Below are positions 1-64,000 of a stretch of 64,000 nt of DNA, piece by piece. The position numbers and the translations under genes are program-made. The stretch covers positions 1,125,955 to 1,189,954 of the forward strand of contig CAWDVR010000002.1 in the NCBI GenBank assembly GCA_963805975.1, written 5' to 3'. The stretch comes from an uncultured Acidobacteriota bacterium. GTDB lineage: Bacteria > Acidobacteriota > Thermoanaerobaculia > Multivoradales > SZUA-115. The notes beneath the pieces were generated by a model that saw nothing but the letters and a program-made list of their open reading frames with translations, had not been told where the DNA came from and ran no database searches. Positions within the stretch are counted from its first letter, which is position 1, and every line of letters begins with the position of its first letter.

Positions 1-2305
1 TCTTGAACTCGCGGCCCTCGATGCGGAAGGCGTAGCACTGCGAGGTGTAGGAGACGGCGTAGCGTTGCTGCTGGAGCTCCGAGCCGTCGATGTCGTAGGC
101 GAGCTGGGACTCGACGGTCAGCCGCTGGGGCACCAGTTGGAGCGTCGCCCAGAGCCGCGCCTGGTCGCTTTGCGTCTCGCCGGTTTGCGGCCGGTAGGTG
201 GTGTACCAGGTGAGCCCCACCGTCGAGCCCAGGATGCCGACCGAGCCCGAGAGCGAGCGCTGGGTGATGCGGCTGGCGAGCGTGTTGTAGGTGACCTGGG
301 CCGAGATGCTGGTCTTCTCGCTGGGGTCGAAGCGCAGCTCGCCGTCGATCGGCCCGACGCGCGTCGAGTCCTCGCCCAGAACCTGGAGCGGGGTCTCCTC
401 GTCGAAGCTGTAGAAGCGCGACAGCTTGAGCGAGAGGATCTCGCGCGCGCTGCCTTTCTTCTCGTCGAGCGGCTTGGCCAGGAGGCGGTTGAAGAGCACG
501 ACTCGGCCGACGTTGCCGGCGGCGAAGGCGTCGACCTCGTCGAAGAGCGGCGTGCGCCGCACTTCCTTCTGCTCGATCTCGCCCAGGTAGCTGTAGATGA
601 AGCGCGGCTCGATGACGTGCTTGAACTTGCCGAAGCGGCCGATCTGGGTGTTGAAGATGCGCGAGAACGAGGGACCCACGATCTGCGCGCCGGCCACCGG
701 CAGGGTACGCGACAGGCTCTCACCCACGAAGGTGGTGCCGGCGAGCGGATCGCAGGGGTTCTCACCCGCCAGGTCCGAATCGCACAGGCTGTCGCCGTAC
801 CAGGTGTAGCGGTAGCCGCCGTTGACCGAGGCCGAGAGCCAGGGGAGCGACAGCACGTTGGCCTGCAGGTTGGGCTGCACGTCGAAGCGGCCGTAGCCGG
901 CGTCGTAGGTCGCCGAACGCCGGACGTCGAGGAAGGCGAGCGAGCTGTCGAGGTCGACGTAGAGGGGGAGCTTGCCCAGCCGCGTGGGCCGCAGCTTGTA
1001 CTCCACCTCCGGCAGGCGGCGCTGGATGACGCTGTTCAGCGGGTTGATGAAGGTCTCGCGGTCCTCGACCAGGAGGTTGAGCGACTGCGTGCCCCAGTTG
1101 CCGCTGACGAAGCCCCGGGAGAGCACCGAGCGCACGGTGTTGCGGTCGATCTCGCGCTCGAAGTCCCCGAGGTAGTCGAAGTCCGAGTACTTGCGGTAGG
1201 CGAGGGCGCCGCGCATGTTCCACGGCAGGTCGGTGGTGGTGGCGTCGAGGCGCAGCTTCCAGCGCCATTCGTCGCCCTCGGCCCGCTCGGGGTCGCGGAT
1301 CGCGTAGCCCTCGAACCAGCCCTCGGTGCCCTCGGTGGGCCGCCAGCGCAGCTCGTTGCCCAGGCCCAGGAAGTCCTTGCTGTAGAGGTCGGCGAAGATC
1401 GTGGTGTCGTAGCTCCGGCCCAGGGTCTGAAAGTAGGCCAGGGAGACGGAGGCGCCGCGGCGGTTCGAGTAGCCGGGCTGCGGGATCAGAAAGCCGGAAG
1501 CGCGCTCCCGCTTCGCCGGCCACACGATGTAGGGGATGTAGAGCACGGGGACGTTCTTGACCCGCATCGAGGCGCCGCGGATGTGAGCGTAGCCCTCCAC
1601 CTCGACCCGCGCCTGCTTCATGCGGAAGCTCCAGTCCGGCACCTCGTCCTTGCAGGCGGTGAGGGTGCCGTTCTTGATCTCGTAGGTGAGGTCGCCGGTC
1701 TTCTGGAGCTCTTCGCCGCTGAAGTAGAAGTCGGGGTCGACGTAGGCCGTGGCCCGGGTCAGGGTACCGGTCTTGTTCTCGAGGTCGTAGACCGCGGACT
1801 CGCCGGCCAGGCGCTGCGGCCCCTGGTCGATGGTGACGCCGCCCAGTGCCGTCAGCACCCGGGTCTGGAGGTCCACCGCCACCTCCGCCGCCCGGAGAGT
1901 GATCTCCTTGTAGCGGATCTCGACGTCGCCCGAGAGCACCGCGGTGCTCTCGCGCTCGAAGCTCAGCGTCTCGGCGCTGCCGACGGCCACCCCGCCGCCC
2001 GACTCCTCCGGGAACGGCAGCTTGAACTCGGTCCGCTGCCTCGCCGTGGGCGCGGGCGGCGCCGGCGGCGGCTCGCTCACCGGCGGCAGGGTGGTGATGG
2101 GCTCGCTCGGCGGGAGCTGCGAGGCGGGCGCCGGCTCGGCACCCGGCGGCAGCATCTGCGGCGCCACCGGCGCCGGCGGCACGACCTCCGGTACGGGAGC
2201 CGCCGGCTCCTGGGCGCGCACGGCGCCCGCCGGCACCAGGAGCGCCGCCAGCACTCCGGCGAGTGCCCAGAAAGTACGTGTGCGTGAGCGGGCTCTAGCC
2301 GGCAT
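1..2305 (-). CDS. lptD: LPS-assembly outer membrane protein LptD (OstA family), 5' portion; 3' end runs off the window edge
   Basis: The minus-strand frame is open from the ATG at 2303-2305 to position 1, and is not in the ORF track because it has no in-window stop. The N-terminus MPARARSRTRTFWALAGVLAALLVPAGAVRA is a signal peptide. It is followed by an OstA-like N-terminal domain (LSFERESTAVLSGDVEIRYKEITLRAAEVAVDLQ...GGVTIDQG) and a long beta-barrel-like region. The + strand ORF 65..2287 is its antisense artefact. Confidence 0.65.
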   Translation of the reverse strand, partial: MPARARSRTRTFWALAGVLAALLVPAGAVRAQEPAAPVPEVVPPAPVAPQMLPPGAEPAPASQLPPSEPITTLPPVSEPPPAPPAPTARQRTEFKLPFPEESGGGVAVGSAETLSFERESTAVLSGDVEIRYKEITLRAAEVAVDLQTRVLTALGGVTIDQGPQRLAGESAVYDLENKTGTLTRATAYVDPDFYFSGEELQKTGDLTYEIKNGTLTACKDEVPDWSFRMKQARVEVEGYAHIRGASMRVKNVPVLYIPYIVWPAKRERASGFLIPQPGYSNRRGASVSLAYFQTLGRSYDTTIFADLYSKDFLGLGNELRWRPTEGTEGWFEGYAIRDPERAEGDEWRWKLRLDATTTDLPWNMRGALAYRKYSDFDYLGDFEREIDRNTVRSVLSRGFVSGNWGTQSLNLLVEDRETFINPLNSVIQRRLPEVEYKLRPTRLGKLPLYVDLDSSLAFLDVRRSATYDAGYGRFDVQPNLQANVLSLPWLSASVNGGYRYTWYGDSLCDSDLAGENPCDPLAGTTFVGESLSRTLPVAGAQIVGPSFSRIFNTQIGRFGKFKHVIEPRFIYSYLGEIEQKEVRRTPLFDEVDAFAAGNVGRVVLFNRLLAKPLDEKKGSAREILSLKLSRFYSFDEETPLQVLGEDSTRVGPIDGELRFDPSEKTSISAQVTYNTLASRITQRSLSGSVGILGSTVGLTWYTTYRPQTGETQSDQARLWATLQLVPQRLTVESQLAYDIDGSELQQQRYAVSYTSQCYAFRIEGREFK

Positions 2306-3479
2306 CGCGCTCGACGATCATGGCCGTGGCCTCGCCACCGCCCAGGCAGATGGCGGCACAGCCGCGGGAGAGGCCGCGCTCCGCCAGGCTCGAGAGCAGG
2401 GTGACGAGGATGCGGGCGCCCGAGGAGCCGATGGGATGGCCCAGCGCCACCGCGCCACCGCGCACGTTGACCGCCTCGGGCGAGAGCCCCAGCTCGCGGA
2501 TGAAGGCCAGGGCGACCACGGCGAAGGCCTCGTTGACCTCCCAGAGGTCGATGTCGGAGAGCCCGAGGCCGGCGCGCTCCACCACGTTCTTCACCGCCTG
2601 GATGGGCGCGGTGGTGAACCACTCCGGCGCCTGCGCCGCGGTGGCGTGGGCCACGATGCGGGCGAGCGGCTTGACGCCCAGCGCGCGGGCGCGGGAGGCG
2701 GTGGTGAGCACCAGCGCCGCGGCGCCGTCGTTGAGCTTGCTGGCGTTGGCGGCGGTGATGGTGCCGCCCTCCTCGAAGGCCGGCTTGAGGGTCGCCATGC
2801 GCTCGAGGTCGGCCCGGAAAGGCTCCTCGTCGCGGTCGACCACCGCCGGATCGCCCTTGCGCCTGGGGATCGTCACGGGAACGATCTCCTGCGTGAAGAG
2901 CCCCGCCTCGGTGGCCTCGCGGGCCCGGCGGTAGCTCTCGCGCGAGTAGGCGTCCTGCTCCTCGCGGCTGATCCCCAGCTCGCGCGCACAGAGCTCGCCG
3001 CAGACCCCCATGTGGACGTCGCCGTACGGGTCCCACAGGCCGTCGTGGATCATCGAGTCGATGAGCTTGCCGTGCCCCAGCCGGTAGCCGTCGCGCAGGC
3101 TGGGAGCGAGGTACGGGGCATTGCTCATGCTCTCCATGCCACCGGCGGCCACGATGCCGTAGTCGCCGCAGCGCAGCTCGTTGGCGGCGGTCATCACCGC
3201 CTTCATGCCCGAGCCGCAGACCTTGTTGATGGTGACGGCGCCGGTCGAGGGTGGGCAGCCGGCGGCGAGCGCCGCCTGCCGGGCCGGCGCCTGGCCCTGG
3301 CCGGCCGGCAGCACGCAACCCATGTAGACCTGATCGATGTCGCCCGGCGCGAGGCCGGCGCGGGAAATGGCACCGGCCAACGCCTGCGCCCCGAGCTTGG
3401 GCGCCGGCAGGCTCGCCAGGGCTCCCTGAAAGGAGCCGATGGGCGTGCGGGCAGCGCTCAGGATGACGATCTCTTCCAT
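2295..3479 (-). CDS. acetyl-CoA C-acetyltransferase (thiolase II)
   Basis: 394 aa. Thiolase hallmarks are present: NKVCGSGMKAV (active-site Cys), GGMESMS, and the C-terminal GHPIGSSGARI and CLGGGEATAM motifs. Confidence 0.9.
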   Translation of the reverse strand: MEEIVILSAARTPIGSFQGALASLPAPKLGAQALAGAISRAGLAPGDIDQVYMGCVLPAGQGQAPARQAALAAGCPPSTGAVTINKVCGSGMKAVMTAANELRCGDYGIVAAGGMESMSNAPYLAPSLRDGYRLGHGKLIDSMIHDGLWDPYGDVHMGVCGELCARELGISREEQDAYSRESYRRAREATEAGLFTQEIVPVTIPRRKGDPAVVDRDEEPFRADLERMATLKPAFEEGGTITAANASKLNDGAAALVLTTASRARALGVKPLARIVAHATAAQAPEWFTTAPIQAVKNVVERAGLGLSDIDLWEVNEAFAVVALAFIRELGLSPEAVNVRGGAVALGHPIGSSGARILVTLLSSLAERGLSRGCAAICLGGGEATAMIVERDAG

Positions 3480-3587
3480 GGTGGATTTGCTTTCCGGAAC
3501 GACGAAAAAGAACGACCGATGCTAGCACAGGGCCACCGGCCGGCCGGCCGGCTCCGGGGACCTGCGGGCGGCGGTTAGAATCCCCTC

Positions 3588-4004
3588 GTGCGAGCTTTGG
3601 GCATCGACTTCGGTGAGCGGCGGATCGGTCTCGCGATCTCGGACCCGCGAGGTTCCATGGCGCTGCCGCTCGTCACTTTCGAGCGCCGCGACGACCGCCG
3701 CGCGGCGCGCCGCATCGCCGCCATCGCGCGCCAGGAGGAAGTCGAGTGCCTGGTGCTCGGCGAGCCGCGCAACCTCGATGGCTCGCGCGGCGAGGCGGCG
3801 GAGCGCGTGGCCCGTTTCGGCCAGCGCCTGCGGGAGGCCACGGGCCTGCCCCTCGAGTGGGTGGACGAGGCGCTGACCTCGGTCGAGGCCCGCGCGCGGC
3901 TGCGCGAGGCGGGTGCGCGGCCGGCCGAGATCGCCGAGCACATCGACGCCGTGGCCGCGCAGATCCTCCTCCAACAGGCCCTGGACCGCAGGTCTCCCTC
4001 ATGA
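3588..4004 (+). CDS. ruvX: Holliday-junction resolvase-like protein RuvX/YqgF
   Basis: 138 aa with a GTG start. The N-terminus LGIDFGERRIGLAISD is typical of YqgF. The gene pairs with mltG as in many bacteria. Confidence 0.8.
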   Translation: MRALGIDFGERRIGLAISDPRGSMALPLVTFERRDDRRAARRIAAIARQEEVECLVLGEPRNLDGSRGEAAERVARFGQRLREATGLPLEWVDEALTSVEARARLREAGARPAEIAEHIDAVAAQILLQQALDRRSPS

Positions 4005-4052
4005 CAGGGCGCAGGTCTCCCTCATGACAGGGCGCAGGTCTCCCGCATGACC
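3988..4052. repeat. 23-bp tandem repeat (gcaggtctccctcatgacagggc), ~2.8 copies, spanning the ruvX stop and the mltG start
   Basis: Direct reading shows copies at 3988-4010 and 4011-4033, and a partial variant at 4034-4052 (ccctc changed to cccgc). Each copy carries an ATGA stop/start overlap motif. Confidence 0.8.
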
Positions 4053-5135
4053 GCCAAGAAGACGAAACCGCGCCGGGCCGAGAGGGGCTGCGGCTGCGCC
4101 ACCGTCAAGCTCGCCCTGCTCTTCCTGCTGGTGGCGGGCGCCGGCGGCTATTGGGTGTGGCAGTCGCTCGGCCGGCCCTACCAGGGCTTCGCGGGCGAGT
4201 CGACCCGACTGACCATCGAGCCGGGCACCCCGGCGGTCGCCATCCTCGAGCAGCTCGAGAGGGGCGGCGTGCTTCCCAACGCCTTCCTCGCCCGCGGCTA
4301 TCTCGTCTACTGGCTGGGCGATCCGCCCCTCCAGGCCGGCCAGTACGAGTTCGTGGCGCCCTCGAGCCCGCGGCAGGTGCTCGCCAAGCTGGTCGCGGGC
4401 GACGTGGTGCGGGCGAGCGTGACCGTGGTCGAGGGGCTGACCCTGGTCGAGACCGCCGAGCACCTGGCGCGCGAGGGCTTCGGCAGCCGCGAGGCCCTGC
4501 TCGCCGCCATGCGCTCGCCGCAGCCGATCTCCGATCTCGACCCGGAGGCCCTGGACCTCGAGGGCTATCTCTTCCCGGACACCTACAGCCTGGCGGAGGG
4601 CATGCCGCCGCGCGCGGTGGTCGCCGCCATGGTGGCGAACTTCCGCACCCGGTACCGGGAGGAGATCGCGCCTGGGCTGCCGGCCCAGGGGGGCCTGACG
4701 CTCCGCCGGCTGGTGACGCTCGCCTCGATCGTCGAAAAGGAGGCGCAGCGGCCGGAGGAACGGCCGCTGATCGCCGCCGTCTACCGCAACCGGCTGCGCG
4801 ATGGGATCGGTCTCTACGCCGACCCGACGGTGATCTACGCGCTGAAGCGCCTCGAGCGCTGGAACGGCAACCTGACGCGGGCCGACCTGGCGCTCGACTC
4901 GCCCTACAACACCTACCGCTACGGCGGCCTGCCGCCCGGACCGATCGCCTCGCCCGGCCTCGCGAGCCTCGCCGCGGCGGCCAACCCGGCCCCCGCCACC
5001 TACCTCTACTTCGTCAGCCGGAACGACGGCTCCCACGTCTTCGCGGACACGCTCGCCGAGCACAACCGCAACGTCGACCGCTGGCAGCGGCAGTACTGGC
5101 GCGAGCGCTGGGCGGCCGAGGGCCGAGGGCGGTAG
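4047..5135 (+). CDS. mltG: endolytic murein transglycosylase MltG (YceG family)
   Basis: 362 aa with an N-terminal TM helix. The YceG core (LTLRRLVTLASIVEKEA, YNTYRYGGLPPGPIASPG, YLYFVS) is present. Confidence 0.9.
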   Translation: MTAKKTKPRRAERGCGCATVKLALLFLLVAGAGGYWVWQSLGRPYQGFAGESTRLTIEPGTPAVAILEQLERGGVLPNAFLARGYLVYWLGDPPLQAGQYEFVAPSSPRQVLAKLVAGDVVRASVTVVEGLTLVETAEHLAREGFGSREALLAAMRSPQPISDLDPEALDLEGYLFPDTYSLAEGMPPRAVVAAMVANFRTRYREEIAPGLPAQGGLTLRRLVTLASIVEKEAQRPEERPLIAAVYRNRLRDGIGLYADPTVIYALKRLERWNGNLTRADLALDSPYNTYRYGGLPPGPIASPGLASLAAAANPAPATYLYFVSRNDGSHVFADTLAEHNRNVDRWQRQYWRERWAAEGRGR

Positions 5136-5255
5136 CCCCTCACCCCGACCCTCTCCCCGCTCACGCGGGGCGAGGGCGCCACCACCCGCCGGAGCGAAAG
5201 CCTTTCCTCTCCGGTTCCCTCGCCCCGCTTGCGGGGAGAGGGCCAGGGTGAGGGG
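5136..5255. repeat. REP/MITE-like nested palindromic element, full copy
   Basis: Left arm cccctcaccccgaccctctccccgc-tcac-gcggggcgaggg, ~45-bp spacer, then right arm ccctcgccccgc-ttgc-ggggagagggccagggtgagggg, which is the near reverse complement of the left arm. Each arm also holds an internal hairpin. Starts immediately after the mltG stop. Confidence 0.7.
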
Positions 5256-5374
5256 TGCTGCTGACAGGGCACTCCTGCTGATATAACAAGGCGACATTCG
5301 AGACGACGACGGCACGAGCCGCGTTCCTCCGGGCGAGGAACGCCGGCCGCGCCGCCGTCTCCGAGGGAGGCCCA

Positions 5375-7354
5375 ATGAACGCTCGTGATGTGACCGGCCG
5401 GGAAGAGTTTGGCAGCTACACCTTGCTCAAGAAGCTCGCCGAGGACCCCCTGGGCGAGACCTTCCGCGCCGGGAGGATCGGCGCCAAGGGCATGGAGCAG
5501 GTGGTGCTCCTGCGTGTTTTCAACGGCCCGAGCGTCGAGCCCGACGCCCTCTGGCGCCAGCTCGCGAACCGTGGCGCCGTGCAGGAAGCGCTCAAGAGCC
5601 CGAACGTCGGCAGCGGCGTCGAGCTGGGACGGGTGCGCAACGTGCCGTTCGTCGCCTACGACTACATCTCCGGCAAGAGCCTGGCCTCGCTCCTGGCCCA
5701 GATCAGCCACGAGCGCTCGCCGCTGCCCACCGACCACGCCCTGCTGATCGCCGAGCGCATCGCGCTCGGGCTCTCGGTGGGCTACGAGACCAAGGTGCAG
5801 GAGCAGCGCATCCTGCACGGCTTCCTGGTGCCCCCGCTGCTGATGCTCGGCAACGAGGGCGACATGCGGGTGCTCGGCTTCGAGGCCGCGCCCGGCCTGC
5901 GCGAGGTGGTGAAGACCGGCTCCCTCGCGCCCGAGGTCGCGCGCTTCCTCGCTCCCGAAACCCTGTCCGGGGCCCCCCTCCACCGCGCCGACGACGTCTA
6001 CTCGCTGGGCTCGATCCTCTTCGAGCTGCTGACCGGCCAGCCGCTGCCGAGCGGCGCGGGCGCGCGCGGTGTCGACGGCGCGCGGCTCGCCGGCGAGGGC
6101 ACGCCCATCCCCGCCGAGATCGCCAACCTGATCAAGCGCAGCCTCGCCCCGCAGGCCGAGCGCATCCCCGACGTGGTGACCTGGCACCGCCTGCTGTCGA
6201 AGCTGATGATCGACAGCCAGTACAGCGCCACCACCTTCAATCTCGCCTTCTTCATGCACAACCTCTTCCGCGACGAGATCGACCGCGAGAGCAAGGAGAT
6301 CGAGAAGGAGAAGACGCTGGCGCTGCCGCGGCGCGAAGTGCTGGCCGCCGCCGCGGCGGCCGGCCACGGCCAGTCGGCGACGGTGGAGATGAGGCCGGGC
6401 GCGCCGAGCCCGGCGTTCGGCGCCCACGACGCCGACGCGCGCGACTCCGCGGCCAAGGGCGGCAACATGGCGCTCTGGGGAGGGCTCGCGGCGCTGGTGC
6501 TGATCGGCGGCGGCGCGGGCATCTACTTCGGCCTGATCCGGGACTCGAAGCCTGCCGCCCAGACCGAAACGTCGCCCGTACAGGACACCGCGGCGCCGGT
6601 CTCGACCGAGGAGACGGCGCCGGCGACAGGGGAGCCCACAGCCGACGCCACGGTGACGGCCCAGGCCCCCGACGCACAGTCGGACCTCAACGCCCAGCTC
6701 GAGAAGCTCCTCGCCGAGCGCATGGCGGCGATGGAGAAATCCGTCCGCGCCCAGTACGACGAGAAGATCCGCGGCCTGCAGCAGTCGATCGATCAGTCGC
6801 AGCGGGCCTCGGCGGAACGGCCCGCCGGCGCCACCGAGGCCGGCAAACCACCGGCAGGGGCCGTCGAGCCGGCGCCGGCGACTTCCGGTGCCGCGAACCC
6901 GGACGGCGCGGCGAGCGCCCCGGCGGGAGGGCCTGCGGTGGCCGACACCACGAGCGCCGACACCGTTCCCGAGCCGGCGCCCGCCGCCGCGGACTCGGTA
7001 CCCGCCCCCTCGCCGACCACCGCCGCCGAGCCGCAGCGCCGCCAGGTGCGGGTGGGCGATCTCGTCGAGGCCGGCCCCGGGGTGATCGCGCCCCGCATCA
7101 AGAACATGCCCAACCCGGTCTACCCGCCCGCCGCCAGGCGGCTCAACAAATCCTCGGTGGTGCCGGTCCGGGTGCGCGCGCTGGTGGACGAAAACGGCCG
7201 TGTGACCCGGGCCGAGCTGGGCGGGCCGGACCCCGGATTCGGATTCGGGGACGCGGCGCTCGCCGCCGCGCGCTCCGCCCGCTTCGAACCCGCCACCCTG
7301 CAAGGGGTGCGGGTCAAGATGTGGAAGCCGTTCACGGTGGAGTTCAAACCGTAG
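5375..7354 (+). CDS. pseudokinase (degenerate Ser/Thr kinase-like domain)-TM-Pro/Ala-rich linker-TonB C-terminal domain fusion protein
   Basis: 659 aa with a GGAGGG RBS. The N-terminal domain keeps the kinase-like APE and DVYSLGSILFELLTG motifs, but the VAIK Lys, the HRD Asp (ILHGFL) and DFG (LGF) are lost. A TM helix follows (ALWGGLAALVLIGGGAGIYFGLI), then a coiled-coil and P/A-rich region. The C-terminus has a TonB_C signature (NPVYPPAARRLNKSSVVPVRVRALVDENGRVTRAEL...RFEPATLQGVRV). Confidence 0.65.
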   Translation: MNARDVTGREEFGSYTLLKKLAEDPLGETFRAGRIGAKGMEQVVLLRVFNGPSVEPDALWRQLANRGAVQEALKSPNVGSGVELGRVRNVPFVAYDYISGKSLASLLAQISHERSPLPTDHALLIAERIALGLSVGYETKVQEQRILHGFLVPPLLMLGNEGDMRVLGFEAAPGLREVVKTGSLAPEVARFLAPETLSGAPLHRADDVYSLGSILFELLTGQPLPSGAGARGVDGARLAGEGTPIPAEIANLIKRSLAPQAERIPDVVTWHRLLSKLMIDSQYSATTFNLAFFMHNLFRDEIDRESKEIEKEKTLALPRREVLAAAAAAGHGQSATVEMRPGAPSPAFGAHDADARDSAAKGGNMALWGGLAALVLIGGGAGIYFGLIRDSKPAAQTETSPVQDTAAPVSTEETAPATGEPTADATVTAQAPDAQSDLNAQLEKLLAERMAAMEKSVRAQYDEKIRGLQQSIDQSQRASAERPAGATEAGKPPAGAVEPAPATSGAANPDGAASAPAGGPAVADTTSADTVPEPAPAAADSVPAPSPTTAAEPQRRQVRVGDLVEAGPGVIAPRIKNMPNPVYPPAARRLNKSSVVPVRVRALVDENGRVTRAELGGPDPGFGFGDAALAAARSARFEPATLQGVRVKMWKPFTVEFKP

Positions 7355-7448
7355 GGTAGAGCCAGAAACGGCATGCGCTGAGCATCCGCGCTCTGAACGC
7401 CAGAGGACCGTGGCCAACTCCGGCGGCGTCCCGTGGGAGGAGAACAGA

Positions 7449-8471
7449 ATGAGACCCGAATTCACGCGCGCGTTGTTAGTACTCTTGGTATCGAGCTTCG
7501 CATCTGCCAACTCATACGCCGTTTGCGACTACGGCCCAGACACCTGCCTGTTCGGATTCGTGTGGCGGGAAGCGTTCCCTGGTGATCACGTTTGCGTAAC
7601 AGGCGCTACTCGCGATCAGGCAAGGAGTGACAACAACCTGGCTGACCAGAGAAGATCGCCGACAGGCGGAGACACATGCTTACCCGGATTCGTGTGGCGG
7701 GAAGCGTCGCCTACCGATCATGTCTGCGTGCTCGGAAGCACGCGCACGGAGGCGGCTTCAGATAATGCTCAGGCAGGCGCCCGAAGAGATCCGCAATGCG
7801 CCGATCCATCGCTAAGCGACAGTTCGGCGCCCAGTTTCATCGAGAACACGATTACCTTTGTACGTGTCTCGGACAATCTTCAGGTCGGGTCAGAAGTCAT
7901 ACCGCCTGCCGGATTGACAAAATCATCAGTGGCCCGAGATCGACGATTTGTAGTAGCAGCTTCTGCGGGCGACAACGAGAGCGGCATCGCCAGCATACGC
8001 CTGCAAGGTGGAATAGGCTGGAACTGCACACCGCGCCTCGAGGGCGTGGGCACCAATCAACAAGGGTCGCTGGGCGCGCCGTCTGATGAAGAAAAAGATA
8101 ACACCAGCACACCGGGAAATCCGCTGCTGCGAAGCGCTCATTTCACCATCGATCCTTTTGAGGGCAATCCCTTGCGCCTGGTTTGCCCATGCACCAACGA
8201 TTCCGGGCCGCTCACGGTCAGCATCACGTTGGCTGCACGCAACGGGAAGGGACTGGAAACAACTTCTCCACCAATTACGGTGGAGTACTCCCCCCAATTA
8301 CCGACCTGCGGTGTTGCGTCGGGTGCAATTTGTGGCAACAATGTGCTCGGCCAGGTCCTGACTTGCACAGACGGCCGGAGCTGCGACTTCAAAAGGTCTA
8401 CGGTTTGCTCGGGATGGTGGATATTCAGAACCTGCGACAAAATTCAGACAACAGACATGTTCTGTCCGTAG
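7449..8471 (+). CDS. secreted cysteine-rich hypothetical protein with an internal tandem ~45-aa repeat; low-GC gene
   Basis: GGAGGA RBS before the ATG at 7449; the track ORF starts at a GTG at 7410. Signal peptide MRPEFTRALLVLLVSSFASANSYA. Two copies of TCL(F/P)GFVWREA(F/S)P(G/T)DHVCV..TR...SDN. About 18 Cys. Local GC is ~55% against ~70% in the flanks. No family recognised. Confidence 0.5.
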   Translation: MRPEFTRALLVLLVSSFASANSYAVCDYGPDTCLFGFVWREAFPGDHVCVTGATRDQARSDNNLADQRRSPTGGDTCLPGFVWREASPTDHVCVLGSTRTEAASDNAQAGARRDPQCADPSLSDSSAPSFIENTITFVRVSDNLQVGSEVIPPAGLTKSSVARDRRFVVAASAGDNESGIASIRLQGGIGWNCTPRLEGVGTNQQGSLGAPSDEEKDNTSTPGNPLLRSAHFTIDPFEGNPLRLVCPCTNDSGPLTVSITLAARNGKGLETTSPPITVEYSPQLPTCGVASGAICGNNVLGQVLTCTDGRSCDFKRSTVCSGWWIFRTCDKIQTTDMFCP

Positions 8472-8546
8472 GTACTGCTCGAGACCGCCGCGAACGGCGG
8501 AATCGGCCGCTACAGGCGTCCTCTCAGAGTCTCCGGTCACACTCTG

Positions 8547-8589
8547 GCCCCTCTCCCCGCGTGGGCGGGGAGAGGGCTGGGGTGAGGGG
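8547..8589. repeat. REP/MITE-like element, half copy (one arm)
   Basis: gcccctctccccgc-gtgg-gcggggagagggctggggtgagggg, lying between the convergent gene ends at 8471 and 8596. Confidence 0.6.
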
Positions 8590-8595
8590 TCTGTC

Positions 8596-9222
8596 CTACA
8601 GGTCGGCGGCCTTGATGCTGGCCACCAACTGCTGCACCACCGGCTTCATCACCTTGTCGAACTGGCGCTCGTCGCCCTGCACACCGCCGCCGAAGCCGCC
8701 CACCGAGAGCTTGAAGGCCGTGTCCTCGCCGCGCGCCTCGTCCGCCCACAGGATCTCGCCGGTGGTGGTGTCGATGATGCGCGCGTTGGCCGCGGCGACG
8801 AAGGTCTTCTTGCCGCCCGAGAAGCCCGGCAGCCCGCGCACGCCCGGCCCGTGAGCGCCGGTCTCGGTGGCGCCGTACTCGGTGACCGCGCCGGTCAGGA
8901 AGTACTGCACGCCGATGAGCTTGCCGGCCTTGATGGCGGTCTTGGGATCGACGTCGCCGGACAGCGAGAGGTTCTTCTCGGCCAGCAGGGCATCGAGCTG
9001 CTCGCGGTCCATGACCCGGAACTTGCCGCTCTTGACCAGCTCGGTGACGAACACGTCCTGCATCGCAGCGGAGCCGCCGTGCCACCAGTACTGGCCATCC
9101 GCCTTGTTCTTGAACTCCAGAACGGCGATGCGGGGCTTGCCGTCGCTGGCCGCCGTGGCCAGGGGGACGACCGCCAGCGCGACCAGCGCGGCAACGATCA
9201 GCAGGGAAAGCACCTTCTTCAT
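8596..9222 (-). CDS. CsgG/LpoB-fold family periplasmic protein (short form)
   Basis: 208 aa from the ATG at 9220-9222, with an AGGAGG-like RBS. Signal peptide MKKVLSLLIVAALVALAVVPLATAAS. IAVLEFKNKADGQ...VFVTELVKSGKFRVMDREQLDALLAE...GVQYFLTGAVTEYG aligns with the CsgG N-terminal region. The upstream part of track ORF 8596..10662 is rejected. Confidence 0.55.
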   Translation of the reverse strand: MKKVLSLLIVAALVALAVVPLATAASDGKPRIAVLEFKNKADGQYWWHGGSAAMQDVFVTELVKSGKFRVMDREQLDALLAEKNLSLSGDVDPKTAIKAGKLIGVQYFLTGAVTEYGATETGAHGPGVRGLPGFSGGKKTFVAAANARIIDTTTGEILWADEARGEDTAFKLSVGGFGGGVQGDERQFDKVMKPVVQQLVASIKAADL

Positions 9223-9444
9223 GGCTTGAAACCTCCTGTTGGCACCCATCATGGGGTGTTCGTACTGTGCTCGGAAAGCGCGCGCTCGGCGCCGTCCCGG
9301 CTCTTCGTCGAATCGCTCATGGAACGCGCTACAGCTTACTCCAACTCCTGGCCGGCCGCGAGACAGCCGGCTCAACGCGACCGGCATTTGCGATAGCCTC
9401 TCGCGGTCCGCCGCCCGACTCCGACCGCGAACCCGAGCGCCCTC

Positions 9445-10233
9445 ATGCCAGCCGCCCGCACCTACAGCAACTACCTCAAGCTCGACGAGCTCCTCGTCCT
9501 CCAGCAGCCCCTGTCCGACGGGCCGGAGCACGACGAGATGCTCTTCATCGTCATCCACCAGGTCTACGAGCTGTGGTTCAAGCAGGTTCTCTGGGAGCTC
9601 GACTGGCTGCGCCAGGCCCTGCTCGAGAATCGCGCCCCCCGTGCTCTCGCCACCTTCAAGCGCATCCTCACCATCATGAAGACGCTGGTGGCGCAGATCG
9701 ACGTCCTCGAAACCATGACCCCGGTCTCCTTCGGGTCCTTCCGTGCCCGGCTCGACGCCGCGAGCGGCTTCCAATCCCGGCAGTTCCGCGAGATCGAGTG
9801 GGTGCTCGGCACACGCCGGTCGGCCCGTCTCGCGAGCTTTCCGGAGGGTGAAGAAGACCGCCGCCGTCTCGAGGCCCGCCTCGCCGAGCCCTCGCTCTAC
9901 GACACTTTCCTCCGCTTCCTGGCCGCCAACGGCGAGCCCGTACCGGCCGAGGCCTTCGGGCGCGAGCCCGCCGCGCCGCCTTTCGAGGACGAGCGCGTGC
10001 GCCGGATCCTGATCGGCATCTACCGCGAGAACCCCGCCCTGCGCGAGGTCTGCGAGCGCATGGTGGACCTCGACGAGGGCCTCCAGGAGTGGCGCTACCG
10101 GCATATCAAGATGGTGCAGCGCACGATCGGTACCAAGCGGGGCACCGGCGGCTCGCCCGGGGCCGAGTATCTGAAGACCACGCTCTTCGACCCTCTCTTC
10201 CCGGACCTCTGGACCATGCGGGCCGACCTCTGA
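9445..10233 (+). CDS. kynA: tryptophan 2,3-dioxygenase
   Basis: 262 aa. HDEMLFIVIHQVYELWFKQVLWELD is the TDO signature helix. Gene context is with kynureninase. Confidence 0.9.
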   Translation: MPAARTYSNYLKLDELLVLQQPLSDGPEHDEMLFIVIHQVYELWFKQVLWELDWLRQALLENRAPRALATFKRILTIMKTLVAQIDVLETMTPVSFGSFRARLDAASGFQSRQFREIEWVLGTRRSARLASFPEGEEDRRRLEARLAEPSLYDTFLRFLAANGEPVPAEAFGREPAAPPFEDERVRRILIGIYRENPALREVCERMVDLDEGLQEWRYRHIKMVQRTIGTKRGTGGSPGAEYLKTTLFDPLFPDLWTMRADL

Positions 10234-10311
10234 GCGGCTCCGGCAAACCCATCTCTCCCAGCAACCTATCCGCTCTTTCCCGCTTCGCGGGGCCAGGGCT
10301 CTGAGATCATC

Positions 10312-11508
10312 GTGCATCCTCGGGACCTCGCATCTACGCCCAACCCGCTCGCCCCGCACTACTCGCGCTTCCGGGTCGGGGAACGGCTGCTCCTCACCGG
10401 GCACTCCCACCAGGCTTGGCCGGACCTGGCCCTCGAGGGCCAGGTGGAGGCCTTCCACGATGCCGCGGAGCGGGTGGACGAGAAGTGGGAGCGCGCCTTC
10501 GCCAAGGCGGCGCGGTTGAAGCGGGGCATCGCCCGCTTTCTGGACGACGACGCAGGCACCTATGCGCTGGGCGCGAGCACGCACGATCTCGTGGTGCGGT
10601 TCCTCTCGGCCCTGCCGCTCGCCCGCCGGCCGCGGTTGGTGACCACGGACGGCGAGTTTCACACCTTGCGGCGCCAGCTCGCGCGGCTGGCCGAGGAAGG
10701 TGTCGAGGTGGTCCGCGTGGCCGCCGAGCCGGCCGAGAGCGTCGCTTCACGGCTGATCGCGGCGCTGGACGAGCGGACCGCGGCGGTGCTCGCCTCGTCG
10801 GTCTTCTTCGGCAGCGGGCGGATCGCCCTGGGCCTGGGCGAGGTGCTGGCAGCCTGCCGGCGCGCCGGGGCCGAGCTGCTGGTCGACGCCTACCACTCGC
10901 TGGGGGTCGTACCGCTGTCGGTCCCCGGCGAGGAGCTGGACGGCGCCTTCCTCCTAGGCGGCGGCTACAAGTACCTGCAGATGGGTGAGGGCAACTGCTT
11001 CCTGCGGGTGCCGCCGGGCCGGGACCTGCGCCCGGTGGTGACCGGCTGGTTCGCCGAGTTCGAGGCCCTGGCCCAGGGCCATGACCCGAACGAGGTGGCC
11101 TACGGCGCCGGCGCCGCCGCCTTCGCCGGCGCCACCTACGATCCCACCAGCCACTACCGGGCCGCCGCGGTGCTCGACTTCTGGGACGAGCACGGTCTCA
11201 AGCCCGGCCTGCTCCGCGCCGTGAGCCAGCGCCAGGTGGGTCTCCTCGCCGAGCGCTTCGACGCCCTCGACCTGCCGCCCGCGCTCGTCACCCGCGACCG
11301 CGTGCCCATCTCGTACCTCGGCGGCTTCCTCGCCCTCACCTCGCCGCGCGCCGGCGAGCTCTCGGCCGCGCTCTCGGACCGCGGCGTGATGACCGACTTC
11401 CGCGCCAACGTCCTCCGCCTCGGCCCCGCGCCCTACCTCTCCGACGCGCAGCTCGAGGACGCGATGGCGCGCCTCGGCGAGGCCGCGCGAAGCCTCGCCG
11501 ACCGCTAG
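10312..11508 (+). CDS. kynU: kynureninase (PLP-dependent)
   Basis: 398 aa with a GTG start. The PLP-lysine motif is present (LLGGGYKYLQMGEGNCF), along with the DAYHSLG motif. Immediately downstream of kynA. Confidence 0.85.
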   Translation: MHPRDLASTPNPLAPHYSRFRVGERLLLTGHSHQAWPDLALEGQVEAFHDAAERVDEKWERAFAKAARLKRGIARFLDDDAGTYALGASTHDLVVRFLSALPLARRPRLVTTDGEFHTLRRQLARLAEEGVEVVRVAAEPAESVASRLIAALDERTAAVLASSVFFGSGRIALGLGEVLAACRRAGAELLVDAYHSLGVVPLSVPGEELDGAFLLGGGYKYLQMGEGNCFLRVPPGRDLRPVVTGWFAEFEALAQGHDPNEVAYGAGAAAFAGATYDPTSHYRAAAVLDFWDEHGLKPGLLRAVSQRQVGLLAERFDALDLPPALVTRDRVPISYLGGFLALTSPRAGELSAALSDRGVMTDFRANVLRLGPAPYLSDAQLEDAMARLGEAARSLADR

Positions 11509-11519
11509 AATCCCTCGTC

Positions 11520-13109
<1,590 letters not shown>

Positions 13110-13115
13110 GCACCC

Positions 13116-14645
13116 TCAGGGATCGATCTTTTCTCGCCACGCGGCCGGCAGCCTGCTGATGGGCAGGATGTAGCCGAGCTGGGAGTAGACCTCGGCGTCC
13201 TCCACCGTGGCGGACGGTACGCCGATCAGGCGATAAGCGCCGTCGAGCGCCGCGCCGCCCGAGTTGCCGGAGCCGATCTCGGCATCGGTCTTCAGCACCA
13301 CGCCGGCCTCGGTGGTGTCGAAGCCGCTGATCACGCCTCGGGTCAGGGTCACCGACACGCGGCTGCCGAGCCCCCCGGCGCCGGGGAACCCCAGCACGGT
13401 CACCGGATCACCGATCGCCACCGCCTCGGAGCTGCCGCGTTCGAGGAACGGGAACCGGTAGCCGGCCGGCAGCTCCTGGCCGTAGAGACCGCTCTCGATC
13501 TTCACCAGCGCGAGGTCCAGCGCGCGGTCGGCCAGCACCACGCTGCCACGGAACAGCTCCGCCGGCGGCATCCTGGCGTCGAGGCACAGGCTCACCACCA
13601 GCTCTCCACTACCCGCCGGGTTGCCGGTGTCGTCCACCACCACGTGGAAATTGGTCAGCACCCAGCCGTCCGGAGAGACCAGCGTACCGCTGCCGCTGCC
13701 GCTCTGGGTCAGGATCTCGACCGTCGACAGGAGCGCGCGATCGATGCCCGCGGCCGGCTGGCGCAGCGTGGGGATCGAGAGCAGCTCTGCCGCCGGCTGT
13801 GCCGCGAAGCTGGCGTGGGCGGTGAAGCGGGCGAGGTCGAGCTGGAAGGGGTCGAAGACGCTCACGTACCAGGTGCCGGGGGCGAGCGGCGGGTCGCTCG
13901 CCTCGTCGATCAGCAGCGTCTCCCGGCCGAGCAGGCTGTCCGCCACATGGTCGGCATCCTCCGGGTTCAGCACCGCCTGGCCGCGCCGGGCCACCATGTC
14001 GAGGTCGCTCGTCACCTGGTCGAGATCGATGCGCAGCGCCGCGGCGCCCCGCGGCACGTCCACCGTGAAGGTGCGGAACCAGCCGCTGTCGGCGGAAGTC
14101 TCCATCGCCCGCGGCTCGCCGGGCACCAGGCGGCCGTCCACGCGGGAGCGGATCACGGAGGCGGTGATGGTGAATGGGATCTCGTTCACCCGTCGCTTGC
14201 GGATCCGCGGCTCCGCCTCCACCGTGTAGGCGACGTCCACGTAGTAGGTGCCGGGCACGAGCGGCGGCTCGCCGGAGCGCAGGATGGTGAGCGTGTCGTT
14301 GTAGAGCCGGGTCGAGGCCTCGTACTCGGCGTCCTCGTCGTAGTTGGCGAGCGGGCGGTCCCGGCGCGCGAAGAGGTCGAGGTCGACCGGCGCGTCCTCG
14401 ATCTCGAGGGTCAGCATCATGGCGTCGCCGGGCACCTCGACGATGAAGCTCTGCCAGAGCTGATCTTCCCAGTCGATGACCGCCGCCTTCGGCCGCCCCA
14501 GCTCCAACCGCGTGGCGCTTTCTTCGGCGTCCTCGGCCACGGGCTCCTGAGCCAAGAGCGGCGTGCCAAGGCCCGCGAGCGCCGTGAGGATCCCCAGCCA
14601 GGCCAACAGCGGACCGCCCGCGCAACGCCAAGGGCTCGATTTCAC
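13116..14645 (-). CDS. secreted trypsin-like (S1) serine protease with two N-terminal PPC-type domains
   Basis: Start set at the GTG at 14643-14645 ([32 protein letters not shown] signal peptide), because the longer track ORF (to 14930) reads through the tRNA gene. The catalytic triad context is present (LTNFHVV ... GNSGGA). Confidence 0.7.
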
Positions 14646-14664
14646 GCGACGAGTCTCCTGCCAA

Positions 14665-14694
14665 CAAAAAAGCGAGCCGCAAATGCGACTCGCT
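14665..14694 (-). terminator. intrinsic terminator following tRNA-fMet (minus strand)
   Basis: On the minus strand the stem is AGCGAG-C-CGC(AAAT)GCG-A-CTCGCT (plus-strand coordinates 14671-14694). It is followed by a T6 run (plus-strand A6 at 14665-14670), and sits 14 nt downstream of the tRNA 3' end. Confidence 0.5.
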
Positions 14695-14703
14695 TTGACT
14701 TGA

Positions 14704-14784
<81 letters not shown>

Positions 14785-14910
14785 TCACAAGGAGCGTCGC
14801 CGCTCCTCGAAGAACGGGAAGTATCCCAAAACTTGCCGGCGCTGTCAAAGTCCGGGCAGGGCCTGCGCGCCGCGGGCTCCGTCGAGGTGGCTGTACAATT
14901 CGCCGACAGG

Positions 14911-15543
14911 ATGCCTCCCCTGCCGCCCAACCAGAAGCGCGAGGAAGAAGCACAAAAGATCCTGGCGGCGCTGCGGGAGGGCTCGCTCAGCTTGGACCTC
15001 GCTTTCGATCGCCTCTTTCGCTCGCACTACGCCGCCGTCCGTTGGCTCTTCCGCCAGTGGCTTACCAGCCCGGAGGATCGTGAGGAGCTAACCCAGGAGA
15101 CTTTTCTCCGCATCTATCTGAGCATCGAGGCGTTTCGCGGAGATTGCAGCTTCAGCACGTACCTCTTCAAGCTCGCCAAGAACGTGTTCCTCGGGCACCG
15201 GCGGAGCAAGCTCGCCGAGAAACGCAGCGGCATCGAGGTTTCTCTCACGGGGAGCCCGGAGACCGGGGAGGAGCCGAGCACGGAGCCGCTCCCTCCCGTG
15301 CCGCCGGAGCAAGAGGATGCTGTGCTCCGAACGGAGCAGGAGAAAAAGTTGCTCGAGGTAGTGGGACAGATGCCGGATCAAAGACGCAAGTGCCTGATTT
15401 TGAAGTACTACCAGGATCGCAGCGTGCAGGAGATCGCGGCGCTGCTCCACCTCGCCGAGGGCACGGTGAAGGCGCACTTGCACCAGGGGCGAGAGCAGCT
15501 CCGAACACTTCTGGGGGCGGACGCGCTGACGGAACGGACCTAG
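14911..15543 (+). CDS. ECF (group 4) RNA polymerase sigma factor
   Basis: 210 aa from the ATG at 14911; the track start at TTG 14833 is less likely. Region 2 reads DREELTQETFLRIYLSIEAFRG. Region 4 reads RSVQEIAALLHLAEGTVKAHLHQGREQLR. Confidence 0.85.
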   Translation: MPPLPPNQKREEEAQKILAALREGSLSLDLAFDRLFRSHYAAVRWLFRQWLTSPEDREELTQETFLRIYLSIEAFRGDCSFSTYLFKLAKNVFLGHRRSKLAEKRSGIEVSLTGSPETGEEPSTEPLPPVPPEQEDAVLRTEQEKKLLEVVGQMPDQRRKCLILKYYQDRSVQEIAALLHLAEGTVKAHLHQGREQLRTLLGADALTERT

Positions 15544-15581
15544 ACCTTCGGGGGCGGGGGTTTCAGGAAAGCAGGTGGAAG

Positions 15582-16367
15582 ATGGCTCAGACACTGAAGA
15601 TCAAGACCCTGCTCGAGGGCCTGGCTCGCGAGCAGGGCGAGCCGGCGGCCGGCCATCCCAGCGACGAGGAGCTCGTCGAGTACGAGGCCGGCGAGCTGGA
15701 CCCGGAGGACTACCGGCGCGTTCAGGACCACTTGGTGGCCTGCGAGCCGTGCGCCCGTCTGGTGCTCGAGATCTCGCTCCTCGAGCCCAAAGCGCTCGAC
15801 GGCGAAGACCCGGTTTCCGAGCACGAGCTGGCGCAGTCGCTGCGCAGGATGCGAACCCGGCTCCCGGCGCAGCCGCCGCTCCGGGTGGTGGCGCAGCCGG
15901 TCAGGCCGGGCGGGACCCCCAACTGGTACAGAGCCGTGGCGGCAGGCCTTTCGGTGGCCGTGCTCGGGCTCGCGGGCTGGGTGGGGCTGCTGCTCTCCCA
16001 CCGCGGCGGCCCGGAGATCAACGCCTACGTCTGGAACCTGAACGACACCGGCACGCGGGGAGGCTTCGAAGAGGCCGATCTCGTGGAGGTGCCGGCCGGC
16101 AGCAACGCCGTGACGCTGTTGCTCTACGCCTCGAAGCTCGGCGAGCAGGGCACGCCGGAGTACGACGGCTTTCGCGTCGAGATCGCCGGCGCCGGCCGTA
16201 CCTGGAGCCGCGACGGCCTGCTGGTGGTGGGTTCGGGCTCGTTCTCCCTCACTCTGCCGAAGGACGATTTCCCAGCCGGCGCCTACAACGTGAGGATCCT
16301 GGGTACGCGCCAGGGCCAGCAGGAGGCGGCCCTGGCGACCTACACGATCGATCTGCGCTACGCCTGA
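15582..16367 (+). CDS. membrane-anchored anti-sigma factor with a ZAS-type zinc-binding motif
   Basis: 261 aa with an AGGTGG RBS. HLVACEPC (HxxxCxxC) sits about 45 aa from the N-terminus. A single TM helix (VAAGLSVAVLGLAGWVGLLL) precedes a ~110-aa beta-rich extracytoplasmic domain. It lies 38 bp after the sigma-factor gene. Confidence 0.7.
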   Translation: MAQTLKIKTLLEGLAREQGEPAAGHPSDEELVEYEAGELDPEDYRRVQDHLVACEPCARLVLEISLLEPKALDGEDPVSEHELAQSLRRMRTRLPAQPPLRVVAQPVRPGGTPNWYRAVAAGLSVAVLGLAGWVGLLLSHRGGPEINAYVWNLNDTGTRGGFEEADLVEVPAGSNAVTLLLYASKLGEQGTPEYDGFRVEIAGAGRTWSRDGLLVVGSGSFSLTLPKDDFPAGAYNVRILGTRQGQQEAALATYTIDLRYA

Positions 16368-16384
16368 GGTAGGCTCCGGCCGAG

Positions 16385-19300
16385 ATGCCTCGGTCCTCCA
16401 GCCGAGCGGCGATCGTCTTCCTGATTACGGCTCTGCTCGCCTTTCTCGCCGGCTACGAGAGAGCTCGACTTCCACCCGCCACTCGCCAAGGCCTGCTGAC
16501 CGCAACGCCGGCACCGGAACCAAGGCCCGCGGCGCGCTCCCTCCCGCTCGTCGCCGGCACCGAGATCCCGGCCATCCTGGCCGGCGGCGAGGCCCACGAG
16601 TACAGCCTTTCACTGCGAGAAGGCCAGTTCGTGGACCTCGAGGTCGAGCAGCAGGGCATCGACGTGATCCTCGAGCTCTACCAGCCCGGCGGCGACCTCG
16701 AGACCCTCGTGGACAGCCCGAACGATGCCTCGGGACCGGAGCCCCTGCTGCTGCTGGGCGAGGCGGCGGGCGAGTACCGTCTTTCGATTGCAGCAGGAAA
16801 CCCGGCAGATCCATCCGGCCGATACATCCTACGTCTCCTCGCCGTGCACGAGGCCGGGGCCGACGACCGCACCCGGGTCACCGCGGAGCGCATGTTCGCC
16901 AAGGGCGAAGGGCTGCGGCGCGCAGGAACCGCCGAATCCCTGACCGAGGCGATCGATTGGGACCGGCAGGCTCTCCTTCGGTACCGCAGCCTGGAGAGTC
17001 GTTCGCGAGAGGCGGATGTTCTCGTTGCGTTGGGAAGGGTCCACTCATTTCGCGATGACTGGCAGCAGGCACTCTCGGCATTCGAGCAGGCCCTTCCCAT
17101 ACTGCGAGAGGCCGGGCGAGGCGTGGACGAGGCGGCAACGCTGAACAACATTGGCCTGGTCCTCAACAAAACAGAGCAATCCCAACGGGCGCTCGACCTT
17201 TTCAGGCAGGCAGAAGCTCTATACCGGCGGTTTGGACACCCCCACCAAGCCCGCGCCCTGAGCAACATCGGCTGGGCTCACGAGAAGCTCGGCGACCTCG
17301 AGGACGCTATTCAGGCTTACCGCGATGCCTATACACAATTTCTCAGGTTGAGCGACTCGCCTGGCGCTGGAATCTGCATGCTCAACATCGGGGATCTTTA
17401 CTCCAGACAGGGTCAGACTGAGAGTGCGATCGATGCTTATGAAGAAGCTCGCGCTCGGCTCGAGAAGTCTCCGGACCGGCGATCACTTGCGCTGACCCAG
17501 ACGAGGCTCGGGTACGCACGCTACCGGTCCGGCCAGGCCGAACAGGGCCGAGAGCTCCTGGAGACCGCCCTGGAGATGCAGCGACGCCTGGGTGCACGAA
17601 GAGACGAAGCGATCTCTCACAACTCTCTGGCTCTCCTCCTGAGTGAGGCAGCCGAGACCGAGCTCGCCAAGCTCCACTATCACGAGGCTGCAGCCATCGG
17701 CACGGCGCTGGGCGACGAAGCAGAGCGCGCTGTGACTCTCGCCAACCTGGGGCATCTCGAGCTCGAGAGCGGCTCCGACGAAGCGGCCGAGGGCACATTC
17801 CGAGAGGCGCTGGCGACTTTTGCCCGGGTCGATTCACCCCTGGGCGAGGCCACCGCTCTCTTTGGGCTGGGGACGCTTCTCGCTCAGCAAGGCAAGCTGA
17901 GCGAGGCCGCATCGGTGCTCGAGCGGTGTACTCGCAGAGTCGAGGACGTGCGCAACGCGACGGCGAGCTCGGATCTGCGAAGGTCATTCCTGGCGCTCCA
18001 GCAGCCAACCTACGGGTTGTACATCGAAACCCTCATGAGGCTCCACGCGGCAGATGTGGACGCCGGGTTTGACCTGATGGCCTTCGAGGTCGCCCAACGT
18101 GTACGAGCGCGTGGCCTGCTCGACGACCTGCTGGCGTCCCCTGCGGCGCTGCGGAGAGACGGCCCCCACCCTCTGGTCGAGGAAGAAGCAGCCCTCAGCC
18201 AAGCAATCAACAGAACAGCAGAGGAACGTCAGCCCCTGCTCGCCATCCCTCGATCTCGACAGAAGGTCGACGACCTCGGCAAAGTACTGAGAGGGCAGCT
18301 CGCGGCTGCTGATCATCTGGAAGCAAGGATGCGGAGAAGCAGCACGGCCTTCCGCGAAACCATCTCGGCACCGGCTCAGACACTCGAAACGATCCAGCAA
18401 CAGCTTCTCGGCGCGGAAACCATCCTCTTGGAGTACGCTCTCGGCAACAACGAGAGCTACCTGTGGGCAGTGACTGACAGCTCGTTGTCGAGCTTCCGGC
18501 TGCCGCCGCGCCGAGAGCTCGAGGCGCAGGCAGCGGCACTGTACCGCGCGCTCTCGCTCGGGCCGCAGCCACTCGCTTCGGGTCAGACCGAGGCCTTGCT
18601 GAAAAAACTTTCAGAGACTCTCCTGGGGCCGGTGGCAGAGCTCGTTGGTGATCGGCGGATTCTGGTAATTCCCGATGGGGACCTTGCACTGCTCCCGTTT
18701 GCCGCCCTCCCCAGACCGAGCACAGCCGCCAAGGCTCATCAGAAAGCGGACTCGGAGCCGATCGCCACCGGGCACGAGGTGACGATACTGCCGTCCGCGT
18801 CGTCCCTCGCCTTCTTGCGGCGCAGATCTCGGGCGCGCTCCTCCGCCCCGGGGCTCCTGGCAGCGATCGGAGATGCGGTTTCCAACCCCGGAGACCTGCG
18901 GTTTCCCAGGCGACCTCCCGTCCCCCCCGGCTCACAGCTCATCCAGTTCCCGCGGTTGCCTTATGCACGAGCAGAGATGGAGCGAATTCTATCTCTCGCG
19001 GGTGAGGAGCCGAAGCTCGCGGCGTCAGGATTCGAAGCCAGCAGAAGCACGCTCATGACCGAGGTCCTGTCCAGATATCGAATCGTTCACTTCGCCACTC
19101 ACGGTGTCTTTGACCCCGAGTTCCCCGAGCTGTCGGCGATCGTACTGTCGACCTTCGATGCCAGCGGATCTCCCCGAGATGGTCTGGTTCGAGCCCATGA
19201 GCTGCGACGGATGAATTTCAACGCAGAGCTAGTCGTGGTCTCCGCCTGCGAGACCGCACGCGGGAAGACGGTGCGCGGAGAAGGAGTTGTGGGTCTGGCT

Positions 19301-19573
19301 CGCAGCCTGCTCTCCGCCGGGGCCCAACAAGCAATGGTCAGCCTCTGGGAGGTCGACGACCAGGCGACGGCAAACTTGATGGAAGAGTTCTACCGCGGCT
19401 TGCTGGTCGAGCGCCGTAGCGCTGCTGCAGCGCTGCTGGAAGCGCAGGCAGCCGTCGCCCGCCAGGAGCGGTGGCACTCTCCGTACTTCTGGGCCGGATT
19501 CCTATTGATTGGCGACGGGAGTGGTCTCGGCGCTAAACCGCACATTCCCCCGTCGCATCTGAGACGGAATTAG
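16385..19573 (+). CDS. TPR-repeat / CHAT-domain (caspase-fold, clan CD) protein with an N-terminal membrane anchor
   Basis: 1062 aa. The N-terminus IVFLITALLAFLAGY is hydrophobic, followed by a PPC-like domain. Multiple TPR-like repeats carry ALxNIG(L/W) cores. The C-terminal CHAT domain has a His/Cys dyad (IVHFATHGVFD ... LVVVSACETARG). Confidence 0.85.
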   Translation: MPRSSSRAAIVFLITALLAFLAGYERARLPPATRQGLLTATPAPEPRPAARSLPLVAGTEIPAILAGGEAHEYSLSLREGQFVDLEVEQQGIDVILELYQPGGDLETLVDSPNDASGPEPLLLLGEAAGEYRLSIAAGNPADPSGRYILRLLAVHEAGADDRTRVTAERMFAKGEGLRRAGTAESLTEAIDWDRQALLRYRSLESRSREADVLVALGRVHSFRDDWQQALSAFEQALPILREAGRGVDEAATLNNIGLVLNKTEQSQRALDLFRQAEALYRRFGHPHQARALSNIGWAHEKLGDLEDAIQAYRDAYTQFLRLSDSPGAGICMLNIGDLYSRQGQTESAIDAYEEARARLEKSPDRRSLALTQTRLGYARYRSGQAEQGRELLETALEMQRRLGARRDEAISHNSLALLLSEAAETELAKLHYHEAAAIGTALGDEAERAVTLANLGHLELESGSDEAAEGTFREALATFARVDSPLGEATALFGLGTLLAQQGKLSEAASVLERCTRRVEDVRNATASSDLRRSFLALQQPTYGLYIETLMRLHAADVDAGFDLMAFEVAQRVRARGLLDDLLASPAALRRDGPHPLVEEEAALSQAINRTAEERQPLLAIPRSRQKVDDLGKVLRGQLAAADHLEARMRRSSTAFRETISAPAQTLETIQQQLLGAETILLEYALGNNESYLWAVTDSSLSSFRLPPRRELEAQAAALYRALSLGPQPLASGQTEALLKKLSETLLGPVAELVGDRRILVIPDGDLALLPFAALPRPSTAAKAHQKADSEPIATGHEVTILPSASSLAFLRRRSRARSSAPGLLAAIGDAVSNPGDLRFPRRPPVPPGSQLIQFPRLPYARAEMERILSLAGEEPKLAASGFEASRSTLMTEVLSRYRIVHFATHGVFDPEFPELSAIVLSTFDASGSPRDGLVRAHELRRMNFNAELVVVSACETARGKTVRGEGVVGLARSLLSAGAQQAMVSLWEVDDQATANLMEEFYRGLLVERRSAAAALLEAQAAVARQERWHSPYFWAGFLLIGDGSGLGAKPHIPPSHLRRN

Positions 19574-19608
19574 CACCATCTATTCCTTCTGCTCGCAAAG
19601 GAGAGGCG

Positions 19609-19860
19609 ATGAGAACCAGTTCGCATCCGAAAGAAACTGATCAGGGGACGGCGGAGAAATCTACCAGCGTGACCAGGGTGGACCCGGGCTTTCCTATCGA
19701 GCAGGGAGCTGGGGGCCAGGGGTCGGGTGGCGGCACTCCGGCCAAGCCACCCAATCAATCGGACGGCGAACCCGGTTCGGTCAGCCCCAAGAAGCGCGTC
19801 CGAAAGATCAGGCGAGGAGCGGTCCCGAAGAAGGCCAGCCCGACCCGAAGATCGGCATAA
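19609..19860 (+). CDS. small low-complexity basic protein (hypothetical)
   Basis: 83 aa. An AAGGAGAG RBS lies 5 nt before the ATG. The sequence is Gly/Ser-rich with a basic tail (KKRVRKIRRGAVPKKASPTRRSA). It sits between two caspase-fold genes and no family is recognised. Confidence 0.35.
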   Translation: MRTSSHPKETDQGTAEKSTSVTRVDPGFPIEQGAGGQGSGGGTPAKPPNQSDGEPGSVSPKKRVRKIRRGAVPKKASPTRRSA

Positions 19861-20086
19861 CGTCGGACACCGCTTCCAAGGCTCGCGGCGCGGTCCGGCG
19901 GTCGTTTACCCGGCGCCCGCGCCGCCATTGCCATATCCTATGCCGCCAAGGCCATGACAGATCCTTGCTCGGTGTTCAACGGCATTCATGCCACGACGGG
20001 CCGCACCTTGTATCCGGCGCATCCGGTGAGGAGCCTGATTCACCTCGCAGAGCGGGAGAGGGGCTCGCCGATGCAGACCGGCCCTC

Positions 20087-21439
20087 TTGCCCCTCCTCGG
20101 GCTCGCGCGTCCTCGTGCGCAGGGGCTCCCCGCGGCCCTGCTCTCCGACTGCGACTTCAGGGACCCGGCCGAGGCCGGCTGGGGGGTGATCTTTTCCGCC
20201 CAGGCCGATCCCAAGGTTCGAGCGGCCCTCGCTCCATTGCTCGACCATCGCAAGGAACAGGTGACGCGTTCCAACGAGCGCCGATACCACGAGTTCTCGG
20301 GTGAGCTGGGCTACCAGAAGGGCGATACCAAAGCCAGGTTCCTCCATCGCCAGTGCGTGGGGCCCGGCGAGTTCGACGCCCTGCGCGTGCCCTACTACCT
20401 GCTCCTGGTGGGCGGACCGGAAGAGATCTCTTTCGGTTTTCAGGACAAGCTCGATCCCCGGTACGCCGTCGGCCGGCTCTGTTTCGATCGGGTGGAGGAC
20501 TACGCGCGCTACGCGGCCCACGTGGTCGCCACCGAGCAGGCGGCGAAGCTGCGCCCGTTACGCGCCACGGTCTTCGGGGTCGCCAACGCGGACGACCGCG
20601 CCATGGAGCTGACGTGCGAGTACCTGGCCAAGAGGGTCGCCACCAATCTCGCAGCCAAGGCCCAGGGCTTTGCAGTCGAGAAGGTGCTCGGGGTGGCCGC
20701 CACCAAGGACCGCCTGCGGCGCCTGCTGGGCGGCGATCAGACTCCCGACCTGCTCTTCACCACCTGCCACGGAATGGGTTTCGACGCCGGTGATCCGCGC
20801 CAGGAGATCGAGCAGGGCGGCCTCGTTTGCGCGGACTGGCCCGGTCCCTTGGCCTGGCAGAAGCCGCTCGACGCCAGGCACTACTTCACGGCGCGAGACG
20901 TGGGCGACGAGGCCCGCCTGGGTGGCTTGATCACCTTCCACTTCGCCTGCCACAGCGCCGGCACCCCGGATCACGACGCCTACGGCGAGCGCACGAACCA
21001 GAATCCCCGCCGCCTGGCGACCCGGCCCATGGTCGCCGGCTTGTGCAAGCGTCTTCTCGCTCACCCCGGCGGCGGCGCGCTGGCGGTGGTCGGCCACGTC
21101 GAGCGAACCTGGGGATACTCCTTCCTGTGGCAGGGCATCGGGCCGACTACGCAGGCCTTCGAGCGGACTCTCGAGAGCCTGCTCGCCGGCAACCCGGTCG
21201 GTTTCGCCATGGAGCCCTTCGCGGCCCGTGCTCACGACCTCGGCGAGGATCTGCGCGAGGAGGGAGACCCGGAGCGGGCGGCCATGCTGTGGACCGCGCT
21301 CCAGGACGCCCACAACTACATCATCCTGGGCGATCCGGCGGTGCGCCTGCCGGCACCGAAGCCGCCTCGGCTCCGGCCGCCCCCGGGGCCGTCGTCGCCG
21401 CTCTCGCGCCGGAAGCTCCAGTTCGGAGAAGCCGGTTGA
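20087..21439 (+). CDS. second caspase-fold (metacaspase/C14-like, clan CD) peptidase-like protein
   Basis: 450 aa. The putative dyad is LLFTTCHGMGFD (His) and LITFHFACHSAGTP (Cys), spaced ~63 aa apart; the metacaspase motif is D[AS]CHSG. The start is uncertain, since the track uses a TTG at 20087. Confidence 0.55.
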   Translation: MPLLGLARPRAQGLPAALLSDCDFRDPAEAGWGVIFSAQADPKVRAALAPLLDHRKEQVTRSNERRYHEFSGELGYQKGDTKARFLHRQCVGPGEFDALRVPYYLLLVGGPEEISFGFQDKLDPRYAVGRLCFDRVEDYARYAAHVVATEQAAKLRPLRATVFGVANADDRAMELTCEYLAKRVATNLAAKAQGFAVEKVLGVAATKDRLRRLLGGDQTPDLLFTTCHGMGFDAGDPRQEIEQGGLVCADWPGPLAWQKPLDARHYFTARDVGDEARLGGLITFHFACHSAGTPDHDAYGERTNQNPRRLATRPMVAGLCKRLLAHPGGGALAVVGHVERTWGYSFLWQGIGPTTQAFERTLESLLAGNPVGFAMEPFAARAHDLGEDLREEGDPERAAMLWTALQDAHNYIILGDPAVRLPAPKPPRLRPPPGPSSPLSRRKLQFGEAG

Positions 21440-21446
21440 CGACTGG

Positions 21447-22844
21447 CTACTGCAGATAGCCCAGCGCCCGCAGCCGGTCCTCCGCCTCCTTGCCCAGCAG
21501 CAGGCTCTTCTCCGAGGCCGCCGAGCCTTCGATCCTCACCAGCCGCTCGTAGAGCGCTCTCTGGAGACGCTCGAGCTCTGCGGGATGCCGAGCAGACAAG
21601 TCTTCGAGCTCGCCGGGGTCCGCGGCGAGGTCGAACAGGGCGAAGGTGCGGCGCGCCATGTCGTAGAGCAGCTTCGAGCGCCCGTCGGTGACGCTCCGCC
21701 ACTCGCCCTGCGAGCTGAAAGCGAGCCGCGGAGCGTCCTCACCGGGCGGGGCCTGGGAGCCGAGCCAGGGACGCAGGCTCTCGCCCGCGGGCGCCCAACC
21801 GCCCGACGCGCGGGCATCGAGCCCCGCCAGGTCGAGCAGCGTGGGTGCAAGATCGAGGTTCGAGACGGCCCCCTGCACGCGCCTGCCGGCCGCGCCGTGT
21901 GGAGTCCGGATCAGCAACGGCGTCCGGACCTGGGTGTCGAACGGCGCATGGCAGTGCTTCACATCGCCATGCTCGAGGAAGGCCTCGCCATGGTCGGACG
22001 CCAGGACGAGGACCGTGCCGCCCGCCGACCGGGAGCTCTCGAGCGCCGCCAGCAGGCGCGGCAGCTCGCTGTCGAAGTAGGCGATCTCCTCGTCGTAGAG
22101 GTCGACCAGGTGCTGTAGCTGGTCGGCGCTCACCGGCGACGGCTGGCCGTGCTTGTAGAGGGCGTCGGCGATCGGGTTGGGGTCGCCGGCGAGCACGAAA
22201 TCCGGCGCCTCGATGGGCAGCGCCCAGCGCCTGGGGTGCCGCTCCGGAGGCCGGTAGGGCCCGTGGGGCTCCATGAAGTGGAGGTAGAGGAAGTAGGGCG
22301 GCCCGAGGCCGGGCAACAGCGCTTCGAGGCGGCCGTTCACGCAGTCGGCCGACTGCCACAGGCACTGCTCGTCGAAGATCTCGAAGCCGCGGTCGAACCC
22401 CCCAGCCGGGTTGAAGCGGGTGGGAGACTTGCGCACCACGGGGCTCGCGGACACGGCGGCGGTCGTGTAGCCCGCGTCACGAAGCACCTCCGCCAGCGAC
22501 GGAACGGTCTCCGGGATGCCCAACCGCCCACCCTCCTGCCCCAGGAACACCAGGGGATCGCGTGAGGTGAGGAGGGAGTTGACGGAAGGAAACGTGCAGC
22601 TCGCCTGGGCGCGCGCCTGCTCGAAGAGCACCGCCTGCCGGGCGAGCGCATCGAAGTTCGGGCTGGTCTCTCGAGCGTAGCCGTAGGCGCTCAGGTGATC
22701 GGCGCGCAGCGTGTCGACCACCACCAGCACCAGGTTGGGCTTGGGCGCGGGAGAGGCGGGAGAAGGTGAGGGCGGCTCCCCGCCGCAACCCATCCAGGCG
22801 GCACCGGCGAGCCACCAGGAGAGCGAGCGCGCGAAACGCCGCAT
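21447..22844 (-). CDS. sulfatase-family lipoprotein (alkaline-phosphatase superfamily)
   Basis: 465 aa. The lipobox is LAGAAWMGC. LVLVVVDTLRADHLSAYGY is the sulfatase N-terminal metal-binding region. The candidate FGly motif SCTFPS is non-canonical. Confidence 0.75.
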   Translation of the reverse strand: MRRFARSLSWWLAGAAWMGCGGEPPSPSPASPAPKPNLVLVVVDTLRADHLSAYGYARETSPNFDALARQAVLFEQARAQASCTFPSVNSLLTSRDPLVFLGQEGGRLGIPETVPSLAEVLRDAGYTTAAVSASPVVRKSPTRFNPAGGFDRGFEIFDEQCLWQSADCVNGRLEALLPGLGPPYFLYLHFMEPHGPYRPPERHPRRWALPIEAPDFVLAGDPNPIADALYKHGQPSPVSADQLQHLVDLYDEEIAYFDSELPRLLAALESSRSAGGTVLVLASDHGEAFLEHGDVKHCHAPFDTQVRTPLLIRTPHGAAGRRVQGAVSNLDLAPTLLDLAGLDARASGGWAPAGESLRPWLGSQAPPGEDAPRLAFSSQGEWRSVTDGRSKLLYDMARRTFALFDLAADPGELEDLSARHPAELERLQRALYERLVRIEGSAASEKSLLLGKEAEDRLRALGYLQ

Positions 22845-22861
22845 CTCCTACCCGCCTCTCT

Positions 22862-23494
22862 CTACCCAGGGAGATGGACGAGAAGCTCGCGCCGCAGCAG
22901 GTCGGAGAGCTCGGCCAGGAGCTCGGGCCGCGGCGCGCCCTTCGCCGCCTCGACGATCAGGACATGCGGCATCTCGGGCGAGTCGCCGTAGGTCTCGTGG
23001 CGCTCGAGGCCGCGGAAGAAGTCGTGTTGGCTCTCGCCGTAGCGGCACCAGGCGAGGTCCCTGAACCCGCAGGCCTCGAGGGCCCGGGCCAGCATCTCGC
23101 GGTTCCACACGAACTGGTGCCCCCAGGCACGGAAGGCGCGGTTCATGCGGATCGCCATCTGCCGCTTCTCGTCCGGGTCGGCCTCCAGCCGGTAGTGCGT
23201 GAGCCACACCCAGTCGAGGTTCGGGGTCGAGAGGCGGATCCAGCCGCCGTCCGCGAGCACGCGGTGGGACTCGAGCAGGAAGGCGAGCGCCTTGTCCACC
23301 TCCAGGTGCTCGAGGAAGTGCTCGGCGAAGACCGCCTCGACGTTCTTGAACTTGAGGCCCCGGGTGACGTCGGCCACCACGTCCACGCCCGGCAGACGCT
23401 TCAGATCGACGTTGACCCAACCCTCGAGCCGCTTGTCCCCGGCCCCCACGTGGAGCTTCACCGGCTTGCCGCTGAACCAGCTCATGGCCGGCAA
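22862..23494 (-). CDS. class I SAM-dependent methyltransferase
   Basis: 210 aa. The SAM-binding motif I is KLHVGAGDKRLEGWVNVD. The track start is a TTG; an in-frame ATG lies 3 codons downstream. It is 17 bp upstream of the sulfatase gene on the same strand. Confidence 0.7.
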   Translation of the reverse strand: MPAMSWFSGKPVKLHVGAGDKRLEGWVNVDLKRLPGVDVVADVTRGLKFKNVEAVFAEHFLEHLEVDKALAFLLESHRVLADGGWIRLSTPNLDWVWLTHYRLEADPDEKRQMAIRMNRAFRAWGHQFVWNREMLARALEACGFRDLAWCRYGESQHDFFRGLERHETYGDSPEMPHVLIVEAAKGAPRPELLAELSDLLRRELLVHLPG

Positions 23495-23555
23495 CGATCC
23501 CCGTTCAAACCATAGATGTCAAGCCGGGCTCGTGGTCGTGATGTGCTCGGGCTCA

Positions 23556-23651
23556 CAGCCGGATGGATTCCCGCTTGCGCGGGAATGACCGCGACGAGAG
23601 CAGAGGCATCATAGGCTGTCGTTCCCGCGCAAGCGGGAATCCATCCGGCTG
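23556..23651. repeat. perfect 30-bp inverted repeat (arms 23556-23585 and 23622-23651) in the divergent promoter region
   Basis: Left arm cagccggatggattcccgcttgcgcgggaa, right arm ttcccgcgcaagcgggaatccatccggctg, separated by a 36-bp spacer. Each arm also holds an internal hairpin (ttcccgc..gcgggaa). The arm resembles type I-E CRISPR repeats, but there are only two inverted copies. Confidence 0.7.
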
Positions 23652-23679
23652 CCCTCGCAGAAGGTCCATCGCCCTCTAA

Positions 23680-25032
<1,353 letters not shown>

Positions 25033-25042
25033 GAGACCGGCA

Positions 25043-25420
25043 ATGCAGGCCAGTACCATCGCCGATCCGCGGCCCTTCCGGTCCCTCCTGACGGTGGCCG
25101 TGGCCGCTCTGCTCCTGCTGCTCGTCGCCTTCGGCGCCAAGGGCTACCAGGACCTCAAGAGCGCGCAGGCGCGGGAGCTCGAGCTCGAAGCCCGCATCGC
25201 CGAAAAAGAGGCGCGGATCGCCGAGCTCGAGCAGCGGGTCCACCGGCTGGGGGGCGACCCCGCGACCCTCGAGCGGCTGGCCCGCGAGGAGCTGTGGATG
25301 GCGCGGCCTGCCGACGTGGTGATCGTGCTGCCTCCCGAGCCCGGCGATGCGCCCCCTCTCGCGACCCGCGCGCTCCGCCGCTCGGCCCCCGCGAGCCTAC
25401 CGGCCCGTCCCAGCCTCTGA
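25043..25420 (+). CDS. ftsB: cell division protein FtsB/DivIC-like (septum formation initiator)
   Basis: About 125 aa. It has a TM helix (LLTVAVAALLLLLVAFGA) followed by a coiled coil (ELELEARIAEKEARIAELEQRV). It lies 10 bp after eno, a conserved pairing. Confidence 0.7.
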   Translation: MQASTIADPRPFRSLLTVAVAALLLLLVAFGAKGYQDLKSAQARELELEARIAEKEARIAELEQRVHRLGGDPATLERLAREELWMARPADVVIVLPPEPGDAPPLATRALRRSAPASLPARPSL

Positions 25421-25424
25421 GCTC

Positions 25425-25456
25425 CAGCGGCCGGCCGAGACTGAGCCCGGCCGCTG
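25425..25456 (+). terminator. candidate intrinsic terminator after ftsB
   Basis: Perfect 10-bp stem cagcggccgg / ccggccgctg with a 12-nt loop. It is followed by a T-richer tract (atttcctttct). Confidence 0.45.
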
Positions 25457-25502
25457 CCTTCGCAGGCCGCATTTCCTTTCTACAAAAATACAGGCAACGC
25501 TC

Positions 25503-25531
25503 TTGACACTCTGGCAGTGGTGCTATATACA
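25503..25531 (+). promoter_or_regulatory. near-consensus sigma70-type promoter (TTGACA-17 bp-TATACA) in an AT-rich pocket
   Basis: TTGACA at 25503-25508 and TATACA at 25526-25531. The local sequence is unusually AT-rich for this genome. It is oriented towards moaA, ~340 nt downstream. Confidence 0.4.
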
Positions 25532-25875
25532 GATATTGAAAAGCGACATTCCCGCTGGCGGCCCGTTACCAGGACGGTCGTGGCCCGGTTCCGCCGGCAA
25601 AGGCAGAGACACAGAGCACAGGCAAATGCACCATCTCAGGGACACAGCCGCTCCACCCAGCGCCGGCCTGGCCGGTGCCCCATCGTTCGCGGACCCCCTA
25701 CGCGGCCTCACGGCCGCGTCACTCGGATCGGCCGGCTGCGGCGTCCAGCCGCAGGGCGGCTAGCCGAGCCCACCTGCGCTGTGGCGGGCACGTCCCACCT
25801 GCCACAGCGCACTCCCCCTCCTCACCGACGGAAAGTTCAAGCCGGCGGCAAAAGGCCGCGCGCTATGATCGATCG

Positions 25876-26886
25876 GTGCCGGATGTCACGGACCGCCTGC
25901 GACGGCCGCTCCACGATCTGCGGATCTCGGTCACCGACCGCTGCAACTTCCGCTGCCCGTACTGCATGCCGCGAGAGGTCTTCGGCCCCGGATTCGAGTT
26001 CCTGCGCCGTGCCGAGCTCCTGACCTACGAAGAGATCCATCGCCTCGCCAGGGTCTTCGTCCGCCTGGGGGTGCGCAAGATCCGCCTCACGGGGGGCGAG
26101 CCCCTGGTGCGTCGCGATCTGCCCGAGCTGGTCGGGCTCCTCGCCGGCATCGAGGGCCTCGAGGACCTGACGCTCACCACCAACGGCACCCTCCTCGCTC
26201 CCCTGGCCGCGAAGCTGCGGGCGGCGGGGCTCGACCGCGTCACCATCAGCCTCGACTCGCTCGACGAGGCGGTCTTCCGCCGCATGAGCGACACCCACCT
26301 GCTGCCCGGCGAGGTGCTCGCCGGCATCGAGGCGGCGGCCGCCGCGGGCCTCGCGCCGATCAAGGTCAACACCGTGGTGGTGCGCGGCGTCAACGACCAC
26401 ACGATCGTCGACCTCGCCCGCCACTTCCAGGGCACGGGCGTCATCGTGCGCTTCATCGAGTACATGGACGTGGGCAACAGCAACCGCTGGTGCCTCGACC
26501 AGGTGGTGCCGGCGAGAGAGATCCTGGAGCGGATCGGCGCCGAGCTGCCGCTCGAGCCGATCGAGCCCAACTACCGGGGCGAGGTCGCCCGGCGCTGGCG
26601 CTACCGGGACGGGAGCGGCGAGATCGGCATCATCGCCTCGGTCACCGCCCCCTTCTGCGGCGACTGCAGCCGCGCCCGCCTGTCGTCGGACGGCAAGCTC
26701 TTCACCTGCCTGTTCGCGAGCCAGGGCCACGATCTGCGCGCCCTGGTCCGCGCCGGTCTGAGCGCGGCCGACCTCGAGCGCGAGGTGGCCGCGCTGTGGC
26801 GGGCGCGAGGCGACCGCTACTCCGAGATCCGCTCGGAGGCCACCTGGGAGCGGCAGAAGGTCGAGATGTCGCACATCGGGGGCTAG
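25876..26886 (+). CDS. moaA: GTP 3',8-cyclase MoaA (radical SAM)
   Basis: Start at the GTG at 25876. The radical-SAM cluster motif is ISVTDRCNFRCPYCMP, with the MoaA C-terminal Cys motif FCGDCSRARLSSDGKLFTCLF. The track ORF start at 25675 is rejected. Confidence 0.85.
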   Translation: MPDVTDRLRRPLHDLRISVTDRCNFRCPYCMPREVFGPGFEFLRRAELLTYEEIHRLARVFVRLGVRKIRLTGGEPLVRRDLPELVGLLAGIEGLEDLTLTTNGTLLAPLAAKLRAAGLDRVTISLDSLDEAVFRRMSDTHLLPGEVLAGIEAAAAAGLAPIKVNTVVVRGVNDHTIVDLARHFQGTGVIVRFIEYMDVGNSNRWCLDQVVPAREILERIGAELPLEPIEPNYRGEVARRWRYRDGSGEIGIIASVTAPFCGDCSRARLSSDGKLFTCLFASQGHDLRALVRAGLSAADLEREVAALWRARGDRYSEIRSEATWERQKVEMSHIGG

Positions 26887-26889
26887 AAG

Positions 26890-27741
26890 ATGCGCCGGCT
26901 CTCCCCCATCGCGCTGGTGCTCGCCGCCCTGTTCGGTGCCCCGGCGGCAGAGGCCGCGGGCGCGCCCGCGGCGCTCACCGCGGCGCCGGGCACGGTGGTG
27001 CGCTGGCCGGGCGCCGGCATCGAGCGCTGCGGCATGGGGGGCGAGGAGTGGGTACCGATCGCCGGCGCCTGCTGGTACGCGATCGACCTGCTGACCCCGC
27101 CGGGGCCGCTCGAGCTCTCGCGGCGGCGCGAGGGCGGGCGCGAGAAGGCGGTGGTGACGGTCGGCAAGTACCCCTACGAGACGCAGTCGCTCCAGGTGGA
27201 CGACCGCCAGGTGCACCTCTCGCCGGCCGACCTGGCGCGGAGCGAACGGGAGTCCGCGGCCGTGGGCAAGCTCTGGGGCCGGCGGGGCGAGCCCCGCTTC
27301 GCGCTGCCGCTCGGCGCCCCGCTCGCCCGCCTGCCCGAGAGCGCGCGCTTCGGGGCCCGGCGCGTGTTCAACGGCGAGACGCGGAGCCCGCACAGCGGCG
27401 CCGACTACAAGGCCGCCACGGGCACGCCGGTGATGGCCGTCGCCGACGCCACCGTGGCGCTCGCCGCCGACCACTTCTTCTCGGGCGGCAGCGTCTTCCT
27501 GGACCACGGCGACGGCCTCTTCAGCATGTACTTCCATCTGAGCAAGATCGACGTCAAAGCGGGCGCCGAGGTGCGGCGCGGGCAAAAGATCGGCGAGGTC
27601 GGCTCGACCGGCCGCGCCACCGGCCCCCACCTCCACTTCGGGCTGCGCTGGCGCGGCGCCCGCATCGATCCCACGCTGCTCCTGGGCGATCCCGCGAGAG
27701 TGAGCGCGATCGGCCCCTCATCCCAGCCCTCTCCCCGCTGA
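26890..27741 (+). CDS. M23-family (LytM) peptidase
   Basis: 283 aa with a signal peptide. The motifs are [23 protein letters not shown] and [15 protein letters not shown]. Confidence 0.85.
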
Positions 27742-27764
27742 GCCGGGCAAGGCGGCCAGCTCTC

Positions 27765-28226
27765 GTGTCAGAAGTTCTCCGCAAGAAGCTCCTGCCGCGC
27801 ATCGGCTGGCGCGAATGGGTGGCTCTGCCGCGGCTCGGCGTGCCGTACGTCAAGGCCAAGGTGGACACCGGCGCCCGCAGCTCCGCCCTCCACGCCTCCG
27901 ACGTGCGACCTGTGCAGCGCGACGGCGAGCCCTGGGTGCAGTTCCGCATCCAGCCCTTGCAGCGCGAGGCGCGGTTGTCGGTGCTGGTGGAGGCGCCGCT
28001 CGTCGACGAGCGCTGGGTGCGCTCCTCCACCGGCCGGCCCACCCTGCGGCCGGTGATCAAGACCACGATCACCCTCGGCGGGCGGAGCTGGCCGATCGAG
28101 ATCACGCTGGTGCGGCGCGACCTGATGGGATTTCGTATGCTCCTCGGCCGGCAGGCGATCCGGAACCGCTTCCTGGTTCACCCCGGCCGCTCGTTTCTTG
28201 CCGGCGGCATGCCCCCATCCCTCTGA
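27765..28226 (+). CDS. retropepsin-like DUF785 protein (RimK-associated putative aspartic protease)
   Basis: 153 aa with a GTG start. [13 protein letters not shown] contains a DTG-type motif. It sits immediately upstream of rimK, as in rimK loci. The long upstream track ORF 26490..28226 is rejected. Confidence 0.6.
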
Positions 28227-28237
28227 GGAGCTCCATC

Positions 28238-29143
28238 ATGAAGATCGGCATCCTGTCGCGCGATCCCGCTCTCTACTCCACCTCCCGCCTGCGCGAGGCC
28301 GGCGAGGCGCGCGGCCACGAGGTCGAGGTGGTCGACTACCTGCGCTGCTACATGAACATCACCTCGCGCGAGCCGGCGGTGATCTACCGCGGCCGGCGCC
28401 TCCGCTTCGACGCCGTGATCCCCCGGATCGGCGCCACCCACACTTTCTACGGCACGGCCGTGGTGCGGCAGTTCGAGGTGATGGGCGTGTATCTCGGCCA
28501 ACGAGTCGCAGGCCATCACCCGCTCGCGCGACAAGCTGCGCTCGCTGCAGCTCCTCTCCCGGGCCGGCATCGGCCTGCCGGTCACCGGCTTCGCCCACTC
28601 GACCAAGGACATCGACGACCTGATCGAGAGCGTGGGCGGGCCGCCGCTGATCATCAAGCTGCTCGAGGGCACGCAGGGCATCGGCGTGGTGCTCGCCGAG
28701 ACCAAGCAGGCCGCGGAGTCGGTGATCGCCGCCTTCCGCCAGCTCGACGCCAACATCCTCGTCCAGGAGTTCATCAAGGAGGCCGGCGGCGCCGACATCC
28801 GCGCCTTCGTGGTCGGCGGCAAGGTGGTCGCCGCCATGAAGCGGCAGGCGCCGCCCGGCGAGTTCCGCTCGAACCTCCACCGCGGCGGCACTGCCGAGAA
28901 GGTGAAGCTCACCCCCGAGGAGCGCTCGATCGCCGTGCGCGCGGCGAAGACCCTGGGGCTCAACGTCGCCGGCGTCGACCTGCTGCGCTCGAACCACGGC
29001 CCGGTGGTGATGGAGGTCAACTCGAGCGCCCGGCCTCGAAGGGCATCGAGCGCGCCACGGGGATCGACGTCGCGGCCAAGGTGATCGCGCTGCTCGAAAA
29101 GAGCACCCTGCCGGGCAGCACCCAGCCCCGCGTGCAGGGTTAG
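28238..29143 (+). pseudogene. rimK: rimK (ribosomal protein S6 glutamate ligase, ATP-grasp) interrupted by three +1 frameshifts
   Basis: The GAGGAG RBS and ATG are at 28238. Residues 1-88 read in frame A (MKIGILSRD...FEVMGVY). The RimK alignment then continues in a second frame from ~28500 ([19 protein letters not shown]...[25 protein letters not shown]...VMEVNSS). It continues in a third frame for PGLEG at 29029-29043, and returns to frame A for [15 protein letters not shown]. Each shift is a single extra G/C in a G/C run, at ~28497, ~29028 and ~29043. Confidence 0.65.
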
Positions 29144-29338
29144 TCGCTGCCGTAACGTTAGCTCGACCCACCGGCCTATCCCTCGTGCGCTCGCCGGACG
29201 AGCGACGCGCGAACGCTCCAAGAGCATGTCCGTGCTCAAGAGAAGGTTACTGGAAATGAAGCATTGCGCGGCCCGTGACGGAGCAAAAAATCGAGATAGG
29301 GTTCAGGGTTCGGGACCGGCAAGCAAGGAGAGAAAGCC

Positions 29339-29602
29339 ATGGACACGACTGAGATCCGCGCCAAGATCAAGCAGATCATTGCCAACGTCACCAACATCGA
29401 TCCCACGAGGATCGGCGATCGCGACTCGTTCATCGACGACCTGAACCTCGACTCGCTGTCGCTGCTCGAGATCGGCGTCGACGTGGACTACAACTTCAAG
29501 CTCAACCTGCCCGAAGACCGCATGCGCGAGCTGCGCACGGTGGAGGACACCACCAACCTGGTGCTGTCGCGGCAGCGCGAGCTGGCGGAGGTCGCCTCCT
29601 GA
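29339..29602 (+). CDS. acyl carrier protein
   Basis: 87 aa with an AAGGAGAG RBS. The phosphopantetheine site is DDLNLDSLSLLEIG (DSL motif). Confidence 0.85.
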   Translation: MDTTEIRAKIKQIIANVTNIDPTRIGDRDSFIDDLNLDSLSLLEIGVDVDYNFKLNLPEDRMRELRTVEDTTNLVLSRQRELAEVAS

Positions 29603-30852
29603 TGCCACGGACGCGGGACGGCCGCCTGCGGGTCGCCGTCACCGGCATCGGCGCCGTGACCTCGATCGGCGTCGGCCGCCAAGCGGTGTGGGCGAGCCTG
29701 CTCGCAGGCAGGTGCGGCACCTCCCCCGTCGAGTCCTTCGACACCGGCCGCTACAACGTGAAGCAGGGCGGCGAGATCAAGAGCTTCGCCGCCCAGGGGT
29801 ATCTGCGGACACTAGAGGCTGCGGCCCTCGGCCGTGCCTCGCAGCTCGCCGCCGCCGCCGCCCGACTGGCGCTCGAGGACGGCGGGCTCGAGGTGGACGA
29901 CTTCGAGGCCTTGGGCCTCGACCCGGCGCGCGCCGGCGTCGCCATGGGCACCACCTCCGGCGAGCCGCAGGAGGTCGAGCGGCTCGACGATCACCTGGTG
30001 GCCGGCAACCTGGAGCAGGCGGGGCGAGGGTTCATCCGCCGCTACCCCTGTCACGTGATCGCCGCCCACGTCGCCGGCGAGGTCGGCTTCGGCGGCGTCA
30101 ACGTGATGATCCCCACCGCCTGCGCGGCGGGCAACTACGCCATCGCCTACGCCCTGGACGCGCTGCGGGCCGGGCGCGCGGACGTGATGCTCGCCGGCGG
30201 CGCCGACTGCTTCTCGCGCATCACCTACACCGGCTTCGCGCGGCTGGGGGCGATCGCCCCGGACGTCTGCCGCCCGTTCGACAAGAACCGCCAGGGCATG
30301 ATTCCCGGCGAGGGCGCGGCCGTGCTGCTGCTCGAGCCGCTGGATCGCGCCCGGGGGCGCGGCGCCCGGATCTACGCCGAGGTGGCGGGCTACGGCCTCT
30401 CCTGCGACGCGCACCACATGACGGCGGCGCACCCGGAGGGGGAGGGCGCGGCGCGGGCCATGGAGCGGGCGCTCGCGATGAGCGGCCTCACGCCGGCGGA
30501 CGTCTCCTACGTGAGCGCCCACGGCACCGGCACGCCGACCAACGACCGCCTGGAGGCGATCGCCGTCAAGCGGGTGTTCGGCGAGCGCTCGCGGACCACG
30601 CCGATGAGCTCCGTCAAATCCATGCTCGGCCACACCATGGGCGCCGCCTCGGCGATCGAGGCCGCGGTCTGCGCGCTGGCGGTGGCGGAGGACCGCGTGC
30701 CGCCGACCATCCACTTCGAAGAGGCCGACCCCGAGATCGAGGTCGACTGCGTGCCCAACGTGGCGCGCGACTTCCCGGTCCACGTGGCGATGAACAACGC
30801 CTACGCTTTCGGCGGCAACAACGCCTCGACGGTTTTCCGCAAGTGCAACTAG
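29602..30852 (+). CDS. beta-ketoacyl synthase (KS-alpha, FabF/FabB-like)
   Basis: 416 aa. The active-site Cys is in PTACAAGNYA; the two active-site His are in AHGTGTP and GHTMGAAS. The start overlaps the ACP stop (TGATG). Confidence 0.9.
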   Translation: MPRTRDGRLRVAVTGIGAVTSIGVGRQAVWASLLAGRCGTSPVESFDTGRYNVKQGGEIKSFAAQGYLRTLEAAALGRASQLAAAAARLALEDGGLEVDDFEALGLDPARAGVAMGTTSGEPQEVERLDDHLVAGNLEQAGRGFIRRYPCHVIAAHVAGEVGFGGVNVMIPTACAAGNYAIAYALDALRAGRADVMLAGGADCFSRITYTGFARLGAIAPDVCRPFDKNRQGMIPGEGAAVLLLEPLDRARGRGARIYAEVAGYGLSCDAHHMTAAHPEGEGAARAMERALAMSGLTPADVSYVSAHGTGTPTNDRLEAIAVKRVFGERSRTTPMSSVKSMLGHTMGAASAIEAAVCALAVAEDRVPPTIHFEEADPEIEVDCVPNVARDFPVHVAMNNAYAFGGNNASTVFRKCN

Positions 30853-30869
30853 GCAGCGGCGAGCGGCGC

Positions 30870-32096
30870 GTGGTGATCACCGGGGTGGGATTGATCTCCC
30901 CCCTGGGCGACTCCGTGTGCGCTTTCAACGAGTCTTTGCGCGCCGGCACCGTGGCCCTGGGGCCGGTCGAGCTCTTCCCGCTCGACGGCCTGCCGCCGTA
31001 CCACGCCGGCGAGATCAAGGGGTTCGACCCGGCGACCTACTTCGGCGACCGCAACTACCGGCCCCTCGACCGCAACTCGCGCCTCGCGACCGTCGCCGCC
31101 CAGTTGGCGCTCAGCGCGAGCGGGCTCGCCCTCCCCGCGGCGCGAAGCGAGCGCATCGGCCTCGTGCTGGGCACGATGTTCGGCAGCGTACGCACCATCG
31201 CCGAGTTCGACCGCCGCGGCCTGACCGCGGGCCCGTCTTACGTCAAGCCGCTCGACTTCGCCAACAGCGTGATCAACGCCCCGGCCGGCCAGACCGCGAT
31301 CTGGCACGGGCTGGCCGGCGTCAACTCGACGATCACCGGCGGCGCCACGGCCGGCGTGCAGGCGATCGCCTACGCCGCGGACCTGATCCGCGCCGGCCAT
31401 GCGCCGGTGCTCCTCGCCGGCGGTGCGGACGAGCTGTCGTACGAGTCGCTCCTCGGCTTCGACCGTGCCGGTCTCCTACATCCCGCGGGCGACGGCTTTC
31501 CCGTGCCCTTCGCGAGCGGCCGCGCCGGCTTCGCGCTGGGCGAAGGCGCCGCGTTGCTGGTGCTCGAGGAGCGGACCTCGGCCGAGCGCCGCGGGGCGCC
31601 GATCCTCGCCGAGGTCTCCGGGCACGGCTCCGCTTTCGACACTTCGCTCGGCACCAGCGAGAGCGCTGCGTCCGAAGCCCTGGAACGCGCCATCCGCCTG
31701 GCCCTCGACGATGCGGGGATCGACGTGGCGGAGATCGGTGCCATATCTTGCGGTGCCGCCGGCAGCGTCGCCGGGGACCGCGCCGAGGCGCTGGGGATCG
31801 CGGCGGCGCTGGGCGCGGCGGCGCGCCGGGTGCCCGTTTTCGCGGTCAAGGCCCACCTCGGCGAGACCCTGGGGGCGGCGGGCGGCTTCCAGGCCGCCGC
31901 GCTCCTGGGCGCTTTCGCGAGCGGCACCGTGCCCGGCATCCCCGGCCTCGGCAACCACGGCCTCGCGAGCACCGATCCCGAGATCCCGCTGGCTCTCGGT
32001 TCCGCGCCGCGCGCCGCCGAGGTCCGCCACGGCCTGGTCACGGCGATGGGGCTCGACGGCCAGGTCTCCGCCGTCGTCCTGTCGAGACCCGTATGA
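30870..32096 (+). CDS. KS-beta / chain-length-factor-like ketosynthase homologue lacking the active-site Cys
   Basis: About 408 aa. The start is a GTG at 30870, or 30843 overlapping the KS stop. The KS fold is kept, but the catalytic position reads ITGGATAGVQAIAYA (no Cys) and the His motifs are degenerate. Confidence 0.75.
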   Translation: MVITGVGLISPLGDSVCAFNESLRAGTVALGPVELFPLDGLPPYHAGEIKGFDPATYFGDRNYRPLDRNSRLATVAAQLALSASGLALPAARSERIGLVLGTMFGSVRTIAEFDRRGLTAGPSYVKPLDFANSVINAPAGQTAIWHGLAGVNSTITGGATAGVQAIAYAADLIRAGHAPVLLAGGADELSYESLLGFDRAGLLHPAGDGFPVPFASGRAGFALGEGAALLVLEERTSAERRGAPILAEVSGHGSAFDTSLGTSESAASEALERAIRLALDDAGIDVAEIGAISCGAAGSVAGDRAEALGIAAALGAAARRVPVFAVKAHLGETLGAAGGFQAAALLGAFASGTVPGIPGLGNHGLASTDPEIPLALGSAPRAAEVRHGLVTAMGLDGQVSAVVLSRPV

Positions 32097-32608
32097 AGAG
32101 CGCTCGCCGGCGGCTGTGCCCGACGCTCCTGGCCGTGCTCGGCCTGCTCGCACTGGCCGGAGGCTGCCGGCGCGACCTCGGGCCGACGATCGCGGTCGGC
32201 GAGCCGGCGCCCGTCTTCGAGCTGGACGACCTCTCCGGCGGCACCCTCGGCAGCACGGAGCTGGCCGGCGAGCTGGTGGTGGTCAACTTCTGGGCCACCT
32301 GGTGCGGCCCTTGCCGGCGGGAGATCCCGGCTCTCAAGGAGCTCGACGCGCAGCCGGACGTGCGGGTGGTGGGCATCAGCCTCGACATCGATGCCACTGC
32401 AGAGGTGCAGAAGTTCGTGGACAAGAACCGGATCGGCTACACGGTGCTCCTCGGCAACGAGGCAGTGGCGGGGAGCTATCGGGTGACGGCGATCCCCACC
32501 ACCGTGGTGCTCGACCGCGCGCAGAAAGTGGTGGGCGTCTACCGCGGGCTGGTCTCCCGGCGGACGCTCGAAGCGGCGCTGGATCGCGCCCGCAAAGCAA
32601 CGGCTTGA
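32093..32608 (+). CDS. TlpA-like thiol:disulfide oxidoreductase lipoprotein (thioredoxin fold)
   Basis: 171 aa. The ATG overlaps the upstream stop (ATGA). The lipobox is LALAGGC. The active-site motif is WATWCGPC. Confidence 0.8.
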   Translation: MKSARRRLCPTLLAVLGLLALAGGCRRDLGPTIAVGEPAPVFELDDLSGGTLGSTELAGELVVVNFWATWCGPCRREIPALKELDAQPDVRVVGISLDIDATAEVQKFVDKNRIGYTVLLGNEAVAGSYRVTAIPTTVVLDRAQKVVGVYRGLVSRRTLEAALDRARKATA

Positions 32609-32645
32609 GAGCGATCGAACATCGGGTTCGAGGAAGGAGCTGGCG

Positions 32646-34460
32646 ATGAAAGACAAGGCATTGCAACACCAGAAGAGCAAGCGCATGCCGGAGGACGGCG
32701 AGCACTTCGACGTCGCCATCCTGGGCGGCGGTCTCGCCGGCGCGTGCCTGGCGCGCCAGCTCCTGCTCTACAGTGAAAAAAAAGTCGTCATCATCGACAA
32801 GCGCGAGGAGCTGCCGGCACCCGGCCAGAAGGTCGGCGAGGCCACGGTGCAGGCCTCGGCCTTCTACTACAGCAAGGTGCTGGACCTCGAAGAGCACCTG
32901 CTCTGCGACCACCTGATGAAGTACAACCTCCGCTTCTACTGGAAGTCGGCCGGCCGCGACAACCGCAACATGGAGGACTTCGGCCAGGGCTACATCCGCT
33001 ATCTCTCGAACATCGCCTGCTACCAGCTCGACCGCAACCGCATCGAGGCCGAGACGCTGCGCCTGAACCTCGAGAACGAGCGCTTCACCCTGGCGGCGCC
33101 GACGAAAAACCTCGACATCCAGCTCGCCAAGCCGGGCCCCCATCGCCTGAGCTTCGACCGCGCCGACGGCGGCAAGGTGAACCTCTCGGCCGATTGGGTG
33201 GTGGACTGCTCCGGCCGCGCCCGCATCCTGGCCCACAAGATGGACCTCGGCCGGCCGGGCTCGATCCGCCACGGCTCGATCTTCATGTGGGTCGACGGCC
33301 TGCTCAACATCGAGAAGCTCACCGACCTGCCGCGGCTCGAGATGATCCGCAAGCGCGACCGCGCCGCCCTGGGCCACCTGCCCACCTGGCTCGCCACCAA
33401 CCACTTCTGCGGCGAGGGGTTCTGGTTCTGGGTGATCCCCCTCCAGGGCCAGACCAGCCTCGGCCTGGTGTTCGACCGCGCGATGATCGACCATCGCGAC
33501 GTCAACACCCCCGAGAAGCTCATCGACTGGGTGTGCCGCGAGTTCCCGCTCTTCGAGCGCGACCTGCCGCACCGCAAGATCAACCACTTCGCCGGCATCC
33601 CGGACTACGGCTACGACTGCGCGCAGACGATCAGCGCCGACAAATGGGCCATGGCCGGCATGGCGGGCCGCTTCTCGGACCCCCTCTACTCGCCGGGCGG
33701 CGACCTGATCTCGATCTACAACACGCTGATCACCGACGCGATCCTGACCGACGACCCGGAGGAGCTCGCCACCAAGGTGCGCTCCTACGAGCAGGTGATG
33801 CGCGCCGCCTACGAGGCCTACGTGCCGAGCTTCGCCGACTCCTACAACGTGCTCGGCGACCAGGAGGGCTACTGCCTCAAGTACACCTGGGAGCTCGCCA
33901 TCTACTTCTCCTTCTACGTCTTCCCGTTCATCAACGGCCTCTTCACCGACCGCCGCTTCCTGCCCGCGTTCTTCAACCGCTTCGGCCGCCTGGGGCCGAT
34001 CAACCGCAACCTGCAGACGTTCATCGCCGAGTACGCGCGCTGGGCCAAGACCGGGCTCACGGCGCCCGAGGAGCCGATCTTCCACGACTTCACGGAGCTG
34101 CGGCCCCTGGCGGCGGCGGCCGAGACCTTCTACAAGATGGGCATCGAGGTCGACGAAGCCAAGCAGGTGCTCGCGGAGCAGCTCGTAAACCTCGAGGAGC
34201 TGGCGCGCTTCACCCTCGCCTACCTCACCTCGGTGGTGGTGGGCGACGAGGCGGCCGTGCACCACAAGGAGCTCGTGGAGTCGATCGACCTCAACGACTA
34301 CCGCTTCGACCCCGAGGCGTTGCGCCAGAGGTGGGCGATGGCCGGGAAGCCCTCCGGGAGCTATGCCTGGCGCCTCGACCCGCGGGCGGCCGAGAAGTTC
34401 CGTCGGGCCCGGCGGCTGACCCACGCGGACGTCGAGGCGGAGGCGATGGCCGTCTCGTGA
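32646..34460 (+). CDS. flavin-dependent halogenase (tryptophan-halogenase family)
   Basis: 604 aa. The FAD-binding motif is DVAILGGGLAG. The halogenase signature is GEGFWFWVIPL (WxWxIP). The conserved Lys region is also present. Confidence 0.8.
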   Translation: MKDKALQHQKSKRMPEDGEHFDVAILGGGLAGACLARQLLLYSEKKVVIIDKREELPAPGQKVGEATVQASAFYYSKVLDLEEHLLCDHLMKYNLRFYWKSAGRDNRNMEDFGQGYIRYLSNIACYQLDRNRIEAETLRLNLENERFTLAAPTKNLDIQLAKPGPHRLSFDRADGGKVNLSADWVVDCSGRARILAHKMDLGRPGSIRHGSIFMWVDGLLNIEKLTDLPRLEMIRKRDRAALGHLPTWLATNHFCGEGFWFWVIPLQGQTSLGLVFDRAMIDHRDVNTPEKLIDWVCREFPLFERDLPHRKINHFAGIPDYGYDCAQTISADKWAMAGMAGRFSDPLYSPGGDLISIYNTLITDAILTDDPEELATKVRSYEQVMRAAYEAYVPSFADSYNVLGDQEGYCLKYTWELAIYFSFYVFPFINGLFTDRRFLPAFFNRFGRLGPINRNLQTFIAEYARWAKTGLTAPEEPIFHDFTELRPLAAAAETFYKMGIEVDEAKQVLAEQLVNLEELARFTLAYLTSVVVGDEAAVHHKELVESIDLNDYRFDPEALRQRWAMAGKPSGSYAWRLDPRAAEKFRRARRLTHADVEAEAMAVS

Positions 34461-35893
34461 AGAGCGAGCCCGAGCTCGTGGACTTAGCAGCCGGTCTCGA
34501 ACGGATCTTCGATCGGGTGCCCGAGGAAGGCTCGGGGCCGGTCGCGGGCATCGAGGGCGAGCTACCCGCGTGGCTTCGCGGCACGCTGTACCTCACGGGC
34601 CCGGCGCGCTTCCACCGCGGCGAGACGCGCTATCGCCACTGGCTCGACGGCGACGGCATGGTCTGCGCCCTCCGTTTCTCCGAAGAGGCTGGCACCTCTA
34701 GCAGCACCTTCGCCAGCCGTTTCGTGCGCAGCCACAAGTGGGTGGCCGAGGAGGGTGCCGGCCGCGCCCTCTTCCGCACCTTCGGCACGCGCTTTCCCGG
34801 CGACCAGCTCCTGCGCGGGGTGGCTCTCGCTTCGCCGGTCAACGTCTCCGTGGTGCCCTTCGCGGGCAAGCTCCTCGCGTTCGGAGAGCAGGGCCTGCCC
34901 TGGGAGCTCGACCTGACGACCCTCGAGACCCGTGGCGAGCACACCTTCGGCGGCAGGCTCAACCCTATCTCGCCGCTCTCCGCCCACCCGAAGATCGACT
35001 GCACGACGCACGAGATGCTCAACTTCGGCATCTCCTACGCGACGGCCGAGCCCACGCTGACGCTCTACCGCTTCGCCGCGGACGGCCGGCTCCTCTACCG
35101 CCGGCGACACGGCCTCGAGCTGCCCTACTCAGTGCACGACTTCAACCTGTCGCAGCGCTACGCCGTGCTCCACCTCGGCCCGTACCTCATGGACGTGGGC
35201 AGGTTCATGAAGGAAGGCGCCACCGTGATGGAGTCGCTCTCCTGGGAGCCCGAGCGCGGCAGCCGCCTCGCCGTCTTCTCGCGCGAGACCGGTGACCTCG
35301 TCTGCTCGGTGCCGGTGGGGAGCGGCTACTGCCTGCATCACGTCAACGCCTTCGAAGACGAGGACGGGCGGCTGGTGGTCGACCTCCTGGAGCTCGAAGA
35401 GCCCGTGTACAAAGACTACGAGCCTCTGCCCCAGCTCTTCGTCGATGTCCGCCCCGCGCACCCGACCCGCTTCGTCGTCGACCCCGTCACCGGCACGCTG
35501 CTCGAAACGATCCGTCTCCCCTTCACCCTGGCAGCGGACTTCCCCGTCCACGACCCGGCCCTCACCTGCCTCCCCTACCGCCAGTTCTGGATGCTCGGGA
35601 TCTCCACCACCGGGAAACCGGGGCGAAAGTTCCTCGACCGGCTGTGCCGGGGGGACTGGGAGACGGGCGAGGTAGAGACCATCTACACCCCGCCTGCCGG
35701 CAGCTTCCTCGCCGGCGAGCCGGTGTTCGTGGCGGCGCCGGACGGAAGCGAGGAGGAGGGCGTGGTGCTGGTGCCCGAGCTGAACCTCGAAACCGGCACC
35801 ACGAGGTTCCTGGTGGTGGGAAAGGACGTGGCCAGGATCGAGCTGGGGCGAGCGATCCACACCTGCTTTCATGCCGGATGGAGTTTCGGCTGA
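34457..35893 (+). CDS. carotenoid/stilbene cleavage oxygenase (RPE65/CCD family)
   Basis: 478 aa. The GTG start overlaps the halogenase stop (GTGA). The four iron-ligand His contexts are present (SAHPKID, THEML, YCLHHVNAFED, IHTCFHAGW). Confidence 0.8.
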   Translation: MKSEPELVDLAAGLERIFDRVPEEGSGPVAGIEGELPAWLRGTLYLTGPARFHRGETRYRHWLDGDGMVCALRFSEEAGTSSSTFASRFVRSHKWVAEEGAGRALFRTFGTRFPGDQLLRGVALASPVNVSVVPFAGKLLAFGEQGLPWELDLTTLETRGEHTFGGRLNPISPLSAHPKIDCTTHEMLNFGISYATAEPTLTLYRFAADGRLLYRRRHGLELPYSVHDFNLSQRYAVLHLGPYLMDVGRFMKEGATVMESLSWEPERGSRLAVFSRETGDLVCSVPVGSGYCLHHVNAFEDEDGRLVVDLLELEEPVYKDYEPLPQLFVDVRPAHPTRFVVDPVTGTLLETIRLPFTLAADFPVHDPALTCLPYRQFWMLGISTTGKPGRKFLDRLCRGDWETGEVETIYTPPAGSFLAGEPVFVAAPDGSEEEGVVLVPELNLETGTTRFLVVGKDVARIELGRAIHTCFHAGWSFG

Positions 35894-36149
35894 TGGTTTC
35901 CCCCGCCGGTTCGCCTTCCAGGCAGATTCACCGCCGATTCGCCCGCTTCCTCGGAGATCGAAGTTCGCTGACAAGGCCGGCACTTTCTTTCCGCCTCTGA
36001 TCGGAACTTGGCGGCCGAGGAGTGGGAGCGAGGTAATTTTTCGCCTCCCCCGGTTAGAGATTCTGACGCAAGCGCCTCGGGCAGAAAGACTTACCCTTGC
36101 CTCTGCCCCACGCCGCACCTACATTCCTGGCGTGCGAAGCCTGGATCCG

Positions 36150-36554
36150 ATGCGGATGGCGCTGCGGCTGCTGCGCGAGCGTCGGGGCTGGAATCAGCAG
36201 GAGCTGGCGGACAGAGCCGGCAGCACCAAGAGCAAGATCTCCACTTACGAAACCGGTACGACGGAGCCCACCCTCACCACTCTCGACGGGTTGCTGCTGA
36301 CGCTCGGGTCCAGCTGGCTCGAACTCTCTCTCCTCGCCCAGATGCTCGAACCGGCCGTCGCCTCTCTCGCAAGCAGAGGCGAGGGCTCGCCCGCGATGGC
36401 CAGTGTGCCGCCTGCCAGCACGCCGGTGGTCGGGGCGCTGCGCCTCAACCTCGCAGCGGCGGGAGACTGGTTGAGGCCCTGGAGCAGAACCTCCTCGCCC
36501 CTCCCTCAACCACCTCCGAGGTGCCAGCCGACTCGTAACGGCACTCCGGTGTAG
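36150..36554 (+). CDS. XRE-family helix-turn-helix transcriptional regulator (paralogue 1; C-terminal region apparently frameshifted)
   Basis: The HTH is QQELADRAGSTKSKISTYETG. The conserved N-terminal region extends upstream, with a possible GTG start at 36132. After ~36460, similarity to paralogue 2 continues in another frame (GRLVEALEQNLLAPP versus KLIAALEQSVVELPP). Confidence 0.55.
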   Translation: MRMALRLLRERRGWNQQELADRAGSTKSKISTYETGTTEPTLTTLDGLLLTLGSSWLELSLLAQMLEPAVASLASRGEGSPAMASVPPASTPVVGALRLNLAAAGDWLRPWSRTSSPLPQPPPRCQPTRNGTPV

Positions 36555-36651
36555 CTTCCAATCGAAGCGGTGGGCACCCCTCCTCGTGGAGGCTCAGCTT
36601 TCCGAAGCAATCGAGGCCAGGATCGATTGGTGATGGTACATTGCTCGCTCG

Positions 36652-37143
36652 ATGAAGGGCGAGATCGAGCGAGTCCTCGGAGCTCTGAACAGAGCCGAGG
36701 TCCGCTACTTGGTCGTGGGTGGCGTGGCTGTCGTGCTTCATGGCTATCTTCGCACCACCAGGGACCTGGATCTGGTCGTCCAACTGGGAACGGAGAACCT
36801 CAAGAAGGCCCTCGAGGCCCTGAAGAACCTCGGCTTCGAGCCCGCCGTGCCGGTTCCGATCGAAGCCTTCGCGAATCCGGTAGCGCGGGACTCGTGGATT
36901 CGAGACAAGAACCTATTGGTCTTCTCGCTCTGGCATCCGCAGAGACCTGGATTCCAGGTCGACCTTTTCGCGGAGGAGCCGTTTGACTTTGAAGAGACCT
37001 ATTCTCGCGCCCTCCGGGTTCCGCTCGACAGCACCACGGCGATGGTTGTCTCGGCACATGACCTCATCGCTCTGAAGCGCCGAGCGGGCCGGCCCCAGGA
37101 TCTCGCCGATATCGACGCGCTGGAAGAACTGGAGGAGGAATAG
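36652..37143 (+). CDS. minimal nucleotidyltransferase-fold protein (pol-beta superfamily, MNT/DUF6036-like)
   Basis: 163 aa. YLVVGGVAVVLHGYLRTTRDLDLVV is a GG/hG...DxD NTase-like core. GC is lower (~58%). Confidence 0.5.
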   Translation: MKGEIERVLGALNRAEVRYLVVGGVAVVLHGYLRTTRDLDLVVQLGTENLKKALEALKNLGFEPAVPVPIEAFANPVARDSWIRDKNLLVFSLWHPQRPGFQVDLFAEEPFDFEETYSRALRVPLDSTTAMVVSAHDLIALKRRAGRPQDLADIDALEELEEE

Positions 37144-37149
37144 CCGCCC

Positions 37150-37383
37150 ATGCTCGAGGAGAAGAACGCACGCACCGAGTCAGAGTGCCAGCCCGAACCC
37201 TGGAGCTTCGAGGCCAACCGCAAGAGGCAGCTTCGGACAGGCCTTCGGCTGACGCCTGCCGAGAGACTACGGTGGCTGGAGGAGACTGTAGAGGAGCTTC
37301 TTCCCTGGGTGGGTCGGGCACGGCCGGGGCCGTCGGTGGACCTCGGCCAGCAGGGGCCGGACGATGTACACCGACCAGCGTAG
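37150..37383 (+). CDS. small hypothetical protein adjacent to the NTase gene
   Basis: 77 aa. It starts 4 bp after the NTase stop. It contains LTPAERLRWLEETVEEL; no family is recognised and it may be spurious. Confidence 0.3.
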   Translation: MLEEKNARTESECQPEPWSFEANRKRQLRTGLRLTPAERLRWLEETVEELLPWVGRARPGPSVDLGQQGPDDVHRPA

Positions 37384-37479
37384 CGTCAAGCCGCGATATC
37401 TGACACTTCTACCAACCTGTCTCGTGTGGCGGCCTCCAAGGTCGAGGAACAGGATCGGTCGGGATAACATCCCGGCCCC

Positions 37480-39294
37480 GTGAGCACCCGCCCCCTCCTC
37501 TTGAGCTGCGAGTCGATCAGCAAGCAGTACGGTTCGCGGCCACTGTTCCAGAACCTCTCGTTCGGCCTCTCCTCAGGAGATCGCGTCGGGCTCGTGGGCC
37601 CGAACGGCTCCGGCAAGTCGACCCTCCTGAGAATCCTGGCCGGTCTCGAAGAGCCGGATTCCGGGACGCGCTCGGTGCGCAAGGGGACGCGCGCCGGCTA
37701 CGTGCCGCAGGACCCGGTCTTCGCCGAGCACCTGCCGGCCGAGGAGATCCTCGTCGAGGCTCTGGGCGGCCTGCCGCTCGAGGACTTCGAGAAGACGGCG
37801 CGCGCCGCGTTGGTGCTCGGCAAGATGGGCTTTCGCGAGCCGCGACAAGTGGTGGGCACGCTCTCCGGTGGTTGGAAAAAGCGGCTGGCCATCGCCCGTG
37901 AGCTGGTCCGCGAACCGGAGATCCTCCTTCTCGACGAGCCGACCAATCATCTCGACCTCGAAGGCATCCTGGATCTCGAAGAGATCCTCAGCCTGGAGCC
38001 CGCCGCCTTCGTCGTGGTAAGCCACGATCGCTACTTCCTGGAGAACGTGGCGCGCCGCATGATCGAGATCGATCGCGCTTATCCGGAGGGCATGCTCCAG
38101 GCCGAGGGCACCTACAGCGACTTCCTCGAGAAGCGCGACGAGGTACGGCGCAACCAGGTCGAGTACCAGGAGACGCTCGCCAACCGCGCCCGCCGCGAAG
38201 TCGAGTGGCTGCGCCGGGGCCCCAAGGCCCGCCGCACCAAGGCGAAGGGCCGCATCCAGGAGGCGGGACGGCTGCTGGAGGAGCTCGCCCAGGTCAAGGA
38301 TCGGACCTCCGAGGCAACTCCCACCGGCATCGATTTCGCCGGCTCTGGCCGCAAGACCAGGAAGCTGCTCGAGGCTCGAGGCATTGGCAAGTCCTTCGGC
38401 GATCAGGTGGTGCTCGAGGGCGTGGACCTCCTGATCCGACCGGGCACGCGCCTCGGCGTCCTCGGTCCGAATGGCAGCGGCAAGACCACGCTCCTCTCGC
38501 TTCTCGCCGGCTCCCTCGAGCCGGACCGAGGCGATATCGTGCGGGCACCGTTTCTGAGAACCGTCCTCTTCGAGCAGAGCCGCGAGACGCTGGACCGCTC
38601 TGTGACCTTGCGCCGGGCGCTGGCGCCGGAGAGCGACTCGGTGATCCACCAGGACCGGACGGTCCACGTCGCCTCCTGGGCGCGACGCTTCCTGTTCCGC
38701 CCGGAACAGTTGGACACCCCGGTCTCCTCGCTCTCGGGCGGCGAGCAGGCGCGCATCCTGATCGCACGGCTGATGCTCCAGCCAGCCGATCTACTGATCC
38801 TCGATGAGCCGACGAACGACCTCGACATCGCAACCCTCGAGGTGCTCGAGGAGAGCTTGCTCGAGTTTCCCGGCGGCCTCGTCCTGGTGACCCACGACCG
38901 TTATCTGCTCGACCGCGTCTCGACCTCCATCCTGGCGCTCGACGGCCGGAGAGGTGCCAGCCTCTTCGCCGACACGGCGCAGTGGGAAGGAGAGCGGCGA
39001 CGCGACATGGCCCCCCGGCCGGTGTCTTCCAAGCCGTCCTCCGGCGCACGCTCGCCCGAGCCTCAAGCGAAACGCCTGACCTACCGCGAGCGGCGCGAAT
39101 GGGAGCGGATCGAAGGTGAGATCCTCGCCGCGGAGGAGGCGTTCGCACGCCACCAGGCGGCGGTCGAGGATCCGGTGATCGCGACCGATGCCGTGGCGCT
39201 CGCCGAGCGCTGTGCCGCGCTCGACTCCGTCCGTGCCGACGTGGAGCGGCTCTACGCGCGCTGGGCGGAGCTGGAGGAGAAGAAAAGCACCTGA
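37480..39294 (+). CDS. ABC-F family ATPase (two ABC domains plus a C-terminal coiled-coil; Uup/YheS-like)
   Basis: 604 aa with a GTG start. The first ABC domain has the Walker A motif GLVGPNGSGKSTLL and the signature LSGGWKKRLAIA. The second ABC domain has GVLGPNGSGKTTLL and LSGGEQARILIA. There is an inter-domain linker, a C-terminal coiled-coil and no TM domain. Confidence 0.85.
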   Translation: MSTRPLLLSCESISKQYGSRPLFQNLSFGLSSGDRVGLVGPNGSGKSTLLRILAGLEEPDSGTRSVRKGTRAGYVPQDPVFAEHLPAEEILVEALGGLPLEDFEKTARAALVLGKMGFREPRQVVGTLSGGWKKRLAIARELVREPEILLLDEPTNHLDLEGILDLEEILSLEPAAFVVVSHDRYFLENVARRMIEIDRAYPEGMLQAEGTYSDFLEKRDEVRRNQVEYQETLANRARREVEWLRRGPKARRTKAKGRIQEAGRLLEELAQVKDRTSEATPTGIDFAGSGRKTRKLLEARGIGKSFGDQVVLEGVDLLIRPGTRLGVLGPNGSGKTTLLSLLAGSLEPDRGDIVRAPFLRTVLFEQSRETLDRSVTLRRALAPESDSVIHQDRTVHVASWARRFLFRPEQLDTPVSSLSGGEQARILIARLMLQPADLLILDEPTNDLDIATLEVLEESLLEFPGGLVLVTHDRYLLDRVSTSILALDGRRGASLFADTAQWEGERRRDMAPRPVSSKPSSGARSPEPQAKRLTYRERREWERIEGEILAAEEAFARHQAAVEDPVIATDAVALAERCAALDSVRADVERLYARWAELEEKKST

Positions 39295-39515
39295 GTCGGA
39301 GCATGGCACCTCGGAGATCAGCACCCCGCCGGTCCGCCTCTTCCTCGCGTGCGCGACCGGACGCCGAGCTCTCTCCGGCGTCTCCGCTCCCTTTCCACGA
39401 AGCGAATCTTGTTTCCTCCTCTGCCCGGGAGCCGACCGCTGGCAGTATCGGGAGAGGAAACTTTTGACGGGTCCTAACCAGACGGATCGATGGCGAGCGC
39501 CTCGAGCGAGCGGCC

Positions 39516-39956
39516 GTGCCCTTGTCTGACTTCTCCTCTGGCACGTACATTCGCCCGGTGCAAGCACTGGATCCGATGCGGCTCGCGATGCGCCTGTTGC
39601 GCGAGCGCCGGGGCCTGAGCCAGAACGAGCTGGCCAAGAAGGCCGGGGTTGGCAAGGCTCGTATCTCCTGCTACGAGAACGGCCGGGAGCAGCCGACCTT
39701 CGCCACCATCGAGAAGCTGCTCCGGGCTCTCGACACCCACCGTCTCGCGCTCTTTCTCCTGGCCGAGCTCCTCGAGCCGGCGAACACCTTCCTGTCCACG
39801 CAGCCGGGTGCACTCCCCGCCCCGCGATCGACCCCCGTGAGCCTACAGATGCTCGGTGCGCTGCGCTCCAATCTCGAGGCCGCGGTGAAGCTGATCGCCG
39901 CTCTGGAGCAGAGCGTCGTCGAGCTTCCACCGGGCCGCCAGCTCGGCGAGAGCTGA
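39516..39956 (+). CDS. XRE-family helix-turn-helix transcriptional regulator (paralogue 2)
   Basis: 146 aa with a GTG start. The HTH is QNELAKKAGVGKARISCYENG. About 50% of the N-terminal ~100 aa is identical to paralogue 1, including the upstream DNA motif ctggatccgatgcgg. Confidence 0.6.
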   Translation: MPLSDFSSGTYIRPVQALDPMRLAMRLLRERRGLSQNELAKKAGVGKARISCYENGREQPTFATIEKLLRALDTHRLALFLLAELLEPANTFLSTQPGALPAPRSTPVSLQMLGALRSNLEAAVKLIAALEQSVVELPPGRQLGES

Positions 39957-39974
39957 CGGCGACAGCGCTCCTCC

Positions 39975-42900
39975 CTACCGGAACGAGAACCTGGCCCCCA
40001 GCCGCAGGATCCTCGGCGGGAGGACTTCGACCACCCAGTTGCCGCCGAGAGCGCGGATGTCGGTGACCTCACCGGTTCTCACGTCGGTCTGCAGGGCGGA
40101 GACTGCGCTCGCGCGCTGGAGAACGTAGGACTCGTTGGTCAGGTTGAAGGCCTCGAGGCTCAGGGTGAGCCGCGAGTCCTTGATCTTGATCTCCTTGTCG
40201 ATACGGGCCGAGAGCAGGTGGACGTCCGAGAGGCGGTACTCGTCCAGGTCGTTGCCGAGCAGCACCTGGCGCCGGGCGAGCGGGTCGCGGCGCGGGTTGA
40301 CCGGGACGTTGTAGGGGACGGGAAAGCCCTCGCGGCCGAAGAGGTTGGCCGCGACGTTGAAGCCCCAGTGCTTTTCGGGCGCGATCTGGTAGAGAGCCGA
40401 CAGGTCGTAGGACCAGCCGCTGTTGACGAAGACATTGCCGCGGACTCCCTGGGTGCTCGCACTGCCGATCACCACCGGGCTGCCGTCGATGGTGTCGCCG
40501 GGAAGGAGCAGGGTCGGGTCTTCCCGCTCGCTGTCCGGCACGCTCCATTGCCAGTCGCTCCAGGTCGCGTGGCCGCGCAGCAGCCACTGGTTCGAGAGGC
40601 GCTTGTGGGCCGTCAAGCTGACGCCCAGGTAGTCTTGCTCGCGGTCCCCGTTCTCACGGTAGACGCCGCCGAAGGTGGTGAGCTCCGGCCTCAGGCGATA
40701 GACCGGCACCGAGAACGCCGTGCCGTCCGGCAGGCTGCCCTCGACGATCCAGCCGACCTCGTAGTCGTCCCGCCGGTGGGGGCGGCCGATCGAGCCGGGA
40801 GGCGCGTCGGGATCGACGATCAGCCGTTCCTGGTCCTCGATGTCGGTGTAGCGGCGAGCGGTGAGCGAGAGACCGAGCACCAGCTCCGGCCGCAGGGCAT
40901 GCTCGACGGCGAAGGTCAGCTCCTGGGTGGTGGGGGCCTTGATGTCGGGATCGACGGCGTTGACCGTGCCGCGCGTCGGGAAGTCCGGATCGACGCCGAT
41001 AAAGCTGAAGAACGGCCCCACCTCGTCGCGGGTCAGGTCGAGATCGGCGTTGTAGTCGTACCAGTAGAAGTAACCGTACTGCGCGTTGCCCGGGCTGGTG
41101 GTGTAGATGCCGTTGTCGTCGAGCTGGTCGGCGAAGTGCGCGTAGCTCGCCCGCAGCAGGGTCTTGTCCTCCTTGCCCAGCGCGTAGGTGAGGCCGAGGC
41201 GCGGAGTGACCGACTCCCATTCGAATCCGGCGTCGCTCTCCGGAAAGCTGCCACCGACGAGCACGCCGCCGGTGATCGGCGCCGGGTCGAGAGTGATCGC
41301 CTTGTTCTTACCGCGTTGGAGGTCGTAGCGCAGGCCGACGTTGGCGGTCAGGTCCCCGAAGGCGAGCGTGTCCTGGAGGTAGACGTGGGTGGCCTCCACA
41401 CGGTCGCGGTAGTTCGAGCCGCTGGTGATGAAGCCAAAATAGACGTCCTCTGCGATCTCCTGGTTGGCGAAGCCCACTGCCTGGAGGCCGGGCCAGGCGG
41501 AGGTCGATTCGATGTCGGTGCGGCGGTAGCCGGTGCCGAAGCGCAGCTCGTGGTTGACGTTGCCGGTCGGGAAGAAATAGTTGCCCTCGAGCTTGATCTG
41601 CGACTGCGGGCGCTCGGTCTGGTAGGCCAGGAAGCTGTTGCGCCAGCCGCCGTCCGGGCCGATCACCACGCTCGGCGCGTTCGGGTCACCGATGCCGCCG
41701 CCCTGGGGCAACAGGTCGAACTGGCTCTCCACTTGCGAGACGTTCGCGGTCAGGTAGAAGTCCTTGCCGAAGAGCTGGCTCTGCTCCAGCTTGTAGATCG
41801 GGGTGGGAGAGCGGCGGTCGACGCTCGTTTCCGGCGGCCGGAAAGGGCCGGCGTCCTGGCCGAGGCGGATCAGGTCGCTGAAATGGTAGTAGAACGAGCC
41901 GGAGCTGTTGGGCGAGAACTGTGTGCTGAGCTTGACCGAGCGGTTCTCGATATCCGAGTTGTCGGGGTAGTCGGAGATGGTCAGGAGATCGATCTCCTGC
42001 TGGCCCCAGGAGGCCCAGCCCCAGAGGTGCTCCTTGATCAGCGGGCCGCCGCCTTCGATGCCGTAGTCCTCGGTGGTGACGATCCGGTTGCCCTGGCGGA
42101 ACGTCTCCTGCTGGGTGTCCCTGTTCCAGGGGCCGGGTCCGCCCAGCTCGCCGGGGGTCAGCGAGAGGTCGGCCTGCCAGTCGTCGTCGGCATGGAAGAA
42201 GCGGGTCGAGAAGCGCCACTGGTTGGTGGCCCGCTTGGTGACCAGGTTGACGGTGGCGCCGGCGGTGGCGAGCGATGCGTCCGCGCCGCCGACCGAGACC
42301 TCGATGGCTTCGAAGGTGTCGAAGTCGTAGTAGGTGGAGGAGGCGCCGGAACCGACCATGTCGGTGATGGCGACGCCGTCCACCTGCCAGACGGTGTTCC
42401 TGGGGTCGGTGCCGGGGGAGACCACCTTCGCCTGCCGGGCGCCCTCGCTGCCGGCCACGTTGATGCGGTCGAGGATCACGCCGGGGGTCTGCTGCAGGAT
42501 CGCCCAGGGGTCGCGGTTGATGGGCAGCTTCTCGAGTTCCTCACGCGGCACGTTGAGGCCCTTGGTGACCATGCGCGTGTCGAGGATCGGGGACTCGGCC
42601 GTGACCACCACGCTGTCCTCCACCTGCTGCGCGGAGGCGACCTCGAACACGTTCAGCAGCTTGATCTCGAGCTCCAGGTTGCGGCTCACCTGCACGTTCA
42701 GGTTGCGGTGCTCGAGCGAGGTGAAGTTCTCGCGCTCGGCCAGCACCTGGTAGAGGCCCGGCGCCAGGCCCAGGAATCGGAAGCCGCCGTCCTCGCCGGT
42801 GGTCTTGACCTGCGGCGGGCCCTGGCTCCCGAGCGTCACGGTGACGCCCGCCATGGGCTTGCCCTGCGAGTCGACCACCCGGCCGAGGAGGTTGCCGGTC

Positions 42901-43016
42901 TGCTGCTGGGCTTCGGTGGTCGGTGCTGCCAGGGCAGCGGCAAGACCGAGCCAGGCGAGGACGAGCGAGGGCTTGAGGGTGCGCACCAGGGCCTCCTTCG
43001 TACGAGCGGGTGTCAT
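39975..43016 (-). CDS. TonB-dependent outer-membrane receptor with an N-terminal carboxypeptidase-regulatory-like domain
   Basis: 1013 aa with a signal peptide. The CarboxypepD_reg-like start is GNLLGRVVDSQGKPMAGVTVTL...GGFRFLGLAPGLY. The plug/barrel region has TonB-box-like features (DSVVVTA). The C-terminus is aromatic (RFSFR). Confidence 0.8.
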   Translation of the reverse strand: MTPARTKEALVRTLKPSLVLAWLGLAAALAAPTTEAQQQTGNLLGRVVDSQGKPMAGVTVTLGSQGPPQVKTTGEDGGFRFLGLAPGLYQVLAERENFTSLEHRNLNVQVSRNLELEIKLLNVFEVASAQQVEDSVVVTAESPILDTRMVTKGLNVPREELEKLPINRDPWAILQQTPGVILDRINVAGSEGARQAKVVSPGTDPRNTVWQVDGVAITDMVGSGASSTYYDFDTFEAIEVSVGGADASLATAGATVNLVTKRATNQWRFSTRFFHADDDWQADLSLTPGELGGPGPWNRDTQQETFRQGNRIVTTEDYGIEGGGPLIKEHLWGWASWGQQEIDLLTISDYPDNSDIENRSVKLSTQFSPNSSGSFYYHFSDLIRLGQDAGPFRPPETSVDRRSPTPIYKLEQSQLFGKDFYLTANVSQVESQFDLLPQGGGIGDPNAPSVVIGPDGGWRNSFLAYQTERPQSQIKLEGNYFFPTGNVNHELRFGTGYRRTDIESTSAWPGLQAVGFANQEIAEDVYFGFITSGSNYRDRVEATHVYLQDTLAFGDLTANVGLRYDLQRGKNKAITLDPAPITGGVLVGGSFPESDAGFEWESVTPRLGLTYALGKEDKTLLRASYAHFADQLDDNGIYTTSPGNAQYGYFYWYDYNADLDLTRDEVGPFFSFIGVDPDFPTRGTVNAVDPDIKAPTTQELTFAVEHALRPELVLGLSLTARRYTDIEDQERLIVDPDAPPGSIGRPHRRDDYEVGWIVEGSLPDGTAFSVPVYRLRPELTTFGGVYRENGDREQDYLGVSLTAHKRLSNQWLLRGHATWSDWQWSVPDSEREDPTLLLPGDTIDGSPVVIGSASTQGVRGNVFVNSGWSYDLSALYQIAPEKHWGFNVAANLFGREGFPVPYNVPVNPRRDPLARRQVLLGNDLDEYRLSDVHLLSARIDKEIKIKDSRLTLSLEAFNLTNESYVLQRASAVSALQTDVRTGEVTDIRALGGNWVVEVLPPRILRLGARFSFR

Positions 43017-43069
43017 TGGACTAACTCTTCCCTAAGATGCGTCATCCCCCCCCAAAGCGTGTCTAACCG

Positions 43070-43576
43070 CTATCTCGCAACTCGCCGGCGGCGCAGGATG
43101 GGAAGGAAGAAGAGGTAGAGGCCGGTGAGCCACAGCAGCAGCAGGACCACGCCGGCGGGCAGGAAGATCCCCAGCTTCACCCAGCGGTGGAAAAAAGAGC
43201 CGTCGTGGATCGCCTCGATCAGGTCCGAGCGCCGGTAGGCCACCTGCAGGACCTCGCCGGTCGCGGAATCGATCTGGATCTCCCAGCCGGTCTTCGCCCA
43301 CACCTTGAGCATGCCCTTCGAGGGCCGCACGTCCACGCGCTGGATGTCCTCCCAGGTGCGGACCTCTCCTTCGGGGACCCGGCTCGCGATCTCGACGATC
43401 TCCGCCAGCGACAGCGCCGGCGCGCCGCCAGAGCCCGCGCGCTCCGGGGGCTGCACCCACGGGAGCTGCTTTTTCAACTGCAGCAGGATGCCGCTCGCGA
43501 TCATCACCAGCAGGGGCACGGCCACGAAAATCGACAGCCAGTGATGGACTTTCCGATTGAGAAGCTGGAACTTCAT
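43070..43576 (-). CDS. PepSY-associated TM helix (PiuB-like) membrane protein
   Basis: 168 aa with an AGGAGG RBS. HHWLSIFVAVPLLVMIASGILL is the PepSY-TM signature, and there is a second TM helix at the C-terminus. It lies 54 bp upstream of the TonB-receptor gene on the same strand. Confidence 0.7.
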   Translation of the reverse strand: MKFQLLNRKVHHWLSIFVAVPLLVMIASGILLQLKKQLPWVQPPERAGSGGAPALSLAEIVEIASRVPEGEVRTWEDIQRVDVRPSKGMLKVWAKTGWEIQIDSATGEVLQVAYRRSDLIEAIHDGSFFHRWVKLGIFLPAGVVLLLLWLTGLYLFFLPILRRRRVAR

Positions 43577-43658
43577 CGCGGCTCGGCCCTCCTACAGGAA
43601 TAGGAGGATATCCCAGCCTCGTCGCTGGCCCCTCGAGCCGCCACGATAGACTTCCTCG

Positions 43659-46600
43659 GTGAGCGATCCGGTGTGGAAAGACGCCGCGCGCGTGCTGCGC
43701 TCGAGCGCTGTCTTCGAGGCGCTGGCGGTACACCTCGGCCGTGCTTCGGCCGCGGAGCTGGTGCGCCTGCCGTTGCCGGCCGCGGCCTGGGTCGCCGAGC
43801 TCCTGTCCGAGGACACGGGCCGCCCGCTCCTCGCTGTGGTGCCGGGCGAGGCCGATGCGCTCGCCTGGCTCGAGGCGGCGGAGCTCTTCGGCAGCGCCGA
43901 ACGGGGCGCCGCCGTCTACTTCCCCGGGCCGTCGCTCTCGCCCTACCAGGAGGCGGAGACCTCTCTCCTGGTGCGCGCGCAGGAGGCGGTGGCGCTCGAC
44001 GCGCTGGCCGGCGGGCGAGCCCGCACCGTGGTCTCCACTCCGCGGGCCCTCTTCCGCTTGCTGCCGGAGAGAGAAGCCTTCCGCGCCGCCGTGCTCGACA
44101 TCCGAGCCGGCGAGGAACGGCCGATCGAAGAGCTGGCCCTCCACCTGGTGACCCACGGCTACCGCCGTTCGGACCTGGTGGCCGAAGTCGGCGACTTCGC
44201 GGTGCGCGGCGGCGTCTTCGATCTCTTCCCGCCGGGTGAAGAGCTGCCGCTGCGGCTCGATCTCTTCGGCGACACCGTGGAATCGATCCGTGCTTTCGAC
44301 CCGCTCTCGCAGCGCTCGCAGGAAACGCGCGCCACGGCGCGGGTGCTGCCGCTGGCGCTCTTCCCCGCGGGGCCACGGGAAGCGGAACGGCTGGCCGATC
44401 TCCTGGCGGAGACCCTGGGCACCGCGGCCGGCGGCGAGGCCGGCGAGCGGCTGGCGGACCTGCGCGGTCGGGGCGGCTTCGCCGGCTGGGAGAACCTGCT
44501 GCCGCTGCTCTTCGGAGCGCAGACCGCCCTGCCCGAGCTGCTGGCGAACCCGCTCCTGGTGGCCGTCGATCCCGCGACCCTGGCGCGCGAGATCGAGCAC
44601 CACGCGGAGGTGCTGGCCGTCGAGTTCGGCTCGCGCCGCGAGCACGGCCGTTTCGCTCTGCCGCCGGAGCTCGTCGAGCAGACGGCGGAACGCGTCCAGG
44701 GCCTGCTCGACGCCGCCAGCCTGCGCGTGACCGACCTGATCTCCGCTCCGGCCGAGCGCGAGGTGATCGACTTCCACGCCAGCTCGACCGATCTCTTCCA
44801 GGGCCAGCTCCCCCGCTTCCCCCGCGAGGTGGAGACCGCCCGCGCCCGCGGTGAGCGCTGCCTGCTGGTGGCCAACCCCGGTCACCGCGAGCGGCTGGCG
44901 GAGCTCCTCGCCGGCCGCGACGTGCCGCTCGGTCGGGGCGGCGTCGAGATCGTCCCCGGCGAGCTCGGGCGCGGCTTCCGCCTGCCGGCGGCCGGGGTCG
45001 CGGTCTACGGCGAGCAGCAGATCCTTCCCCGCCGCGCCCCCCTGGGCAAGAGCCCCAAGTCCCGCTTCGGGCCGTTCGTCTCGAGCCTGCGGGACTTGAA
45101 GGTGGGGGACTTCGTGGTCCACTCGGATCACGGCATTGCACAGTTCGTGGCCCTGCGCAGCGTGGGCGGCGACGCCAGCGCCCGGAAAAACCTGCCGCCC
45201 GAGCTGGCCGTGATGTTCCCGGCCGAGACCCCGGTCGAGGTGATGGAGCTCGCCTACGCTGCAGGCAAGCGCCTGCTCGTCCCCCTGGACCGCCTCGACC
45301 TGATCCAGAAGTACAGCGGCATCGAGGGGCTGGCGCCGAAGCTCGATCAGTTGGGCGGCACCTCCTGGAACAAGACCAAGAGCCGCATCAAGAAGAGCAT
45401 GCGCGACATGGCGGGCGAGCTGCTGAAGCTCTACGCCGAGCGCCAGCTCGCCCAGGCGCCGGTGATGCCGCCGGACTCCGACCTCCAGCGGCAGGTCGAG
45501 GCCGCCTTCGCCTACGAGGAGAGCACCGACCAGCTCGACGCCATCGCCGCCATCAAGGCGGACCTCGAGGGCGAGCGGCCGATGGACCGCCTGCTGTGCG
45601 GCGACGTGGGCTACGGCAAGACCGAGGTCGCCATGCGCGCCGCCTTCAAGGCGGTGGACTCCGGCTACCAGGTGGCGGTGCTGGCCCCCACCACCATCCT
45701 CGCCGACCAGCACCTCTCGACCTTTCGCCGCCGTTTCGAGGGCTTCCCGGTCACTGTCGAGATGATCTCTCGCTTCCGCACCCCGGCCGAGGTGCGCGAG
45801 ATCAAGAAGCGCGCGGCCGAGGGCAAGGTCGACATCCTGGTGGGCACCCATCGCCTGCTGTCCAAGGACATCAAGCTGCCGCGGCTCGGGCTTCTGGTGG
45901 TCGACGAGGAGCAGCGCTTCGGCGTGGCGCAGAAGGAGCGGCTGAAGCAGCTCAAGAAGGACGTCCACGTGCTCGCCATGTCGGCGACGCCGGTGCCCCG
46001 CACCCTGCAGCTCTCGCTCGCCGGGGTGCGCGACATGTCGGTCATCGAAACGCCGCCCAAGGACCGCATGGCTGTCGAGACCGCGATCCTGCCCTTCTCG
46101 TCCGACCTGATCCGCGAGGCGATCGAGTTCGAGATCGAACGCGGCGGCCAGGTGTATTACGTCTACAACCGCGTCGAGAACATCGAACGCATGCTGACCA
46201 CGCTCAAGGAGATCGTGCCCCGGGCGCGCATCACCGTGGGACACGGCCAGCTCGACGAGCGCGAGCTGGCCCGGCGCATGCATGCCTTCACCGCGCGCGA
46301 GTTCGACGTGCTGCTCGCCACCACCATCATCGAGAACGGGATCGACATCCCCAACGTCAACACCATGGTCATCCACCGCGCCGACCGCTTCGGCCTGGCC
46401 CAGCTCTACCAGCTCCGCGGGCGCGTCGGTCGGAGCAACCAGCTCGCCTACTGCTATCTGCTGGTGGAGCGCGACCGCGTGCTGTCGGAGACGGCGAGGA
46501 AGAGGCTGGCGGCGATCCGCGAGTTCACCGACCTCGGGGCCGGTTTCCGCATCGCCGCCCGCGACCTCGAGATCCGCGGTGCGGGCAACCTCCTGGGCGC

Positions 46601-47165
46601 CGAGCAGAGCGGTCACATCGCGGCGGTGGGCATCGAGACCTACCTGAAGATGCTCGAGGAAACAGTGCGCGAGATGAAAGGCGAGGCCGTTCCGGAGGAA
46701 GGGCCGTCGACGGCGATCGATCTGCCGGTGCCGATGTCGATCCCCCACGGCTACATCGAGGATGCCAACCTGCGCATGGAGATCTATCGCCGGATCGCCG
46801 GCGGCGACGACACCGAGGAGGCGCTCGCCGCCGAGCTCGAGGACCGCTTCGGCCCGGTGCCGCCCGAGGTCCGCATGCTGGTGCGGGTCGGCGCCCTGAA
46901 GCGGCTGGCGGAGTCGCTGCGGGTGCAGTCCATCTCGGCCCGCAAGAGCGAGCCCCACAAGCAGGAACTGGTTATTCGCATGCGGCGCGACGCGCGGGTG
47001 GACGTGGACCGCCTGATCGACCTGGTCTCGACGCGGCCGGGCGCCTCGTTCAGCCCGACGGGCATCCTGACCGTCCCCACGGCCGGCGGCGAGGCGGCGC
47101 TCGAGACGGCCTTCGACACGCTCTCCGAGCTGGCCTCGCCGATGGTCGAGGAGCTGGTGAATTGA
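43659..47165 (+). CDS. mfd: transcription-repair coupling factor Mfd
   Basis: 1168 aa. It has a UvrB-homology N-terminus and an RNAP-interacting domain. The superfamily 2 helicase motifs are LLCGDVGYGKTEVA, DEEQRFGV and the QLRGRVGRS-type motif VI. A TRCF C-terminal domain is present. Confidence 0.95.
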   Translation: MSDPVWKDAARVLRSSAVFEALAVHLGRASAAELVRLPLPAAAWVAELLSEDTGRPLLAVVPGEADALAWLEAAELFGSAERGAAVYFPGPSLSPYQEAETSLLVRAQEAVALDALAGGRARTVVSTPRALFRLLPEREAFRAAVLDIRAGEERPIEELALHLVTHGYRRSDLVAEVGDFAVRGGVFDLFPPGEELPLRLDLFGDTVESIRAFDPLSQRSQETRATARVLPLALFPAGPREAERLADLLAETLGTAAGGEAGERLADLRGRGGFAGWENLLPLLFGAQTALPELLANPLLVAVDPATLAREIEHHAEVLAVEFGSRREHGRFALPPELVEQTAERVQGLLDAASLRVTDLISAPAEREVIDFHASSTDLFQGQLPRFPREVETARARGERCLLVANPGHRERLAELLAGRDVPLGRGGVEIVPGELGRGFRLPAAGVAVYGEQQILPRRAPLGKSPKSRFGPFVSSLRDLKVGDFVVHSDHGIAQFVALRSVGGDASARKNLPPELAVMFPAETPVEVMELAYAAGKRLLVPLDRLDLIQKYSGIEGLAPKLDQLGGTSWNKTKSRIKKSMRDMAGELLKLYAERQLAQAPVMPPDSDLQRQVEAAFAYEESTDQLDAIAAIKADLEGERPMDRLLCGDVGYGKTEVAMRAAFKAVDSGYQVAVLAPTTILADQHLSTFRRRFEGFPVTVEMISRFRTPAEVREIKKRAAEGKVDILVGTHRLLSKDIKLPRLGLLVVDEEQRFGVAQKERLKQLKKDVHVLAMSATPVPRTLQLSLAGVRDMSVIETPPKDRMAVETAILPFSSDLIREAIEFEIERGGQVYYVYNRVENIERMLTTLKEIVPRARITVGHGQLDERELARRMHAFTAREFDVLLATTIIENGIDIPNVNTMVIHRADRFGLAQLYQLRGRVGRSNQLAYCYLLVERDRVLSETARKRLAAIREFTDLGAGFRIAARDLEIRGAGNLLGAEQSGHIAAVGIETYLKMLEETVREMKGEAVPEEGPSTAIDLPVPMSIPHGYIEDANLRMEIYRRIAGGDDTEEALAAELEDRFGPVPPEVRMLVRVGALKRLAESLRVQSISARKSEPHKQELVIRMRRDARVDVDRLIDLVSTRPGASFSPTGILTVPTAGGEAALETAFDTLSELASPMVEELVN

Positions 47166-47176
47166 GCGCACGCAGC

Positions 47177-47280
47177 GCCCCTCACCCTAGCCCTCTCCCC
47201 GCAAGCGGGGCGAGGGGACCGGAGCACGGTCGGGTGGCGCCCTCGCCCCGCGTCAGCGGGGAGAGGGTCGGGGTGAGGGG
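47177..47280. repeat. REP/MITE-like nested palindromic element, full copy
   Basis: The arms are gcccctcaccctagccctctccccgc-aagc-ggggcgagggg and ccctcgccccgc-gtca-gcggggagagggtcggggtgagggg, with a ~25-bp spacer. It lies between the mfd stop and the PPIase start, overlapping the GTG at 47273. Confidence 0.7.
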
Positions 47281-48100
47281 CGCTGCTCTGTGCGCCCTTC
47301 TCCTCCTCGCCTGCCAGCGCGCGCCGCGGCCGGACACGGTGCTGCAGCTCGGTCGGCGCGAAATCTCCTACACCGAGTTTCAGACCTACCTGGCACGCAA
47401 CCTGGGGTCGCTCAACGGGGGCGAGAGCGACAAGGAGCTGCCGAGCGAGGTGCTGTCCCAGCTCTTCGACCAGTTCGTCGAGGAGACCCTTCTCTCGCGG
47501 CTCGCCGTCGACAAGAAGCTCGCCCCCGAGGGCGCCGACAGCCGCACCGCGGTGCGCGAGCTGCTGGCCGAGAGCGCTTCGCCGCCGGCTTCGCAGACCG
47601 AGCTCGCCGCCTACTACGAGGAGCGCCGCACCGAGCTCACCCGCCCCGAGCGCGTCCACCTGCGCCAGATCCTGGTCGAGAAGCGCACCGATGCGGAGCA
47701 GGCGTTGCGCGAGGTCCGTGCCGGCGCCGATTTCGGTGAGGTGGCGAAGCGGCGCTCGACCGAGCCGTCGTCGGTGCGCGGCGGCGACCAGGGGGTGCTG
47801 GCGAGGAGCGACCTGCCGCCGGCTTTCGCCGAGGCGATCTTCTCTCTCGCCCCCGGCCAGGTGAGCGACATCGTGCCCGCCGACTACGGTTTCCATCTCT
47901 TCCAGGTGCTCGAGCGCCACCCCGCCCAGCAGCTCTCGCTGGACGAGGCCGGGCCGGAGCTTGCCGTCAACCTCGATCTCGAGCGCCGAGACCGCCGCCT
48001 GGCCGAGCTCGTGGCCACGGCCCGCGCCGAGTACAATCCGGTGATCTATGAGAAAAACCTGCCCTTCAACTACATCGGCCTCTATGCGTCTCCCGGCTGA
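47273..48100 (+). CDS. parvulin-type peptidyl-prolyl isomerase lipoprotein (PrsA/PpiC-like)
   Basis: About 275 aa from the GTG at 47273. The lipobox is LLLACQ. The parvulin domain reads VHLRQILV...GGDQGVLARSDLPPAFAEAIFSLAPGQVSDIVPADYGFHLFQV. Confidence 0.65.
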   Translation: MRGAALCALLLLACQRAPRPDTVLQLGRREISYTEFQTYLARNLGSLNGGESDKELPSEVLSQLFDQFVEETLLSRLAVDKKLAPEGADSRTAVRELLAESASPPASQTELAAYYEERRTELTRPERVHLRQILVEKRTDAEQALREVRAGADFGEVAKRRSTEPSSVRGGDQGVLARSDLPPAFAEAIFSLAPGQVSDIVPADYGFHLFQVLERHPAQQLSLDEAGPELAVNLDLERRDRRLAELVATARAEYNPVIYEKNLPFNYIGLYASPG

Positions 48101-49211
48101 CCGCCGGCCGGCTGTGCAACGGTTCCGGGTGCTCTGCCTGCTCGCCGTCGCGGCGCTGGCGAGCGCCGGCCCGGCCGCCGCCGAGGCGCTCAATCGCATC
48201 GTTCTGCAGGTCAACGGCCGCATTGCAACGCTCTACGAGTACGAGCAGAAGCTCTCCCTGCGGCGCGAGGCCCTGGAACGCTCGGACCTCGAGGTCGCCG
48301 CGAGGCAGCGTGCCCTCGAGCTGGCGCCGCAGGAGGTGATGCGCGACATCTACCAGGATCTGCTCCTGCTGTCGCGCGCCGACCAGCTCGACATCCGGGT
48401 CAGCCGCGAGGAGCTGGAACGCCTGATCGCCGAGGTGCGCGAAGCGAACAAGTTCACCGACGACGCGGAGCTGCGCCGCGCCATCGAGCAGAGCGGCAGC
48501 ACCTGGGAGACCTTCCGCGAGCAGCTCTCGGCCTCGGCGCGCTACCGGGAGCTGGTGGGCCGGGAGGTGCAGGGGCGGATCAGCCTCGAAGAGGACGACC
48601 TGCGCATGTTCTACCGCGACAACCCCGAGCTCTTCCGGGTGCCGGAAGAGCGGCAGCTCAAGGAGGTCGTGGTCTTCGACACCAGCGCGCTCTCGGCCGA
48701 CGCCAGGCTGCGCCTCGCCGAGGACATCCACCGCCGGATCGATGCCGGCGAGGATCCGGCGGCAATCGTCGCCGAGACCTCGGCCGCGGGCACCACCAGC
48801 GGCGTCATCGATCTCGACTGGGTGCCGCAGGGGGACCTCGATCCCGCGCTCGAACAGGCCGTCTCCGGCCTCGCGGTCGGCAGGTCGAGCGCCCCGATCA
48901 CGGCGCGCGGGGGCCTGCATGTGATCCAGCTCGTGGACCGCCACGAGGCGCGGATCCAGCCGTTCGAGGACGTGAAGGGTGCGATCGACCAGCGCGAGCG
49001 CGAGCGCCTGTTCGCCAAGGAGCTGCCGAAGTACATGGCGGAGCTCGAGCAGGCGTCCTACGTGGTGGAGAACCCGCCCCCGGAGGCGGTCGGCTTCCGC
49101 AAGGCCGACTCGACCGTCGACCCCACGGACCCGCTGAACGTCTTCCGCCGCAAGCCCGGCGACGGCGGCGAGCCGCAGGACGAGAAGAAGCCGGTCGAAG
49201 GCAAGCCCTAG
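48084..49211 (+). CDS. SurA-like periplasmic chaperone/PPIase (SurA N-terminal domain plus one parvulin domain)
   Basis: About 375 aa from the ATG at 48084. The signal peptide is MRLPADRRPAVQRFRVLCLLAVAALASAGPAAA. The parvulin domain reads EVVVFDT...GGLHVIQLV. It overlaps the upstream gene by 17 bp. Confidence 0.7.
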   Translation: MRLPADRRPAVQRFRVLCLLAVAALASAGPAAAEALNRIVLQVNGRIATLYEYEQKLSLRREALERSDLEVAARQRALELAPQEVMRDIYQDLLLLSRADQLDIRVSREELERLIAEVREANKFTDDAELRRAIEQSGSTWETFREQLSASARYRELVGREVQGRISLEEDDLRMFYRDNPELFRVPEERQLKEVVVFDTSALSADARLRLAEDIHRRIDAGEDPAAIVAETSAAGTTSGVIDLDWVPQGDLDPALEQAVSGLAVGRSSAPITARGGLHVIQLVDRHEARIQPFEDVKGAIDQRERERLFAKELPKYMAELEQASYVVENPPPEAVGFRKADSTVDPTDPLNVFRRKPGDGGEPQDEKKPVEGKP

Positions 49212-49243
49212 CAGCCCTCAGGCAGCACCCCCCTCACTCAGCT

Positions 49244-49286
49244 CCCCTCACCCTAACCCTCTCCCCGCTCTCGCGGGGCGAGGGAT
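49244..49286. repeat. REP/MITE-like element, half copy (one arm)
   Basis: cccctcaccctaaccctctccccgc-tctc-gcggggcgaggg, lying after the surA-like stop. Confidence 0.6.
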
Positions 49287-49390
49287 CGGCATTGTAGGGG
49301 CGACCGGCGGTCGCCCCCCTTGGCTCGAGGCTCCAGATCTCCCAGAAAACCACCCCCGGTGGAGCACCGCGGCCCCTTGGTGGCCCACGG

Positions 49391-49414
49391 TGGAAAAAGA
49401 TGGACAAGAGTGGA
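49391..49414 (+). promoter_or_regulatory. three TGGA direct repeats at exact 10-bp spacing upstream of mraZ (MraZ-box-like operator)
   Basis: tggaaaaaga / tggacaagag / tggagtcagt begin at 49391, 49401 and 49411. They lie ~80 bp upstream of the mraZ ATG. Confidence 0.35.
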
Positions 49415-49492
49415 GTCAGTTGTTAGACTGTCACTCAAACGCCCGTGCGTTTTCTCACGCATCGCGTCGTATCGCCTGGGGGGTAGGGGGAC

Positions 49493-49930
49493 ATGTTCCG
49501 GGGCAGCGCGCCAGCGAAGATCGACGAGAAAGGTCGGCTGAAGATCCCGACCGACTTCCGGCCGGCGCTCGAGCAGCACGGGCCGGACCTCTTCGTCACC
49601 TCCATCCGGGGCGACTCGGCTCTCCTCTACCCGCTCGCCGTGTGGGAGGAGATCGAGGATCGGCTGCGCAAGATGCCTTCCACCGACCGCGCGCGGGCGC
49701 GGTACCTCGAGCGCGCCAACTACTTCGGCCAGCAGCTCACTATCGACAGCCAGGGCCGCATCGTCATCCCGCAGATCCTGCGCGAGTCGGCGGGCATGAA
49801 CGGCGAGGTCGTGGTGCACGCGGACCTCGATCACCTGGTGGTGTGGAACCGCGAGCGCATCGCCAAGCGCCTCGCGGACGAACCGTTCAGCGAAGACGAC
49901 TTCCGGGCTCTCTCCGAGCATGGGATCTAA
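49493..49930 (+). CDS. mraZ: transcriptional regulator MraZ
   Basis: 145 aa. It has two SpoVT/AbrB-like halves, with KIDEKGRLKIP and IDSQGRIVIP motifs. It is the first gene of the dcw cluster. Confidence 0.9.
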   Translation: MFRGSAPAKIDEKGRLKIPTDFRPALEQHGPDLFVTSIRGDSALLYPLAVWEEIEDRLRKMPSTDRARARYLERANYFGQQLTIDSQGRIVIPQILRESAGMNGEVVVHADLDHLVVWNRERIAKRLADEPFSEDDFRALSEHGI

Positions 49931-49936
49931 CGGCCC

Positions 49937-50923
49937 TTGGACGGCGGCGGGCATGTCCCCGTGCTCCTCGGAGAGACGGTCGAGCTGCTGGCGCCCGGGC
50001 GCGGCGGCCTGTTCGTCGACTCGACCGTGGGCCTGGGCGGGCACGCCGAGGCGATCCTCGCCGCCTCGGCCGAAGCGATCCTGGTCGGCATCGACCAGGA
50101 CCCCCGGGCGCTCGAGCTGGCCGGCCGGCGGCTCGCTCCCTTCGGCTCGCGCGTGCGCCTGGTCGAGGGCAGCTTTCGCCGCCTGGCAGACCTCCTGGCC
50201 GGCCTCGAGCCGCCCTTCGGCCAGCGTGCTCCGGCCGGCATCCTGGCCGATCTCGGCGTCTCTTCGCTGCAGCTCGACTTGGCCGAGCGCGGCTTCAGCT
50301 TCCGGCGGCAAGGTCCGCTCGACATGCGTATGGGCCGCGACGGGCTCCCTGCCGCGGAGGTCGTGAACACCTACCGGGAGGCGGCTTTGGAAAAGATCAT
50401 CCGCGACTTCGGCGAAGAACCCCAGGCGAGGCGGATCGCGCGCGCCATCGTGGCGCGGCGCGAAGAGCAGCCCTTCGTCACCACCACGGACCTCGCCGAG
50501 GTGGTGGCGCGGGCCAAGGGCGGCCGTCCCAAGCGTTCGCGGGCTGAGGGCGCCCGCCGGCGCAGCAAGGGCGAGCCGCGCGAAGGGCGCATCGACCCGG
50601 CGACGCGCGTCTTCCAGGCGCTGCGCATCGAGGTCAACCAGGAGCTCGCCGCTCTCCCCGAGCTGCTGGACCAGGCCGTGAACCTGCTCGAGCAGGACGG
50701 GCGGCTGGTGGTGATCTCCTACCACTCGCTCGAGGATCGGGTGGTCAAGAACACGCTCCGCGACCTGGCCCGCGGCGAGGTGGACGAGATCACCGGCCGG
50801 CCGCGCTGGGAGACCCAGGTGATCGAGGTGCTGACCAAGCGCCCCACCCGTCCCCTGCCGCAGGAGGTCTCCGCCAACCCCCGCTCGCGCTCCGCCCGGC
50901 TGCGTGCCGCCCGCCGGCTCTGA
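49937..50923 (+). CDS. rsmH: 16S rRNA (cytosine1402-N4)-methyltransferase RsmH (MraW)
   Basis: 328 aa. The motifs are HVPVLL, DSTVGLGGHAEAIL, DLGVSSLQLD and SYHSLEDR. Confidence 0.9.
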   Translation: MDGGGHVPVLLGETVELLAPGRGGLFVDSTVGLGGHAEAILAASAEAILVGIDQDPRALELAGRRLAPFGSRVRLVEGSFRRLADLLAGLEPPFGQRAPAGILADLGVSSLQLDLAERGFSFRRQGPLDMRMGRDGLPAAEVVNTYREAALEKIIRDFGEEPQARRIARAIVARREEQPFVTTTDLAEVVARAKGGRPKRSRAEGARRRSKGEPREGRIDPATRVFQALRIEVNQELAALPELLDQAVNLLEQDGRLVVISYHSLEDRVVKNTLRDLARGEVDEITGRPRWETQVIEVLTKRPTRPLPQEVSANPRSRSARLRAARRL

Positions 50924-50941
50924 GACCCTTCGAGACCCGCC

Positions 50942-51295
50942 TTGAAGACCCCCTACGTCCACACCCCGGCGAGAAACGGCGACAACGCCTTCCTGCGGCG
51001 CGAGCGCGACCGGCGCAAGCGCCGCGAGCTGCTGCTGGTGGTGGTCGCCCTGCTGCCGTTGGGCCTCGGCCTCCTGCTCTACACCTGGGTGCAGCTCGAG
51101 ACGCTCCGCGCCGGCTACCGCATCACCCAGCTCGAGCGCCGGCTCCACGGCCTCGGCCGGCAGGAGCAGCAGCTCGAGCTCCAGGCCGCGGACCGGGCGC
51201 GGCCCGGAGAGATCGAGGCGCGGGCGGTCGCCAAGCTCGGCATGGAGCACCAGAGCCAGGCGCAGACGATCTATCTCGAGGAGCTGCCGCCGTGA
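50942..51295 (+). CDS. ftsL: cell division protein FtsL-like
   Basis: 117 aa. It has a basic N-terminus, one TM helix (LLLVVVALLPLGLGLLLYTWV) and a coiled coil. Its position between rsmH and ftsI supports the call. The TTG start is uncertain. Confidence 0.55.
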   Translation: MKTPYVHTPARNGDNAFLRRERDRRKRRELLLVVVALLPLGLGLLLYTWVQLETLRAGYRITQLERRLHGLGRQEQQLELQAADRARPGEIEARAVAKLGMEHQSQAQTIYLEELPP

Positions 51296-53208
51296 GCGAA
51301 GCGGTGCGGGCAGCGCGCCCGGGGCGCTCCCAGCAGGGTCGCCGCCGGTTGATCGTGTTGCTCTCGGTGCTCGGTACCTGGTTCCTGGCCTCGGCGGTGC
51401 GCCTCGTCTATCTGCAGGTCGAGCGTCACGAGCACTACGTCGATCTCGCCGAGCGGCAGCAGCAACGGGTGGTCGAGCTCGCCCCGCCGCGCGGCGCCAT
51501 CTACACCCGCGACGGCCGCGAGCTCGCCCTCTCGGGGCCGGCCGACTCGGTCTACGCCGTGCCCGCCCGGGTGCCGGACCCGCAGGCCACGGCGCGGGCG
51601 CTCGCCCGGGTGCTCGACGTCGACGCCGCGGAGCTCGCCGGCAAGCTCGGCGCAGCCAAGGCCACCGGCCGCGGCTGGTTCCTGTGGGTCAAGCGCCAGG
51701 TGACGCCCGAGCAGGCGGCGGCGGTCGCCGCGCTCGAGCTGCCGGGAGTGGCGCTGCGCGAGGAGGCCAAGCGCTTCTATCCGCAGGGTGAGCTCGCCGC
51801 GCACGTGGTGGGCTTCGTGGGCACCGACGGCCATGGCCTGGCCGGCCTCGAGCAGACTTTCGACAAGCAGATCTCGGGCAAGATGGCGCGGCGCGTGGTG
51901 CTGCGCGATGCCGGCGGCCGGGTGGCCGTGGACCCCGACCTCGGCTGGAGCGAGGCCGAGTCCGGCCGCGACCTCTACCTGACGATCGACTCGACGCTCC
52001 AGCACCTGGCCGAGCGCGAGCTGGCGCAGAAAGCGGAGGCCTTCGGCGCCCGCACCGGCAGCGCCGTGCTCCTCGATCCGTGGACCGGCGCCGTGCTGGC
52101 CATGGCCTCGTTCCCGACCTTCGACCCCAACCGCTTCGGCGAGGCGCCCCGCGGCACCAGCCGCACGGCCGCCGTCGACCGCAAGGAGCGCTGGAAGAAC
52201 CGCGTCATCGAGGACGCTTTCGAGCCCGGCTCCTCGTTCAAGATGGTGACCGTGGCCGCCGCCCTGGGCGCCGACCTGATGGACTCGACGGACGTCTTCG
52301 ACTGCGGCATGGGCCAGATCATGGTCTACGGCAAGCTGATCCGCGACCACAAGCCCTTCGGCCTCTTGACGCTGCGCGACGTGATGGCCAAGTCCAGCAA
52401 CGTGGGCGCCATCAAGGTGGGCCTCAAGGTGGGCGACGACCGGCTCTACCGGCAGATCGCCGACCTGGGGTTCGGCCGGAAGACCGGCATCGAGCTGCCC
52501 GGCGAGAGCGCCGGCATCCTGGCGGCGCGCGACAAGTGGCAGCCGATCAGCAAGGCCTACATCTCCTTCGGCCAGGGCATCGCCGTGACCTCGATCCAGC
52601 TCGCCACCTCCTTCGCCGCGGTGGCCAACGGCGGCAAGCTCCTCCAGCCCTACCTGGTCGAGGCCGTGGGCGGGCGCGGCGAGGTCGAGGTGCTGCACGA
52701 CGGGCCCACGGTGGTGCGCCAGGCGATGTCCGCCTCCACCGCGCGGCAGGTGGAGCGCCTGCTGGAGGCCGTGACCATGGAGGGCGGGACCGGCACCAAA
52801 GCCGCGGTGCCCGGCTACCACGTGGCCGGCAAGACCGGCACCGCGCAGATGGCCGAGAAGGGCCGCTACTCGCTGACCGACCACATGGCGGTCTTCGCCG
52901 GCTTCGCTCCCGGCCGCGAGCCGCTGGTGGTGGGAGCGGTGATGGTCGAGCGGCCGCGCGGCGACTTCCACGGCGGCAGCGTCGCGGCGCCGGTCTTCGG
53001 CGGCATCATGGGCCAGGCGCTGCTCTATCTCGGCCGGCGGCCGGAGCGCGACGCGCTCGAGCGCTGGCCCGGCGAGCGCGATCCGGCCGACAACCCGGTG
53101 CGGCTGGCGAGCCTCGACCCGGCGCCGGCGGCCGAGATCGAGGACGAGCCGCCGTTCGACGCGGAGCCCGCTCCGCAGGCCGCGGCCAGAGAGCCGGGAG
53201 CCGAGTGA
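51292..53208 (+). CDS. ftsI: peptidoglycan D,D-transpeptidase FtsI (class B PBP)
   Basis: 638 aa with a TM anchor. The motifs are SSFK (SxxK), KSSN (SxN) and KTGTA. Confidence 0.85.
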   Translation: MSEAVRAARPGRSQQGRRRLIVLLSVLGTWFLASAVRLVYLQVERHEHYVDLAERQQQRVVELAPPRGAIYTRDGRELALSGPADSVYAVPARVPDPQATARALARVLDVDAAELAGKLGAAKATGRGWFLWVKRQVTPEQAAAVAALELPGVALREEAKRFYPQGELAAHVVGFVGTDGHGLAGLEQTFDKQISGKMARRVVLRDAGGRVAVDPDLGWSEAESGRDLYLTIDSTLQHLAERELAQKAEAFGARTGSAVLLDPWTGAVLAMASFPTFDPNRFGEAPRGTSRTAAVDRKERWKNRVIEDAFEPGSSFKMVTVAAALGADLMDSTDVFDCGMGQIMVYGKLIRDHKPFGLLTLRDVMAKSSNVGAIKVGLKVGDDRLYRQIADLGFGRKTGIELPGESAGILAARDKWQPISKAYISFGQGIAVTSIQLATSFAAVANGGKLLQPYLVEAVGGRGEVEVLHDGPTVVRQAMSASTARQVERLLEAVTMEGGTGTKAAVPGYHVAGKTGTAQMAEKGRYSLTDHMAVFAGFAPGREPLVVGAVMVERPRGDFHGGSVAAPVFGGIMGQALLYLGRRPERDALERWPGERDPADNPVRLASLDPAPAAEIEDEPPFDAEPAPQAAAREPGAE

Positions 53209-54740
53209 TGCGCCTCTCCCGTCTGCTCGCGGGCTTGCCGGTCCAGTCGCCGGCCGGCGCCGAGGATCCCGAGGTCCGCGGCGTGGCGCACGACTCCCGG
53301 CGCATCGAGCCCGGTGACCTCTTCGTGGCCTGGGCCGGCAAGTACCACGACGGCCGCGCCTTTGCCGCCGAGGCCGCGGCGCGCGGTGCCGTGGCGGTGT
53401 TGGCCGATGGGCCACCGGTCGGGAGCTCTCTCGCCGGTTTGCCCCCGTCGGGCGTTCCCTGGATCACGGCGGAGGCTCCCCGCTCGCTGCTCGGCCCTCT
53501 GGCCTCGCGGGTCTACGGCCATCCCGACCGCGAGCTGCTGCTGGCCGGTGTCACCGGCACCAACGGCAAGTCCACGGTGGTGGCACTGCTGGCCGCCATG
53601 CTCGAGCGCGCCGGCTACCCGACCGGCGTTCTCGGCACCCTCGGCTACCGCTTCCGGGGCCGCGACTTCTCGGGCGACCGCACCACGCCCGAAGCCTCCG
53701 ATCTGTTCCGCACCCTGCGCGCGATGCGCGACGCGGGCGCCACGGCGGTGGCCATGGAGGTCTCCTCGCACGCGCTCGACCAGGGCAGGGTGGCGGGCGC
53801 GACCTTCGCGCTCGGCGTGTTCACCAATCTGTCGCGGGACCACTTCGACTACCACCACGATTTCGAGGATTACTTCGCCGCCAAGAGGCGGCTTTTCGGG
53901 CAGCTCACCGACGCCGGCGCTGGAGGGCCCGGCGGCAGGGCGGTGCTCAACGTAGAGGATCCCTACGGCAGGCGGCTGGCCGCGGAGCTCGGCTCGCGGC
54001 CGGGTGCTTCGAGCGGGGGCACGCTGACCTTCGGGATCGGAGGAGAGGTTGCTTTTTCCCATGTCGAGCTCTCGAGCTCCGGGTCGCGGGGGGAGATCTC
54101 CACCCCCCGCGGCCCGCTTCCCTTCACCACCCGCCTCCTCGGCCGCTACAACCTGGCGAACGTGCTCGCCGCCGCCGCGGCCGGCGAGGCTCTGGGCCTG
54201 GCTCGGGAGGCGATCGCCCGGGCGATCGCCGAGCAGCCCCCGCTTCCCGGCCGCATGGAGCCGGTGGAGCACGGGCAGCCCTTTCCGGTCTACATCGACT
54301 ATGCCCACACTCCCGAGGCGCTGGCGGCGGCGGCCTCCTCGGCGCGCGAGATGACGCGCCGCAAGCTGGTGCTGGTCTTCGGCTGCGGCGGCGACCGCGA
54401 CCCCGGCAAGCGCCCGCTGATGGGCCGCGCCGCGGGCGAGAACGCGGACCTCGTGGTGCTCACCTCGGACAACCCGCGGAGTGAAGACCCACTGGCCATC
54501 GTCGCCGCGGCAGAGCAGGGCTTGCTCGCCAGCGGAAATACCCACTACCTGGTGATCCCCGACCGCCGCGCGGCCATCCGCCGCGCCATCGCGGAGAGCG
54601 ACGGCGCGAGCGCCGTGCTGGTGGCGGGCAAAGGGCACGAGCAGGTGCAGATCCTGGGCGACCGCATGATCCCGTTCTCGGATCTGGAAGAGATCCACCA
54701 CGCGCTGGAGGAGACCCTTGGCCAGGCGGCGCATCGATGA
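53208..54740 (+). CDS. murE: UDP-N-acetylmuramoyl-L-alanyl-D-glutamate--2,6-diaminopimelate ligase MurE
   Basis: 510 aa. The ATG overlaps the ftsI stop. The motifs are GVTGTNGKSTV and DNPR, and the Mur ligase domains are present. Confidence 0.9.
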   Translation: MRLSRLLAGLPVQSPAGAEDPEVRGVAHDSRRIEPGDLFVAWAGKYHDGRAFAAEAAARGAVAVLADGPPVGSSLAGLPPSGVPWITAEAPRSLLGPLASRVYGHPDRELLLAGVTGTNGKSTVVALLAAMLERAGYPTGVLGTLGYRFRGRDFSGDRTTPEASDLFRTLRAMRDAGATAVAMEVSSHALDQGRVAGATFALGVFTNLSRDHFDYHHDFEDYFAAKRRLFGQLTDAGAGGPGGRAVLNVEDPYGRRLAAELGSRPGASSGGTLTFGIGGEVAFSHVELSSSGSRGEISTPRGPLPFTTRLLGRYNLANVLAAAAAGEALGLAREAIARAIAEQPPLPGRMEPVEHGQPFPVYIDYAHTPEALAAAASSAREMTRRKLVLVFGCGGDRDPGKRPLMGRAAGENADLVVLTSDNPRSEDPLAIVAAAEQGLLASGNTHYLVIPDRRAAIRRAIAESDGASAVLVAGKGHEQVQILGDRMIPFSDLEEIHHALEETLGQAAHR

Positions 54741-56115
54741 GGCGGCGGCAGCGATGAACGGCGTGCTCATTCCCGCCTCCGCGGGCGAGCGGCCCTTCGC
54801 CGGCGCCGCCATCGACTCGCGCCGGCTGGCGGGCGGCGAGCTGTTCTTCGCCCTCTCCGGCACGCGGACCGACGGCCATCGCTTCGTGGCCGATGCGCTC
54901 GCCCGCGGCGCCGCCGCCGCGGTGGTGGACGAGCCCGGCTTCGCGCCGCCCGCGAACGGCGCACTGATCCGCGTGCCGGAGAGCTACGCCGCGCTCCACG
55001 CCCTCACCCGGCACGTGCGCCGCGAGGTGCCGGGCAGGCTCGTGGGCCTCACCGGCTCGGTGGGCAAGACCACCACCAAAGAGCTCCTCGCCGCCATGCT
55101 CGGCCGCCGTTTCCGGGTGGCGAAGAGCCCCGGCAACTTGAACAACCTGCTCGGCTTTCCGCTGGCGCTCCTCGGCATCCCGGACGACACCGAGTGGATG
55201 GTGGCGGAGATGGGGATGTCCGTCCCGGGCGAGCTCGGGGAGGTCAGCCGTCTCGCGCGGCCGGACGTGGCACTGCTGCTCAACGTGCGGCCGGTCCACC
55301 TCGAGAACTTCGACTCGCTGGCCGGGATCGCCGAGGCCAAGGCCGAGATCCTGGCCGGCCTGCCGGCGGACGGCCTGCTGGTCGCCAACGCCGACGACCC
55401 CGAGGTGGCGCGCGTGGCGCGCCGGCACCCGGGAAGGATCGTGTGGTTCGGCACCGGGGAGAGCGCTGACGTGCGGCTGGTCTCGCGGGAGCCGGCGGGC
55501 CCCGGCCGGGTCGGCAGCCGCCTGATGCTCGAGGTGGAGGGGGAACGGCGGGAGATCGAGCTCGCTCTCCACGGCCTCTACAACGCCTGGAACTGCCTGG
55601 CCGCCGCGGCCTGCGCCTTTCACCTGGGCATCTCGCTGGACGACATCGCCACGGCCGCCACCGAGATCCGGCCGGCCTCCGGGCGCGGCGTGATCCACGC
55701 GCTTCCGGGCGGCGGCGCGCTGATCGACGACTCCTACAACTCCAACCCGGCAGCCCTCGAAGAGGCGCTGGCGAGCGCCGCGGCCCTGGCAGCCGGCCGG
55801 CGCAAGTGGGTAGTCCTGGGCGACATGCTGGAGCTGGGCCCCGAGGCGCCCCGATTCCACCGCGAGGCCGGCGCCCTGGCGGCGCGACACGGTTTCTCTC
55901 CCATCGCCGGGGTGGGCGAGCTCTGCCGCGAGCTGGTGGCCGTCGCCGAATCGGCTGGCACCTGGTTCGCGACCGCGGCCGGGGCGGCCGAGTGGGCAGC
56001 GGCCGAGCTGCGGCCGGGGGACCTGGTGCTGGTGAAGGGCTCGCGCGGCGTGGGCCTGGACGTGGTCGTCGAGCGCCTGTTGGTGGCCTCTTCGAGCAGC
56101 GGAGGGAAGGGCTGA
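54718..56115 (+). CDS. murF: UDP-N-acetylmuramoyl-tripeptide--D-alanyl-D-alanine ligase MurF
   Basis: 465 aa. The motifs are GLTGSVGKTTTKE and DSYNSNP. The TTG start overlaps the murE end; an alternative ATG is at 54754. Confidence 0.85.
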   Translation: MARRRIDEAAAAMNGVLIPASAGERPFAGAAIDSRRLAGGELFFALSGTRTDGHRFVADALARGAAAAVVDEPGFAPPANGALIRVPESYAALHALTRHVRREVPGRLVGLTGSVGKTTTKELLAAMLGRRFRVAKSPGNLNNLLGFPLALLGIPDDTEWMVAEMGMSVPGELGEVSRLARPDVALLLNVRPVHLENFDSLAGIAEAKAEILAGLPADGLLVANADDPEVARVARRHPGRIVWFGTGESADVRLVSREPAGPGRVGSRLMLEVEGERREIELALHGLYNAWNCLAAAACAFHLGISLDDIATAATEIRPASGRGVIHALPGGGALIDDSYNSNPAALEEALASAAALAAGRRKWVVLGDMLELGPEAPRFHREAGALAARHGFSPIAGVGELCRELVAVAESAGTWFATAAGAAEWAAAELRPGDLVLVKGSRGVGLDVVVERLLVASSSSGGKG

Positions 56116-57200
56116 TGCTCTACGAGCTGCTCTATCCCCTGGCCGACCAGGTGTCGCTCTTCAACGTATTCCGCTACATCACCTTCCGTGCCGCCGGGGC
56201 GACGGTGACGGCGCTGGCGCTGGCGCTCCTCCTGGGGCCGCGCTTCATCCGCCTGCTGCGCGAGCGGGCCTTCGGCCAGTCGATCCGCGACGAGGGGCCG
56301 CAGAGCCACCAGAAGAAGGCAGGGACGCCGACCATGGGCGGCCTCCTGATCCTCTTCTGCTTCACCGTGCCGACGCTCTTGTGGGCCAACCTCACCAACG
56401 TCTTCGTCTGGCTGGCGCTCGGTACCACCTTGGCCTTCGGCGCCATCGGCTTCGCCGACGACTACCAGAAGCTCGCCCGGCGGCACAACCGCGGCCTCTC
56501 GGCGCGCACCAAGTTCCTGCTCACCGTGGCCGCCGCCGGCACCTTCGGGGCGCTCCTCTGGGCGCTGCCGGACACCTACGGCTTCCAGCCCACCCTCGCC
56601 TTCCCGTTCTTCAAAAAGCTGGTGCTCACCCTGGGGCTCGCCTACATCCCCTTCGTGGTGCTGGTGCTGGTCGGCGCCTCGCACGCGGTCAACGTCACCG
56701 ACGGCCTCGACGGCCTGGCGATCGGCGCCACGCTGATCGCCGCCGCCGCCTACGCGGTGTTCACCTACGTGGCCGGCAACAGCGTGGTGGCCAACTACCT
56801 CCAGGTACCCTACGTGCCGGGGGCCGGCGAGCTCTCCGTCTTCTGCGGCGCGATGGTGGGGGCGAGCCTCGGCTTCCTGTGGTTCAACGCCCACCCGGCC
56901 GAGGTCTTCATGGGCGACGTGGGCTCGCTCGCCATCGGCGGCGCCATCGGCACGGTGGCGGTGGTCTCCAAGCAGGAGATCGTGCTGGTGCTGGTGGGCG
57001 GCCTCTTCGTGCTCGAGGCCCTGTCGGTGATCCTCCAGGTCGCCTCCTTCAAGCTCACCGGCAAGCGCGTGCTGCGCATGGCCCCGCTGCACCACCATTT
57101 CGAGCTCGCCGGCTGGTCGGAGCCCAAGATCATCGTGCGCTTCTGGATCCTGGCCGTGCTCTTTGCCCTGGTCTCTCTTTCGACCCTCAAGCTGCGATGA
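56115..57200 (+). CDS. mraY: phospho-N-acetylmuramoyl-pentapeptide transferase MraY
   Basis: 361 aa. It is polytopic, with GTPTMGG, NVTDGLDGLA and HHHFEL motifs. The ATGA overlap is with murF. Confidence 0.95.
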   Translation: MLYELLYPLADQVSLFNVFRYITFRAAGATVTALALALLLGPRFIRLLRERAFGQSIRDEGPQSHQKKAGTPTMGGLLILFCFTVPTLLWANLTNVFVWLALGTTLAFGAIGFADDYQKLARRHNRGLSARTKFLLTVAAAGTFGALLWALPDTYGFQPTLAFPFFKKLVLTLGLAYIPFVVLVLVGASHAVNVTDGLDGLAIGATLIAAAAYAVFTYVAGNSVVANYLQVPYVPGAGELSVFCGAMVGASLGFLWFNAHPAEVFMGDVGSLAIGGAIGTVAVVSKQEIVLVLVGGLFVLEALSVILQVASFKLTGKRVLRMAPLHHHFELAGWSEPKIIVRFWILAVLFALVSLSTLKLR

Positions 57201-58612
57201 GCGACGCGACCTCCTTCTCCCCCACACCGCTCTCCGTGCCCTGGAGCCCGGAGCCGTGGCGGCGCGTGCTGGTGATGGGCCTCGGGCTCTCCGGCACCTC
57301 GGCGGCACGGTTTCTTCTCGACCGCGGCGTCGCGGTGCTCGGCGTGGACGCCAAGCCGGCGTCGGCGCTCGAGCTGGGAGACCTCGCGGACCGCCCCGGC
57401 TTCGAGCTCGCCGCGGGCGAGCCGCCGGCGCTCCCGCCCGGCATCGACGGCGTGGTGCTCTCCCCCGGCGTGCCGCCGGACCGGCCCCTGCTGCTCGACG
57501 CGCTGCACAAGGACGTGTCGGTGGTGGCCGAGGTGGAGCTGGCCTACCCCTGGCTCGACGGCCCGGTGGTGGCGATCACCGGCAGCAACGGCAAGTCCAC
57601 CACCACCGCTCTCGCCGGCGCCATGATCGCCGCCTCCGGGGTTCGGGTCGAGGTCTGCGGCAACATCGGCGAGCCGCTGACCGGCAAGGTCGAGGGGCCG
57701 GCGGGGCGGGTCTTCGTGGTCGAGCTGTCGAGCTTCCAGCTCGAGTGCATCGACACTTTCCACGCGCAGGCCGCGGCGCTGCTCAACCTGGCGCCCGACC
57801 ATCTCGACCGCTACCCCGACCTCGAGTCCTACGGCGCCACCAAGCGGCGGATCTTCCACCACCAGGGCAAGGACGGCGTCGCGGTGCTCAACGCCGACGA
57901 TCCCTGGGTGGCCGAGACCCCGACCCTCGCCGCGCGGCGGCGCCTGTTCTCGCGCCTCGCACCGGTCGAGGACGGCTGCTACCTCGACGGCGACCGGGTC
58001 ATGGAGGCGAGCCCGGAGCACGAGCCGCGTGTGCTCTTCCAGGTTGCCGACCTGCCGCTCGCCGGCGTCCACAACCTCGAGAACGCGATGGCGGCGGCGC
58101 TCCTTGCGATCACGATGGGCGCCCTCCCGGAGCACCTCCGGGCGGCGCTCACGAGCTTCCGCGGCCTGCCGCACCGTCTGGAGAAGTTTGCCGAGGTGGG
58201 CGGTGTCGGCTTCTACGACGATTCCAAGGGCACCAACCCGGCGGCGACGCTCAAGTCGCTCGAGGGGTTCAAGGACGGCAGCGTCCTCCTCATCCTCGGC
58301 GGGCGCAACAAGGGCGCCAACCCGGCGGACCTGGCGCTGATGGTGGCGCGCAAGGCGCGGCGGCTCTATTTCATCGGCGAGGCGGAGCAGGAGTTCGCGG
58401 CGGTATTGGGACGGATCGCCGAGAGCGAGCGCTGCGGAACGCTCGAGCGCGCGGTCGCCGCCGCGGTGTCGATCGCGCGCCACGGCGAGGTGGTGCTGCT
58501 CTCCCCCGCCTGTGCGAGCTTCGACCAGTTCAGGAACTTCGCCGACCGCGGCGAGCAGTTCCAGCGCCTGGTGCGCGAGGCCCTGGCGCAGAAGGGCGGG
58601 CGCCATGGCTAA
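57197..58612 (+). CDS. murD: UDP-N-acetylmuramoylalanine--D-glutamate ligase MurD
   Basis: 471 aa. The motif is ITGSNGKSTTT, with Mur ligase middle and C domains. Confidence 0.9.
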   Translation: MSDATSFSPTPLSVPWSPEPWRRVLVMGLGLSGTSAARFLLDRGVAVLGVDAKPASALELGDLADRPGFELAAGEPPALPPGIDGVVLSPGVPPDRPLLLDALHKDVSVVAEVELAYPWLDGPVVAITGSNGKSTTTALAGAMIAASGVRVEVCGNIGEPLTGKVEGPAGRVFVVELSSFQLECIDTFHAQAAALLNLAPDHLDRYPDLESYGATKRRIFHHQGKDGVAVLNADDPWVAETPTLAARRRLFSRLAPVEDGCYLDGDRVMEASPEHEPRVLFQVADLPLAGVHNLENAMAAALLAITMGALPEHLRAALTSFRGLPHRLEKFAEVGGVGFYDDSKGTNPAATLKSLEGFKDGSVLLILGGRNKGANPADLALMVARKARRLYFIGEAEQEFAAVLGRIAESERCGTLERAVAAAVSIARHGEVVLLSPACASFDQFRNFADRGEQFQRLVREALAQKGGRHG

Positions 58613-59699
58613 GAAGCTCGCCTTCGACAAGGTGCTGTTCACCACCGTGGTGATGCTGGTGGTCTTCGGCCTGGTGATGGTGTACTCGGCGAGCGCCGGC
58701 ATGGCCCAGAGCTCGGGGCTGGCGAGCGGCGGCTTCAACCCCTTCTTCGTGCGCCAGTTCGCGGCGGCGGTGATCGGCTTCGGCGCCATGGCGGTCGCCA
58801 TGCACGTGCCCTACCGCATGATGCGCAAGGAAGCCCTGATCTACGCCCTGGTGGCGGCGGCCGTGGTGCTGCTGCTTGCAGTGCTCACCCAGCCGGCGAT
58901 CAACGGCTCGCGGCGCTGGTTCCTGCTGGGACCGATCATGGTGCAGGCCTCGGAGCTGGCGAAGCTCGCGGTGCTGGCTTTTCTCGCCTACCAGATCGAC
59001 CTCCACGACGAGGAAGTGAATCAGCGCGAGTTCCTGGTGCCGACGCTCTTCGTGCTCGGCCTGGTGGGGGCCCTGATCCTCGCCGGCCGCGACCTCGGCA
59101 CCACGGTCCTTCTCCTCGCCGTGGCCGCGATCCTGATCTTCGTCGCCGGCCTGAAGTGGCGCTACGTGGCGGTCGCCGGGCTGCTGTTCGCGGCCTTCCT
59201 GTCGATCGCCATCCTCTCGGCGGACTACCGCAAGGCGCGCTTCCTCGCGTTCGTCGACCCCGAGGCCGACCCGCGCGGCAACGGCTACCAGGCGCAGCAG
59301 TCGCTGATCGCCGTGGGCTCGGGCGGGGTGCTGGGGCGCGGGCAGGGCGCCAGCCTGCAGAAGCTCTACTACTTGCCGCACCCGGAATCGGACTTCATCT
59401 ACTCGATCGTCGCCGAGGAGCTGGGGCTGGTGGGCGCGCTCGCCGTGCTGGCCGGCTTCGGCGTGCTGCTCTGGCGCGGCGTCAAGGCCGGGGTCGGCGC
59501 GCCCGACCGCTTCGGCCGCTATTTGGCTCTCGGTCTAACCTGCCTGCTGGTGGTGCAGGGGCTGATCAACGTCGGCGTCGCCATCGCCATCCTGCCCACC
59601 AAGGGCATTCCGCTGCCCTTCGTCTCCTACGGCGGCTCGGCCCTGGTGGTGGCGATGGCGCTCTCCGGCGTGCTGCTCAACGTGTCGGAGCACGGATGA
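58605..59699 (+). CDS. ftsW: peptidoglycan glycosyltransferase FtsW (SEDS family)
   Basis: 364 aa with about 10 TM segments. The SEDS motifs are PESDFIYS and PLPFVSYGGS. Confidence 0.9.
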   Translation: MAKKLAFDKVLFTTVVMLVVFGLVMVYSASAGMAQSSGLASGGFNPFFVRQFAAAVIGFGAMAVAMHVPYRMMRKEALIYALVAAAVVLLLAVLTQPAINGSRRWFLLGPIMVQASELAKLAVLAFLAYQIDLHDEEVNQREFLVPTLFVLGLVGALILAGRDLGTTVLLLAVAAILIFVAGLKWRYVAVAGLLFAAFLSIAILSADYRKARFLAFVDPEADPRGNGYQAQQSLIAVGSGGVLGRGQGASLQKLYYLPHPESDFIYSIVAEELGLVGALAVLAGFGVLLWRGVKAGVGAPDRFGRYLALGLTCLLVVQGLINVGVAIAILPTKGIPLPFVSYGGSALVVAMALSGVLLNVSEHG

Positions 59700-59700
59700 G

Positions 59701-60882
59701 ATGGCGGTCTCTCCTTCCAGCGCCTCGCCCCGTGGTGCGGTGCTCCTCGCCGGCGGCGGTACGGGAGGCCACGTGTTCCCGGCCCTCGCCGTGGCCGCCG
59801 AGCTGGCGGCGCGGGGGTGGGCCGTGAGCCTCGCCGGCAACCGGCAGGGGATGGAGGAGCGCCTGGCTCGGGAGCACGGTGTCGCCTTCCATCCGCTCGC
59901 CGCGCGCCCGTTCCTGGGCAAGGGCAGAGTGGCGCAGGCCCTGGCGCTCGCCACCCTCGGCCGCTCGGCCCTCGCCGCCCGCGGCCTCATCCGCCGGCTG
60001 GGCGCGGGGGTGGTGATCGGCACCGGCGGCTACGCTTCGGCGCCCGCCATCCTGGGCGCACGGCTCGCCAAGCGGCCGGTGCTGCTGCTCGAGATCAACG
60101 CCCGCGCCGGCGCCGCCAACCGCTGGCTGTCGCGCCACGCGGACGCGGCGCTCCTGGCGTTCCCGGAGACGGCGCGCGAGCTCGCCTGCCCGTCCCAGGT
60201 CACCGGCACGCCGGTGCGGCCCGCGTTCTTCGCGGTGCCGCCGCTGGGCGGCCGGACGGCCGGCGTTCGGAAGACGGCTTGGCGGATCCTCGTCCTGGGC
60301 GGCAGCCAGGGCGCCAGGCAGCTCAACGAGCTGGTGCCGCCGGCGCTCGCCGAGGTGGCGCGGGCGGCACTCGGCCGGGGAGCTCACGGCCTGGAGATCA
60401 CCCACCAGTGCGGCGGCACCCAGGTGGAGGCCGCGCAGGCCGCCTACGTGGCGGCCGACGTCGCCGGCGCCCTGGTGCGGGTGACGCCTTTTCTCACCGA
60501 TGTGGCGGGCGCCATGGCCGCGGCGGACCTGGTGATCTGCCGCGCCGGCGCGATGACCGCCGCCGAGGTGGCCGCCGCCGGCCGGCCGGCCGTGTTCCTG
60601 CCGCTGGCCGCCGCCGCCGGCCACCAGGTGGACAATGCCCGGCGCCTCACCGAGGCCGGCGCCGCCCGCCTGCTCACCGGCGCCGAGGCGAGCCGCGAGA
60701 CGCTGGCGGCGATGGTGGGAGAGCTCCTCGCCGACCGCGGCACGCTGGCCGCCATGGGCGAGGCGGCGCGAAAGCTGGCGCGGCCGGATGCAGCGGCGAA
60801 GATCGCCGACCAGGCCGAGATGTGGGCCGCGAGCGGTCCCCGTGCGCGCCGCAGCCGGAAGCCGGCAGAGGCCCGGCCATGA
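59701..60882 (+). CDS. murG: UDP-GlcNAc:lipid I GlcNAc transferase MurG
   Basis: 393 aa. The motifs are GGTGGHVFPALAVA and the C-terminal ICRAGAMTAAE. Confidence 0.9.
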   Translation: MAVSPSSASPRGAVLLAGGGTGGHVFPALAVAAELAARGWAVSLAGNRQGMEERLAREHGVAFHPLAARPFLGKGRVAQALALATLGRSALAARGLIRRLGAGVVIGTGGYASAPAILGARLAKRPVLLLEINARAGAANRWLSRHADAALLAFPETARELACPSQVTGTPVRPAFFAVPPLGGRTAGVRKTAWRILVLGGSQGARQLNELVPPALAEVARAALGRGAHGLEITHQCGGTQVEAAQAAYVAADVAGALVRVTPFLTDVAGAMAAADLVICRAGAMTAAEVAAAGRPAVFLPLAAAAGHQVDNARRLTEAGAARLLTGAEASRETLAAMVGELLADRGTLAAMGEAARKLARPDAAAKIADQAEMWAASGPRARRSRKPAEARP

Positions 60883-62270
60883 TGTTCGGCAACATGACCG
60901 GCCTGCGCCGCATCCACTTCGTGGGCATCGGCGGCTCCGGCATGAGCGGCATCGCCGAGGTGCTGCTCGACTACGACCTCGAGGTCTCGGGCTGCGACCA
61001 GGCGATGGGCGAGGCCACCGAGCGCCTCGAGACGCTGGGCGTGCGCATCCAGCGCGGCCACGGGGCGGAGCACCTCGACGGCGTCGACCTGGTCGTCAAG
61101 TCGTCGGCGGTGGCCGAGGACAATGCCGAGATCCGCGCCGCCCGCGACCGCGGCATCACGGTGGCGCGGCGCTCCGAGATGCTGGGCGAGCTGATGCGCC
61201 TGAAGTACGGCATCGCGGTCGCCGGCACCCACGGCAAGACCACCACCACCTCGATGGTCGGCGCCATCCTCTCCGAGGCGGGCCTCGACCCGACGGTGAT
61301 CGTCGGCGGCCGGCTGCGGGTCTCCGGCACCGGCGCGCGGCTCGGCAAGAGCGACTACCTGGTGGCCGAGGCCGACGAGTACGACCGCAGCTTCCTGCGC
61401 CTGGCGCCGATCCTGGCCGTCATCACCTCGATCGACGCCGATCACCTCGACACCTACGGCGACCTCGCCCGCATCCAGCAGGCGTTCGTGCAGTTCGCCG
61501 ACCGCGTGCCGTTCTTCGGCCGCGCCATCGTCTGCCTGGACGACCCCAACATCCAGGCCATCCTGCCGGAGCTCAAGGACCGCCGGATGTTCACCTACGG
61601 CCTCGGCCCCCAGGCGGACCTGACGGCGATGGCGATCGAGGCGCACGCCGCCGGCAGCCGCTTCCTGGTGCGGCGCCTCGACCAGGGCATGCTGGGCGAG
61701 ATCGATCTGCCGATGCTTGGCCGGCACAACGTGCAGAATGCCCTCGCCGCGATTGCCGTGGGCCTGGCGCTCGAGATCCCCTTCGCCTCGATCGCCCGCG
61801 CGCTCGCCGGCTTCGGCGGCGTGCACCGGCGCTTCGAGCAGGTGGGCAGCTTCCACGGCGCGGCGGTGGTGGACGACTACGCGCACCATCCGACGGAGGT
61901 GGCGGCGACCCTCGAGGCGGCGCGCCAGAGCTGCCCGCGAGGCCGCATCCACGCCATCTTCCAGCCCCACCTCTTCACCCGCACGCGCGACCACGCCGAG
62001 GCCTTCGGCCGCGCCCTGCTCGAAGCCGACCGCGCCACGGTGACCGACGTCTACGCCTCGCGCGAGGCGCCGATCCCCGGGGTCACGGCCGACTCGATCG
62101 TCGCCGCGGCGCGCCAGAGCGGCCACCACCACGTGGCCTACGTGGCGGACTGGCGCGCCGTGCCCGAGCTCCTGGCGCGCGAAGTGGAGGCCGGCGATCT
62201 GGTGCTGACGCTGGGTGCCGGCGACATCTACCGCCTGGCGCGGACGCTCGCCGCGGAGAACGAGCCATGA
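60879..62270 (+). CDS. murC: UDP-N-acetylmuramate--L-alanine ligase MurC
   Basis: 463 aa. The motifs are IHFVGIGGSGMSGIA and AVAGTHGKTTTTSM. Confidence 0.9.
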   Translation: MMFGNMTGLRRIHFVGIGGSGMSGIAEVLLDYDLEVSGCDQAMGEATERLETLGVRIQRGHGAEHLDGVDLVVKSSAVAEDNAEIRAARDRGITVARRSEMLGELMRLKYGIAVAGTHGKTTTTSMVGAILSEAGLDPTVIVGGRLRVSGTGARLGKSDYLVAEADEYDRSFLRLAPILAVITSIDADHLDTYGDLARIQQAFVQFADRVPFFGRAIVCLDDPNIQAILPELKDRRMFTYGLGPQADLTAMAIEAHAAGSRFLVRRLDQGMLGEIDLPMLGRHNVQNALAAIAVGLALEIPFASIARALAGFGGVHRRFEQVGSFHGAAVVDDYAHHPTEVAATLEAARQSCPRGRIHAIFQPHLFTRTRDHAEAFGRALLEADRATVTDVYASREAPIPGVTADSIVAAARQSGHHHVAYVADWRAVPELLAREVEAGDLVLTLGAGDIYRLARTLAAENEP

Positions 62271-63262
62271 GCGCGTTGCCGCAGCGCGCCCCGCAGCCGG
62301 TGCTCCGTGCGAGCTCCGTGACGCGGGTCTCCAGGGCGGGAGTCTCCAGGGCGGGGGTGACCCCCCTGGCGGTCTCGCCTGCGGGCGCGGACGACGCGAC
62401 GCTCTTCCGCCGCATCGCCGTGGCGCCCAAACGGAAGCGTGTCAACCGCGCCGGTCGCGTGCTCCGCGTGCTGTGGAAGCCCGCGCTGGTGGTGGTGGCG
62501 CCGCTCGCCGTCGGCGGCTGGCTCTTCCACTCGCCGCTCCTCGCCCTGGGTGAGGTCGAGGTGGCGCCCAGCTCCCGGGTGCCGGCCGGCTGGGTGCGCC
62601 AGAGCCTGCAGCCCTTGGCCGGCGAGAACCTGCTCGCGCTGTCGCTCCCCGCGGTCACCTTCCGCGTCGGCCAGCATCCGTGGGTGGAAGCGGTCGAGAT
62701 CCACAAGGTGCTGCCCAACCGCCTGCGCCTCGCGGTCACCGAGCGGGTGCCGGCGGCGGTCGTCGAGCGCGGCGGGCTGCGCTTCTGGGCCGCGGGCGAC
62801 GGCCGCTGGATCGCGCGCTTCGAGGCCGGGGAGACGGCGGCGGGCCTGCCGCTCCTGGTCGAGCGCGTGCTGCCCGCCGTAGCGGACGCCGAGGGCGTCG
62901 CCCCGCAGTCGCCGGGGGTGCCCAAGGCGCTGGCGCTCCTGGCGGTGCTCGGCGGGGTCGAGCCGGAGTGGACGGCGAAGCTGCTGCGCGTCGAGGTGCT
63001 CGGCGACGACGACTTCGCGCTGGTCACCGAGGCGCTGCCTTTCCCCGTGCTCTTCGCCTCCGCCGACGCGGCGGCCAAGGCGCGGCACCTGGCGCGGCTG
63101 CTGCCGGAGATCCTGCGCCGCTACGACGAGCTGGAGCAGGTGGACCTGCGCTACTCGCGCCGCGTCGTGCTGGTGCCCACGGCGGGCAAGGCGGCCGGCG
63201 GTGAACGAGAAGTGGAACCAACAGATTCGGACTCGAATTCAGATACCGGAGAGGTCTTCTAG
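62267..63262 (+). CDS. ftsQ: cell division protein FtsQ/DivIB-like (POTRA domain)
   Basis: 331 aa. The ATGA overlap is with murC. It has a TM helix (ALVVVAPLAVGGWLF). POTRA-like LGEVEVAP...VRQSLQPLAGENLLAL is present. It is followed by ftsA. Confidence 0.65.
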   Translation: MSALPQRAPQPVLRASSVTRVSRAGVSRAGVTPLAVSPAGADDATLFRRIAVAPKRKRVNRAGRVLRVLWKPALVVVAPLAVGGWLFHSPLLALGEVEVAPSSRVPAGWVRQSLQPLAGENLLALSLPAVTFRVGQHPWVEAVEIHKVLPNRLRLAVTERVPAAVVERGGLRFWAAGDGRWIARFEAGETAAGLPLLVERVLPAVADAEGVAPQSPGVPKALALLAVLGGVEPEWTAKLLRVEVLGDDDFALVTEALPFPVLFASADAAAKARHLARLLPEILRRYDELEQVDLRYSRRVVLVPTAGKAAGGEREVEPTDSDSNSDTGEVF

Positions 63263-63264
63263 CC

Positions 63265-64000
63265 ATGGCGAAGCCGCAACCGTACTACGTGGGAATTGAC
63301 ATCGGCTCCTCCAAGATCGGCGTGCTGGTCGGGCAACGCGATGACAAAGGCGTGCTCGAGGTCGTCGGCCGGGGCCAGGCGGACAACCGCGGCACCAGGA
63401 AGGGCAACATCATCAACGTGGACATGACGGTGGAGGCGCTGAAGGCCGCCACCGAGGAGGCCGAGGTGATGGCCGGCGTCGAGATCTCCCGCGCCTACGT
63501 CGGCATCGCCGGCGCCGACGTGCGGAGCGTCAACGCGCGCGGCATGGTCTCGGTGGCGCGGAAGGACCGCGAGATCGGCCGCCCGGACATCAAGCGCGTG
63601 CTCGAGGCCGCGCAGTCCGCCGCCCTGCCCTCGGATCGCGAGATCCTGCACGCCATCCCGCAGGAGTTCATCGTCGACGAGCAGGGCGGGATCGGCGATC
63701 CGCTCGGCATGCTGGGGAGCCGGCTCGAGGTCACCGTGCACCTGGTGACCGGCAACACCTCGCGCTCGAAGACGCTCCTCACCTCGATCAACCGCGCCGG
63801 CATCGAGGTGGTGGAGCTGGTCTTCGAGCCGCTGGCGACCGCCGAGGCCGTGCTCACCGCCGACGAGCGCGAGCTCGGCGTGCTGCTGCTCGACATCGGC
63901 GCCGGCACCTCGGAGTACGCGCTGCTTGCCGACGGCGAGGTCTACCACTCGGGCGTGCTGCCGATCGGCGCCGGCCACTTCACCAACGACCTCGCCATGG
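63265..64000 (+). CDS. ftsA: cell division protein FtsA (N-terminal ~245 aa; runs off the window)
   Basis: The actin-fold N-terminus is YYVGIDIGSSKIGVLVG. It continues to the window edge. Confidence 0.85.
   Translation, partial: MAKPQPYYVGIDIGSSKIGVLVGQRDDKGVLEVVGRGQADNRGTRKGNIINVDMTVEALKAATEEAEVMAGVEISRAYVGIAGADVRSVNARGMVSVARKDREIGRPDIKRVLEAAQSAALPSDREILHAIPQEFIVDEQGGIGDPLGMLGSRLEVTVHLVTGNTSRSKTLLTSINRAGIEVVELVFEPLATAEAVLTADERELGVLLLDIGAGTSEYALLADGEVYHSGVLPIGAGHFTNDLAM

Follow-up and report, generated by a model that had tools for sequence, protein, structure and literature searches.

The window, by which we mean the whole 64,000-nucleotide stretch of DNA that was analysed, comes from an uncultured member of the Thermoanaerobaculia (Acidobacteriota) and has a GC content of about 70%. 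At 5375..7354 on the + strand (stop codon, 7352-7354, included) it carries a gene for a 659-residue protein in which a Hanks-type pseudokinase is joined through a single transmembrane (TM) helix to a TonB_C domain. A Shine-Dalgarno-like GAGGGAGG (5363..5370, +), read off the sequence, lies 4 nucleotides 5′ of the ATG start codon at 5375, and the GC content by codon position (0.73/0.52/0.94, with a GC3 of 0.935) is typical of real genes; an 834-residue antisense open reading frame was set aside as a shadow, codon-position GC favouring the 659-residue sense gene. Upstream stand ruvX (3588..4004, +; Pfam RuvX 137.5 bits), which encodes a YqgF-type resolvase-like nuclease and opens a three-gene array, and, directly before the pseudokinase gene, mltG (4047..5135, +), which encodes the endolytic transglycosylase MltG, or YceG (Pfam YceG 268 bits, TIGR00247 204.7 bits). 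Downstream and convergent lies a gene for a secreted protein of 208 residues with a CsgG/LpoB/TolB_N fold (8596..9222, −; Pfam CsgG 104 bits).

Sequence search recovered 943 homologues as well as a protein identical to this one (P0001), with full-length homologues numbering in the hundreds and reaching down to 30% identity, and 312 clusters at 50% identity matched at E<=1e-30. Relatives occur in 304 species genomes; the 80 listed loci come from 80 different assemblies and carry metagenome-assembled genome labels of the Thermoanaerobaculia/Acidobacteriota type. Complete Thermoanaerobaculia chromosomes with the gene are OY970330.1, OY970373.1 and OY969112.1. Public databases name the family 'TonB family protein'. 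These data confirm that the gene is genuine and encodes a strongly conserved membrane protein of the Thermoanaerobaculia, and the many full-length homologues exclude the chimeric assembly that the first-pass annotation of this DNA had raised as a concern.

The protein divides into seven parts, all encoded on the + strand. Its cytoplasmic portion comprises the pseudokinase domain (5402..6223, residues 10-283; Pfam, phmmer, alignments and Foldseek), a juxta-kinase helix SATTFNLAFFMHNLFRDEIDRESKEIEKEK (6224..6313, residues 284-313), delimited by conservation and by a predicted helix at 287-313, and a variable, Ala-rich linker that is predicted to be disordered (6314..6463, residues 314-363; pLDDT <50). 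The TM helix, Gly/Ala-rich GGLAALVLIGGGAG (6464..6538, residues 364-388; hydropathy and alignment), contains neither a His nor an SHLS motif; it is the only hydrophobic segment in the hydropathy profile (365-388, Kyte-Doolittle maximum 1.97), and its G370, A372 and A373 are invariant in 26 close homologues. The periplasmic portion begins with an acidic, Ala/Thr/Pro-rich spacer without a D-box-like strand (6539..6676, residues 389-434), continues through a long helix or coiled coil (6677..6808, residues 435-478; model and conservation) and a disordered Pro/Ala-rich second spacer (6809..7051, residues 479-559; A 29%, P 19%, pLDDT ~40), and ends in the TonB_C domain, which a conserved stretch extends at its N terminus (7052..7351, residues 560-659; Pfam, TIGRFAM and model). 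Within the coiled-coil helix, E454 and Q469 are invariant in the 26 close homologues and a YD(D/E)(K/R)I..LQ motif is conserved; in model m3444167fdc57 this helix spans 2-50 at a pLDDT of 95-97, with disordered Ala/Pro/Thr-rich stretches on both sides, and the AF2 model of the full-length protein has a pLDDT of 58.6. The layout of one TM helix, a coiled coil and a Pro/Ala/Thr-rich spacer is thus the one that the first-pass annotation had read from the letters.

The kinase fold of the N-terminal domain is clear from several directions. Searches of the PDB with phmmer returned StkP, PknB and PknA at E ~1e-9 over residues 12-304, and Foldseek matched the AF2 model to PknA/PknB at E ~3e-11 with probability 1.0. 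Of the profile searches suggested with the first-pass annotation, that for TonB_C passed its cut-offs, and that for the kinase did not: Pfam Pkinase PF00069 scored 31.1 bits, just under the cut-off of 31.7 (relatives score 29-35 bits), although phmmer and Foldseek give a kinase fold. A lead to the NCBIfam MADS6 defence kinase (64.5 bits against a cut-off of 460) was discarded as generic kinase similarity.

The active site, as read from the StkP alignment, the 26 close homologues and 120 family representatives, retains the structural landmarks of the fold, namely APE (P194, E195), DDVYSLG and R263 (close homologues and representatives alike), and has lost the catalytic ones. The G-loop is EDPLGETFRAG, without GxGxxG; R47 stands in place of the beta3 Lys, in a strand that reads VVLLRV; HRD has become H148-G149-F150, and the catalytic-loop Asn has become L155; and DFG is replaced by G168-F169-E170. 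The cytoplasmic domain is therefore shown to be a complete Hanks-type kinase fold in which all the phosphotransfer residues are replaced, in agreement with the catalytically dead domain that had been predicted from the letters. Loss of the catalytic residues is family-wide in the 120 representatives, and the replaced motifs are themselves conserved, with H148 kept in 117 of the 120, G149 in 113, G168 in 114 and R31 in 116. R47 could in principle contact a nucleotide; since the N-lobe of the AF2 model has a pLDDT of only ~35-60, it permits no structural judgement on the binding of ATP or another ligand, nor on where helix 287-313 packs.

That helix belongs to the stretch in which conservation is highest, residues 284-313, which is hydrophobic in its first half and charged in its second. 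T286-H295 and L297-R299 are invariant in 26/26 close homologues, and among the 120 representatives F288 is kept in 119, L290 in 115 and A291 in 114. Mean pairwise identity reaches 87% in this segment, 70% in the pseudokinase and 65% in TonB_C, and falls to 25-32% in the linkers (32% in the cytoplasmic linker 314-363, 27% in the region after the TM helix). Judging from this pattern in the alignments, purifying selection is acting on the non-catalytic parts of the protein. Three longer paralogues (P0250, P0260 and P0264) carry VAIK, HRD..N and DFG intact, score 133-140 bits against Pkinase and end in the same TM-coiled-coil-TonB_C tail, a GVRVKMW motif being common to both groups. An intermediate, P0224, has lost HRD and DFG but retains the beta3 Lys. 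The family probably arose from such active kinase-TM-coiled-coil-TonB_C receptor kinases by loss of catalysis.

The assignment of the C terminus as TonB_C, made in the first-pass annotation, was borne out by both profile and fold. PF03544 matches at 41.2 bits (cut-off 24.6) and TIGR01352 at 40.7 (cut-off 27.1), and the AF2 model of residues 560-659, with a pLDDT >90, superposes on solved TonB C-terminal domains with a TM-score of 0.70-0.77 and an rmsd of 2.2-2.8 Å, the best matches being 9dc4_T, 6i97_D and 1u07; matches to TolA domain III are weaker (0.27-0.46). A phmmer search of the PDB with the C-terminal 119 residues as a single sequence found no match, and fold comparison of the dedicated model recovered the TonB domains. 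Characteristic motifs are present, including VGDLV..G.GV, YP..A (Y583, P584, A587) and the C-terminal VKMW strand, and the domain may bind TonB boxes.

Whether such a domain is pulled by a proton-motive motor can be addressed through two known coupling elements: the SHLS motif of the N-terminal TM helix, whose essential His serves in binding ExbB or TolQ (PMC12204202), and the D-box (motor box), in which a Pro-flanked beta strand shortly after the TM helix binds ExbD or TolR (PMC10907165). The SHLS pattern (S-x3-H-x6-L-x3-S) occurs in 0/241 family members, with any His near the TM helix in only 6/241, and a strict D-box within 70 residues after the TM helix likewise occurs in 0/241; in the control for this pattern scan, E. 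coli TonB was positive for both. These absences lead us to read the protein as not motor-coupled, while leaving room for other motor contacts, which may exist as in GltJ-type proteins. The surroundings agree: ExbB and ExbD are absent from the 30 open reading frames of the window that were scanned, as the first-pass annotation had noted for the adjacent genes, and neither exbB, exbD, tolQ or tolR nor a gene for an active kinase, an FHA protein or a PP2C phosphatase was seen within 7-10 kb of the gene in the window or in Pfam-annotated related loci.

What does recur beside the gene is a set of envelope and housekeeping genes, in place of the exbBD, active-kinase or FHA neighbours that had been proposed as something to look for among orthologues. 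The ruvX gene lies upstream in 71/78 loci and mltG is the immediately preceding gene, on the same strand, in 72/78; the gap between mltG and the pseudokinase gene is 35-353 bp in 72/75 loci (median 137 bp), and the genes do not overlap. Among more distant relatives (the loci inspected were L085, L087, L088 and that of P0217), the ruvX-mltG-pseudokinase gene order, with gaps of 48-55 bp, is found in 2/3 distant clades examined, at 33-34% identity and with otherwise unrelated flanks. The same order is also seen in a low-GC organism, where the gene has a tandem duplicate, and another distant member stands after genes for a LysM protein and BamD. The ruvX-mltG gene pair is itself widespread. Adjacency to mltG may therefore partly be the inheritance of that pair. 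A scan of 3400-9400 for promoter and terminator consensus sequences gave no promoter hits and no more terminator-like sites than chance would, and did not settle co-transcription.

The CsgG-like gene lies <=3 kb downstream in 47/70 loci, and it is retained in L035, L084 and L060, where the ruvX-mltG linkage has been lost. Its product has a signal peptide of the signal peptidase I type, lacks a lipobox, bears a KPRIAVLEFKNKADGQYWW motif and matches no PDB entry by sequence. We do not call it LpoB, the LpoB equivalog model giving 44 bits against a cut-off of 110.55. The stretch KPRIAVLEF at the mature N terminus could be imagined as a TonB-box-like strand, which is speculation; the Pfam CsgG match (from model position 4) starts close to this stretch, which probably belongs to the core of the domain.

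The explanation that we favour, tentatively and at slightly less than even confidence, is that the protein is a motor-independent, trans-envelope receptor or scaffold pseudokinase serving envelope and peptidoglycan homeostasis together with MltG. Its nearly constant place after mltG makes a link from the envelope to the cell interior likelier than the powering of nutrient uptake. A single-pass inner-membrane protein, it physically spans the envelope, its Pro/Ala-rich spacers being long enough to cross the periplasm, and its coiled coil, together with the Gly/Ala-rich TM helix, probably makes it a parallel dimer. Through beta-strand addition, the TonB_C domain would then dock to a partner in the periplasm or the outer membrane, candidates for which are the CsgG/LpoB-fold neighbour, an outer-membrane protein with a TonB-box-like strand and peptidoglycan. 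Occupancy or tension would be relayed inward to the pseudokinase and its conserved helix, which would work as a docking platform or allosteric switch and not as an enzyme.

Precedent for a kinase-MltG connection comes from the PASTA kinases of Firmicutes. The PASTA kinase IreK has been linked to MltG phosphorylation (PMC12369325). The likeness is one of architecture as well as of association: StkP, Stk1/PknB and PknA are the best sequence and structure matches to the cytoplasmic domain of our protein, PASTA kinases (StkP, PknB, IreK) likewise have their kinase fold in the cytoplasm and, across a single TM helix, a binding domain that faces the envelope, and their functional tie to MltG (PMC12369325) has its counterpart here in the position of the pseudokinase gene after mltG. 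This precedent and the operon-like link to mltG make peptidoglycan or envelope homeostasis the likeliest process served. The differences are equally plain, as the ectodomain consists of PASTA repeats there and of TonB_C here, catalysis has been lost here, the organism has two membranes, and MltG here, made up of a cytoplasmic tail of ~20 residues, a single TM helix and the YceG domain in the periplasm, is almost without a cytoplasmic part. With a tail this short, regulation of MltG from the cytoplasm in the manner of StkP or IreK is not obviously transferable. A more detailed version, which we put forward as rather doubtful, casts the protein as a Gram-negative counterpart of the PASTA kinases without catalysis: a dimeric pseudokinase whose TonB-fold ectodomain would sit on an outer-membrane or periplasmic partner, possibly the CsgG/LpoB-fold neighbour, and which would recruit factors of the cell wall or of division through its invariant cytoplasmic helix and its pseudo-active site, tying MltG-dependent termination of glycan strands to the state of the outer envelope.

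Other known proteins show that the individual elements of the favoured reading are not without parallel. [quoted passage not shown] Our protein shares this plan, with a cytosolic region of 363 residues, a single TM helix, a flexible periplasmic part and a TonB-C end; it differs in that GltJ has a zinc ribbon and a GYF domain, neither of which was detected here, where a kinase fold takes their place, and in that GltJ belongs to a gliding gene set with a TolQR-like motor, whereas ruvX-mltG and the CsgG-like gene, and no motor genes, were seen here. SjdR, a TonB-like protein, has a role in septal peptidoglycan and not in siderophore uptake (PMC8262864).

A dead kinase domain in an envelope protein has a parallel as well. 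MviN acts in cell-wall synthesis. In mycobacteria, the MviN pseudokinase (family ActPs3) is a dead kinase domain built into a membrane protein (PMC12599244), with the difference that MviN is fused to a flippase and our protein is not. Compared by description, members of the GLW family share with ours three degenerate catalytic motifs, a Leu-rich beta3 strand (LLLL/W against VVLLRV here) and a TM helix after the kinase (PMC12599244), and differ from it in having G-L-W in place of HRD, against H-G-F here, and in being mainly proteobacterial (PMC12599244; bioRxiv 10.1101/2025.01.12.632604). The surveys of pseudokinase families describe seven families, and their main text mentions neither TonB nor Acidobacteriota (PMC12599244; bioRxiv 10.1101/2025.01.12.632604); our literature search found no relevant work on a pseudokinase or Hanks-type kinase combined with TonB.

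An unlikely alternative is that of a cell-surface-signalling receptor, in which TonB_C would, without exerting any pull, sample the exposed TonB boxes of loaded transporters or some other protein of the outer membrane and the pseudokinase would report occupancy, a FecR-like function with a different output. The modelled TonB-like fold, predicted to be able to add a beta strand, the absence of motor-coupling motifs and the existence of active-kinase paralogues with the same ectodomain, which suggest an ancestral signalling role, are consistent with it. Its weakness lies in the genomic setting, as the gene occurs in 304 species genomes and sits in a housekeeping neighbourhood by mltG, with no transporter, sigma or anti-sigma gene beside it.

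More improbable still is an energy-transducing TonB/TolA paralogue, whose motor coupling to transporters would be gated by the pseudokinase with input from Ser/Thr kinases or FHA proteins. This is close to what the first-pass annotation had suggested in proposing that the fusion couples such signalling to TonB-dependent transporters. Points in its favour are a true TonB_C fold closest to the transporter-binding TonB C-terminal domains, with YP..A kept, a Pro-rich and helical middle that spans the periplasm as in TonB and TolA (PMC12204202, PMC10907165), and a TonB-dependent receptor encoded in the same genome, the CarboxypepD-type gene reported at 39975-43016 having been confirmed as a CarboxypepD_reg+Plug receptor. 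Against it stand the failure to find SHLS or a D-box in any of the 241 members, the want of exbBD/tolQR, Ser/Thr kinase, FHA and PP2C genes nearby, and a TM helix that is internal, after 363 residues, so that a cytoplasmic domain of ~364 residues precedes it, in contrast to the three-domain plan of TonB and TolA (PMC12204202); the proposed coupling thus finds no support here. Finally, a decaying or functionless receptor-kinase remnant, or an assembly or annotation artefact, to which the loss of every catalytic residue and the marginal Pkinase score might point, is scarcely credible and already refuted by the conservation data, given the intact reading frame with coding-type codon bias, homologues that remain full-length down to 30% identity, the near invariance of the replaced motifs and the extra helix, and the conserved synteny.

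To our knowledge, bacterial pseudokinases are almost unstudied experimentally. Here, a large family is under strong constraint at a non-catalytic 'active site', with mltG as a reproducible genomic partner. Taken with its active paralogues, it lines up active and dead kinases in a clean evolutionary series on a single scaffold, and it is a tractable case of dead-kinase signalling across a two-membrane envelope. It also illustrates that the label 'TonB family protein' can conceal proteins which probably are not energy transducers. If the reading as a Gram-negative counterpart of the PASTA kinases is true, Hanks-type (pseudo)kinase signalling would for the first time be shown to use TonB_C as a sensor module, and the family would constitute a new conserved group of bacterial pseudokinases with a defined cellular process.

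The gene at window positions 5375–7354 (+) is a single ORF of 659 codons with a Shine–Dalgarno-like GAGGGAGG 4 nt upstream of its ATG, and its codon-position GC of 0.73/0.52/0.94 shows the pattern expected of true genes at the window's ~70% GC. A search of 5.8 billion proteins returned 943 homologues, those listed being mostly full-length at 46–80% identity; the NCBI-named ones among the matches listed are labelled Thermoanaerobaculia, most commonly as 'TonB family protein'. When each GTDB species was represented by a single genome, 304 genomes proved to encode a relative, the 80 listed being MAGs of Thermoanaerobaculia, 'Holophagales' or Acidobacteriota apart from one with a Deltaproteobacteria label. 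Exhaustive HMMER against 1.84 billion cluster representatives gave 312 clusters at E ≤ 1e-30 and full-length alignments reaching down to ~30% identity. The full-length homologues and the 304 species genomes settle the first-pass annotation's worry that the gene is a chimera: it is a family member, and its conservation refutes a pseudogene or artefact. A longer antisense ORF (5006–7510) is a shadow ORF by its profile.

The kinase fold of the N-terminal domain is secure despite a Pkinase match (residues 74–225) slightly below the cut-off in the Pfam/NCBIfam scan (31.1 against 31.7 bits), because phmmer against PDB sequences aligns StkP with residues 12–304 and also matches PknB, Stk1 and PknA (E 1e-9 to 1e-6), and Foldseek matches the AF2 model, whose N-lobe is of low confidence, to PknA/PknB and many other kinases at probability 1.0. 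Aligned against StkP, the target has EDPLGETFRAG as its G-loop, L46/R47 occupy the β3 Lys position, HGFLVPPL stands where StkP has HRDLKPQN, and GFE replaces DFG, while APE, the αF motif DDVYSLG and the αH–I Arg (R263) are kept; the first-pass list of kept and missing landmarks is therefore correct. The replacing motifs are themselves kept across 120 representative family members, with conservation of R31 in 116/120, H148 in 117, G149 in 113, G168 in 114, P194 in 117, E195 in 116 and R263 in 118. Best conserved of all is a helix directly after the kinase domain (284–313, TTFNLAFFMHNLFRDEIERE), whose mean pairwise identity is 87%, where the pseudokinase reaches 70%, TonB_C 65% and the linkers 25–32%, with F288 kept in 119/120, L290 in 115 and A291 in 114 representatives. 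That a non-catalytic cleft and an additional helix are so strongly constrained speaks for a role in binding or switching and against decay.

Hydropathy places one TM segment at 365–388, behind 363 cytoplasmic residues. The Gly/Ala-rich sequence of this helix (GGLAALVLIGGGAG) and the coiled coil suggest that the protein dimerises. A separate structure model of residues 431–659 contains a 49-residue helix at 435–478 (pLDDT 95–97), then a disordered Pro/Ala-rich stretch of ~80 residues and, at pLDDT above 90, a C-terminal domain, in agreement with the single-TM layout, coiled coil and Pro-rich spacer originally proposed. The proposed TonB_C domain (579–659) likewise stands, scoring above the curated cut-offs of both Pfam (41.2 versus 24.6) and NCBIfam (40.7 versus 27.1). 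Its model superposes on solved TonB C-terminal domains (9dc4_T, 6i97_D, 1u07 and 2gsk_B; TM 0.70–0.77, rmsd 2.2–2.8 Å) and clearly more poorly on TolA domain III (TM 0.27–0.46).

Three longer paralogues (P0250, P0260 and P0264; 982–1087 aa) align over the entire target, share its TM–coiled-coil–TonB_C tail with the VGDLV and GVRVKMW motifs, and carry intact VAIK, HRD..N and DFG motifs (Pkinase 133–140 bits) after an N-terminal extension of ~340–430 residues. These ~1000-aa proteins are active Ser/Thr kinases in which the kinase domain is followed by a TM helix, coiled coil and TonB_C. In P0264, the one sequence read here, the extension is Pro/Ala-rich, with a lengthy Pro-rich segment, and its start resembles a receiver domain by eye, with EQE replacing the acidic pocket. 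The P0264 gene (L086, 8001–11219) adjoins ruvC and yebC, not mltG, and the metagenome sample that yielded it also yielded a pseudokinase family member (L004). Another homologue, P0224, is intermediate, retaining the β3 Lys without HRD and DFG (Pkinase 94 bits). Because the active paralogues have the same tail and P0224 is intermediate, the family looks like a branch of the TonB_C-bearing receptor kinases that has lost catalysis.

In the window, lptD (−) and a thiolase gene (−) are followed by ruvX (3588–4004, +) and by mltG (4047–5135, +), which directly precedes the target. Beyond the target come an insert of 1.2 kb that is lineage-specific, a convergently oriented gene (8596–9222, −) whose product is secreted and has the CsgG/LpoB/TolB_N fold, and then tryptophan dioxygenase, kynureninase and further genes. 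The encoded MltG has a short cytoplasmic tail. In tblastn searches of window proteins against related loci, mltG immediately preceded the family gene in the same orientation in 72 of the 78 loci with sufficient flank, 35–353 bp (median 137 bp) separating its stop from the start of that gene in 72/75, and the CsgG-like gene lay ≤3 kb downstream in 47/70, convergently in 45 of those 47. General synteny within one class could account for much of this order. Linkage beyond it is indicated by the P0217 locus and L088, from clades only 33–34% identical, which yet keep ruvX–mltG and a family gene with 48–55 bp gaps while every other neighbour differs; by a low-GC organism (L085, GCA_027078415.1) in which ruvX–mltG is directly followed by two tandem pseudokinase–TonB_C paralogues (699 and 651 aa, 1543–5603); and by L035, L084 and L060, which have lost ruvX–mltG and retain an adjoining CsgG-family gene. 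The second L085 paralogue has a diverged conserved helix (SPFDLACFINNSF) and KYFE replacing DFG, and a further distant member (L087) is preceded by a LysM protein and BamD. The ~205-aa CsgG-like protein, compared between the window and 53 related loci, is better conserved than the target (typically 63–91% identity to the window copy), with a signal peptidase I-type signal peptide, the motif KPRIAVLEFKNKADNQWW and no lipobox in the 53 orthologues extracted. Its Gly-rich segments may match the membrane hairpins of CsgG. The protein is also a candidate for what TonB_C binds.

The insert holds a 353-aa ORF (7410–8471, +) encoding a Cys-rich product with a signal peptide, no Pfam/NCBIfam match and an internally duplicated motif, C..GFVWREA.P.DHVCV (DNA repeat 7533–7597 and 7665–7729); its GC3 is only 0.61 against ~0.93 in its neighbours. 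It is probably a recent insertion, since an 80%-identical relative (L005) lacks it and has the CsgG-like gene directly after the target. GC-rich REP-like palindromes (CCCCTCACCCCGACCCTCTCCCCGC...GCGGGGAGAGGG) occur at 5136–5176, 5219–5256 and 8549–8590. Two form an inverted pair within the mltG–target gap and probably explain its 239 bp, compared with the 137-bp median elsewhere; the third lies between the inserted ORF and the CsgG-like gene, so that this copy may flank the insertion. A 23-nt unit (CGCAGGTCTCCCTCATGACAGGG) occurs three times in tandem at 3987–4055, the third copy at 83% identity. The repeats cover the ruvX stop codon (4002–4004) and the mltG start (ATG 4047), and as each contains an ATG, the mltG start region is a duplicated one.

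Housekeeping genes make up the remainder of the window, among them mfd (43659–47165), a surA-like gene (48048–49211) and the first genes of the dcw cell-division/cell-wall cluster (mraZ, rsmH, ftsL (117 aa) and ftsI (PBP3); 49493–53208), at a distance of ~42 kb from the target. A tRNA-Met (14708–14784, −) adjoins an ECF sigma factor gene (14833–15543), and 15500–20000 and 34500–37400 have lower GC (~0.64–0.66) without an ORF of the usual GC3 signature.

From its topology, dead active site, conserved helix, TonB-like C-terminal domain, lack of motor-coupling motifs and synteny, we infer that the protein would be a receptor or scaffold that spans the envelope and works without a motor. In this proposal TonB_C would dock on peptidoglycan or on a partner in the periplasm or outer membrane, and the pseudokinase and helix would offer the cytoplasm a surface for docking or switching. 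Most likely the protein would serve, with MltG, the homeostasis of the envelope or of peptidoglycan, although the short cytoplasmic tail of MltG weakens this link. The protein may instead be a FecR-like 'occupancy sensor' of TonB boxes, a reading that agrees with the active-kinase paralogues but leaves the gene's occurrence beside mltG in 304 species genomes unexplained.

Disfavoured is the first-pass idea of a gated TonB/TolA paralogue coupling kinase or FHA signalling to outer-membrane transporters. Of the TonB plan the target has only the C-terminal domain and a periplasm-spanning linker. Among 241 family members, none has the SHLS pattern or, within the 70 residues that follow the TM helix, a strict D-box, the elements that engage ExbBD/TolQR motors, and only 6 have any His near that helix; the same script found both motifs in E. 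coli TonB. Genes for exbB, exbD, tolQ, tolR, an active kinase, FHA or PP2C were found neither among the 30 window ORFs scanned nor in the related-locus neighbourhoods examined, which bears out the earlier remark that ExbB/ExbD are not adjacent. Since SHLS and D-box are absent and the TM helix is internal, we do not class it among the force transducers, though the TonB_C module is common to both.

For a motor-independent receptor or scaffold, the nearest architectural precedent is GltJ, in which a 377-aa cytosolic ZnR–linker–GYF switch is followed by one TM helix, a flexible region and a TonB-C domain (PMC11135422), and SjdR illustrates that a TonB-like protein can work on septal peptidoglycan instead of uptake (PMC8262864). 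In logic, the nearest parallel is offered by the PASTA receptor kinases, which rank first among sequence matches to the cytoplasmic domain and in Firmicutes have a functional link to MltG (PMC12369325); the pseudokinase domain within mycobacterial MviN is another (PMC12599244). The nearest described pseudokinase family, GLW, is set apart by description, its signature motif and stated taxonomy being unlike the target's. Neither of the two domains is new, nor is the concept of joining a cytosolic module to a periplasmic TonB_C, and databases already record the Pkinase+TonB_C pair for proteins of this family; no description of a pseudokinase–TonB_C protein was found in the literature searched, and the main text of two recent bacterial pseudokinase-family surveys mentions neither TonB nor Acidobacteriota.

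Follow-up and report, generated by a model that had tools for sequence, protein, structure and literature searches.

Does a gene set that places a TPR-CHAT protease beside a sigma factor of the ECF type and an anti-sigma factor bound to the membrane constitute a protease-gated transcriptional switch, and does it belong with the CRISPR-associated Craspase systems that it was originally predicted to resemble? We analysed a 64-kb window (the whole stretch of DNA under study) in which five genes on the same strand occupy ~6.5 kb at 14911–21439, encoding an ECF sigma factor, a zinc-binding (ZAS) anti-sigma factor, a TPR-CHAT protein, a small peptide and a C25-like peptidase (Table 1). All five genes of the original prediction are present, although the fifth is Peptidase_C25-like and frameshifted; the profile searches that it proposed for CHAT, Sigma70_r2/r4 and zf-HC2 all gave matches. 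The best reading of the locus is that it is a member of a recurrent four-gene signalling module, so far uncharacterised, of which the conserved core is the sigma factor, the ZAS anti-sigma factor, the TPR-CHAT protein and the small Pro/Gly-rich peptide.

Table 1 Features of the locus, in window coordinates
Feature	Position	Strand	Evidence or remark
Secreted PPC-Trypsin_2 protease, candidate site-1 enzyme in one alternative	13116-14645		divergent to operon
tRNA-fMet terminator	14696-14669	-	
Initiator tRNA-fMet gene (tRNA-Met(CAT))	14708..14784	-	ARAGORN; Rfam tRNA 66.9 bits
tRNA-fMet promoter, TTGACA-17-GATACT	14848-14820	-	
ECF (group IV) sigma factor, 210 aa	14911..15543	+	Pfam Sigma70_r2 4e-13, r4_2 1e-15, Sigma70_ECF
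Zinc-binding (ZAS, HHCC) anti-sigma factor, single-pass, 261 aa	15582..16367	+	zf-HC2 6.5e-6
TPR-CHAT protease, predicted exported and membrane-anchored, 1062 aa	16385..19573	+	Pfam CHAT 2.4e-67, TPR_12 3.6e-45
Variable cassette (TPR array, CHAT domain, small-peptide gene, spacer)	16950..19915	+	window vs L011 DNA
His906 codon, catalytic, TPR-CHAT	19100-19102	+	
Cys955 codon, catalytic, TPR-CHAT	19247-19249	+	
Small conserved Pro/Gly-rich peptide gene, 83 aa	19609..19860	+	strong ribosome-binding site AAAGGAGAGG; conserved motif
Conserved non-coding block TTGCCATATCCTATGCCGCCAAGGCC	19928..19953	+	aligned in window, L011, L013, both L007 paralogues
Cytoplasmic Peptidase_C25-like (clan CD) protein	19954..21439	+	Pfam Peptidase_C25 7e-8; disrupted near 20085
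His228 codon, catalytic, C25-like	20768-20770	+	
Cys288 codon, catalytic, C25-like	20948-20950	+	

Gene content and operon layout

The first four genes had been described as separated by 35–38 bp, which holds for the sigma/anti-sigma (38 bp) and CHAT/small-ORF (35 bp) gaps but not for the anti-sigma/CHAT gap of 17 bp. No terminator or promoter structure delimiting the operon was found at the locus, and the ECF-type promoter motif that had been expected was not found 5′ of the sigma genes or the cargo; a −10-like element (TACAAT) lies 13 nt 5′ of the sigma ATG. The DNA upstream of the sigma gene is conserved because the promoter and terminator of the tRNA-fMet gene lie there. That gene, correctly placed directly 5′ of the operon by the original prediction, shows initiator hallmarks on direct reading of its sequence (C1xA72 mismatch, GGG/CCC anticodon stem) and is a neighbour outside the module.

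Identification of the 210-aa protein as an ECF sigma factor was confirmed by its Pfam domains and by NCBIfam TIGR02937 (9e-30). Its closest solved structure is SigW (6e-18), and E. coli RpoE (1or7) is likewise matched (2.3e-10). SigW/RsiW and RpoE/RseA are classical sigma/anti-sigma pairs under proteolytic control. RpoE/RseA and RsiW are also covered in PMC10028731.

Compared with the 96%-identical relative L011, the fifth gene has one extra nucleotide near 20085, which leaves 20087–21439 as its longest intact ORF. The conserved N-terminus of the protein, MTDPCSVFNGIHATTG, a motif kept in relatives, begins at the ATG at 19954, which an AAGG ribosome-binding site precedes; the previously described 450-aa ORF, TTG start and 226-bp gap are thus products of the frameshift, and the real spacer is 93 bp. 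Block TTGCCATATCCTATGCCGCCAAGGCC directly precedes this start codon and includes the ribosome-binding site; it is non-coding, given an in-frame TAG in L007b, and the DNA farther upstream is unconserved. The protein had been called a second caspase-fold protein, and it does belong to clan CD, with H228-G229 (TCHGMG) and A287-C288 (HFACHSAG) fully or almost fully conserved among 26 homologues, but it falls in Peptidase_C25 rather than C14. Its family, which spans phyla, counts >4500 members at about 50% identity, and no signal peptide was seen on reading the sequence.

The TPR-CHAT protease and its anti-sigma neighbour

The TPR-CHAT protein consists of a signal anchor (aa 6–28), a disordered linker, a beta-sandwich (aa 60–156), a TPR array (aa 159–~660) and a CHAT domain (aa 667–1045), the match to which spans the full Pfam profile. 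The His/Cys dyad that had been read as intact is so: neither H906 (HFATHG) nor C955 (VSACETARG) varies among 28 TPR-CHAT homologues, which argues that catalysis matters. An AF2 model (pLDDT 87, pTM 0.82) has an N-terminal transmembrane helix followed by the beta-sandwich, and in Foldseek it matches separase, Csx29 and DdvA best (E about 1e-15 to 1e-16). Homologues bear signal anchors, signal peptides or lipoboxes, and for this reason the family is probably extracytoplasmic.

By its sequence, the anti-sigma factor is of the classical ZAS class-I type. The predicted HxxxCxxC motif is supported by the zf-HC2 match and by the invariance of H50-x3-C54-x2-C57, together with H25, in an alignment of 11 homologues. 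The anchor had been placed at the N-terminus; the AF2 model (md358e49dad89) instead shows a cytoplasmic anti-sigma domain, a central transmembrane helix (aa 114–141) and a periplasmic Ig-like beta-sandwich (aa 148–260). Given the export signals of the TPR-CHAT family and the modelled helix and sandwich, the TPR-CHAT protein and this C-terminal domain would share a compartment. Of 14 lineages, 13 keep a juxtamembrane P-[QE]-x-N motif. The anti-sigma family comprises 259 clusters (50% identity) at E<=1e-30; its profile matches ChrR (1.4e-3) and RslA, gives a weak, non-significant match to DdvA-Nt (E 0.28) and did not match Csx30.

Recurrence, gene order and cassette exchange

The order sigma, anti-sigma, TPR-CHAT (type A) is found in syntenic relatives and also, with unrelated flanks and CHAT proteins 35–40% identical, in the distant lineages L012, L002, L014 (two copies), L016, L022, L100 and L050. 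In a second order (type B), the TPR-CHAT gene comes first, then a divergent ECF-like sigma gene and finally a gene for an anti-sigma-like protein with the same C-terminal periplasmic beta-sandwich. Among the 38 TPR-CHAT genes for which both flanks were readable, 9 were type A, 12 type B and 17 neither, so that 21/38 were sigma-linked. A crude neighbour-joining tree built from CHAT domains puts 15 of 17 sigma-linked loci into basal clades, in which all evaluable members are sigma-linked, and the other two (L041 and L043) sit among unlinked ones. Both of two arbitrarily picked distant anti-sigma homologues (E 4e-41 and 3e-34), looked up prospectively, lie in a sigma/anti-sigma/TPR-CHAT/small ORF/cargo neighbourhood. 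Conservation of the neighbourhood, which the original prediction proposed as a check, is therefore found for the four-gene core in distant metagenomic lineages, and with it a CRISPR-independent association of the sigma/anti-sigma pair with an intact-dyad TPR-CHAT protease; as this linkage is kept by distant lineages, by two gene orders and by both look-ups, it is reasonable to hypothesise a protease-linked ECF switch.

The fourth gene, previously regarded as a basic low-complexity ORF of 83 aa, is present but is not filler, as it has its own ribosome-binding site and a conserved core motif, DPxF(P)IExxGG..G/D.GG....PP, followed in the window by a basic tail. L011, L013, L007, L002, L014 (twice) and L016 carry an ORF with this motif at the corresponding position, after the TPR-CHAT gene, and weaker versions with a C-terminal W/TG..PPP occur in L022, L100, L050, L037 and L102. 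A regular expression for the motif, run over 1.46 M six-frame residues, gave seven matches, all of them small-peptide ORFs. The peptide has no export signal, and searches of Pfam, NCBIfam and PADLOC gave no match.

Between the window and L011, a ~3-kb stretch of DNA is only 40–70% identical, with about 95% identity on either side. The sigma factor (95%), anti-sigma factor (91%) and C25-like protein (96%) are conserved, as is the TPR-CHAT protein up to aa ~190 (92–94%), whereas the rest of the latter falls to 28–56% in most 50-aa blocks and recovers to 66–82% near the catalytic core (aa ~900–1000). The TPR-CHAT body and the peptide are thus exchanged as one cassette, a pattern that would be expected of a sensor. 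Because the anti-sigma factor is 91% identical despite the replaced body, any specific contact must use the constant N-terminal transmembrane/beta-sandwich part or a conserved cleavage motif. Downstream cargo also differs by genome: a C25-like peptidase here and conflict-type CHAT-SIR2 and nSTAND1-WD40 proteins in relatives, whereas L012 and L102 have TIG-repeat proteins and L022 has a redox enzyme and a second sigma factor. One protein (P0041) is a TPR-CHAT-C25 fusion, which we count as tying sensor to cargo.

A candidate periplasmic switch, its alternatives and known systems

We tentatively prefer, as quite possible, the reading that the module works like a split DdvS/DdvA switch, with a periplasmic CHAT sensor/protease as the gate on an ECF sigma factor. 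We infer the protein contact, the anti-sigma cleavage, the kind of signal, the regulon and a role for the peptide. An extracytoplasmic cue, probably proteinaceous, would be sensed by the variable TPR-CHAT body, which would then remove or unmask the periplasmic part of the anti-sigma factor, most likely through a CHAT cut in the conserved juxtamembrane segment; an RseP-type site-2 protease and cytoplasmic proteases would complete sigma release, and the freed sigma factor would transcribe its own operon and the variable cargo. Counted against this reading are the 17/38 family members without a linked sigma gene, the fact that conflict-type cargo is not universal, the frameshift in the C25-like gene of this genome, and the missing export signals of the small peptide and C25-like protein, which would not be direct periplasmic partners unless another export route exists. 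The neighbouring PPC-Trypsin_2 protease, which could be the actual site-1 protease in this lineage, is also counted against it, as are the failure to find an ECF-type promoter motif or operon boundaries, the near-constancy of the anti-sigma factor beside a replaced TPR-CHAT body, and the missing sequence-level tie of the CHAT domain to DdvA or Csx29.

Alternatively, the TPR-CHAT protein and peptide may be mere co-transcribed members of the regulon (for example, a stress-induced periplasmic protease), with the sigma pair responding, via the anti-sigma factor's own periplasmic domain or its zinc site, to some envelope or redox cue. ECF operons often bear targets downstream, and context alone cannot separate regulators from targets (PMC7826278); gaps of 17–38 bp fit co-transcription, ZAS domains may be redox-responsive, as discussed for DdvA (PMC11506125), and the anti-sigma factor is hardly altered while the TPR-CHAT body is exchanged. 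We nevertheless consider this rather unlikely, since the linkage outlasts a change of order (the TPR-CHAT gene lies upstream of the divergent sigma/anti-sigma pair in type B), the element common to both orders is the anti-sigma beta-sandwich, a feature that suits signalling partners better than cargo, and DdvA holds both parts in one polypeptide.

It is improbable that the TPR-CHAT protein acts as a non-cleaving co-sensor that shields or presents the anti-sigma periplasmic domain, as RseB does for RseA, while another protease performs site-1 cleavage and CHAT cuts a different substrate (the small peptide, say, or a protein of an invader). The trypsin-like gene beside the operon, also found in syntenic L007 and L008, would supply such a protease, the peptide is exchanged along with the TPR-CHAT body, and in DdvA the bulky TPR-CHAT part sterically blocks RseP and dyad mutants have no phenotype in unstimulated cells (PMC11506125). 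However, the trypsin gene is not kept with the module beyond close relatives (other genes lie upstream in L012, L016, L022 and L103), the peptide lacks an export signal, and the dyad is invariant.

A Craspase-like arm, in which a tethered but cytoplasmic TPR-CHAT protein cuts the cytoplasmic part of the anti-sigma factor, as Csx29 does Csx30, and may then activate the second clan-CD protein, as SAVED-CHAT does PCaspase, is very improbable: the Csx29-like fold, the published CHAT-to-sigma and CHAT-to-caspase cascades (PMC10028731; bioRxiv 10.1101/2023.06.23.546230), the downstream clan-CD and small proteins and the TPR-CHAT-C25 fusion speak for it, but signal peptides and lipoboxes put the family outside the cytoplasm, the ZAS-type anti-sigma factor is unrelated to Csx30, and an activating ligand domain (SAVED or a Cas7-11 interface) is absent, as are, in agreement with the original prediction, Cas7-11 and a CRISPR-like array from the 64-kb window.

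The proposed likeness to Craspase is therefore a poor fit. Csx29 is cytoplasmic and RNA-activated, in contrast to the exported family described here, and its likeness is at the level of fold only, on a par with separase and DdvA; the CHAT domain has no sequence-level relationship to Csx29 or DdvA. Csx31 had also been taken for the type III-E sigma factor, which is in fact CASP-sigma; the role of anti-sigma-like substrate belongs to Csx30, with Csx31 a separate protein (PMC10028731). The closest known relative is DdvS/DdvA of Myxococcus, in which ZAS, transmembrane and periplasmic TPR-CHAT parts are fused on one chain rather than encoded by separate genes. Loss of TPR-CHAT exposes DdvA to RseP, and CHAT has been put forward as site-1 protease, so that its use as a site-1 substitute upstream of RseP is already published for this fused anti-sigma factor (PMC11506125).

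Proteins of the module and their predicted topology

The locus consists of five co-directional genes on the plus strand of the window (see table), the first four of which are separated by 38, 17 and 35 bp and not, as originally stated, by 35–38 bp throughout. No specific PADLOC or NCBIfam family and no cas-type PADLOC model was assigned to any of the five proteins, PADLOC returning a generic TPR only. [quoted passage not shown] Against solved structures, a profile of the anti-sigma factor matched ChrR and RslA and gave no match to Csx30, and its N-terminus gave a weak, non-significant profile match to M. xanthus DdvA-Nt (E 0.28). The AF2 model of the anti-sigma factor contains the helices of the anti-sigma domain, a transmembrane helix at aa 114–141—that is, central and not the N-terminal anchor first described—and an Ig-like beta-sandwich at aa 148–260, with a conserved juxtamembrane P-[QE]-x-N segment. 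Foldseek related this model to generic Ig/FN3 sandwiches only, and a weak likeness to chagasin-type cysteine-protease inhibitors (E ~8e-4, TMq ~0.2) was judged uninformative.

Coordinates of the module and of other features discussed in the text (positions refer to the window unless the locus of a relative, with an L-number, is named)
Feature	Position	Strand	Observation
ECF sigma factor, 210 aa	14911-15543	plus	Sigma70_r2 (aa 35-100), r4_2 (aa 146-197) [Pfam]; TIGR02937 9e-30
Anti-sigma factor, 261 aa	15582-16367	plus	zf-HC2 6.5e-6; H25, H50, C54, C57 invariant in 11 homologues
TPR-CHAT protein, 1062 aa	16385-19573	plus	CHAT 2.4e-67 across full Pfam profile
Small ORF, 83 aa	19609-19860	plus	Strong ribosome-binding site AAAGGAGAGG
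450-aa ORF (fifth gene, C25-like)	20087-21439	plus	Peptidase_C25 7e-8 over profile positions 109-374
True ATG of fifth gene	19954	plus	Frame differs from that of the catalytic body
Single-base insertion	near 20085 (20080-20090)		Relative to L011
Diverged cassette	~16950 to ~19915		TPR array, CHAT domain, peptide gene, spacer
tRNA-Met(CAT)	14708-14784	minus	Initiator hallmarks
Promoter and terminator of tRNA-fMet	14669-14848	minus	TTGACA-17-GATACT; 12-bp stem
PPC + Trypsin_2 serine protease	13116-14645	minus	Secreted; divergent from sigma operon
Intergenic repeat	3987-4051		23-nt unit CGCAGGTCTCCCTCATGACAGGG, 2.8 times, 97% identity
Protein kinase-TonB C-terminal protein	5375-7354		Gene also in syntenic L007
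TonB-dependent receptor-like gene	39975-43016	minus	CarboxypepD_reg/Plug/outer-membrane barrel
1379-aa ORF	43032-47171	minus	No Pfam match
665-aa ORF	49253-51250		No Pfam match
714-aa ORF	51271-53415		No Pfam match
C25-like gene and neighbours, Nostoc sp. HK-01 (AP018318.1)	L018:5348-13539		
P0041, 1583 aa	L015:8001-12752		TPR-CHAT fused to Peptidase_C25 domain
HicA/HicB pair	L016:11193-11804		Opposite strand
Type B gene pair, example	L070:7136-8843		

The His/Cys dyad of the TPR-CHAT protein is intact, as reported before, with H906 (HFATHG) and C955 (VSACETARG) invariant in an alignment of 28 sequences. Its AF2 model (pLDDT 87, pTM 0.82) comprises a helix (aa 6–28), a disordered linker, a beta-sandwich (aa 60–156), a TPR superhelix that extends to ~aa 660 and the CHAT domain (aa 667–1045); the N-terminus of the window protein reads MPRSSSRAAIVFLITALLAFLAG. 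Export signals run through the family, as signal anchors, signal peptides or lipoboxes: most homologues of full length open with a signal peptide, and a lipobox cysteine is seen in several. We accordingly predict an extracytoplasmic location for the family, which would place it in the same compartment as the C-terminal domain of the anti-sigma factor. The model matched separase, Csx29 and DdvA about equally (Foldseek, E ~1e-15 to 1e-16; 2e-15 for DdvA 8rw5, with 8rot also matched). At the sequence level, the CHAT domain gave no significant match to separase, Csx29 or DdvA among solved structures, either as a single sequence or as a 10-sequence profile; its sole, sub-threshold match was to separase at the catalytic Cys, and the profile retrieved no DdvA chain at E ≤ 1. 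Searches with the full-length sequence were dominated by TPR proteins.

The 83-aa ORF matched nothing in Pfam, NCBIfam or PADLOC at E ≤ 0.01, and it was rejected as a CATRA/CATASP or Pepco (Trypco) protein as far as Pfam and NCBIfam include such models. A tblastn search with it found no relatives because the sequence is of low complexity; by reading the frames 3′ of TPR-CHAT genes and applying a motif regex, we recovered ATG-initiated ORFs of 50–90 aa at the same position, with the core motif DPxF(P)IExxGG..D/G.GG....PP(P) (L011, L013, L007, L002, L016 and, twice, L014) or in weaker versions ending in W/TG..PPP (L022, L100, L050, L037 and L102). Across all loci retrieved (1.46 million residues in six frames), the regex matched seven times, each time in this ORF. 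Judged from these sequence comparisons, the 83-aa ORF is a genuine and conserved part of the module.

The fifth gene encodes a caspase-fold protein with a conserved dyad, as proposed (across 26 homologues drawn from several phyla, H228, G229 and C288 are invariant and A287 is conserved to at least 90%), and the 226-bp gap that accompanied this proposal is, like the ORF length of 450 aa and the TTG start, due to a frameshift. Its relatives are 480–530 aa long with a conserved N-terminus, MTDPxSVFNGI(D/H)xTTG, which in the window is encoded from an upstream ATG in another frame; an insertion seen against a 96%-identical relative (L011) splits the 44 conserved N-terminal residues off from the catalytic body, so that the gene is a pseudogene or else its sequence carries an assembly error. 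Five copies of the gene share a conserved non-coding block of 26 nt immediately 5′ of the true ATG. Neither the peptide nor the C25-like protein carries an export signal. The C25-like family is large (more than 4,500 matches at ~50% identity, in Chloroflexota, Cyanobacteria, Planctomycetota and others). In Nostoc (L018), its gene is flanked by one for a 438-aa protein bearing a GHSFG lipase-like motif and one for a CHAT-nSTAND1-WD40 protein of 1630 aa, an arrangement that resembles published alpha/beta-hydrolase–caspase effector modules; given its place beside such CHAT-nSTAND1-WD40 giants, we assign the family to the caspase/STAND conflict systems of Kaur et al. TPR-CHAT and a C25 domain also occur together in a single protein (P0041), the gene for which is followed by a PIN-domain gene and preceded by a divergent ECF sigma gene and two kinase-TPR genes.

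The tRNA gene noted upstream of the operon is present and has its own near-consensus promoter and stem terminator. The DNA between the tRNA and sigma genes is conserved because of this divergent promoter, which alone stood out in a consensus promoter scan. An ECF-dependent promoter had been expected upstream of 14911; a search for an ECF-type bipartite pattern (4-mer, 15–19-nt spacer, 3-mer) upstream of 13 sigma genes yielded none above shuffled controls. Elsewhere, the window holds an intergenic repeat, a protein that joins a protein-kinase domain to a TonB C-terminal domain, and three long ORFs that lack Pfam matches, the longest of which adjoins a TonB-dependent receptor-like gene.

Two gene orders and variable cargo

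The neighbourhood is conserved in syntenic and in distant relatives. Close syntenic relatives share the sigma, anti-sigma, TPR-CHAT and peptide genes, one or two C25-like genes and the same flanking housekeeping genes. The sigma/anti-sigma/TPR-CHAT trio recurs with 35–40% identical CHAT proteins and unrelated flanks in distant loci of the same gene order (type A; L012, L002 from a Holophagales MAG, L014 with two divergent copies, L016, L022, L100 and L050). Many relatives that appear to lack a sigma gene instead carry a gene pair immediately 3′ of TPR-CHAT (type B; L017, L024, L038, L070, L084, L091 and others): a divergent ECF-like sigma factor of ~200 aa with weak or sub-threshold Sigma70_r2 and r4_2 matches, followed by a cysteine-less, anti-sigma-like membrane protein of 320–350 aa with a coiled-coil and a C-terminal beta-sandwich that is a homologue of the one in the window anti-sigma factor. 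For 38 TPR-CHAT genes, both flanks could be read: nine are of type A, 12 of type B and 17 of neither; a linked sigma gene is absent in these 17. In a crude neighbour-joining tree built from the CHAT domains of 74 loci, basal clades took in 15 of the 17 loci with a linked sigma gene, and every evaluable member of those clades is sigma-linked; the other two (L041 and L043) lay among unlinked loci.

The anti-sigma family, clustered at 50% identity, numbers 259 representatives at E ≤ 1e-30, mostly from soil and sediment metagenomes, and 1,930 at E ≤ 1e-10. Two distant anti-sigma factors, picked arbitrarily (E 4e-41 and 3e-34), both proved to be encoded in the order sigma, anti-sigma, TPR-CHAT, small ORF, cargo. 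The two gene orders, together with these two prospective look-ups, led us to reject chance adjacency of the sigma pair and TPR-CHAT. All gene-context data come from MAGs and metagenomes. Those relatives that bear a name are Holophagales, Thermoanaerobaculia and Pyrinomonadaceae MAGs, which point to Acidobacteriota as the likely phylum of the window.

The genes 3′ of the core differ between loci. They are of conflict type in several—C25-like proteins in the window clade, L014 and L002, and CHAT-SIR2 and nSTAND1-WD40 proteins in L002, L014 and L016—and encode TIG-repeat proteins in L012 and L102, a further CHAT protein in L103 and, in L022, a second ECF sigma factor, a pyridine-nucleotide oxidoreductase and AAA/VWA proteins. 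In L014 (JGI Ga0467014_0000097), two sigma, anti-sigma and TPR-CHAT modules stand back to back; one continues into peptide, C25, second peptide, CHAT-SIR2 and nSTAND1-WD40 genes, and in the second module no HxxxCxxC motif is present in the anti-sigma factor. A HicA/HicB toxin–antitoxin pair lies between the peptide and CHAT-SIR2 genes of L016.

Exchange of the putative sensor cassette

Comparison of the window with L011 revealed an abrupt change in divergence within the operon. The DNA is ~95% identical over the sigma gene, the anti-sigma gene and the opening ~570 nt of CHAT, falls to 40–70% over the next ~3 kb and returns to 91–99% just upstream of the C25-like start. The proteins follow the same pattern: identity is 95% for the sigma factor, 91% for the anti-sigma factor, 96% for C25 and 92–94% for CHAT residues 1–~190, and in the remainder of TPR-CHAT most blocks of 50 aa show 28–56%, with 66–82% around the catalytic core (aa ~900–1000). 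This identity profile indicates that the sensor/protease body and the peptide gene were exchanged as a unit. The transmembrane and beta-sandwich N-terminus of TPR-CHAT was retained with the sigma/anti-sigma pair in the exchange, and the anti-sigma factor does not co-vary with the swapped body.

Proposed switch and comparison with known systems

The best-supported reading of the locus is a split DdvA-like envelope switch. DdvA of M. xanthus carries a ZAS anti-sigma domain and a periplasmic TPR-CHAT region on one chain (PMC11506125, PMC6061681); it is stable when intact and degraded via RseP when TPR-CHAT is removed, and its authors suggested that the CHAT domain serves as site-1 protease (PMC11506125), a step that could not be validated for want of a known signal and because protease and substrate form one chain. 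In the module, a periplasmic TPR-CHAT sensor/protease would gate the anti-sigma factor, and hence the ECF sigma factor, with the juxtamembrane P-[QE]-x-N segment as the candidate cleavage site; contact between the proteins, cleavage, RseP dependence, signal, regulon and the peptide's role are the parts of this scheme that we infer. Here protease and substrate are separate proteins, so trans-cleavage, binding and dyad mutants are directly testable, and the naturally swapped sensor cassette could reveal what is sensed. If the cleavage model holds, regulated intramembrane proteolysis can be initiated by proteases of clan CD in many phyla.

The TPR-CHAT protein and the peptide could alternatively be outputs of the regulon. 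TPR-CHAT could also be a non-cleaving co-sensor, with the site-1 cut made by another protease such as the neighbouring PPC-Trypsin_2 enzyme; the gene for this enzyme was rejected as a conserved part of the module because it is syntenic in close relatives only, and the enzyme is a possible alternative site-1 protease in the window lineage. The predicted topology of TPR-CHAT contradicts a cytoplasmic mechanism of the Craspase kind. The split DdvA-like switch might be extended to a broader role, which we regard as rather doubtful: the module would be a widespread envelope-surveillance arm of immunity or conflict, in which a periplasmic TPR-CHAT receptor, its body and cognate peptide swapped as a cassette, detects an incoming proteinaceous threat, cuts the separate anti-sigma factor in trans and, through transcription, licenses effectors of the death type in the cytoplasm (C25-like caspase-fold peptidases, CHAT-SIR2 NADases and STAND NTPases). 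If true, this would be a bacterial pathway from receptor caspase through transcription factor to executioner caspase, built of separate, individually testable polypeptides.

Several known systems share parts of this design. Around ECF54 of Actinobacteria lie genes for CHAT, carboxypeptidase and subtilase proteins, and proteolysis has been put forward as its means of control (PMC8999054); this is an earlier-noted association of an ECF sigma factor with CHAT-domain proteins, although ECF54 lacks an anti-sigma factor and belongs to a different phylum. The cargo (CHAT-SIR2, nSTAND1-WD40 and the widespread C25-like caspase-fold proteins) recalls the caspase/STAND conflict systems (PMC7159879, PMC8195603). 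Small proteins recur beside caspase-like proteases in protease–effector modules (SAVED-CHAT/PCaspase, bioRxiv 10.1101/2023.06.23.546230), which include Pepco, EACC1 and CATASP (bioRxiv 10.1101/2025.11.14.688446), and ECF sigma factors have been noted beside EACC2–caspase systems. In contrast to these, the sensor is here predicted to be periplasmic and would act through transcription, not by direct effector cleavage. The module links ECF signalling with caspase/STAND/SIR2 conflict systems and adds a conserved small peptide.

Like RseA/DegS/RseP and RsiW/PrsW/RasP, the module has a single-pass anti-sigma factor with an extracytoplasmic domain and a sigma factor closest to SigW, AlgU and RpoE-type proteins, and by analogy dependence on a site-2 protease would be expected. 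The canonical site-1 enzymes of those systems are a PDZ serine protease and a PrsW-type metalloprotease, whereas the candidate here, a cysteine protease of clan CD, has a TPR sensor.

The resemblance to type III-E Craspase, on which the original prediction was built, is limited. In both, a TPR-CHAT protein, similar at the fold level, is genetically linked to an ECF-like sigma factor and to a protein that keeps, or in the module would keep, the sigma factor inactive. Csx31 had been named as the sigma factor, but that role belongs to CASP-sigma, with Csx30 as its inhibitor and Csx31 as a separate protein (PMC10028731). Csx29 is cytoplasmic, Cas7-11-bound and activated by target RNA, whereas the window TPR-CHAT is predicted to be exported and has no sequence match to Csx29; Csx30 is neither a ZAS nor a transmembrane anti-sigma factor. 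As first reported, the 64-kb window contains no CRISPR array (TRF). The association first described is real and exceeds chance, and its interpretation was right in part, but the wrong known system was named, and the idea had already been published for DdvA.

Of the known systems, DdvS/DdvA is the nearest functional analogue. Shared with it are an ECF sigma factor, an N-terminal zinc-bound class-I anti-sigma domain, one transmembrane helix, a (here predicted) periplasmic TPR-CHAT with a conserved His–Cys dyad, the fold match to 8rot and 8rw5, sensing independent of a CRISPR effector, clusters that in several relatives run on into conflict- or defence-type cargo, and the same proposed logic, in which CHAT would be the site-1 step before RseP. 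Unlike DdvA, anti-sigma factor and TPR-CHAT are two genes in all relatives examined, separated in the window by a stop codon and a gap of 17 bp, an arrangement of which we found no mention in the literature searched. The window anti-sigma factor has its own Ig-like periplasmic domain and an HHCC zinc site (CHCC in DdvA); TPR-CHAT has its own signal anchor and N-terminal beta-sandwich, whereas DdvA has a helical scaffold, and homology of the CHAT-domain sequences is undetectable. A conserved small peptide gene follows TPR-CHAT in the module, and the cargo is C25-like, CHAT-SIR2 or STAND in place of CBASS and CRISPR. Fused DdvA-like proteins have been reported in some Myxococcota and one Comamonas only (PMC11506125), and the distribution of the module is much wider than that handful. 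The module is a widespread split version of a known type of switch, with three features previously unreported—a conserved peptide, a swapped sensor cassette and an alternative gene order.

Follow-up and report, generated by a model that had tools for sequence, protein, structure and literature searches.

An acyl carrier protein, a ketosynthase pair, a halogenase-type flavoprotein and an RPE65-type oxygenase encoded together in Acidobacteriota: candidate genes of an orphan acyl pathway

The operon described here lies in a 64,000-nucleotide stretch of DNA from an uncultured Acidobacteriota bacterium of the Thermoanaerobaculia (contig CAWDVR010000002.1; the whole stretch is called the window below). 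We tentatively suggest that it belongs to an orphan acyl pathway of Acidobacteriota whose core would consist of an ACP, a ketosynthase (KS), an inactive KS, a flavoprotein of the flavin-dependent halogenase type (FDH) and an RPE65/CCD-type oxygenase (CCD), and which would build, halogenate and oxidatively cleave a short acyl-ACP. The same five genes are found together in at least 21 other species, for the most part in MAGs of Thermoanaerobaculia and other Acidobacteriota, i.e. the operon is conserved as a unit with the exception of its TlpA-like gene. The tightest link of all, and the real conserved core, is that between the FDH and CCD genes, which are also found next to each other without any KS or ACP, a feature that the first-pass annotation had missed.

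Operon architecture and protein features

Pfam scans and direct reading of the sequence confirmed the six open reading frames, all on the + strand, with the positions, domains and junctions given in the first-pass annotation. The first gene (29339..29602), preceded by a AAGGAGAG ribosome-binding site, encodes an ACP of 87 aa (Pfam PP-binding, E 4.5e-9). A TGATG junction with a 1-nt overlap connects it to the gene of the active ketosynthase subunit KSa (29602..30852, 416 aa; ketoacyl-synt N 4e-41, C 1e-38). The dead, chain-length-factor-like partner KSb (30843..32096, 417 aa; Pfam 1.6e-30 and 4.6e-16) starts with the GTG at 30843, 10 nt before the KSa stop (TAG, 30850-30852), which makes a 10-nt overlap. 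KSb and the following TlpA/ResA-like thiol-disulfide oxidoreductase (32093..32608, 171 aa; AhpC-TSA/Redoxin 7e-22, Thioredoxin) share an ATGA junction, and 37 nt, including a GGAAGGAG Shine-Dalgarno sequence, separate the latter from the ATG of the FDH gene (32646..34460, 604 aa; Trp_halogenase Pfam over residues 22-125 only, E 1.2e-11). The last gene, encoding the non-haem iron oxygenase (34457..35893, 478 aa; Pfam RPE65 3.9e-94, full length, 3-467 of 469), has a GTG start that overlaps the FDH stop in a GTGA junction. The overlapping starts of the KSb and RPE65 genes are also used in the gene calls of the relatives. With co-directional genes, overlapping junctions and a single 37-nt gap, the six genes form one compact operon, as had been proposed. 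The genes that flank it are housekeeping genes. Neither KR, DH, cyclase, AT or thioesterase genes, whose absence nearby had also been remarked upon earlier, nor carotenoid genes were detected among the window's predicted genes scanned with Pfam (the scan covered the window outside an edge-truncated ORF at 2-2317 on the minus strand and the regions around 7.4-9.4, 15.5-20 and 60.9-63.2 kb, which hold no confident gene call).

The ACP has its phosphopantetheine-attachment serine in the motif DSL at residues 38-40, and in both NCBIfam and the PDB it is matched best by AcpM-type ACPs (51 bits to AcpM against 34 bits to the ACP chain 9s5i_E). KSa contains Cys174, His272 and His307, as well as Lys339 and the gate residue Phe403, and this C-H-H-K-F set is kept in 23 out of 24 KSa homologues of the related loci. 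KSb carries Ala, Leu and Gly at the Cys/His/His columns of KSa, with the Lys kept, and the triad is retained in none of its 22 homologues, so the earlier description of a KS with the Cys-His-His triad beside a homologue lacking the Cys is correct. In phmmer searches KSa is closest to 9s5h_B (~464 bits, 52% identity), followed by the ishigamide KS Iga11 (6kxd_A, 323 bits), FabF (~300) and the actinorhodin KS (227), and KSb is closest to 9s5h_C (~239 bits, 33% identity), followed by FabF (177), the actinorhodin CLF (113) and Iga12 (90). On the same scale the two subunits score only 143 (KSa against KSb) and 149 bits (KSb against KSa) with each other. Judged by these pairwise bit scores, the pair matches the FabF-derived heterodimer of PDB entry 9S5H subunit for subunit. 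The best NCBIfam models of both proteins are FabF, with scores below the equivalog cut-off (396 for KSa and 246 for KSb vs 494).

The locus had been called a minimal type II PKS-like set, and this holds in so far as an ACP, a KS and a dead KS are present, but the "type II PKS" label is loose, since for both subunits FabF is a better match than the actinorhodin proteins. In the KS-beta subunit of aromatic type II PKSs the active-site Cys is replaced by a conserved Gln. An aromatic minimal set was considered and rejected: KSb carries an Ala where a CLF would have this Gln, the actinorhodin proteins score below FabF, and there is no cyclase, aromatase or KR.

The FDH carries the motifs GGGLAG at 27, LMKYNLRFYW with Lys92, FWFWVIP at 259 and GRFSDPLYSPGGD at 341. 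The second last of these includes the WxWxIP signature (W260, W262, I264, P265), and these four residues and K92 are invariant in 87 homologues. In this enzyme family the catalytic Lys and WxWxIP mark halogenases rather than monooxygenases. An AF2 model (pLDDT 84) was compared with the PDB by Foldseek, and from the top matches (CtcP, PltM) through rank 44 all are FAD-dependent halogenases, including FasV, PltA, ChlB4, CmlS, MalA', RadH, Mpy16 and Bmp2, with the sole exception of 3nix, an unannotated Cytophaga flavoprotein; CndH follows at rank 46. E-values to CtcP, PltM, FasV, PltA, ChlB4, CmlS, Bmp2 and CndH are between 1e-19 and 1e-14, and the TM-scores reach only about 0.5-0.7 because of an extra helical C-terminal domain of ~200 aa. 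With Lys92, WxWxIP, GxGxxG and the halogenase fold in place, the loss of the catalytic Lys that the first-pass annotation had envisaged was not observed. In sequence and in modelled fold the protein thus carries all signatures expected of the phenol/pyrrole, carrier-protein type of flavin-dependent halogenase, and halogenation is its predicted activity. Its similarity to every characterised halogenase is remote: the best PDB sequence match is CmlS (2e-9), and identity is 15-18% in the fold matches. The NCBIfam models that match its N-terminal part best are LodB, QhpG and GoxB, all flavin monooxygenases, with LodB, a non-halogenating maturase, at the top.

The CCD, described earlier as an RPE65-type oxygenase, is complete, with a full-length Pfam match and the four iron-binding histidines (His177, His227, His294 and His472), which are conserved in 65-70 of ~70 homologues. 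Its nearest solved protein is the Synechocystis apocarotenoid oxygenase (171 bits), with lignostilbene dioxygenases lower. Assignment to a named functional subfamily, i.e. lignostilbene dioxygenase or apocarotenoid oxygenase, was rejected, as the NCBIfam scores of 138, 131 and 122 bits compare with cut-offs of 800, 650 and 675. The solved enzymes of the family are known to act on carotenoids, apocarotenoids and stilbenes rather than on acyl-ACPs, and to our knowledge no member acts on a carrier-bound chain.

The TlpA-like protein has WCGPC at residue 70 and an N-terminus, MKSARRRLCPTLLAVLGLLALAGGC, with a signal/lipobox-like LALAGGC that, by eye, fits a relaxed lipobox; its NCBIfam matches (ResA 8e-24, TlpA 5e-15) are both below cut-off. 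It is predicted to be an extracytoplasmic lipoprotein.

Related loci

The CCD gene is located directly 3' of the FDH gene in 59 of the 77 usable loci, and KSa and KSb occur within 10 kb in 21 out of 63 loci. In 30 of the 63 loci FDH+CCD is accompanied by patatin and unknown proteins, with no ACP within 10 kb, so the FDH+CCD pair is not strictly dependent on this ACP or KS. The neighbours in the KS-less loci are patatin, the families u401, u426 and u1146, and DinB; in some relatives the KS module is replaced by patatin and three families of unknown fold. The five-gene unit stands alone in six loci (L005, L007, L008, L030, L043 and L088), the last of them on a 7-Mb contig. In many relatives the set is enlarged by genes for an HMG-CoA-reductase-like protein, a phytoene-desaturase-like protein and an SDR–acyltransferase (PlsC-type), none of which is present in the window.

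The KS-type loci lie in several distinct regions of the FDH tree. The recurrence of FDH+CCD with ACP-KS-KS across this tree supports one orphan pathway. ACP profile searches gave matches in the KS-type loci only, plus L009, a syntenic locus in which the ACP still adjoins FDH-CCD though the KS and CLF are gone; this retention fits a carrier-bound chemistry. L001, L003 and L009 share the chromosomal site MoaA-M23-RimB-RimK ... Mfd, which points to vertical inheritance rather than recent insertion.

The TlpA-like gene behaves differently from the other five. Only about 7 of the 84 loci (the window, L003, L006, L012, L018, L054 and L064) carry it directly 5' of the FDH gene, 3 of the 21 KS-type loci that were tabulated contain it, and the minimal five-gene version is without it. 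It is therefore an occasional, dispensable accessory outside the core, and its membership of the operon core is not supported.

A possible pathway and its alternatives

In the pathway that we tentatively favour, the KS/dead-KS heterodimer would, by analogy, prime itself by decarboxylation of malonyl-ACP, and a short-to-medium chain would be extended on the dedicated ACP with the housekeeping FabD, FabG and FabZ, i.e. KR and DH activities are assumed to be borrowed from housekeeping FAS. The chain on the ACP would probably be enoyl or polyenoyl. With FADH2, O2 and halide, the FDH might then introduce chlorine or bromine at an activated carbon of the chain while this is bound to the ACP, after which the CCD-type enzyme, with Fe(II) and O2, would cleave the unsaturated chain at a C=C bond to give aldehyde fragments. 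The operon has no thioesterase, and cleavage may for this reason double as the release step. In the relatives, an HMG-CoA-reductase-like thioester reductase, the phytoene-desaturase-like flavoprotein and the SDR-acyltransferase could carry the pathway further, towards a lipid that is desaturated, reduced and esterified. Several observations point in another direction, namely the ACP-free FDH+CCD loci, the substrates of the CCD family, the remote similarity of the FDH to known halogenases and its LodB match; a further one is that the TlpA-like protein is predicted to be extracytoplasmic, whereas the FDH and CCD have no signal peptide.

We consider it unlikely that the operon consists of two independent neighbouring modules, namely a lipid builder made of the ACP and KS/dead KS, as in the FAS-like clusters of anammox bacteria and deltaproteobacteria, and a separate FDH+CCD pair for another polyene, e.g. 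a carotenoid, an apocarotenoid or an unsaturated lipid released by a lipase. Such a division is suggested by the 30 of 63 loci where FDH+CCD have no KS or ACP, by L056 and L082, where the KS pair is 6-8 kb from the FDH, by one MAG that has the KS pair on one contig (L086) and the FDH locus on another (L028), and by the similarity of the CCD to apocarotenoid oxygenase. On the other hand, translational coupling runs throughout the operon, adjacency is kept in at least 21 species across the FDH tree, the minimal five-gene unit is found alone in large contigs, L009 has kept its ACP beside FDH-CCD after losing the KS, and the window scans found no carotenoid genes. Quite improbable, in our opinion, is a membrane-lipid pathway akin to the anammox/Desulfotalea-type "Cluster I", making polyunsaturated or otherwise modified acyl chains, in which the FDH would be a non-halogenating monooxygenase, desaturase or maturase and the CCD would remodel the unsaturated chain. 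The correspondence of the KS pair to 9S5H is in its favour, as are the LodB, QhpG and GoxB matches of the FDH N-terminus and the desaturase-, reductase- and acyltransferase-like genes of the relatives; this extended gene set parallels the KS/CLF, ACP and phytoene-dehydrogenase of anammox Cluster I and the clusters of Desulfotalea and Geobacter (PMC2649909). However, the catalytic Lys and WxWxIP are invariant in 87 of 87 FDH homologues, the best fold matches are nearly all halogenases, the window itself has no desaturase, reductase or acyltransferase, and the FabZ and B12-radical-SAM gene of Cluster I are absent.

The first-pass annotation had compared the operon to halogenated aryl-polyene pigment pathways of the xanthomonadin/flexirubin type, here with a polyene trimmed by the CCD. 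A KS with a dead partner, an ACP and a halogenase-type gene do occur in aryl-polyene clusters as well, and among solved proteins the KS is matched second best by the ishigamide KS, which forms a polyene. Nevertheless both KS subunits are nearest to 9S5H, then to FabF, the 9S5H-type enzyme is reported to prefer short chains, and neither the window scans nor the tabulated related loci contain an aryl-starter enzyme, a second ACP, a KR, a DH pair, an adenylating enzyme, a LolA/MMPL exporter or a glycosyltransferase. With these hallmark genes missing the analogy is not supported, and we regard an aryl-polyene pathway as very improbable. We give hardly any credence to a set of housekeeping FAS-II duplicates, i.e. 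an acpP-fabF-fabF remnant with unrelated neighbours: although FabF gives the best NCBIfam models and the flanking genes are housekeeping, both subunits stay below the FabF equivalog cut-off (396 and 246 vs 494), every KSb homologue has lost the triad, there are no fabD, fabG or fabZ neighbours, and the linkage to FDH-CCD is conserved. By these comparisons the pair is not a housekeeping FabF/FabB duplicate, the possibility that had been raised earlier.

Comparison with known systems

A literature search found no described cluster type that matches the operon, in agreement with the earlier impression, and no published case of a KS/ACP/halogenase operon that also encodes a CCD. The closest parallel is offered by the anammox amxFabF2/amxFabFmut enzyme, which is most probably the protein of PDB entries 9S5H/9S5I; the preprint text has no PDB codes, and we infer the identity from the Cys-to-Val replacement in chain C, from a Phe and a Val spaced four residues apart (134 and 138) and from the ACP chain in 9S5I. 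This enzyme of Brocadia fulgida ("ladderane Cluster I") decarboxylates malonyl-ACP, forms acetoacetyl-ACP and primes itself from malonyl-ACP, with short chains, i.e. C6-C8 probes, being favoured (bioRxiv 10.64898/2026.05.19.726425). Both systems combine a FabF-derived active KS, a triad-less partner and a dedicated ACP, and both subunits of the operon score higher to the 9S5H chains than to each other. Cluster I has a phytoene-dehydrogenase homologue, and the operon's extended relatives, though not the window, carry a phytoene-desaturase-like gene. The differences are also substantial. In Cluster I the mutant KS precedes the active one whereas in the operon the active KS is the first of the two, amxFabZ and the B12-radical-SAM gene are both absent from the window, and the ACP shows no special resemblance to amxACP (34 bits vs 51 to AcpM). 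A full Cluster I context was therefore rejected on the reversed KS order and the absence of FabZ, desaturase and radical-SAM genes from the window. Moreover, anammox bacteria are strictly anaerobic, while O2 is required by both the FDH and the CCD.

The ishigamide Iga11/Iga12 heterodimer (PDB 6KXD), the KS/CLF of a highly reducing type II PKS, ranks second among the solved matches of KSa (323 bits) and handles enoyl- and polyenoyl-ACP, which makes an unsaturated product plausible; Iga12, however, matches KSb poorly (90 bits vs 177 to FabF), and a dedicated KR and DH are part of the Iga system but not of the operon. Aryl-polyene, xanthomonadin and flexirubin clusters resemble the operon in their KS, inactive KS and ACP, and some members are halogenated, but their genes for the aryl starter, KR, DH, adenylating enzyme, exporter and glycosyl- or acyltransferase are not in the window, and no solved aryl-polyene KS is among the best PDB matches of KSa or KSb.

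As to the tailoring enzymes, PltA/PltL, CndH, CmlS, CtcP, PltM and Bmp2 have GxGxxG, the catalytic Lys, WxWxIP, GxxxxFxDPxxSxG and the overall fold in common with the FDH. Identity to the known halogenases is 15-18%, and the ~200-aa helical C-terminal domain is specific to the FDH clade, although CmlS and CtcP also have a long extra C-terminal domain. The FDH is encoded beside an ACP, as PltA is with PltL, but many of its homologues, unlike PltA/PltL, have no carrier protein nearby. Finally, although the CCD is far under all NCBIfam equivalog cut-offs (best 138 vs 800 bits), it shares the full-length RPE65 match and the four His with the Synechocystis apocarotenoid-15,15'-oxygenase and the lignostilbene dioxygenases.

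The six-gene operon and its surroundings

The window has a G+C content of about 70% and many spurious ORFs, and the six ORFs named in the first-pass annotation proved to be real genes with a clear Pfam domain in each. All are on the plus strand: an acyl carrier protein (ACP, 29339-29602, PP-binding), an active ketosynthase (KSa, 29602-30852) and its triad-less, catalytically dead, chain-length-factor-like (CLF) partner (KSb, 30843-32096), each with two ketoacyl-synthase domains, a TlpA-like thiol-disulfide oxidoreductase (32093-32608, Redoxin/AhpC-TSA), a flavin-dependent-halogenase-type flavoprotein (FDH, 32646-34460, FAD / Trp_halogenase N-terminus) and a carotenoid-cleavage-dioxygenase-type oxygenase (CCD, 34457-35893, full-length RPE65). 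Direct reading of the sequence gave the same junctions as originally described, i.e. TGATG between ACP and KSa, a 10-nt overlap of the KS genes with GTG 30843 as the start, ATGA between KSb and TlpA, a 37-nt gap with an internal Shine-Dalgarno sequence before FDH, and GTGA between FDH and CCD. The overlapping starts are the same in independent gene calls of relatives. The six genes form a co-directional, translationally coupled operon. No RNA family was found by Rfam in 28000-37500, and a scan for promoters and terminators detected no promoter; its terminator matches were at chance level and on the wrong strand.

As remarked earlier, KR, DH, cyclase, acyltransferase and thioesterase genes are missing, at least among the predicted genes of the window that were scanned with Pfam; these do not include an ORF truncated at the edge (2-2317, minus strand) or the stretches that lack a confident gene call. 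The flanks are of housekeeping character, with enolase, MoaA, M23 peptidase, RimB and RimK upstream, and a toxin-antitoxin-like pair, an ABC-F protein, a TonB-dependent receptor, Mfd, SurA and a cell-division cluster downstream. The rimK gene directly upstream of the operon (28238-29140, plus strand) is split across three reading frames of that strand (residues 1-85 at 28238-28492, 82-263 at 28482-29027 and 264-300 at 29030-29140), while RimK of the related locus L001 is intact with 300 aa; the two frameshifts, about 540 nt from each other, compensate one another and suggest either a pseudogene or indel errors in the assembly. The toxin-antitoxin-like pair (35871-37143, plus strand), directly 3' of the CCD gene, consists of an XRE-type HTH protein and a DUF6036/AbiEii-like nucleotidyltransferase. 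Since the HTH begins only at residue 98 of the longest ORF (98-152), translation probably starts further downstream. At this position the syntenic loci L001 and L003 carry a ParE/Phd pair and different small genes instead. About 16 kb upstream of the operon, tryptophan 2,3-dioxygenase, a kynureninase-like protein and an AMP-binding acyl-CoA-synthetase-type enzyme are encoded in a row (9397-13109, plus strand). They make up a kynurenine pathway that requires O2, in a class whose name comes from an anaerobe, and in relatives they are not linked to the operon.

Flavoprotein, oxygenase and ketosynthase pair

The Pfam halogenase match of FDH covers the FAD-binding start only. Its motifs are GGGLAG, LMKYNLRFYW with Lys92, FWFWVIP and GRFSDPLYSPGGD, and Lys92 is at the position of the catalytic lysine in PrnA, RebH and CmlS. 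This lysine, whose loss had been named beforehand as an argument against a halogenase, is present and, like W-W-I-P, invariant (87 out of 87 homologues examined). The AlphaFold model (pLDDT 84) matches almost exclusively flavin-dependent halogenases in the PDB (CtcP, PltM, FasV, PltA, ChlB4, CmlS, MalA', RadH, Mpy16, Bmp2, CndH); the sole exception in the first 44 fold matches is an unannotated Cytophaga flavoprotein (3nix), and kynurenine monooxygenases rank only below the halogenases. The relationship to characterised enzymes is remote (15-18% identity; CmlS at 2e-9 by sequence), and the C-terminal 200 residues are helical and clade-specific. Judged by motifs and modelled fold, the protein qualifies as a flavin-dependent halogenase, and this is its predicted activity. 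True halogenase activity would make the family a candidate producer of natural organohalogens in soil.

In the oxygenase the set of iron-binding histidines is complete (4 out of 4) and conserved in nearly all homologues. It is nearest to the Synechocystis apocarotenoid oxygenase and to an archaeal CCD, with stilbene-cleaving enzymes behind, and it scores far under every named-subfamily threshold. Its sequence places it in the CCD family, with oxidative cleavage as the predicted activity. Should it act on an ACP- or lipid-bound polyene, it would widen the substrate range of the family and add a new release chemistry.

KSa carries the triad Cys174, His272 and His307, where KSb has Ala, Leu and Gly. 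For both subunits the best NCBIfam model is FabF, with scores under the FabF cut-off. The best PDB match is by far the entry 9S5H, chain B for KSa (465 bits, 52% identity) and chain C for KSb (240 bits, 33% identity). Next come the ishigamide KS Iga11 (323 bits), FabF proteins (about 300) and the actinorhodin KS (227) for KSa, and FabF (177 bits), the actinorhodin CLF (113) and Iga12 (90) for KSb. On a single scoring scale KSa reaches 464 bits with its 9S5H counterpart versus 143 with KSb, and KSb 239 versus 149 with KSa; each subunit is thus closer to its counterpart than to its own partner, and the two pairs correspond subunit for subunit. By these comparisons the pair is a member of a FabF-derived heterodimer family represented by 9S5H. 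The composition of the core originally described as minimal type II PKS-like is confirmed (ACP, a KS with the Cys-His-His triad and a Cys-less homologue), but the label is loose and the set is not an aromatic type II PKS, since KSb is without the Gln and the pair is nearer to FabF.

Conservation and variation of the locus

More than 2000 FDH homologues were found in metagenomes, where KSa-type proteins (at least 70% identity) are also very numerous in Acidobacteriota. A scan of one genome per species detected the FDH family in 288 species; the best 80 loci were fetched and the neighbours of FDH tabulated by tblastn. These 80 loci are all from MAGs, none of them cultured, mostly of Thermoanaerobaculia, Pyrinomonadaceae and other Acidobacteriota, with a minority from Pirellulaceae, Gemmataceae, Latescibacterota, Poribacteria and Zixibacteria, i.e. 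from groups with almost uncharted chemistry. The nearest relative among them is a Thermoanaerobaculia MAG (89% protein identity), which makes this class the very probable origin of the window; no exact copy of the window's FDH was found in a contig index. CCD lies directly 3' of FDH in 59 out of 77 loci with enough flank. Within 10 kb upstream of FDH, both KSa and KSb are found in 21 out of 63 loci (KS-type), patatin or the family u426 in 30 (patatin-type) and neither module in 13. A compact stand-alone unit of ACP, the two KS genes, FDH and CCD occurs in L005, L007, L008, L030, L043 and L088, the last on a 7-Mb contig. The linkage among the KS pair, ACP, FDH and CCD is conserved; as a unit the five genes recur in 21 or more other species, and all of these in the examined loci are uncultured MAGs. 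TlpA is directly upstream of FDH in only about 7 loci and is therefore a recurrent but minor accessory.

Close relatives occupy the same chromosomal site (MoaA-M23-RimB-RimK ... Mfd) with differing gene content. L001 has a 357-aa protein of no known family in the place of TlpA, L003 has both, and L006 has an SDR-acyltransferase in addition. L009 keeps ACP, a protein like u401 (a family without an assigned fold), FDH and CCD, and the KS pair is missing. Divergent from its ACP gene are an ABC-2 exporter (permease, ATPase) and an HlyD-like adaptor (5300-8483, minus strand), which could export the product.

In many KS-type relatives the KS pair and FDH are separated by additional genes, which encode an HMG-CoA-reductase-like (HMGR-like) protein, a phytoene-desaturase-like flavoprotein, an acyltransferase (about 570 aa, Rossmann-like in its N-terminal half) and, occasionally, an outer-membrane-like or FG-GAP protein. 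A search of the window for these accessory genes found none. L087 (9717-21218) has the order ACP-KS-KS-HMGR-FDH-CCD-ACP-HMGR-desaturase-like-acyltransferase, with two ACPs and two HMGR-like genes. A mevalonate-pathway gene is an unlikely explanation in these relatives, given two HMGR-like genes per cluster, one right after the second ACP, and the absence of other mevalonate genes; the position directly after ACP suggests a thioester-reducing role of this HMGR clade instead.

Patatin-type loci have conserved u401, u426 and u1146 genes and a DinB-like protein, and no ACP. The families u401/u360, u426, u1146, u161 and u310 gave no Pfam match even at E 5; for u401 and u426, no PDB sequence matched the profiles at E 10 and no fold relatives were found, although the u401 model is confident. 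Relatives of u401 also occur between the KS pair and FDH in L001 and L003, both modules lie within 10 kb in L082, and one MAG (GCA_001920415) has a patatin-type FDH-CCD locus (L028) and a KSa/KSb pair (L086) on different contigs. The two modules may thus belong to one larger pathway instead of strictly replacing each other. In L086 (696-2903), a TlpA-like redoxin and a gene resembling vanadium chloroperoxidase (VCPO_2nd/PAP2/DUF6851) are encoded about 7 kb upstream of the pair; the latter, unless its presence is coincidental, could be another halogenation-related gene in the vicinity of this KS family.

Proposed pathway and the anammox ladderane heterodimer

We propose that the KSa/KSb heterodimer would prime itself from malonyl-ACP and, with housekeeping FabD, FabG and FabZ, build a short-to-medium, probably unsaturated chain on ACP. 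FDH would then halogenate the carrier-bound chain, which fits the retention of ACP beside FDH-CCD in L009, and CCD would use O2 to cleave a C=C bond, yielding aldehydes; for want of a thioesterase, the same cleavage may also release the chain. We give this general scheme somewhat less than an even chance. A simple juxtaposition of two unrelated modules is unlikely in our estimate; in a rough neighbour-joining tree of FDH the KS-type loci form several separate groups interleaved with patatin-type loci, and this scatter means that the linkage is not one inherited accident. Slightly less likely still is a lipid pathway with a flavoprotein that does not halogenate, a role kept possible by weak matches of the FDH N-terminus to LodB, QhpG and GoxB.

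The likeness to aryl-polyene pigment clusters seen in the first-pass annotation was not borne out, as the hallmark genes are absent, and we regard such a pathway as very improbable. Housekeeping duplicates of FabF/FabB, a possibility raised at the same time, are hardly credible given the sub-threshold FabF scores, the loss of the triad and the conserved linkage. What probability remains goes to explanations outside those considered here.

A more specific version of the self-priming, halogenating and cleaving pathway, which we put forward as a speculation with a low chance of being right in full, is a widespread, unstudied Acidobacteriota pathway in which a fatty-acid-type KS/CLF heterodimer, matching the ladderane-cluster enzyme but found outside anammox bacteria, makes a short polyenoyl chain on a dedicated ACP, a new FDH clade halogenates it and CCD cuts the carrier-bound chain, freeing a halogenated aldehyde. 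Were this so, a CCD would act on a fatty-acid/polyketide assembly line for the first time, oxidative chain release would be a new mechanism, and small organohalogens would have a source in soil Acidobacteria. The initial impression that the operon matches no described cluster type agrees with our literature searches, which found no report of a KS/dead-KS, ACP, halogenase and CCD combination. Every part is a known kind of enzyme; what is new is the unprecedented pairing of a halogenase with a CCD as tailoring enzymes of a FAS/PKS-like KS-CLF-ACP system.

Structures of the Brocadia fulgida amxFabF2/amxFabFmut heterodimer, alone and with C8-ACP, have been described from the anammox "ladderane Cluster I" (bioRxiv 10.64898/2026.05.19.726425). 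The PDB codes do not appear in the text of that preprint and a literature search with the code 9S5H found nothing relevant, so we infer from chain C that 9S5H and 9S5I are probably these structures: chain C of 9S5H has Val in place of Cys, Asn at the second His position, and Phe and Val four residues apart (134/138, versus Phe135/Val139 in bioRxiv 10.64898/2026.05.19.726425). 9S5I includes an ACP chain. The amxFabF2/amxFabFmut heterodimer decarboxylates malonyl-ACP and makes acetoacetyl-ACP, neither protein is active singly, and C6-C8 probes are preferred over C16; it was called the first chain-length factor in fatty-acid synthesis, and its cluster was presented as unique to ladderane producers (bioRxiv 10.64898/2026.05.19.726425). 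Similar FAS-like clusters with phytoene-dehydrogenase-like genes were reported in Desulfotalea, Geobacter and Pelobacter (PMC2649909).

The window operon is not of the anammox cluster type, as the order of its KS genes is reversed and it has neither FabZ nor a radical-SAM enzyme. Heterodimers of the 9S5H type occur commonly in Acidobacteriota, alongside genes for O2-dependent enzymes, and offer comparison systems for the ladderane question, which is genetically inaccessible in anammox bacteria.
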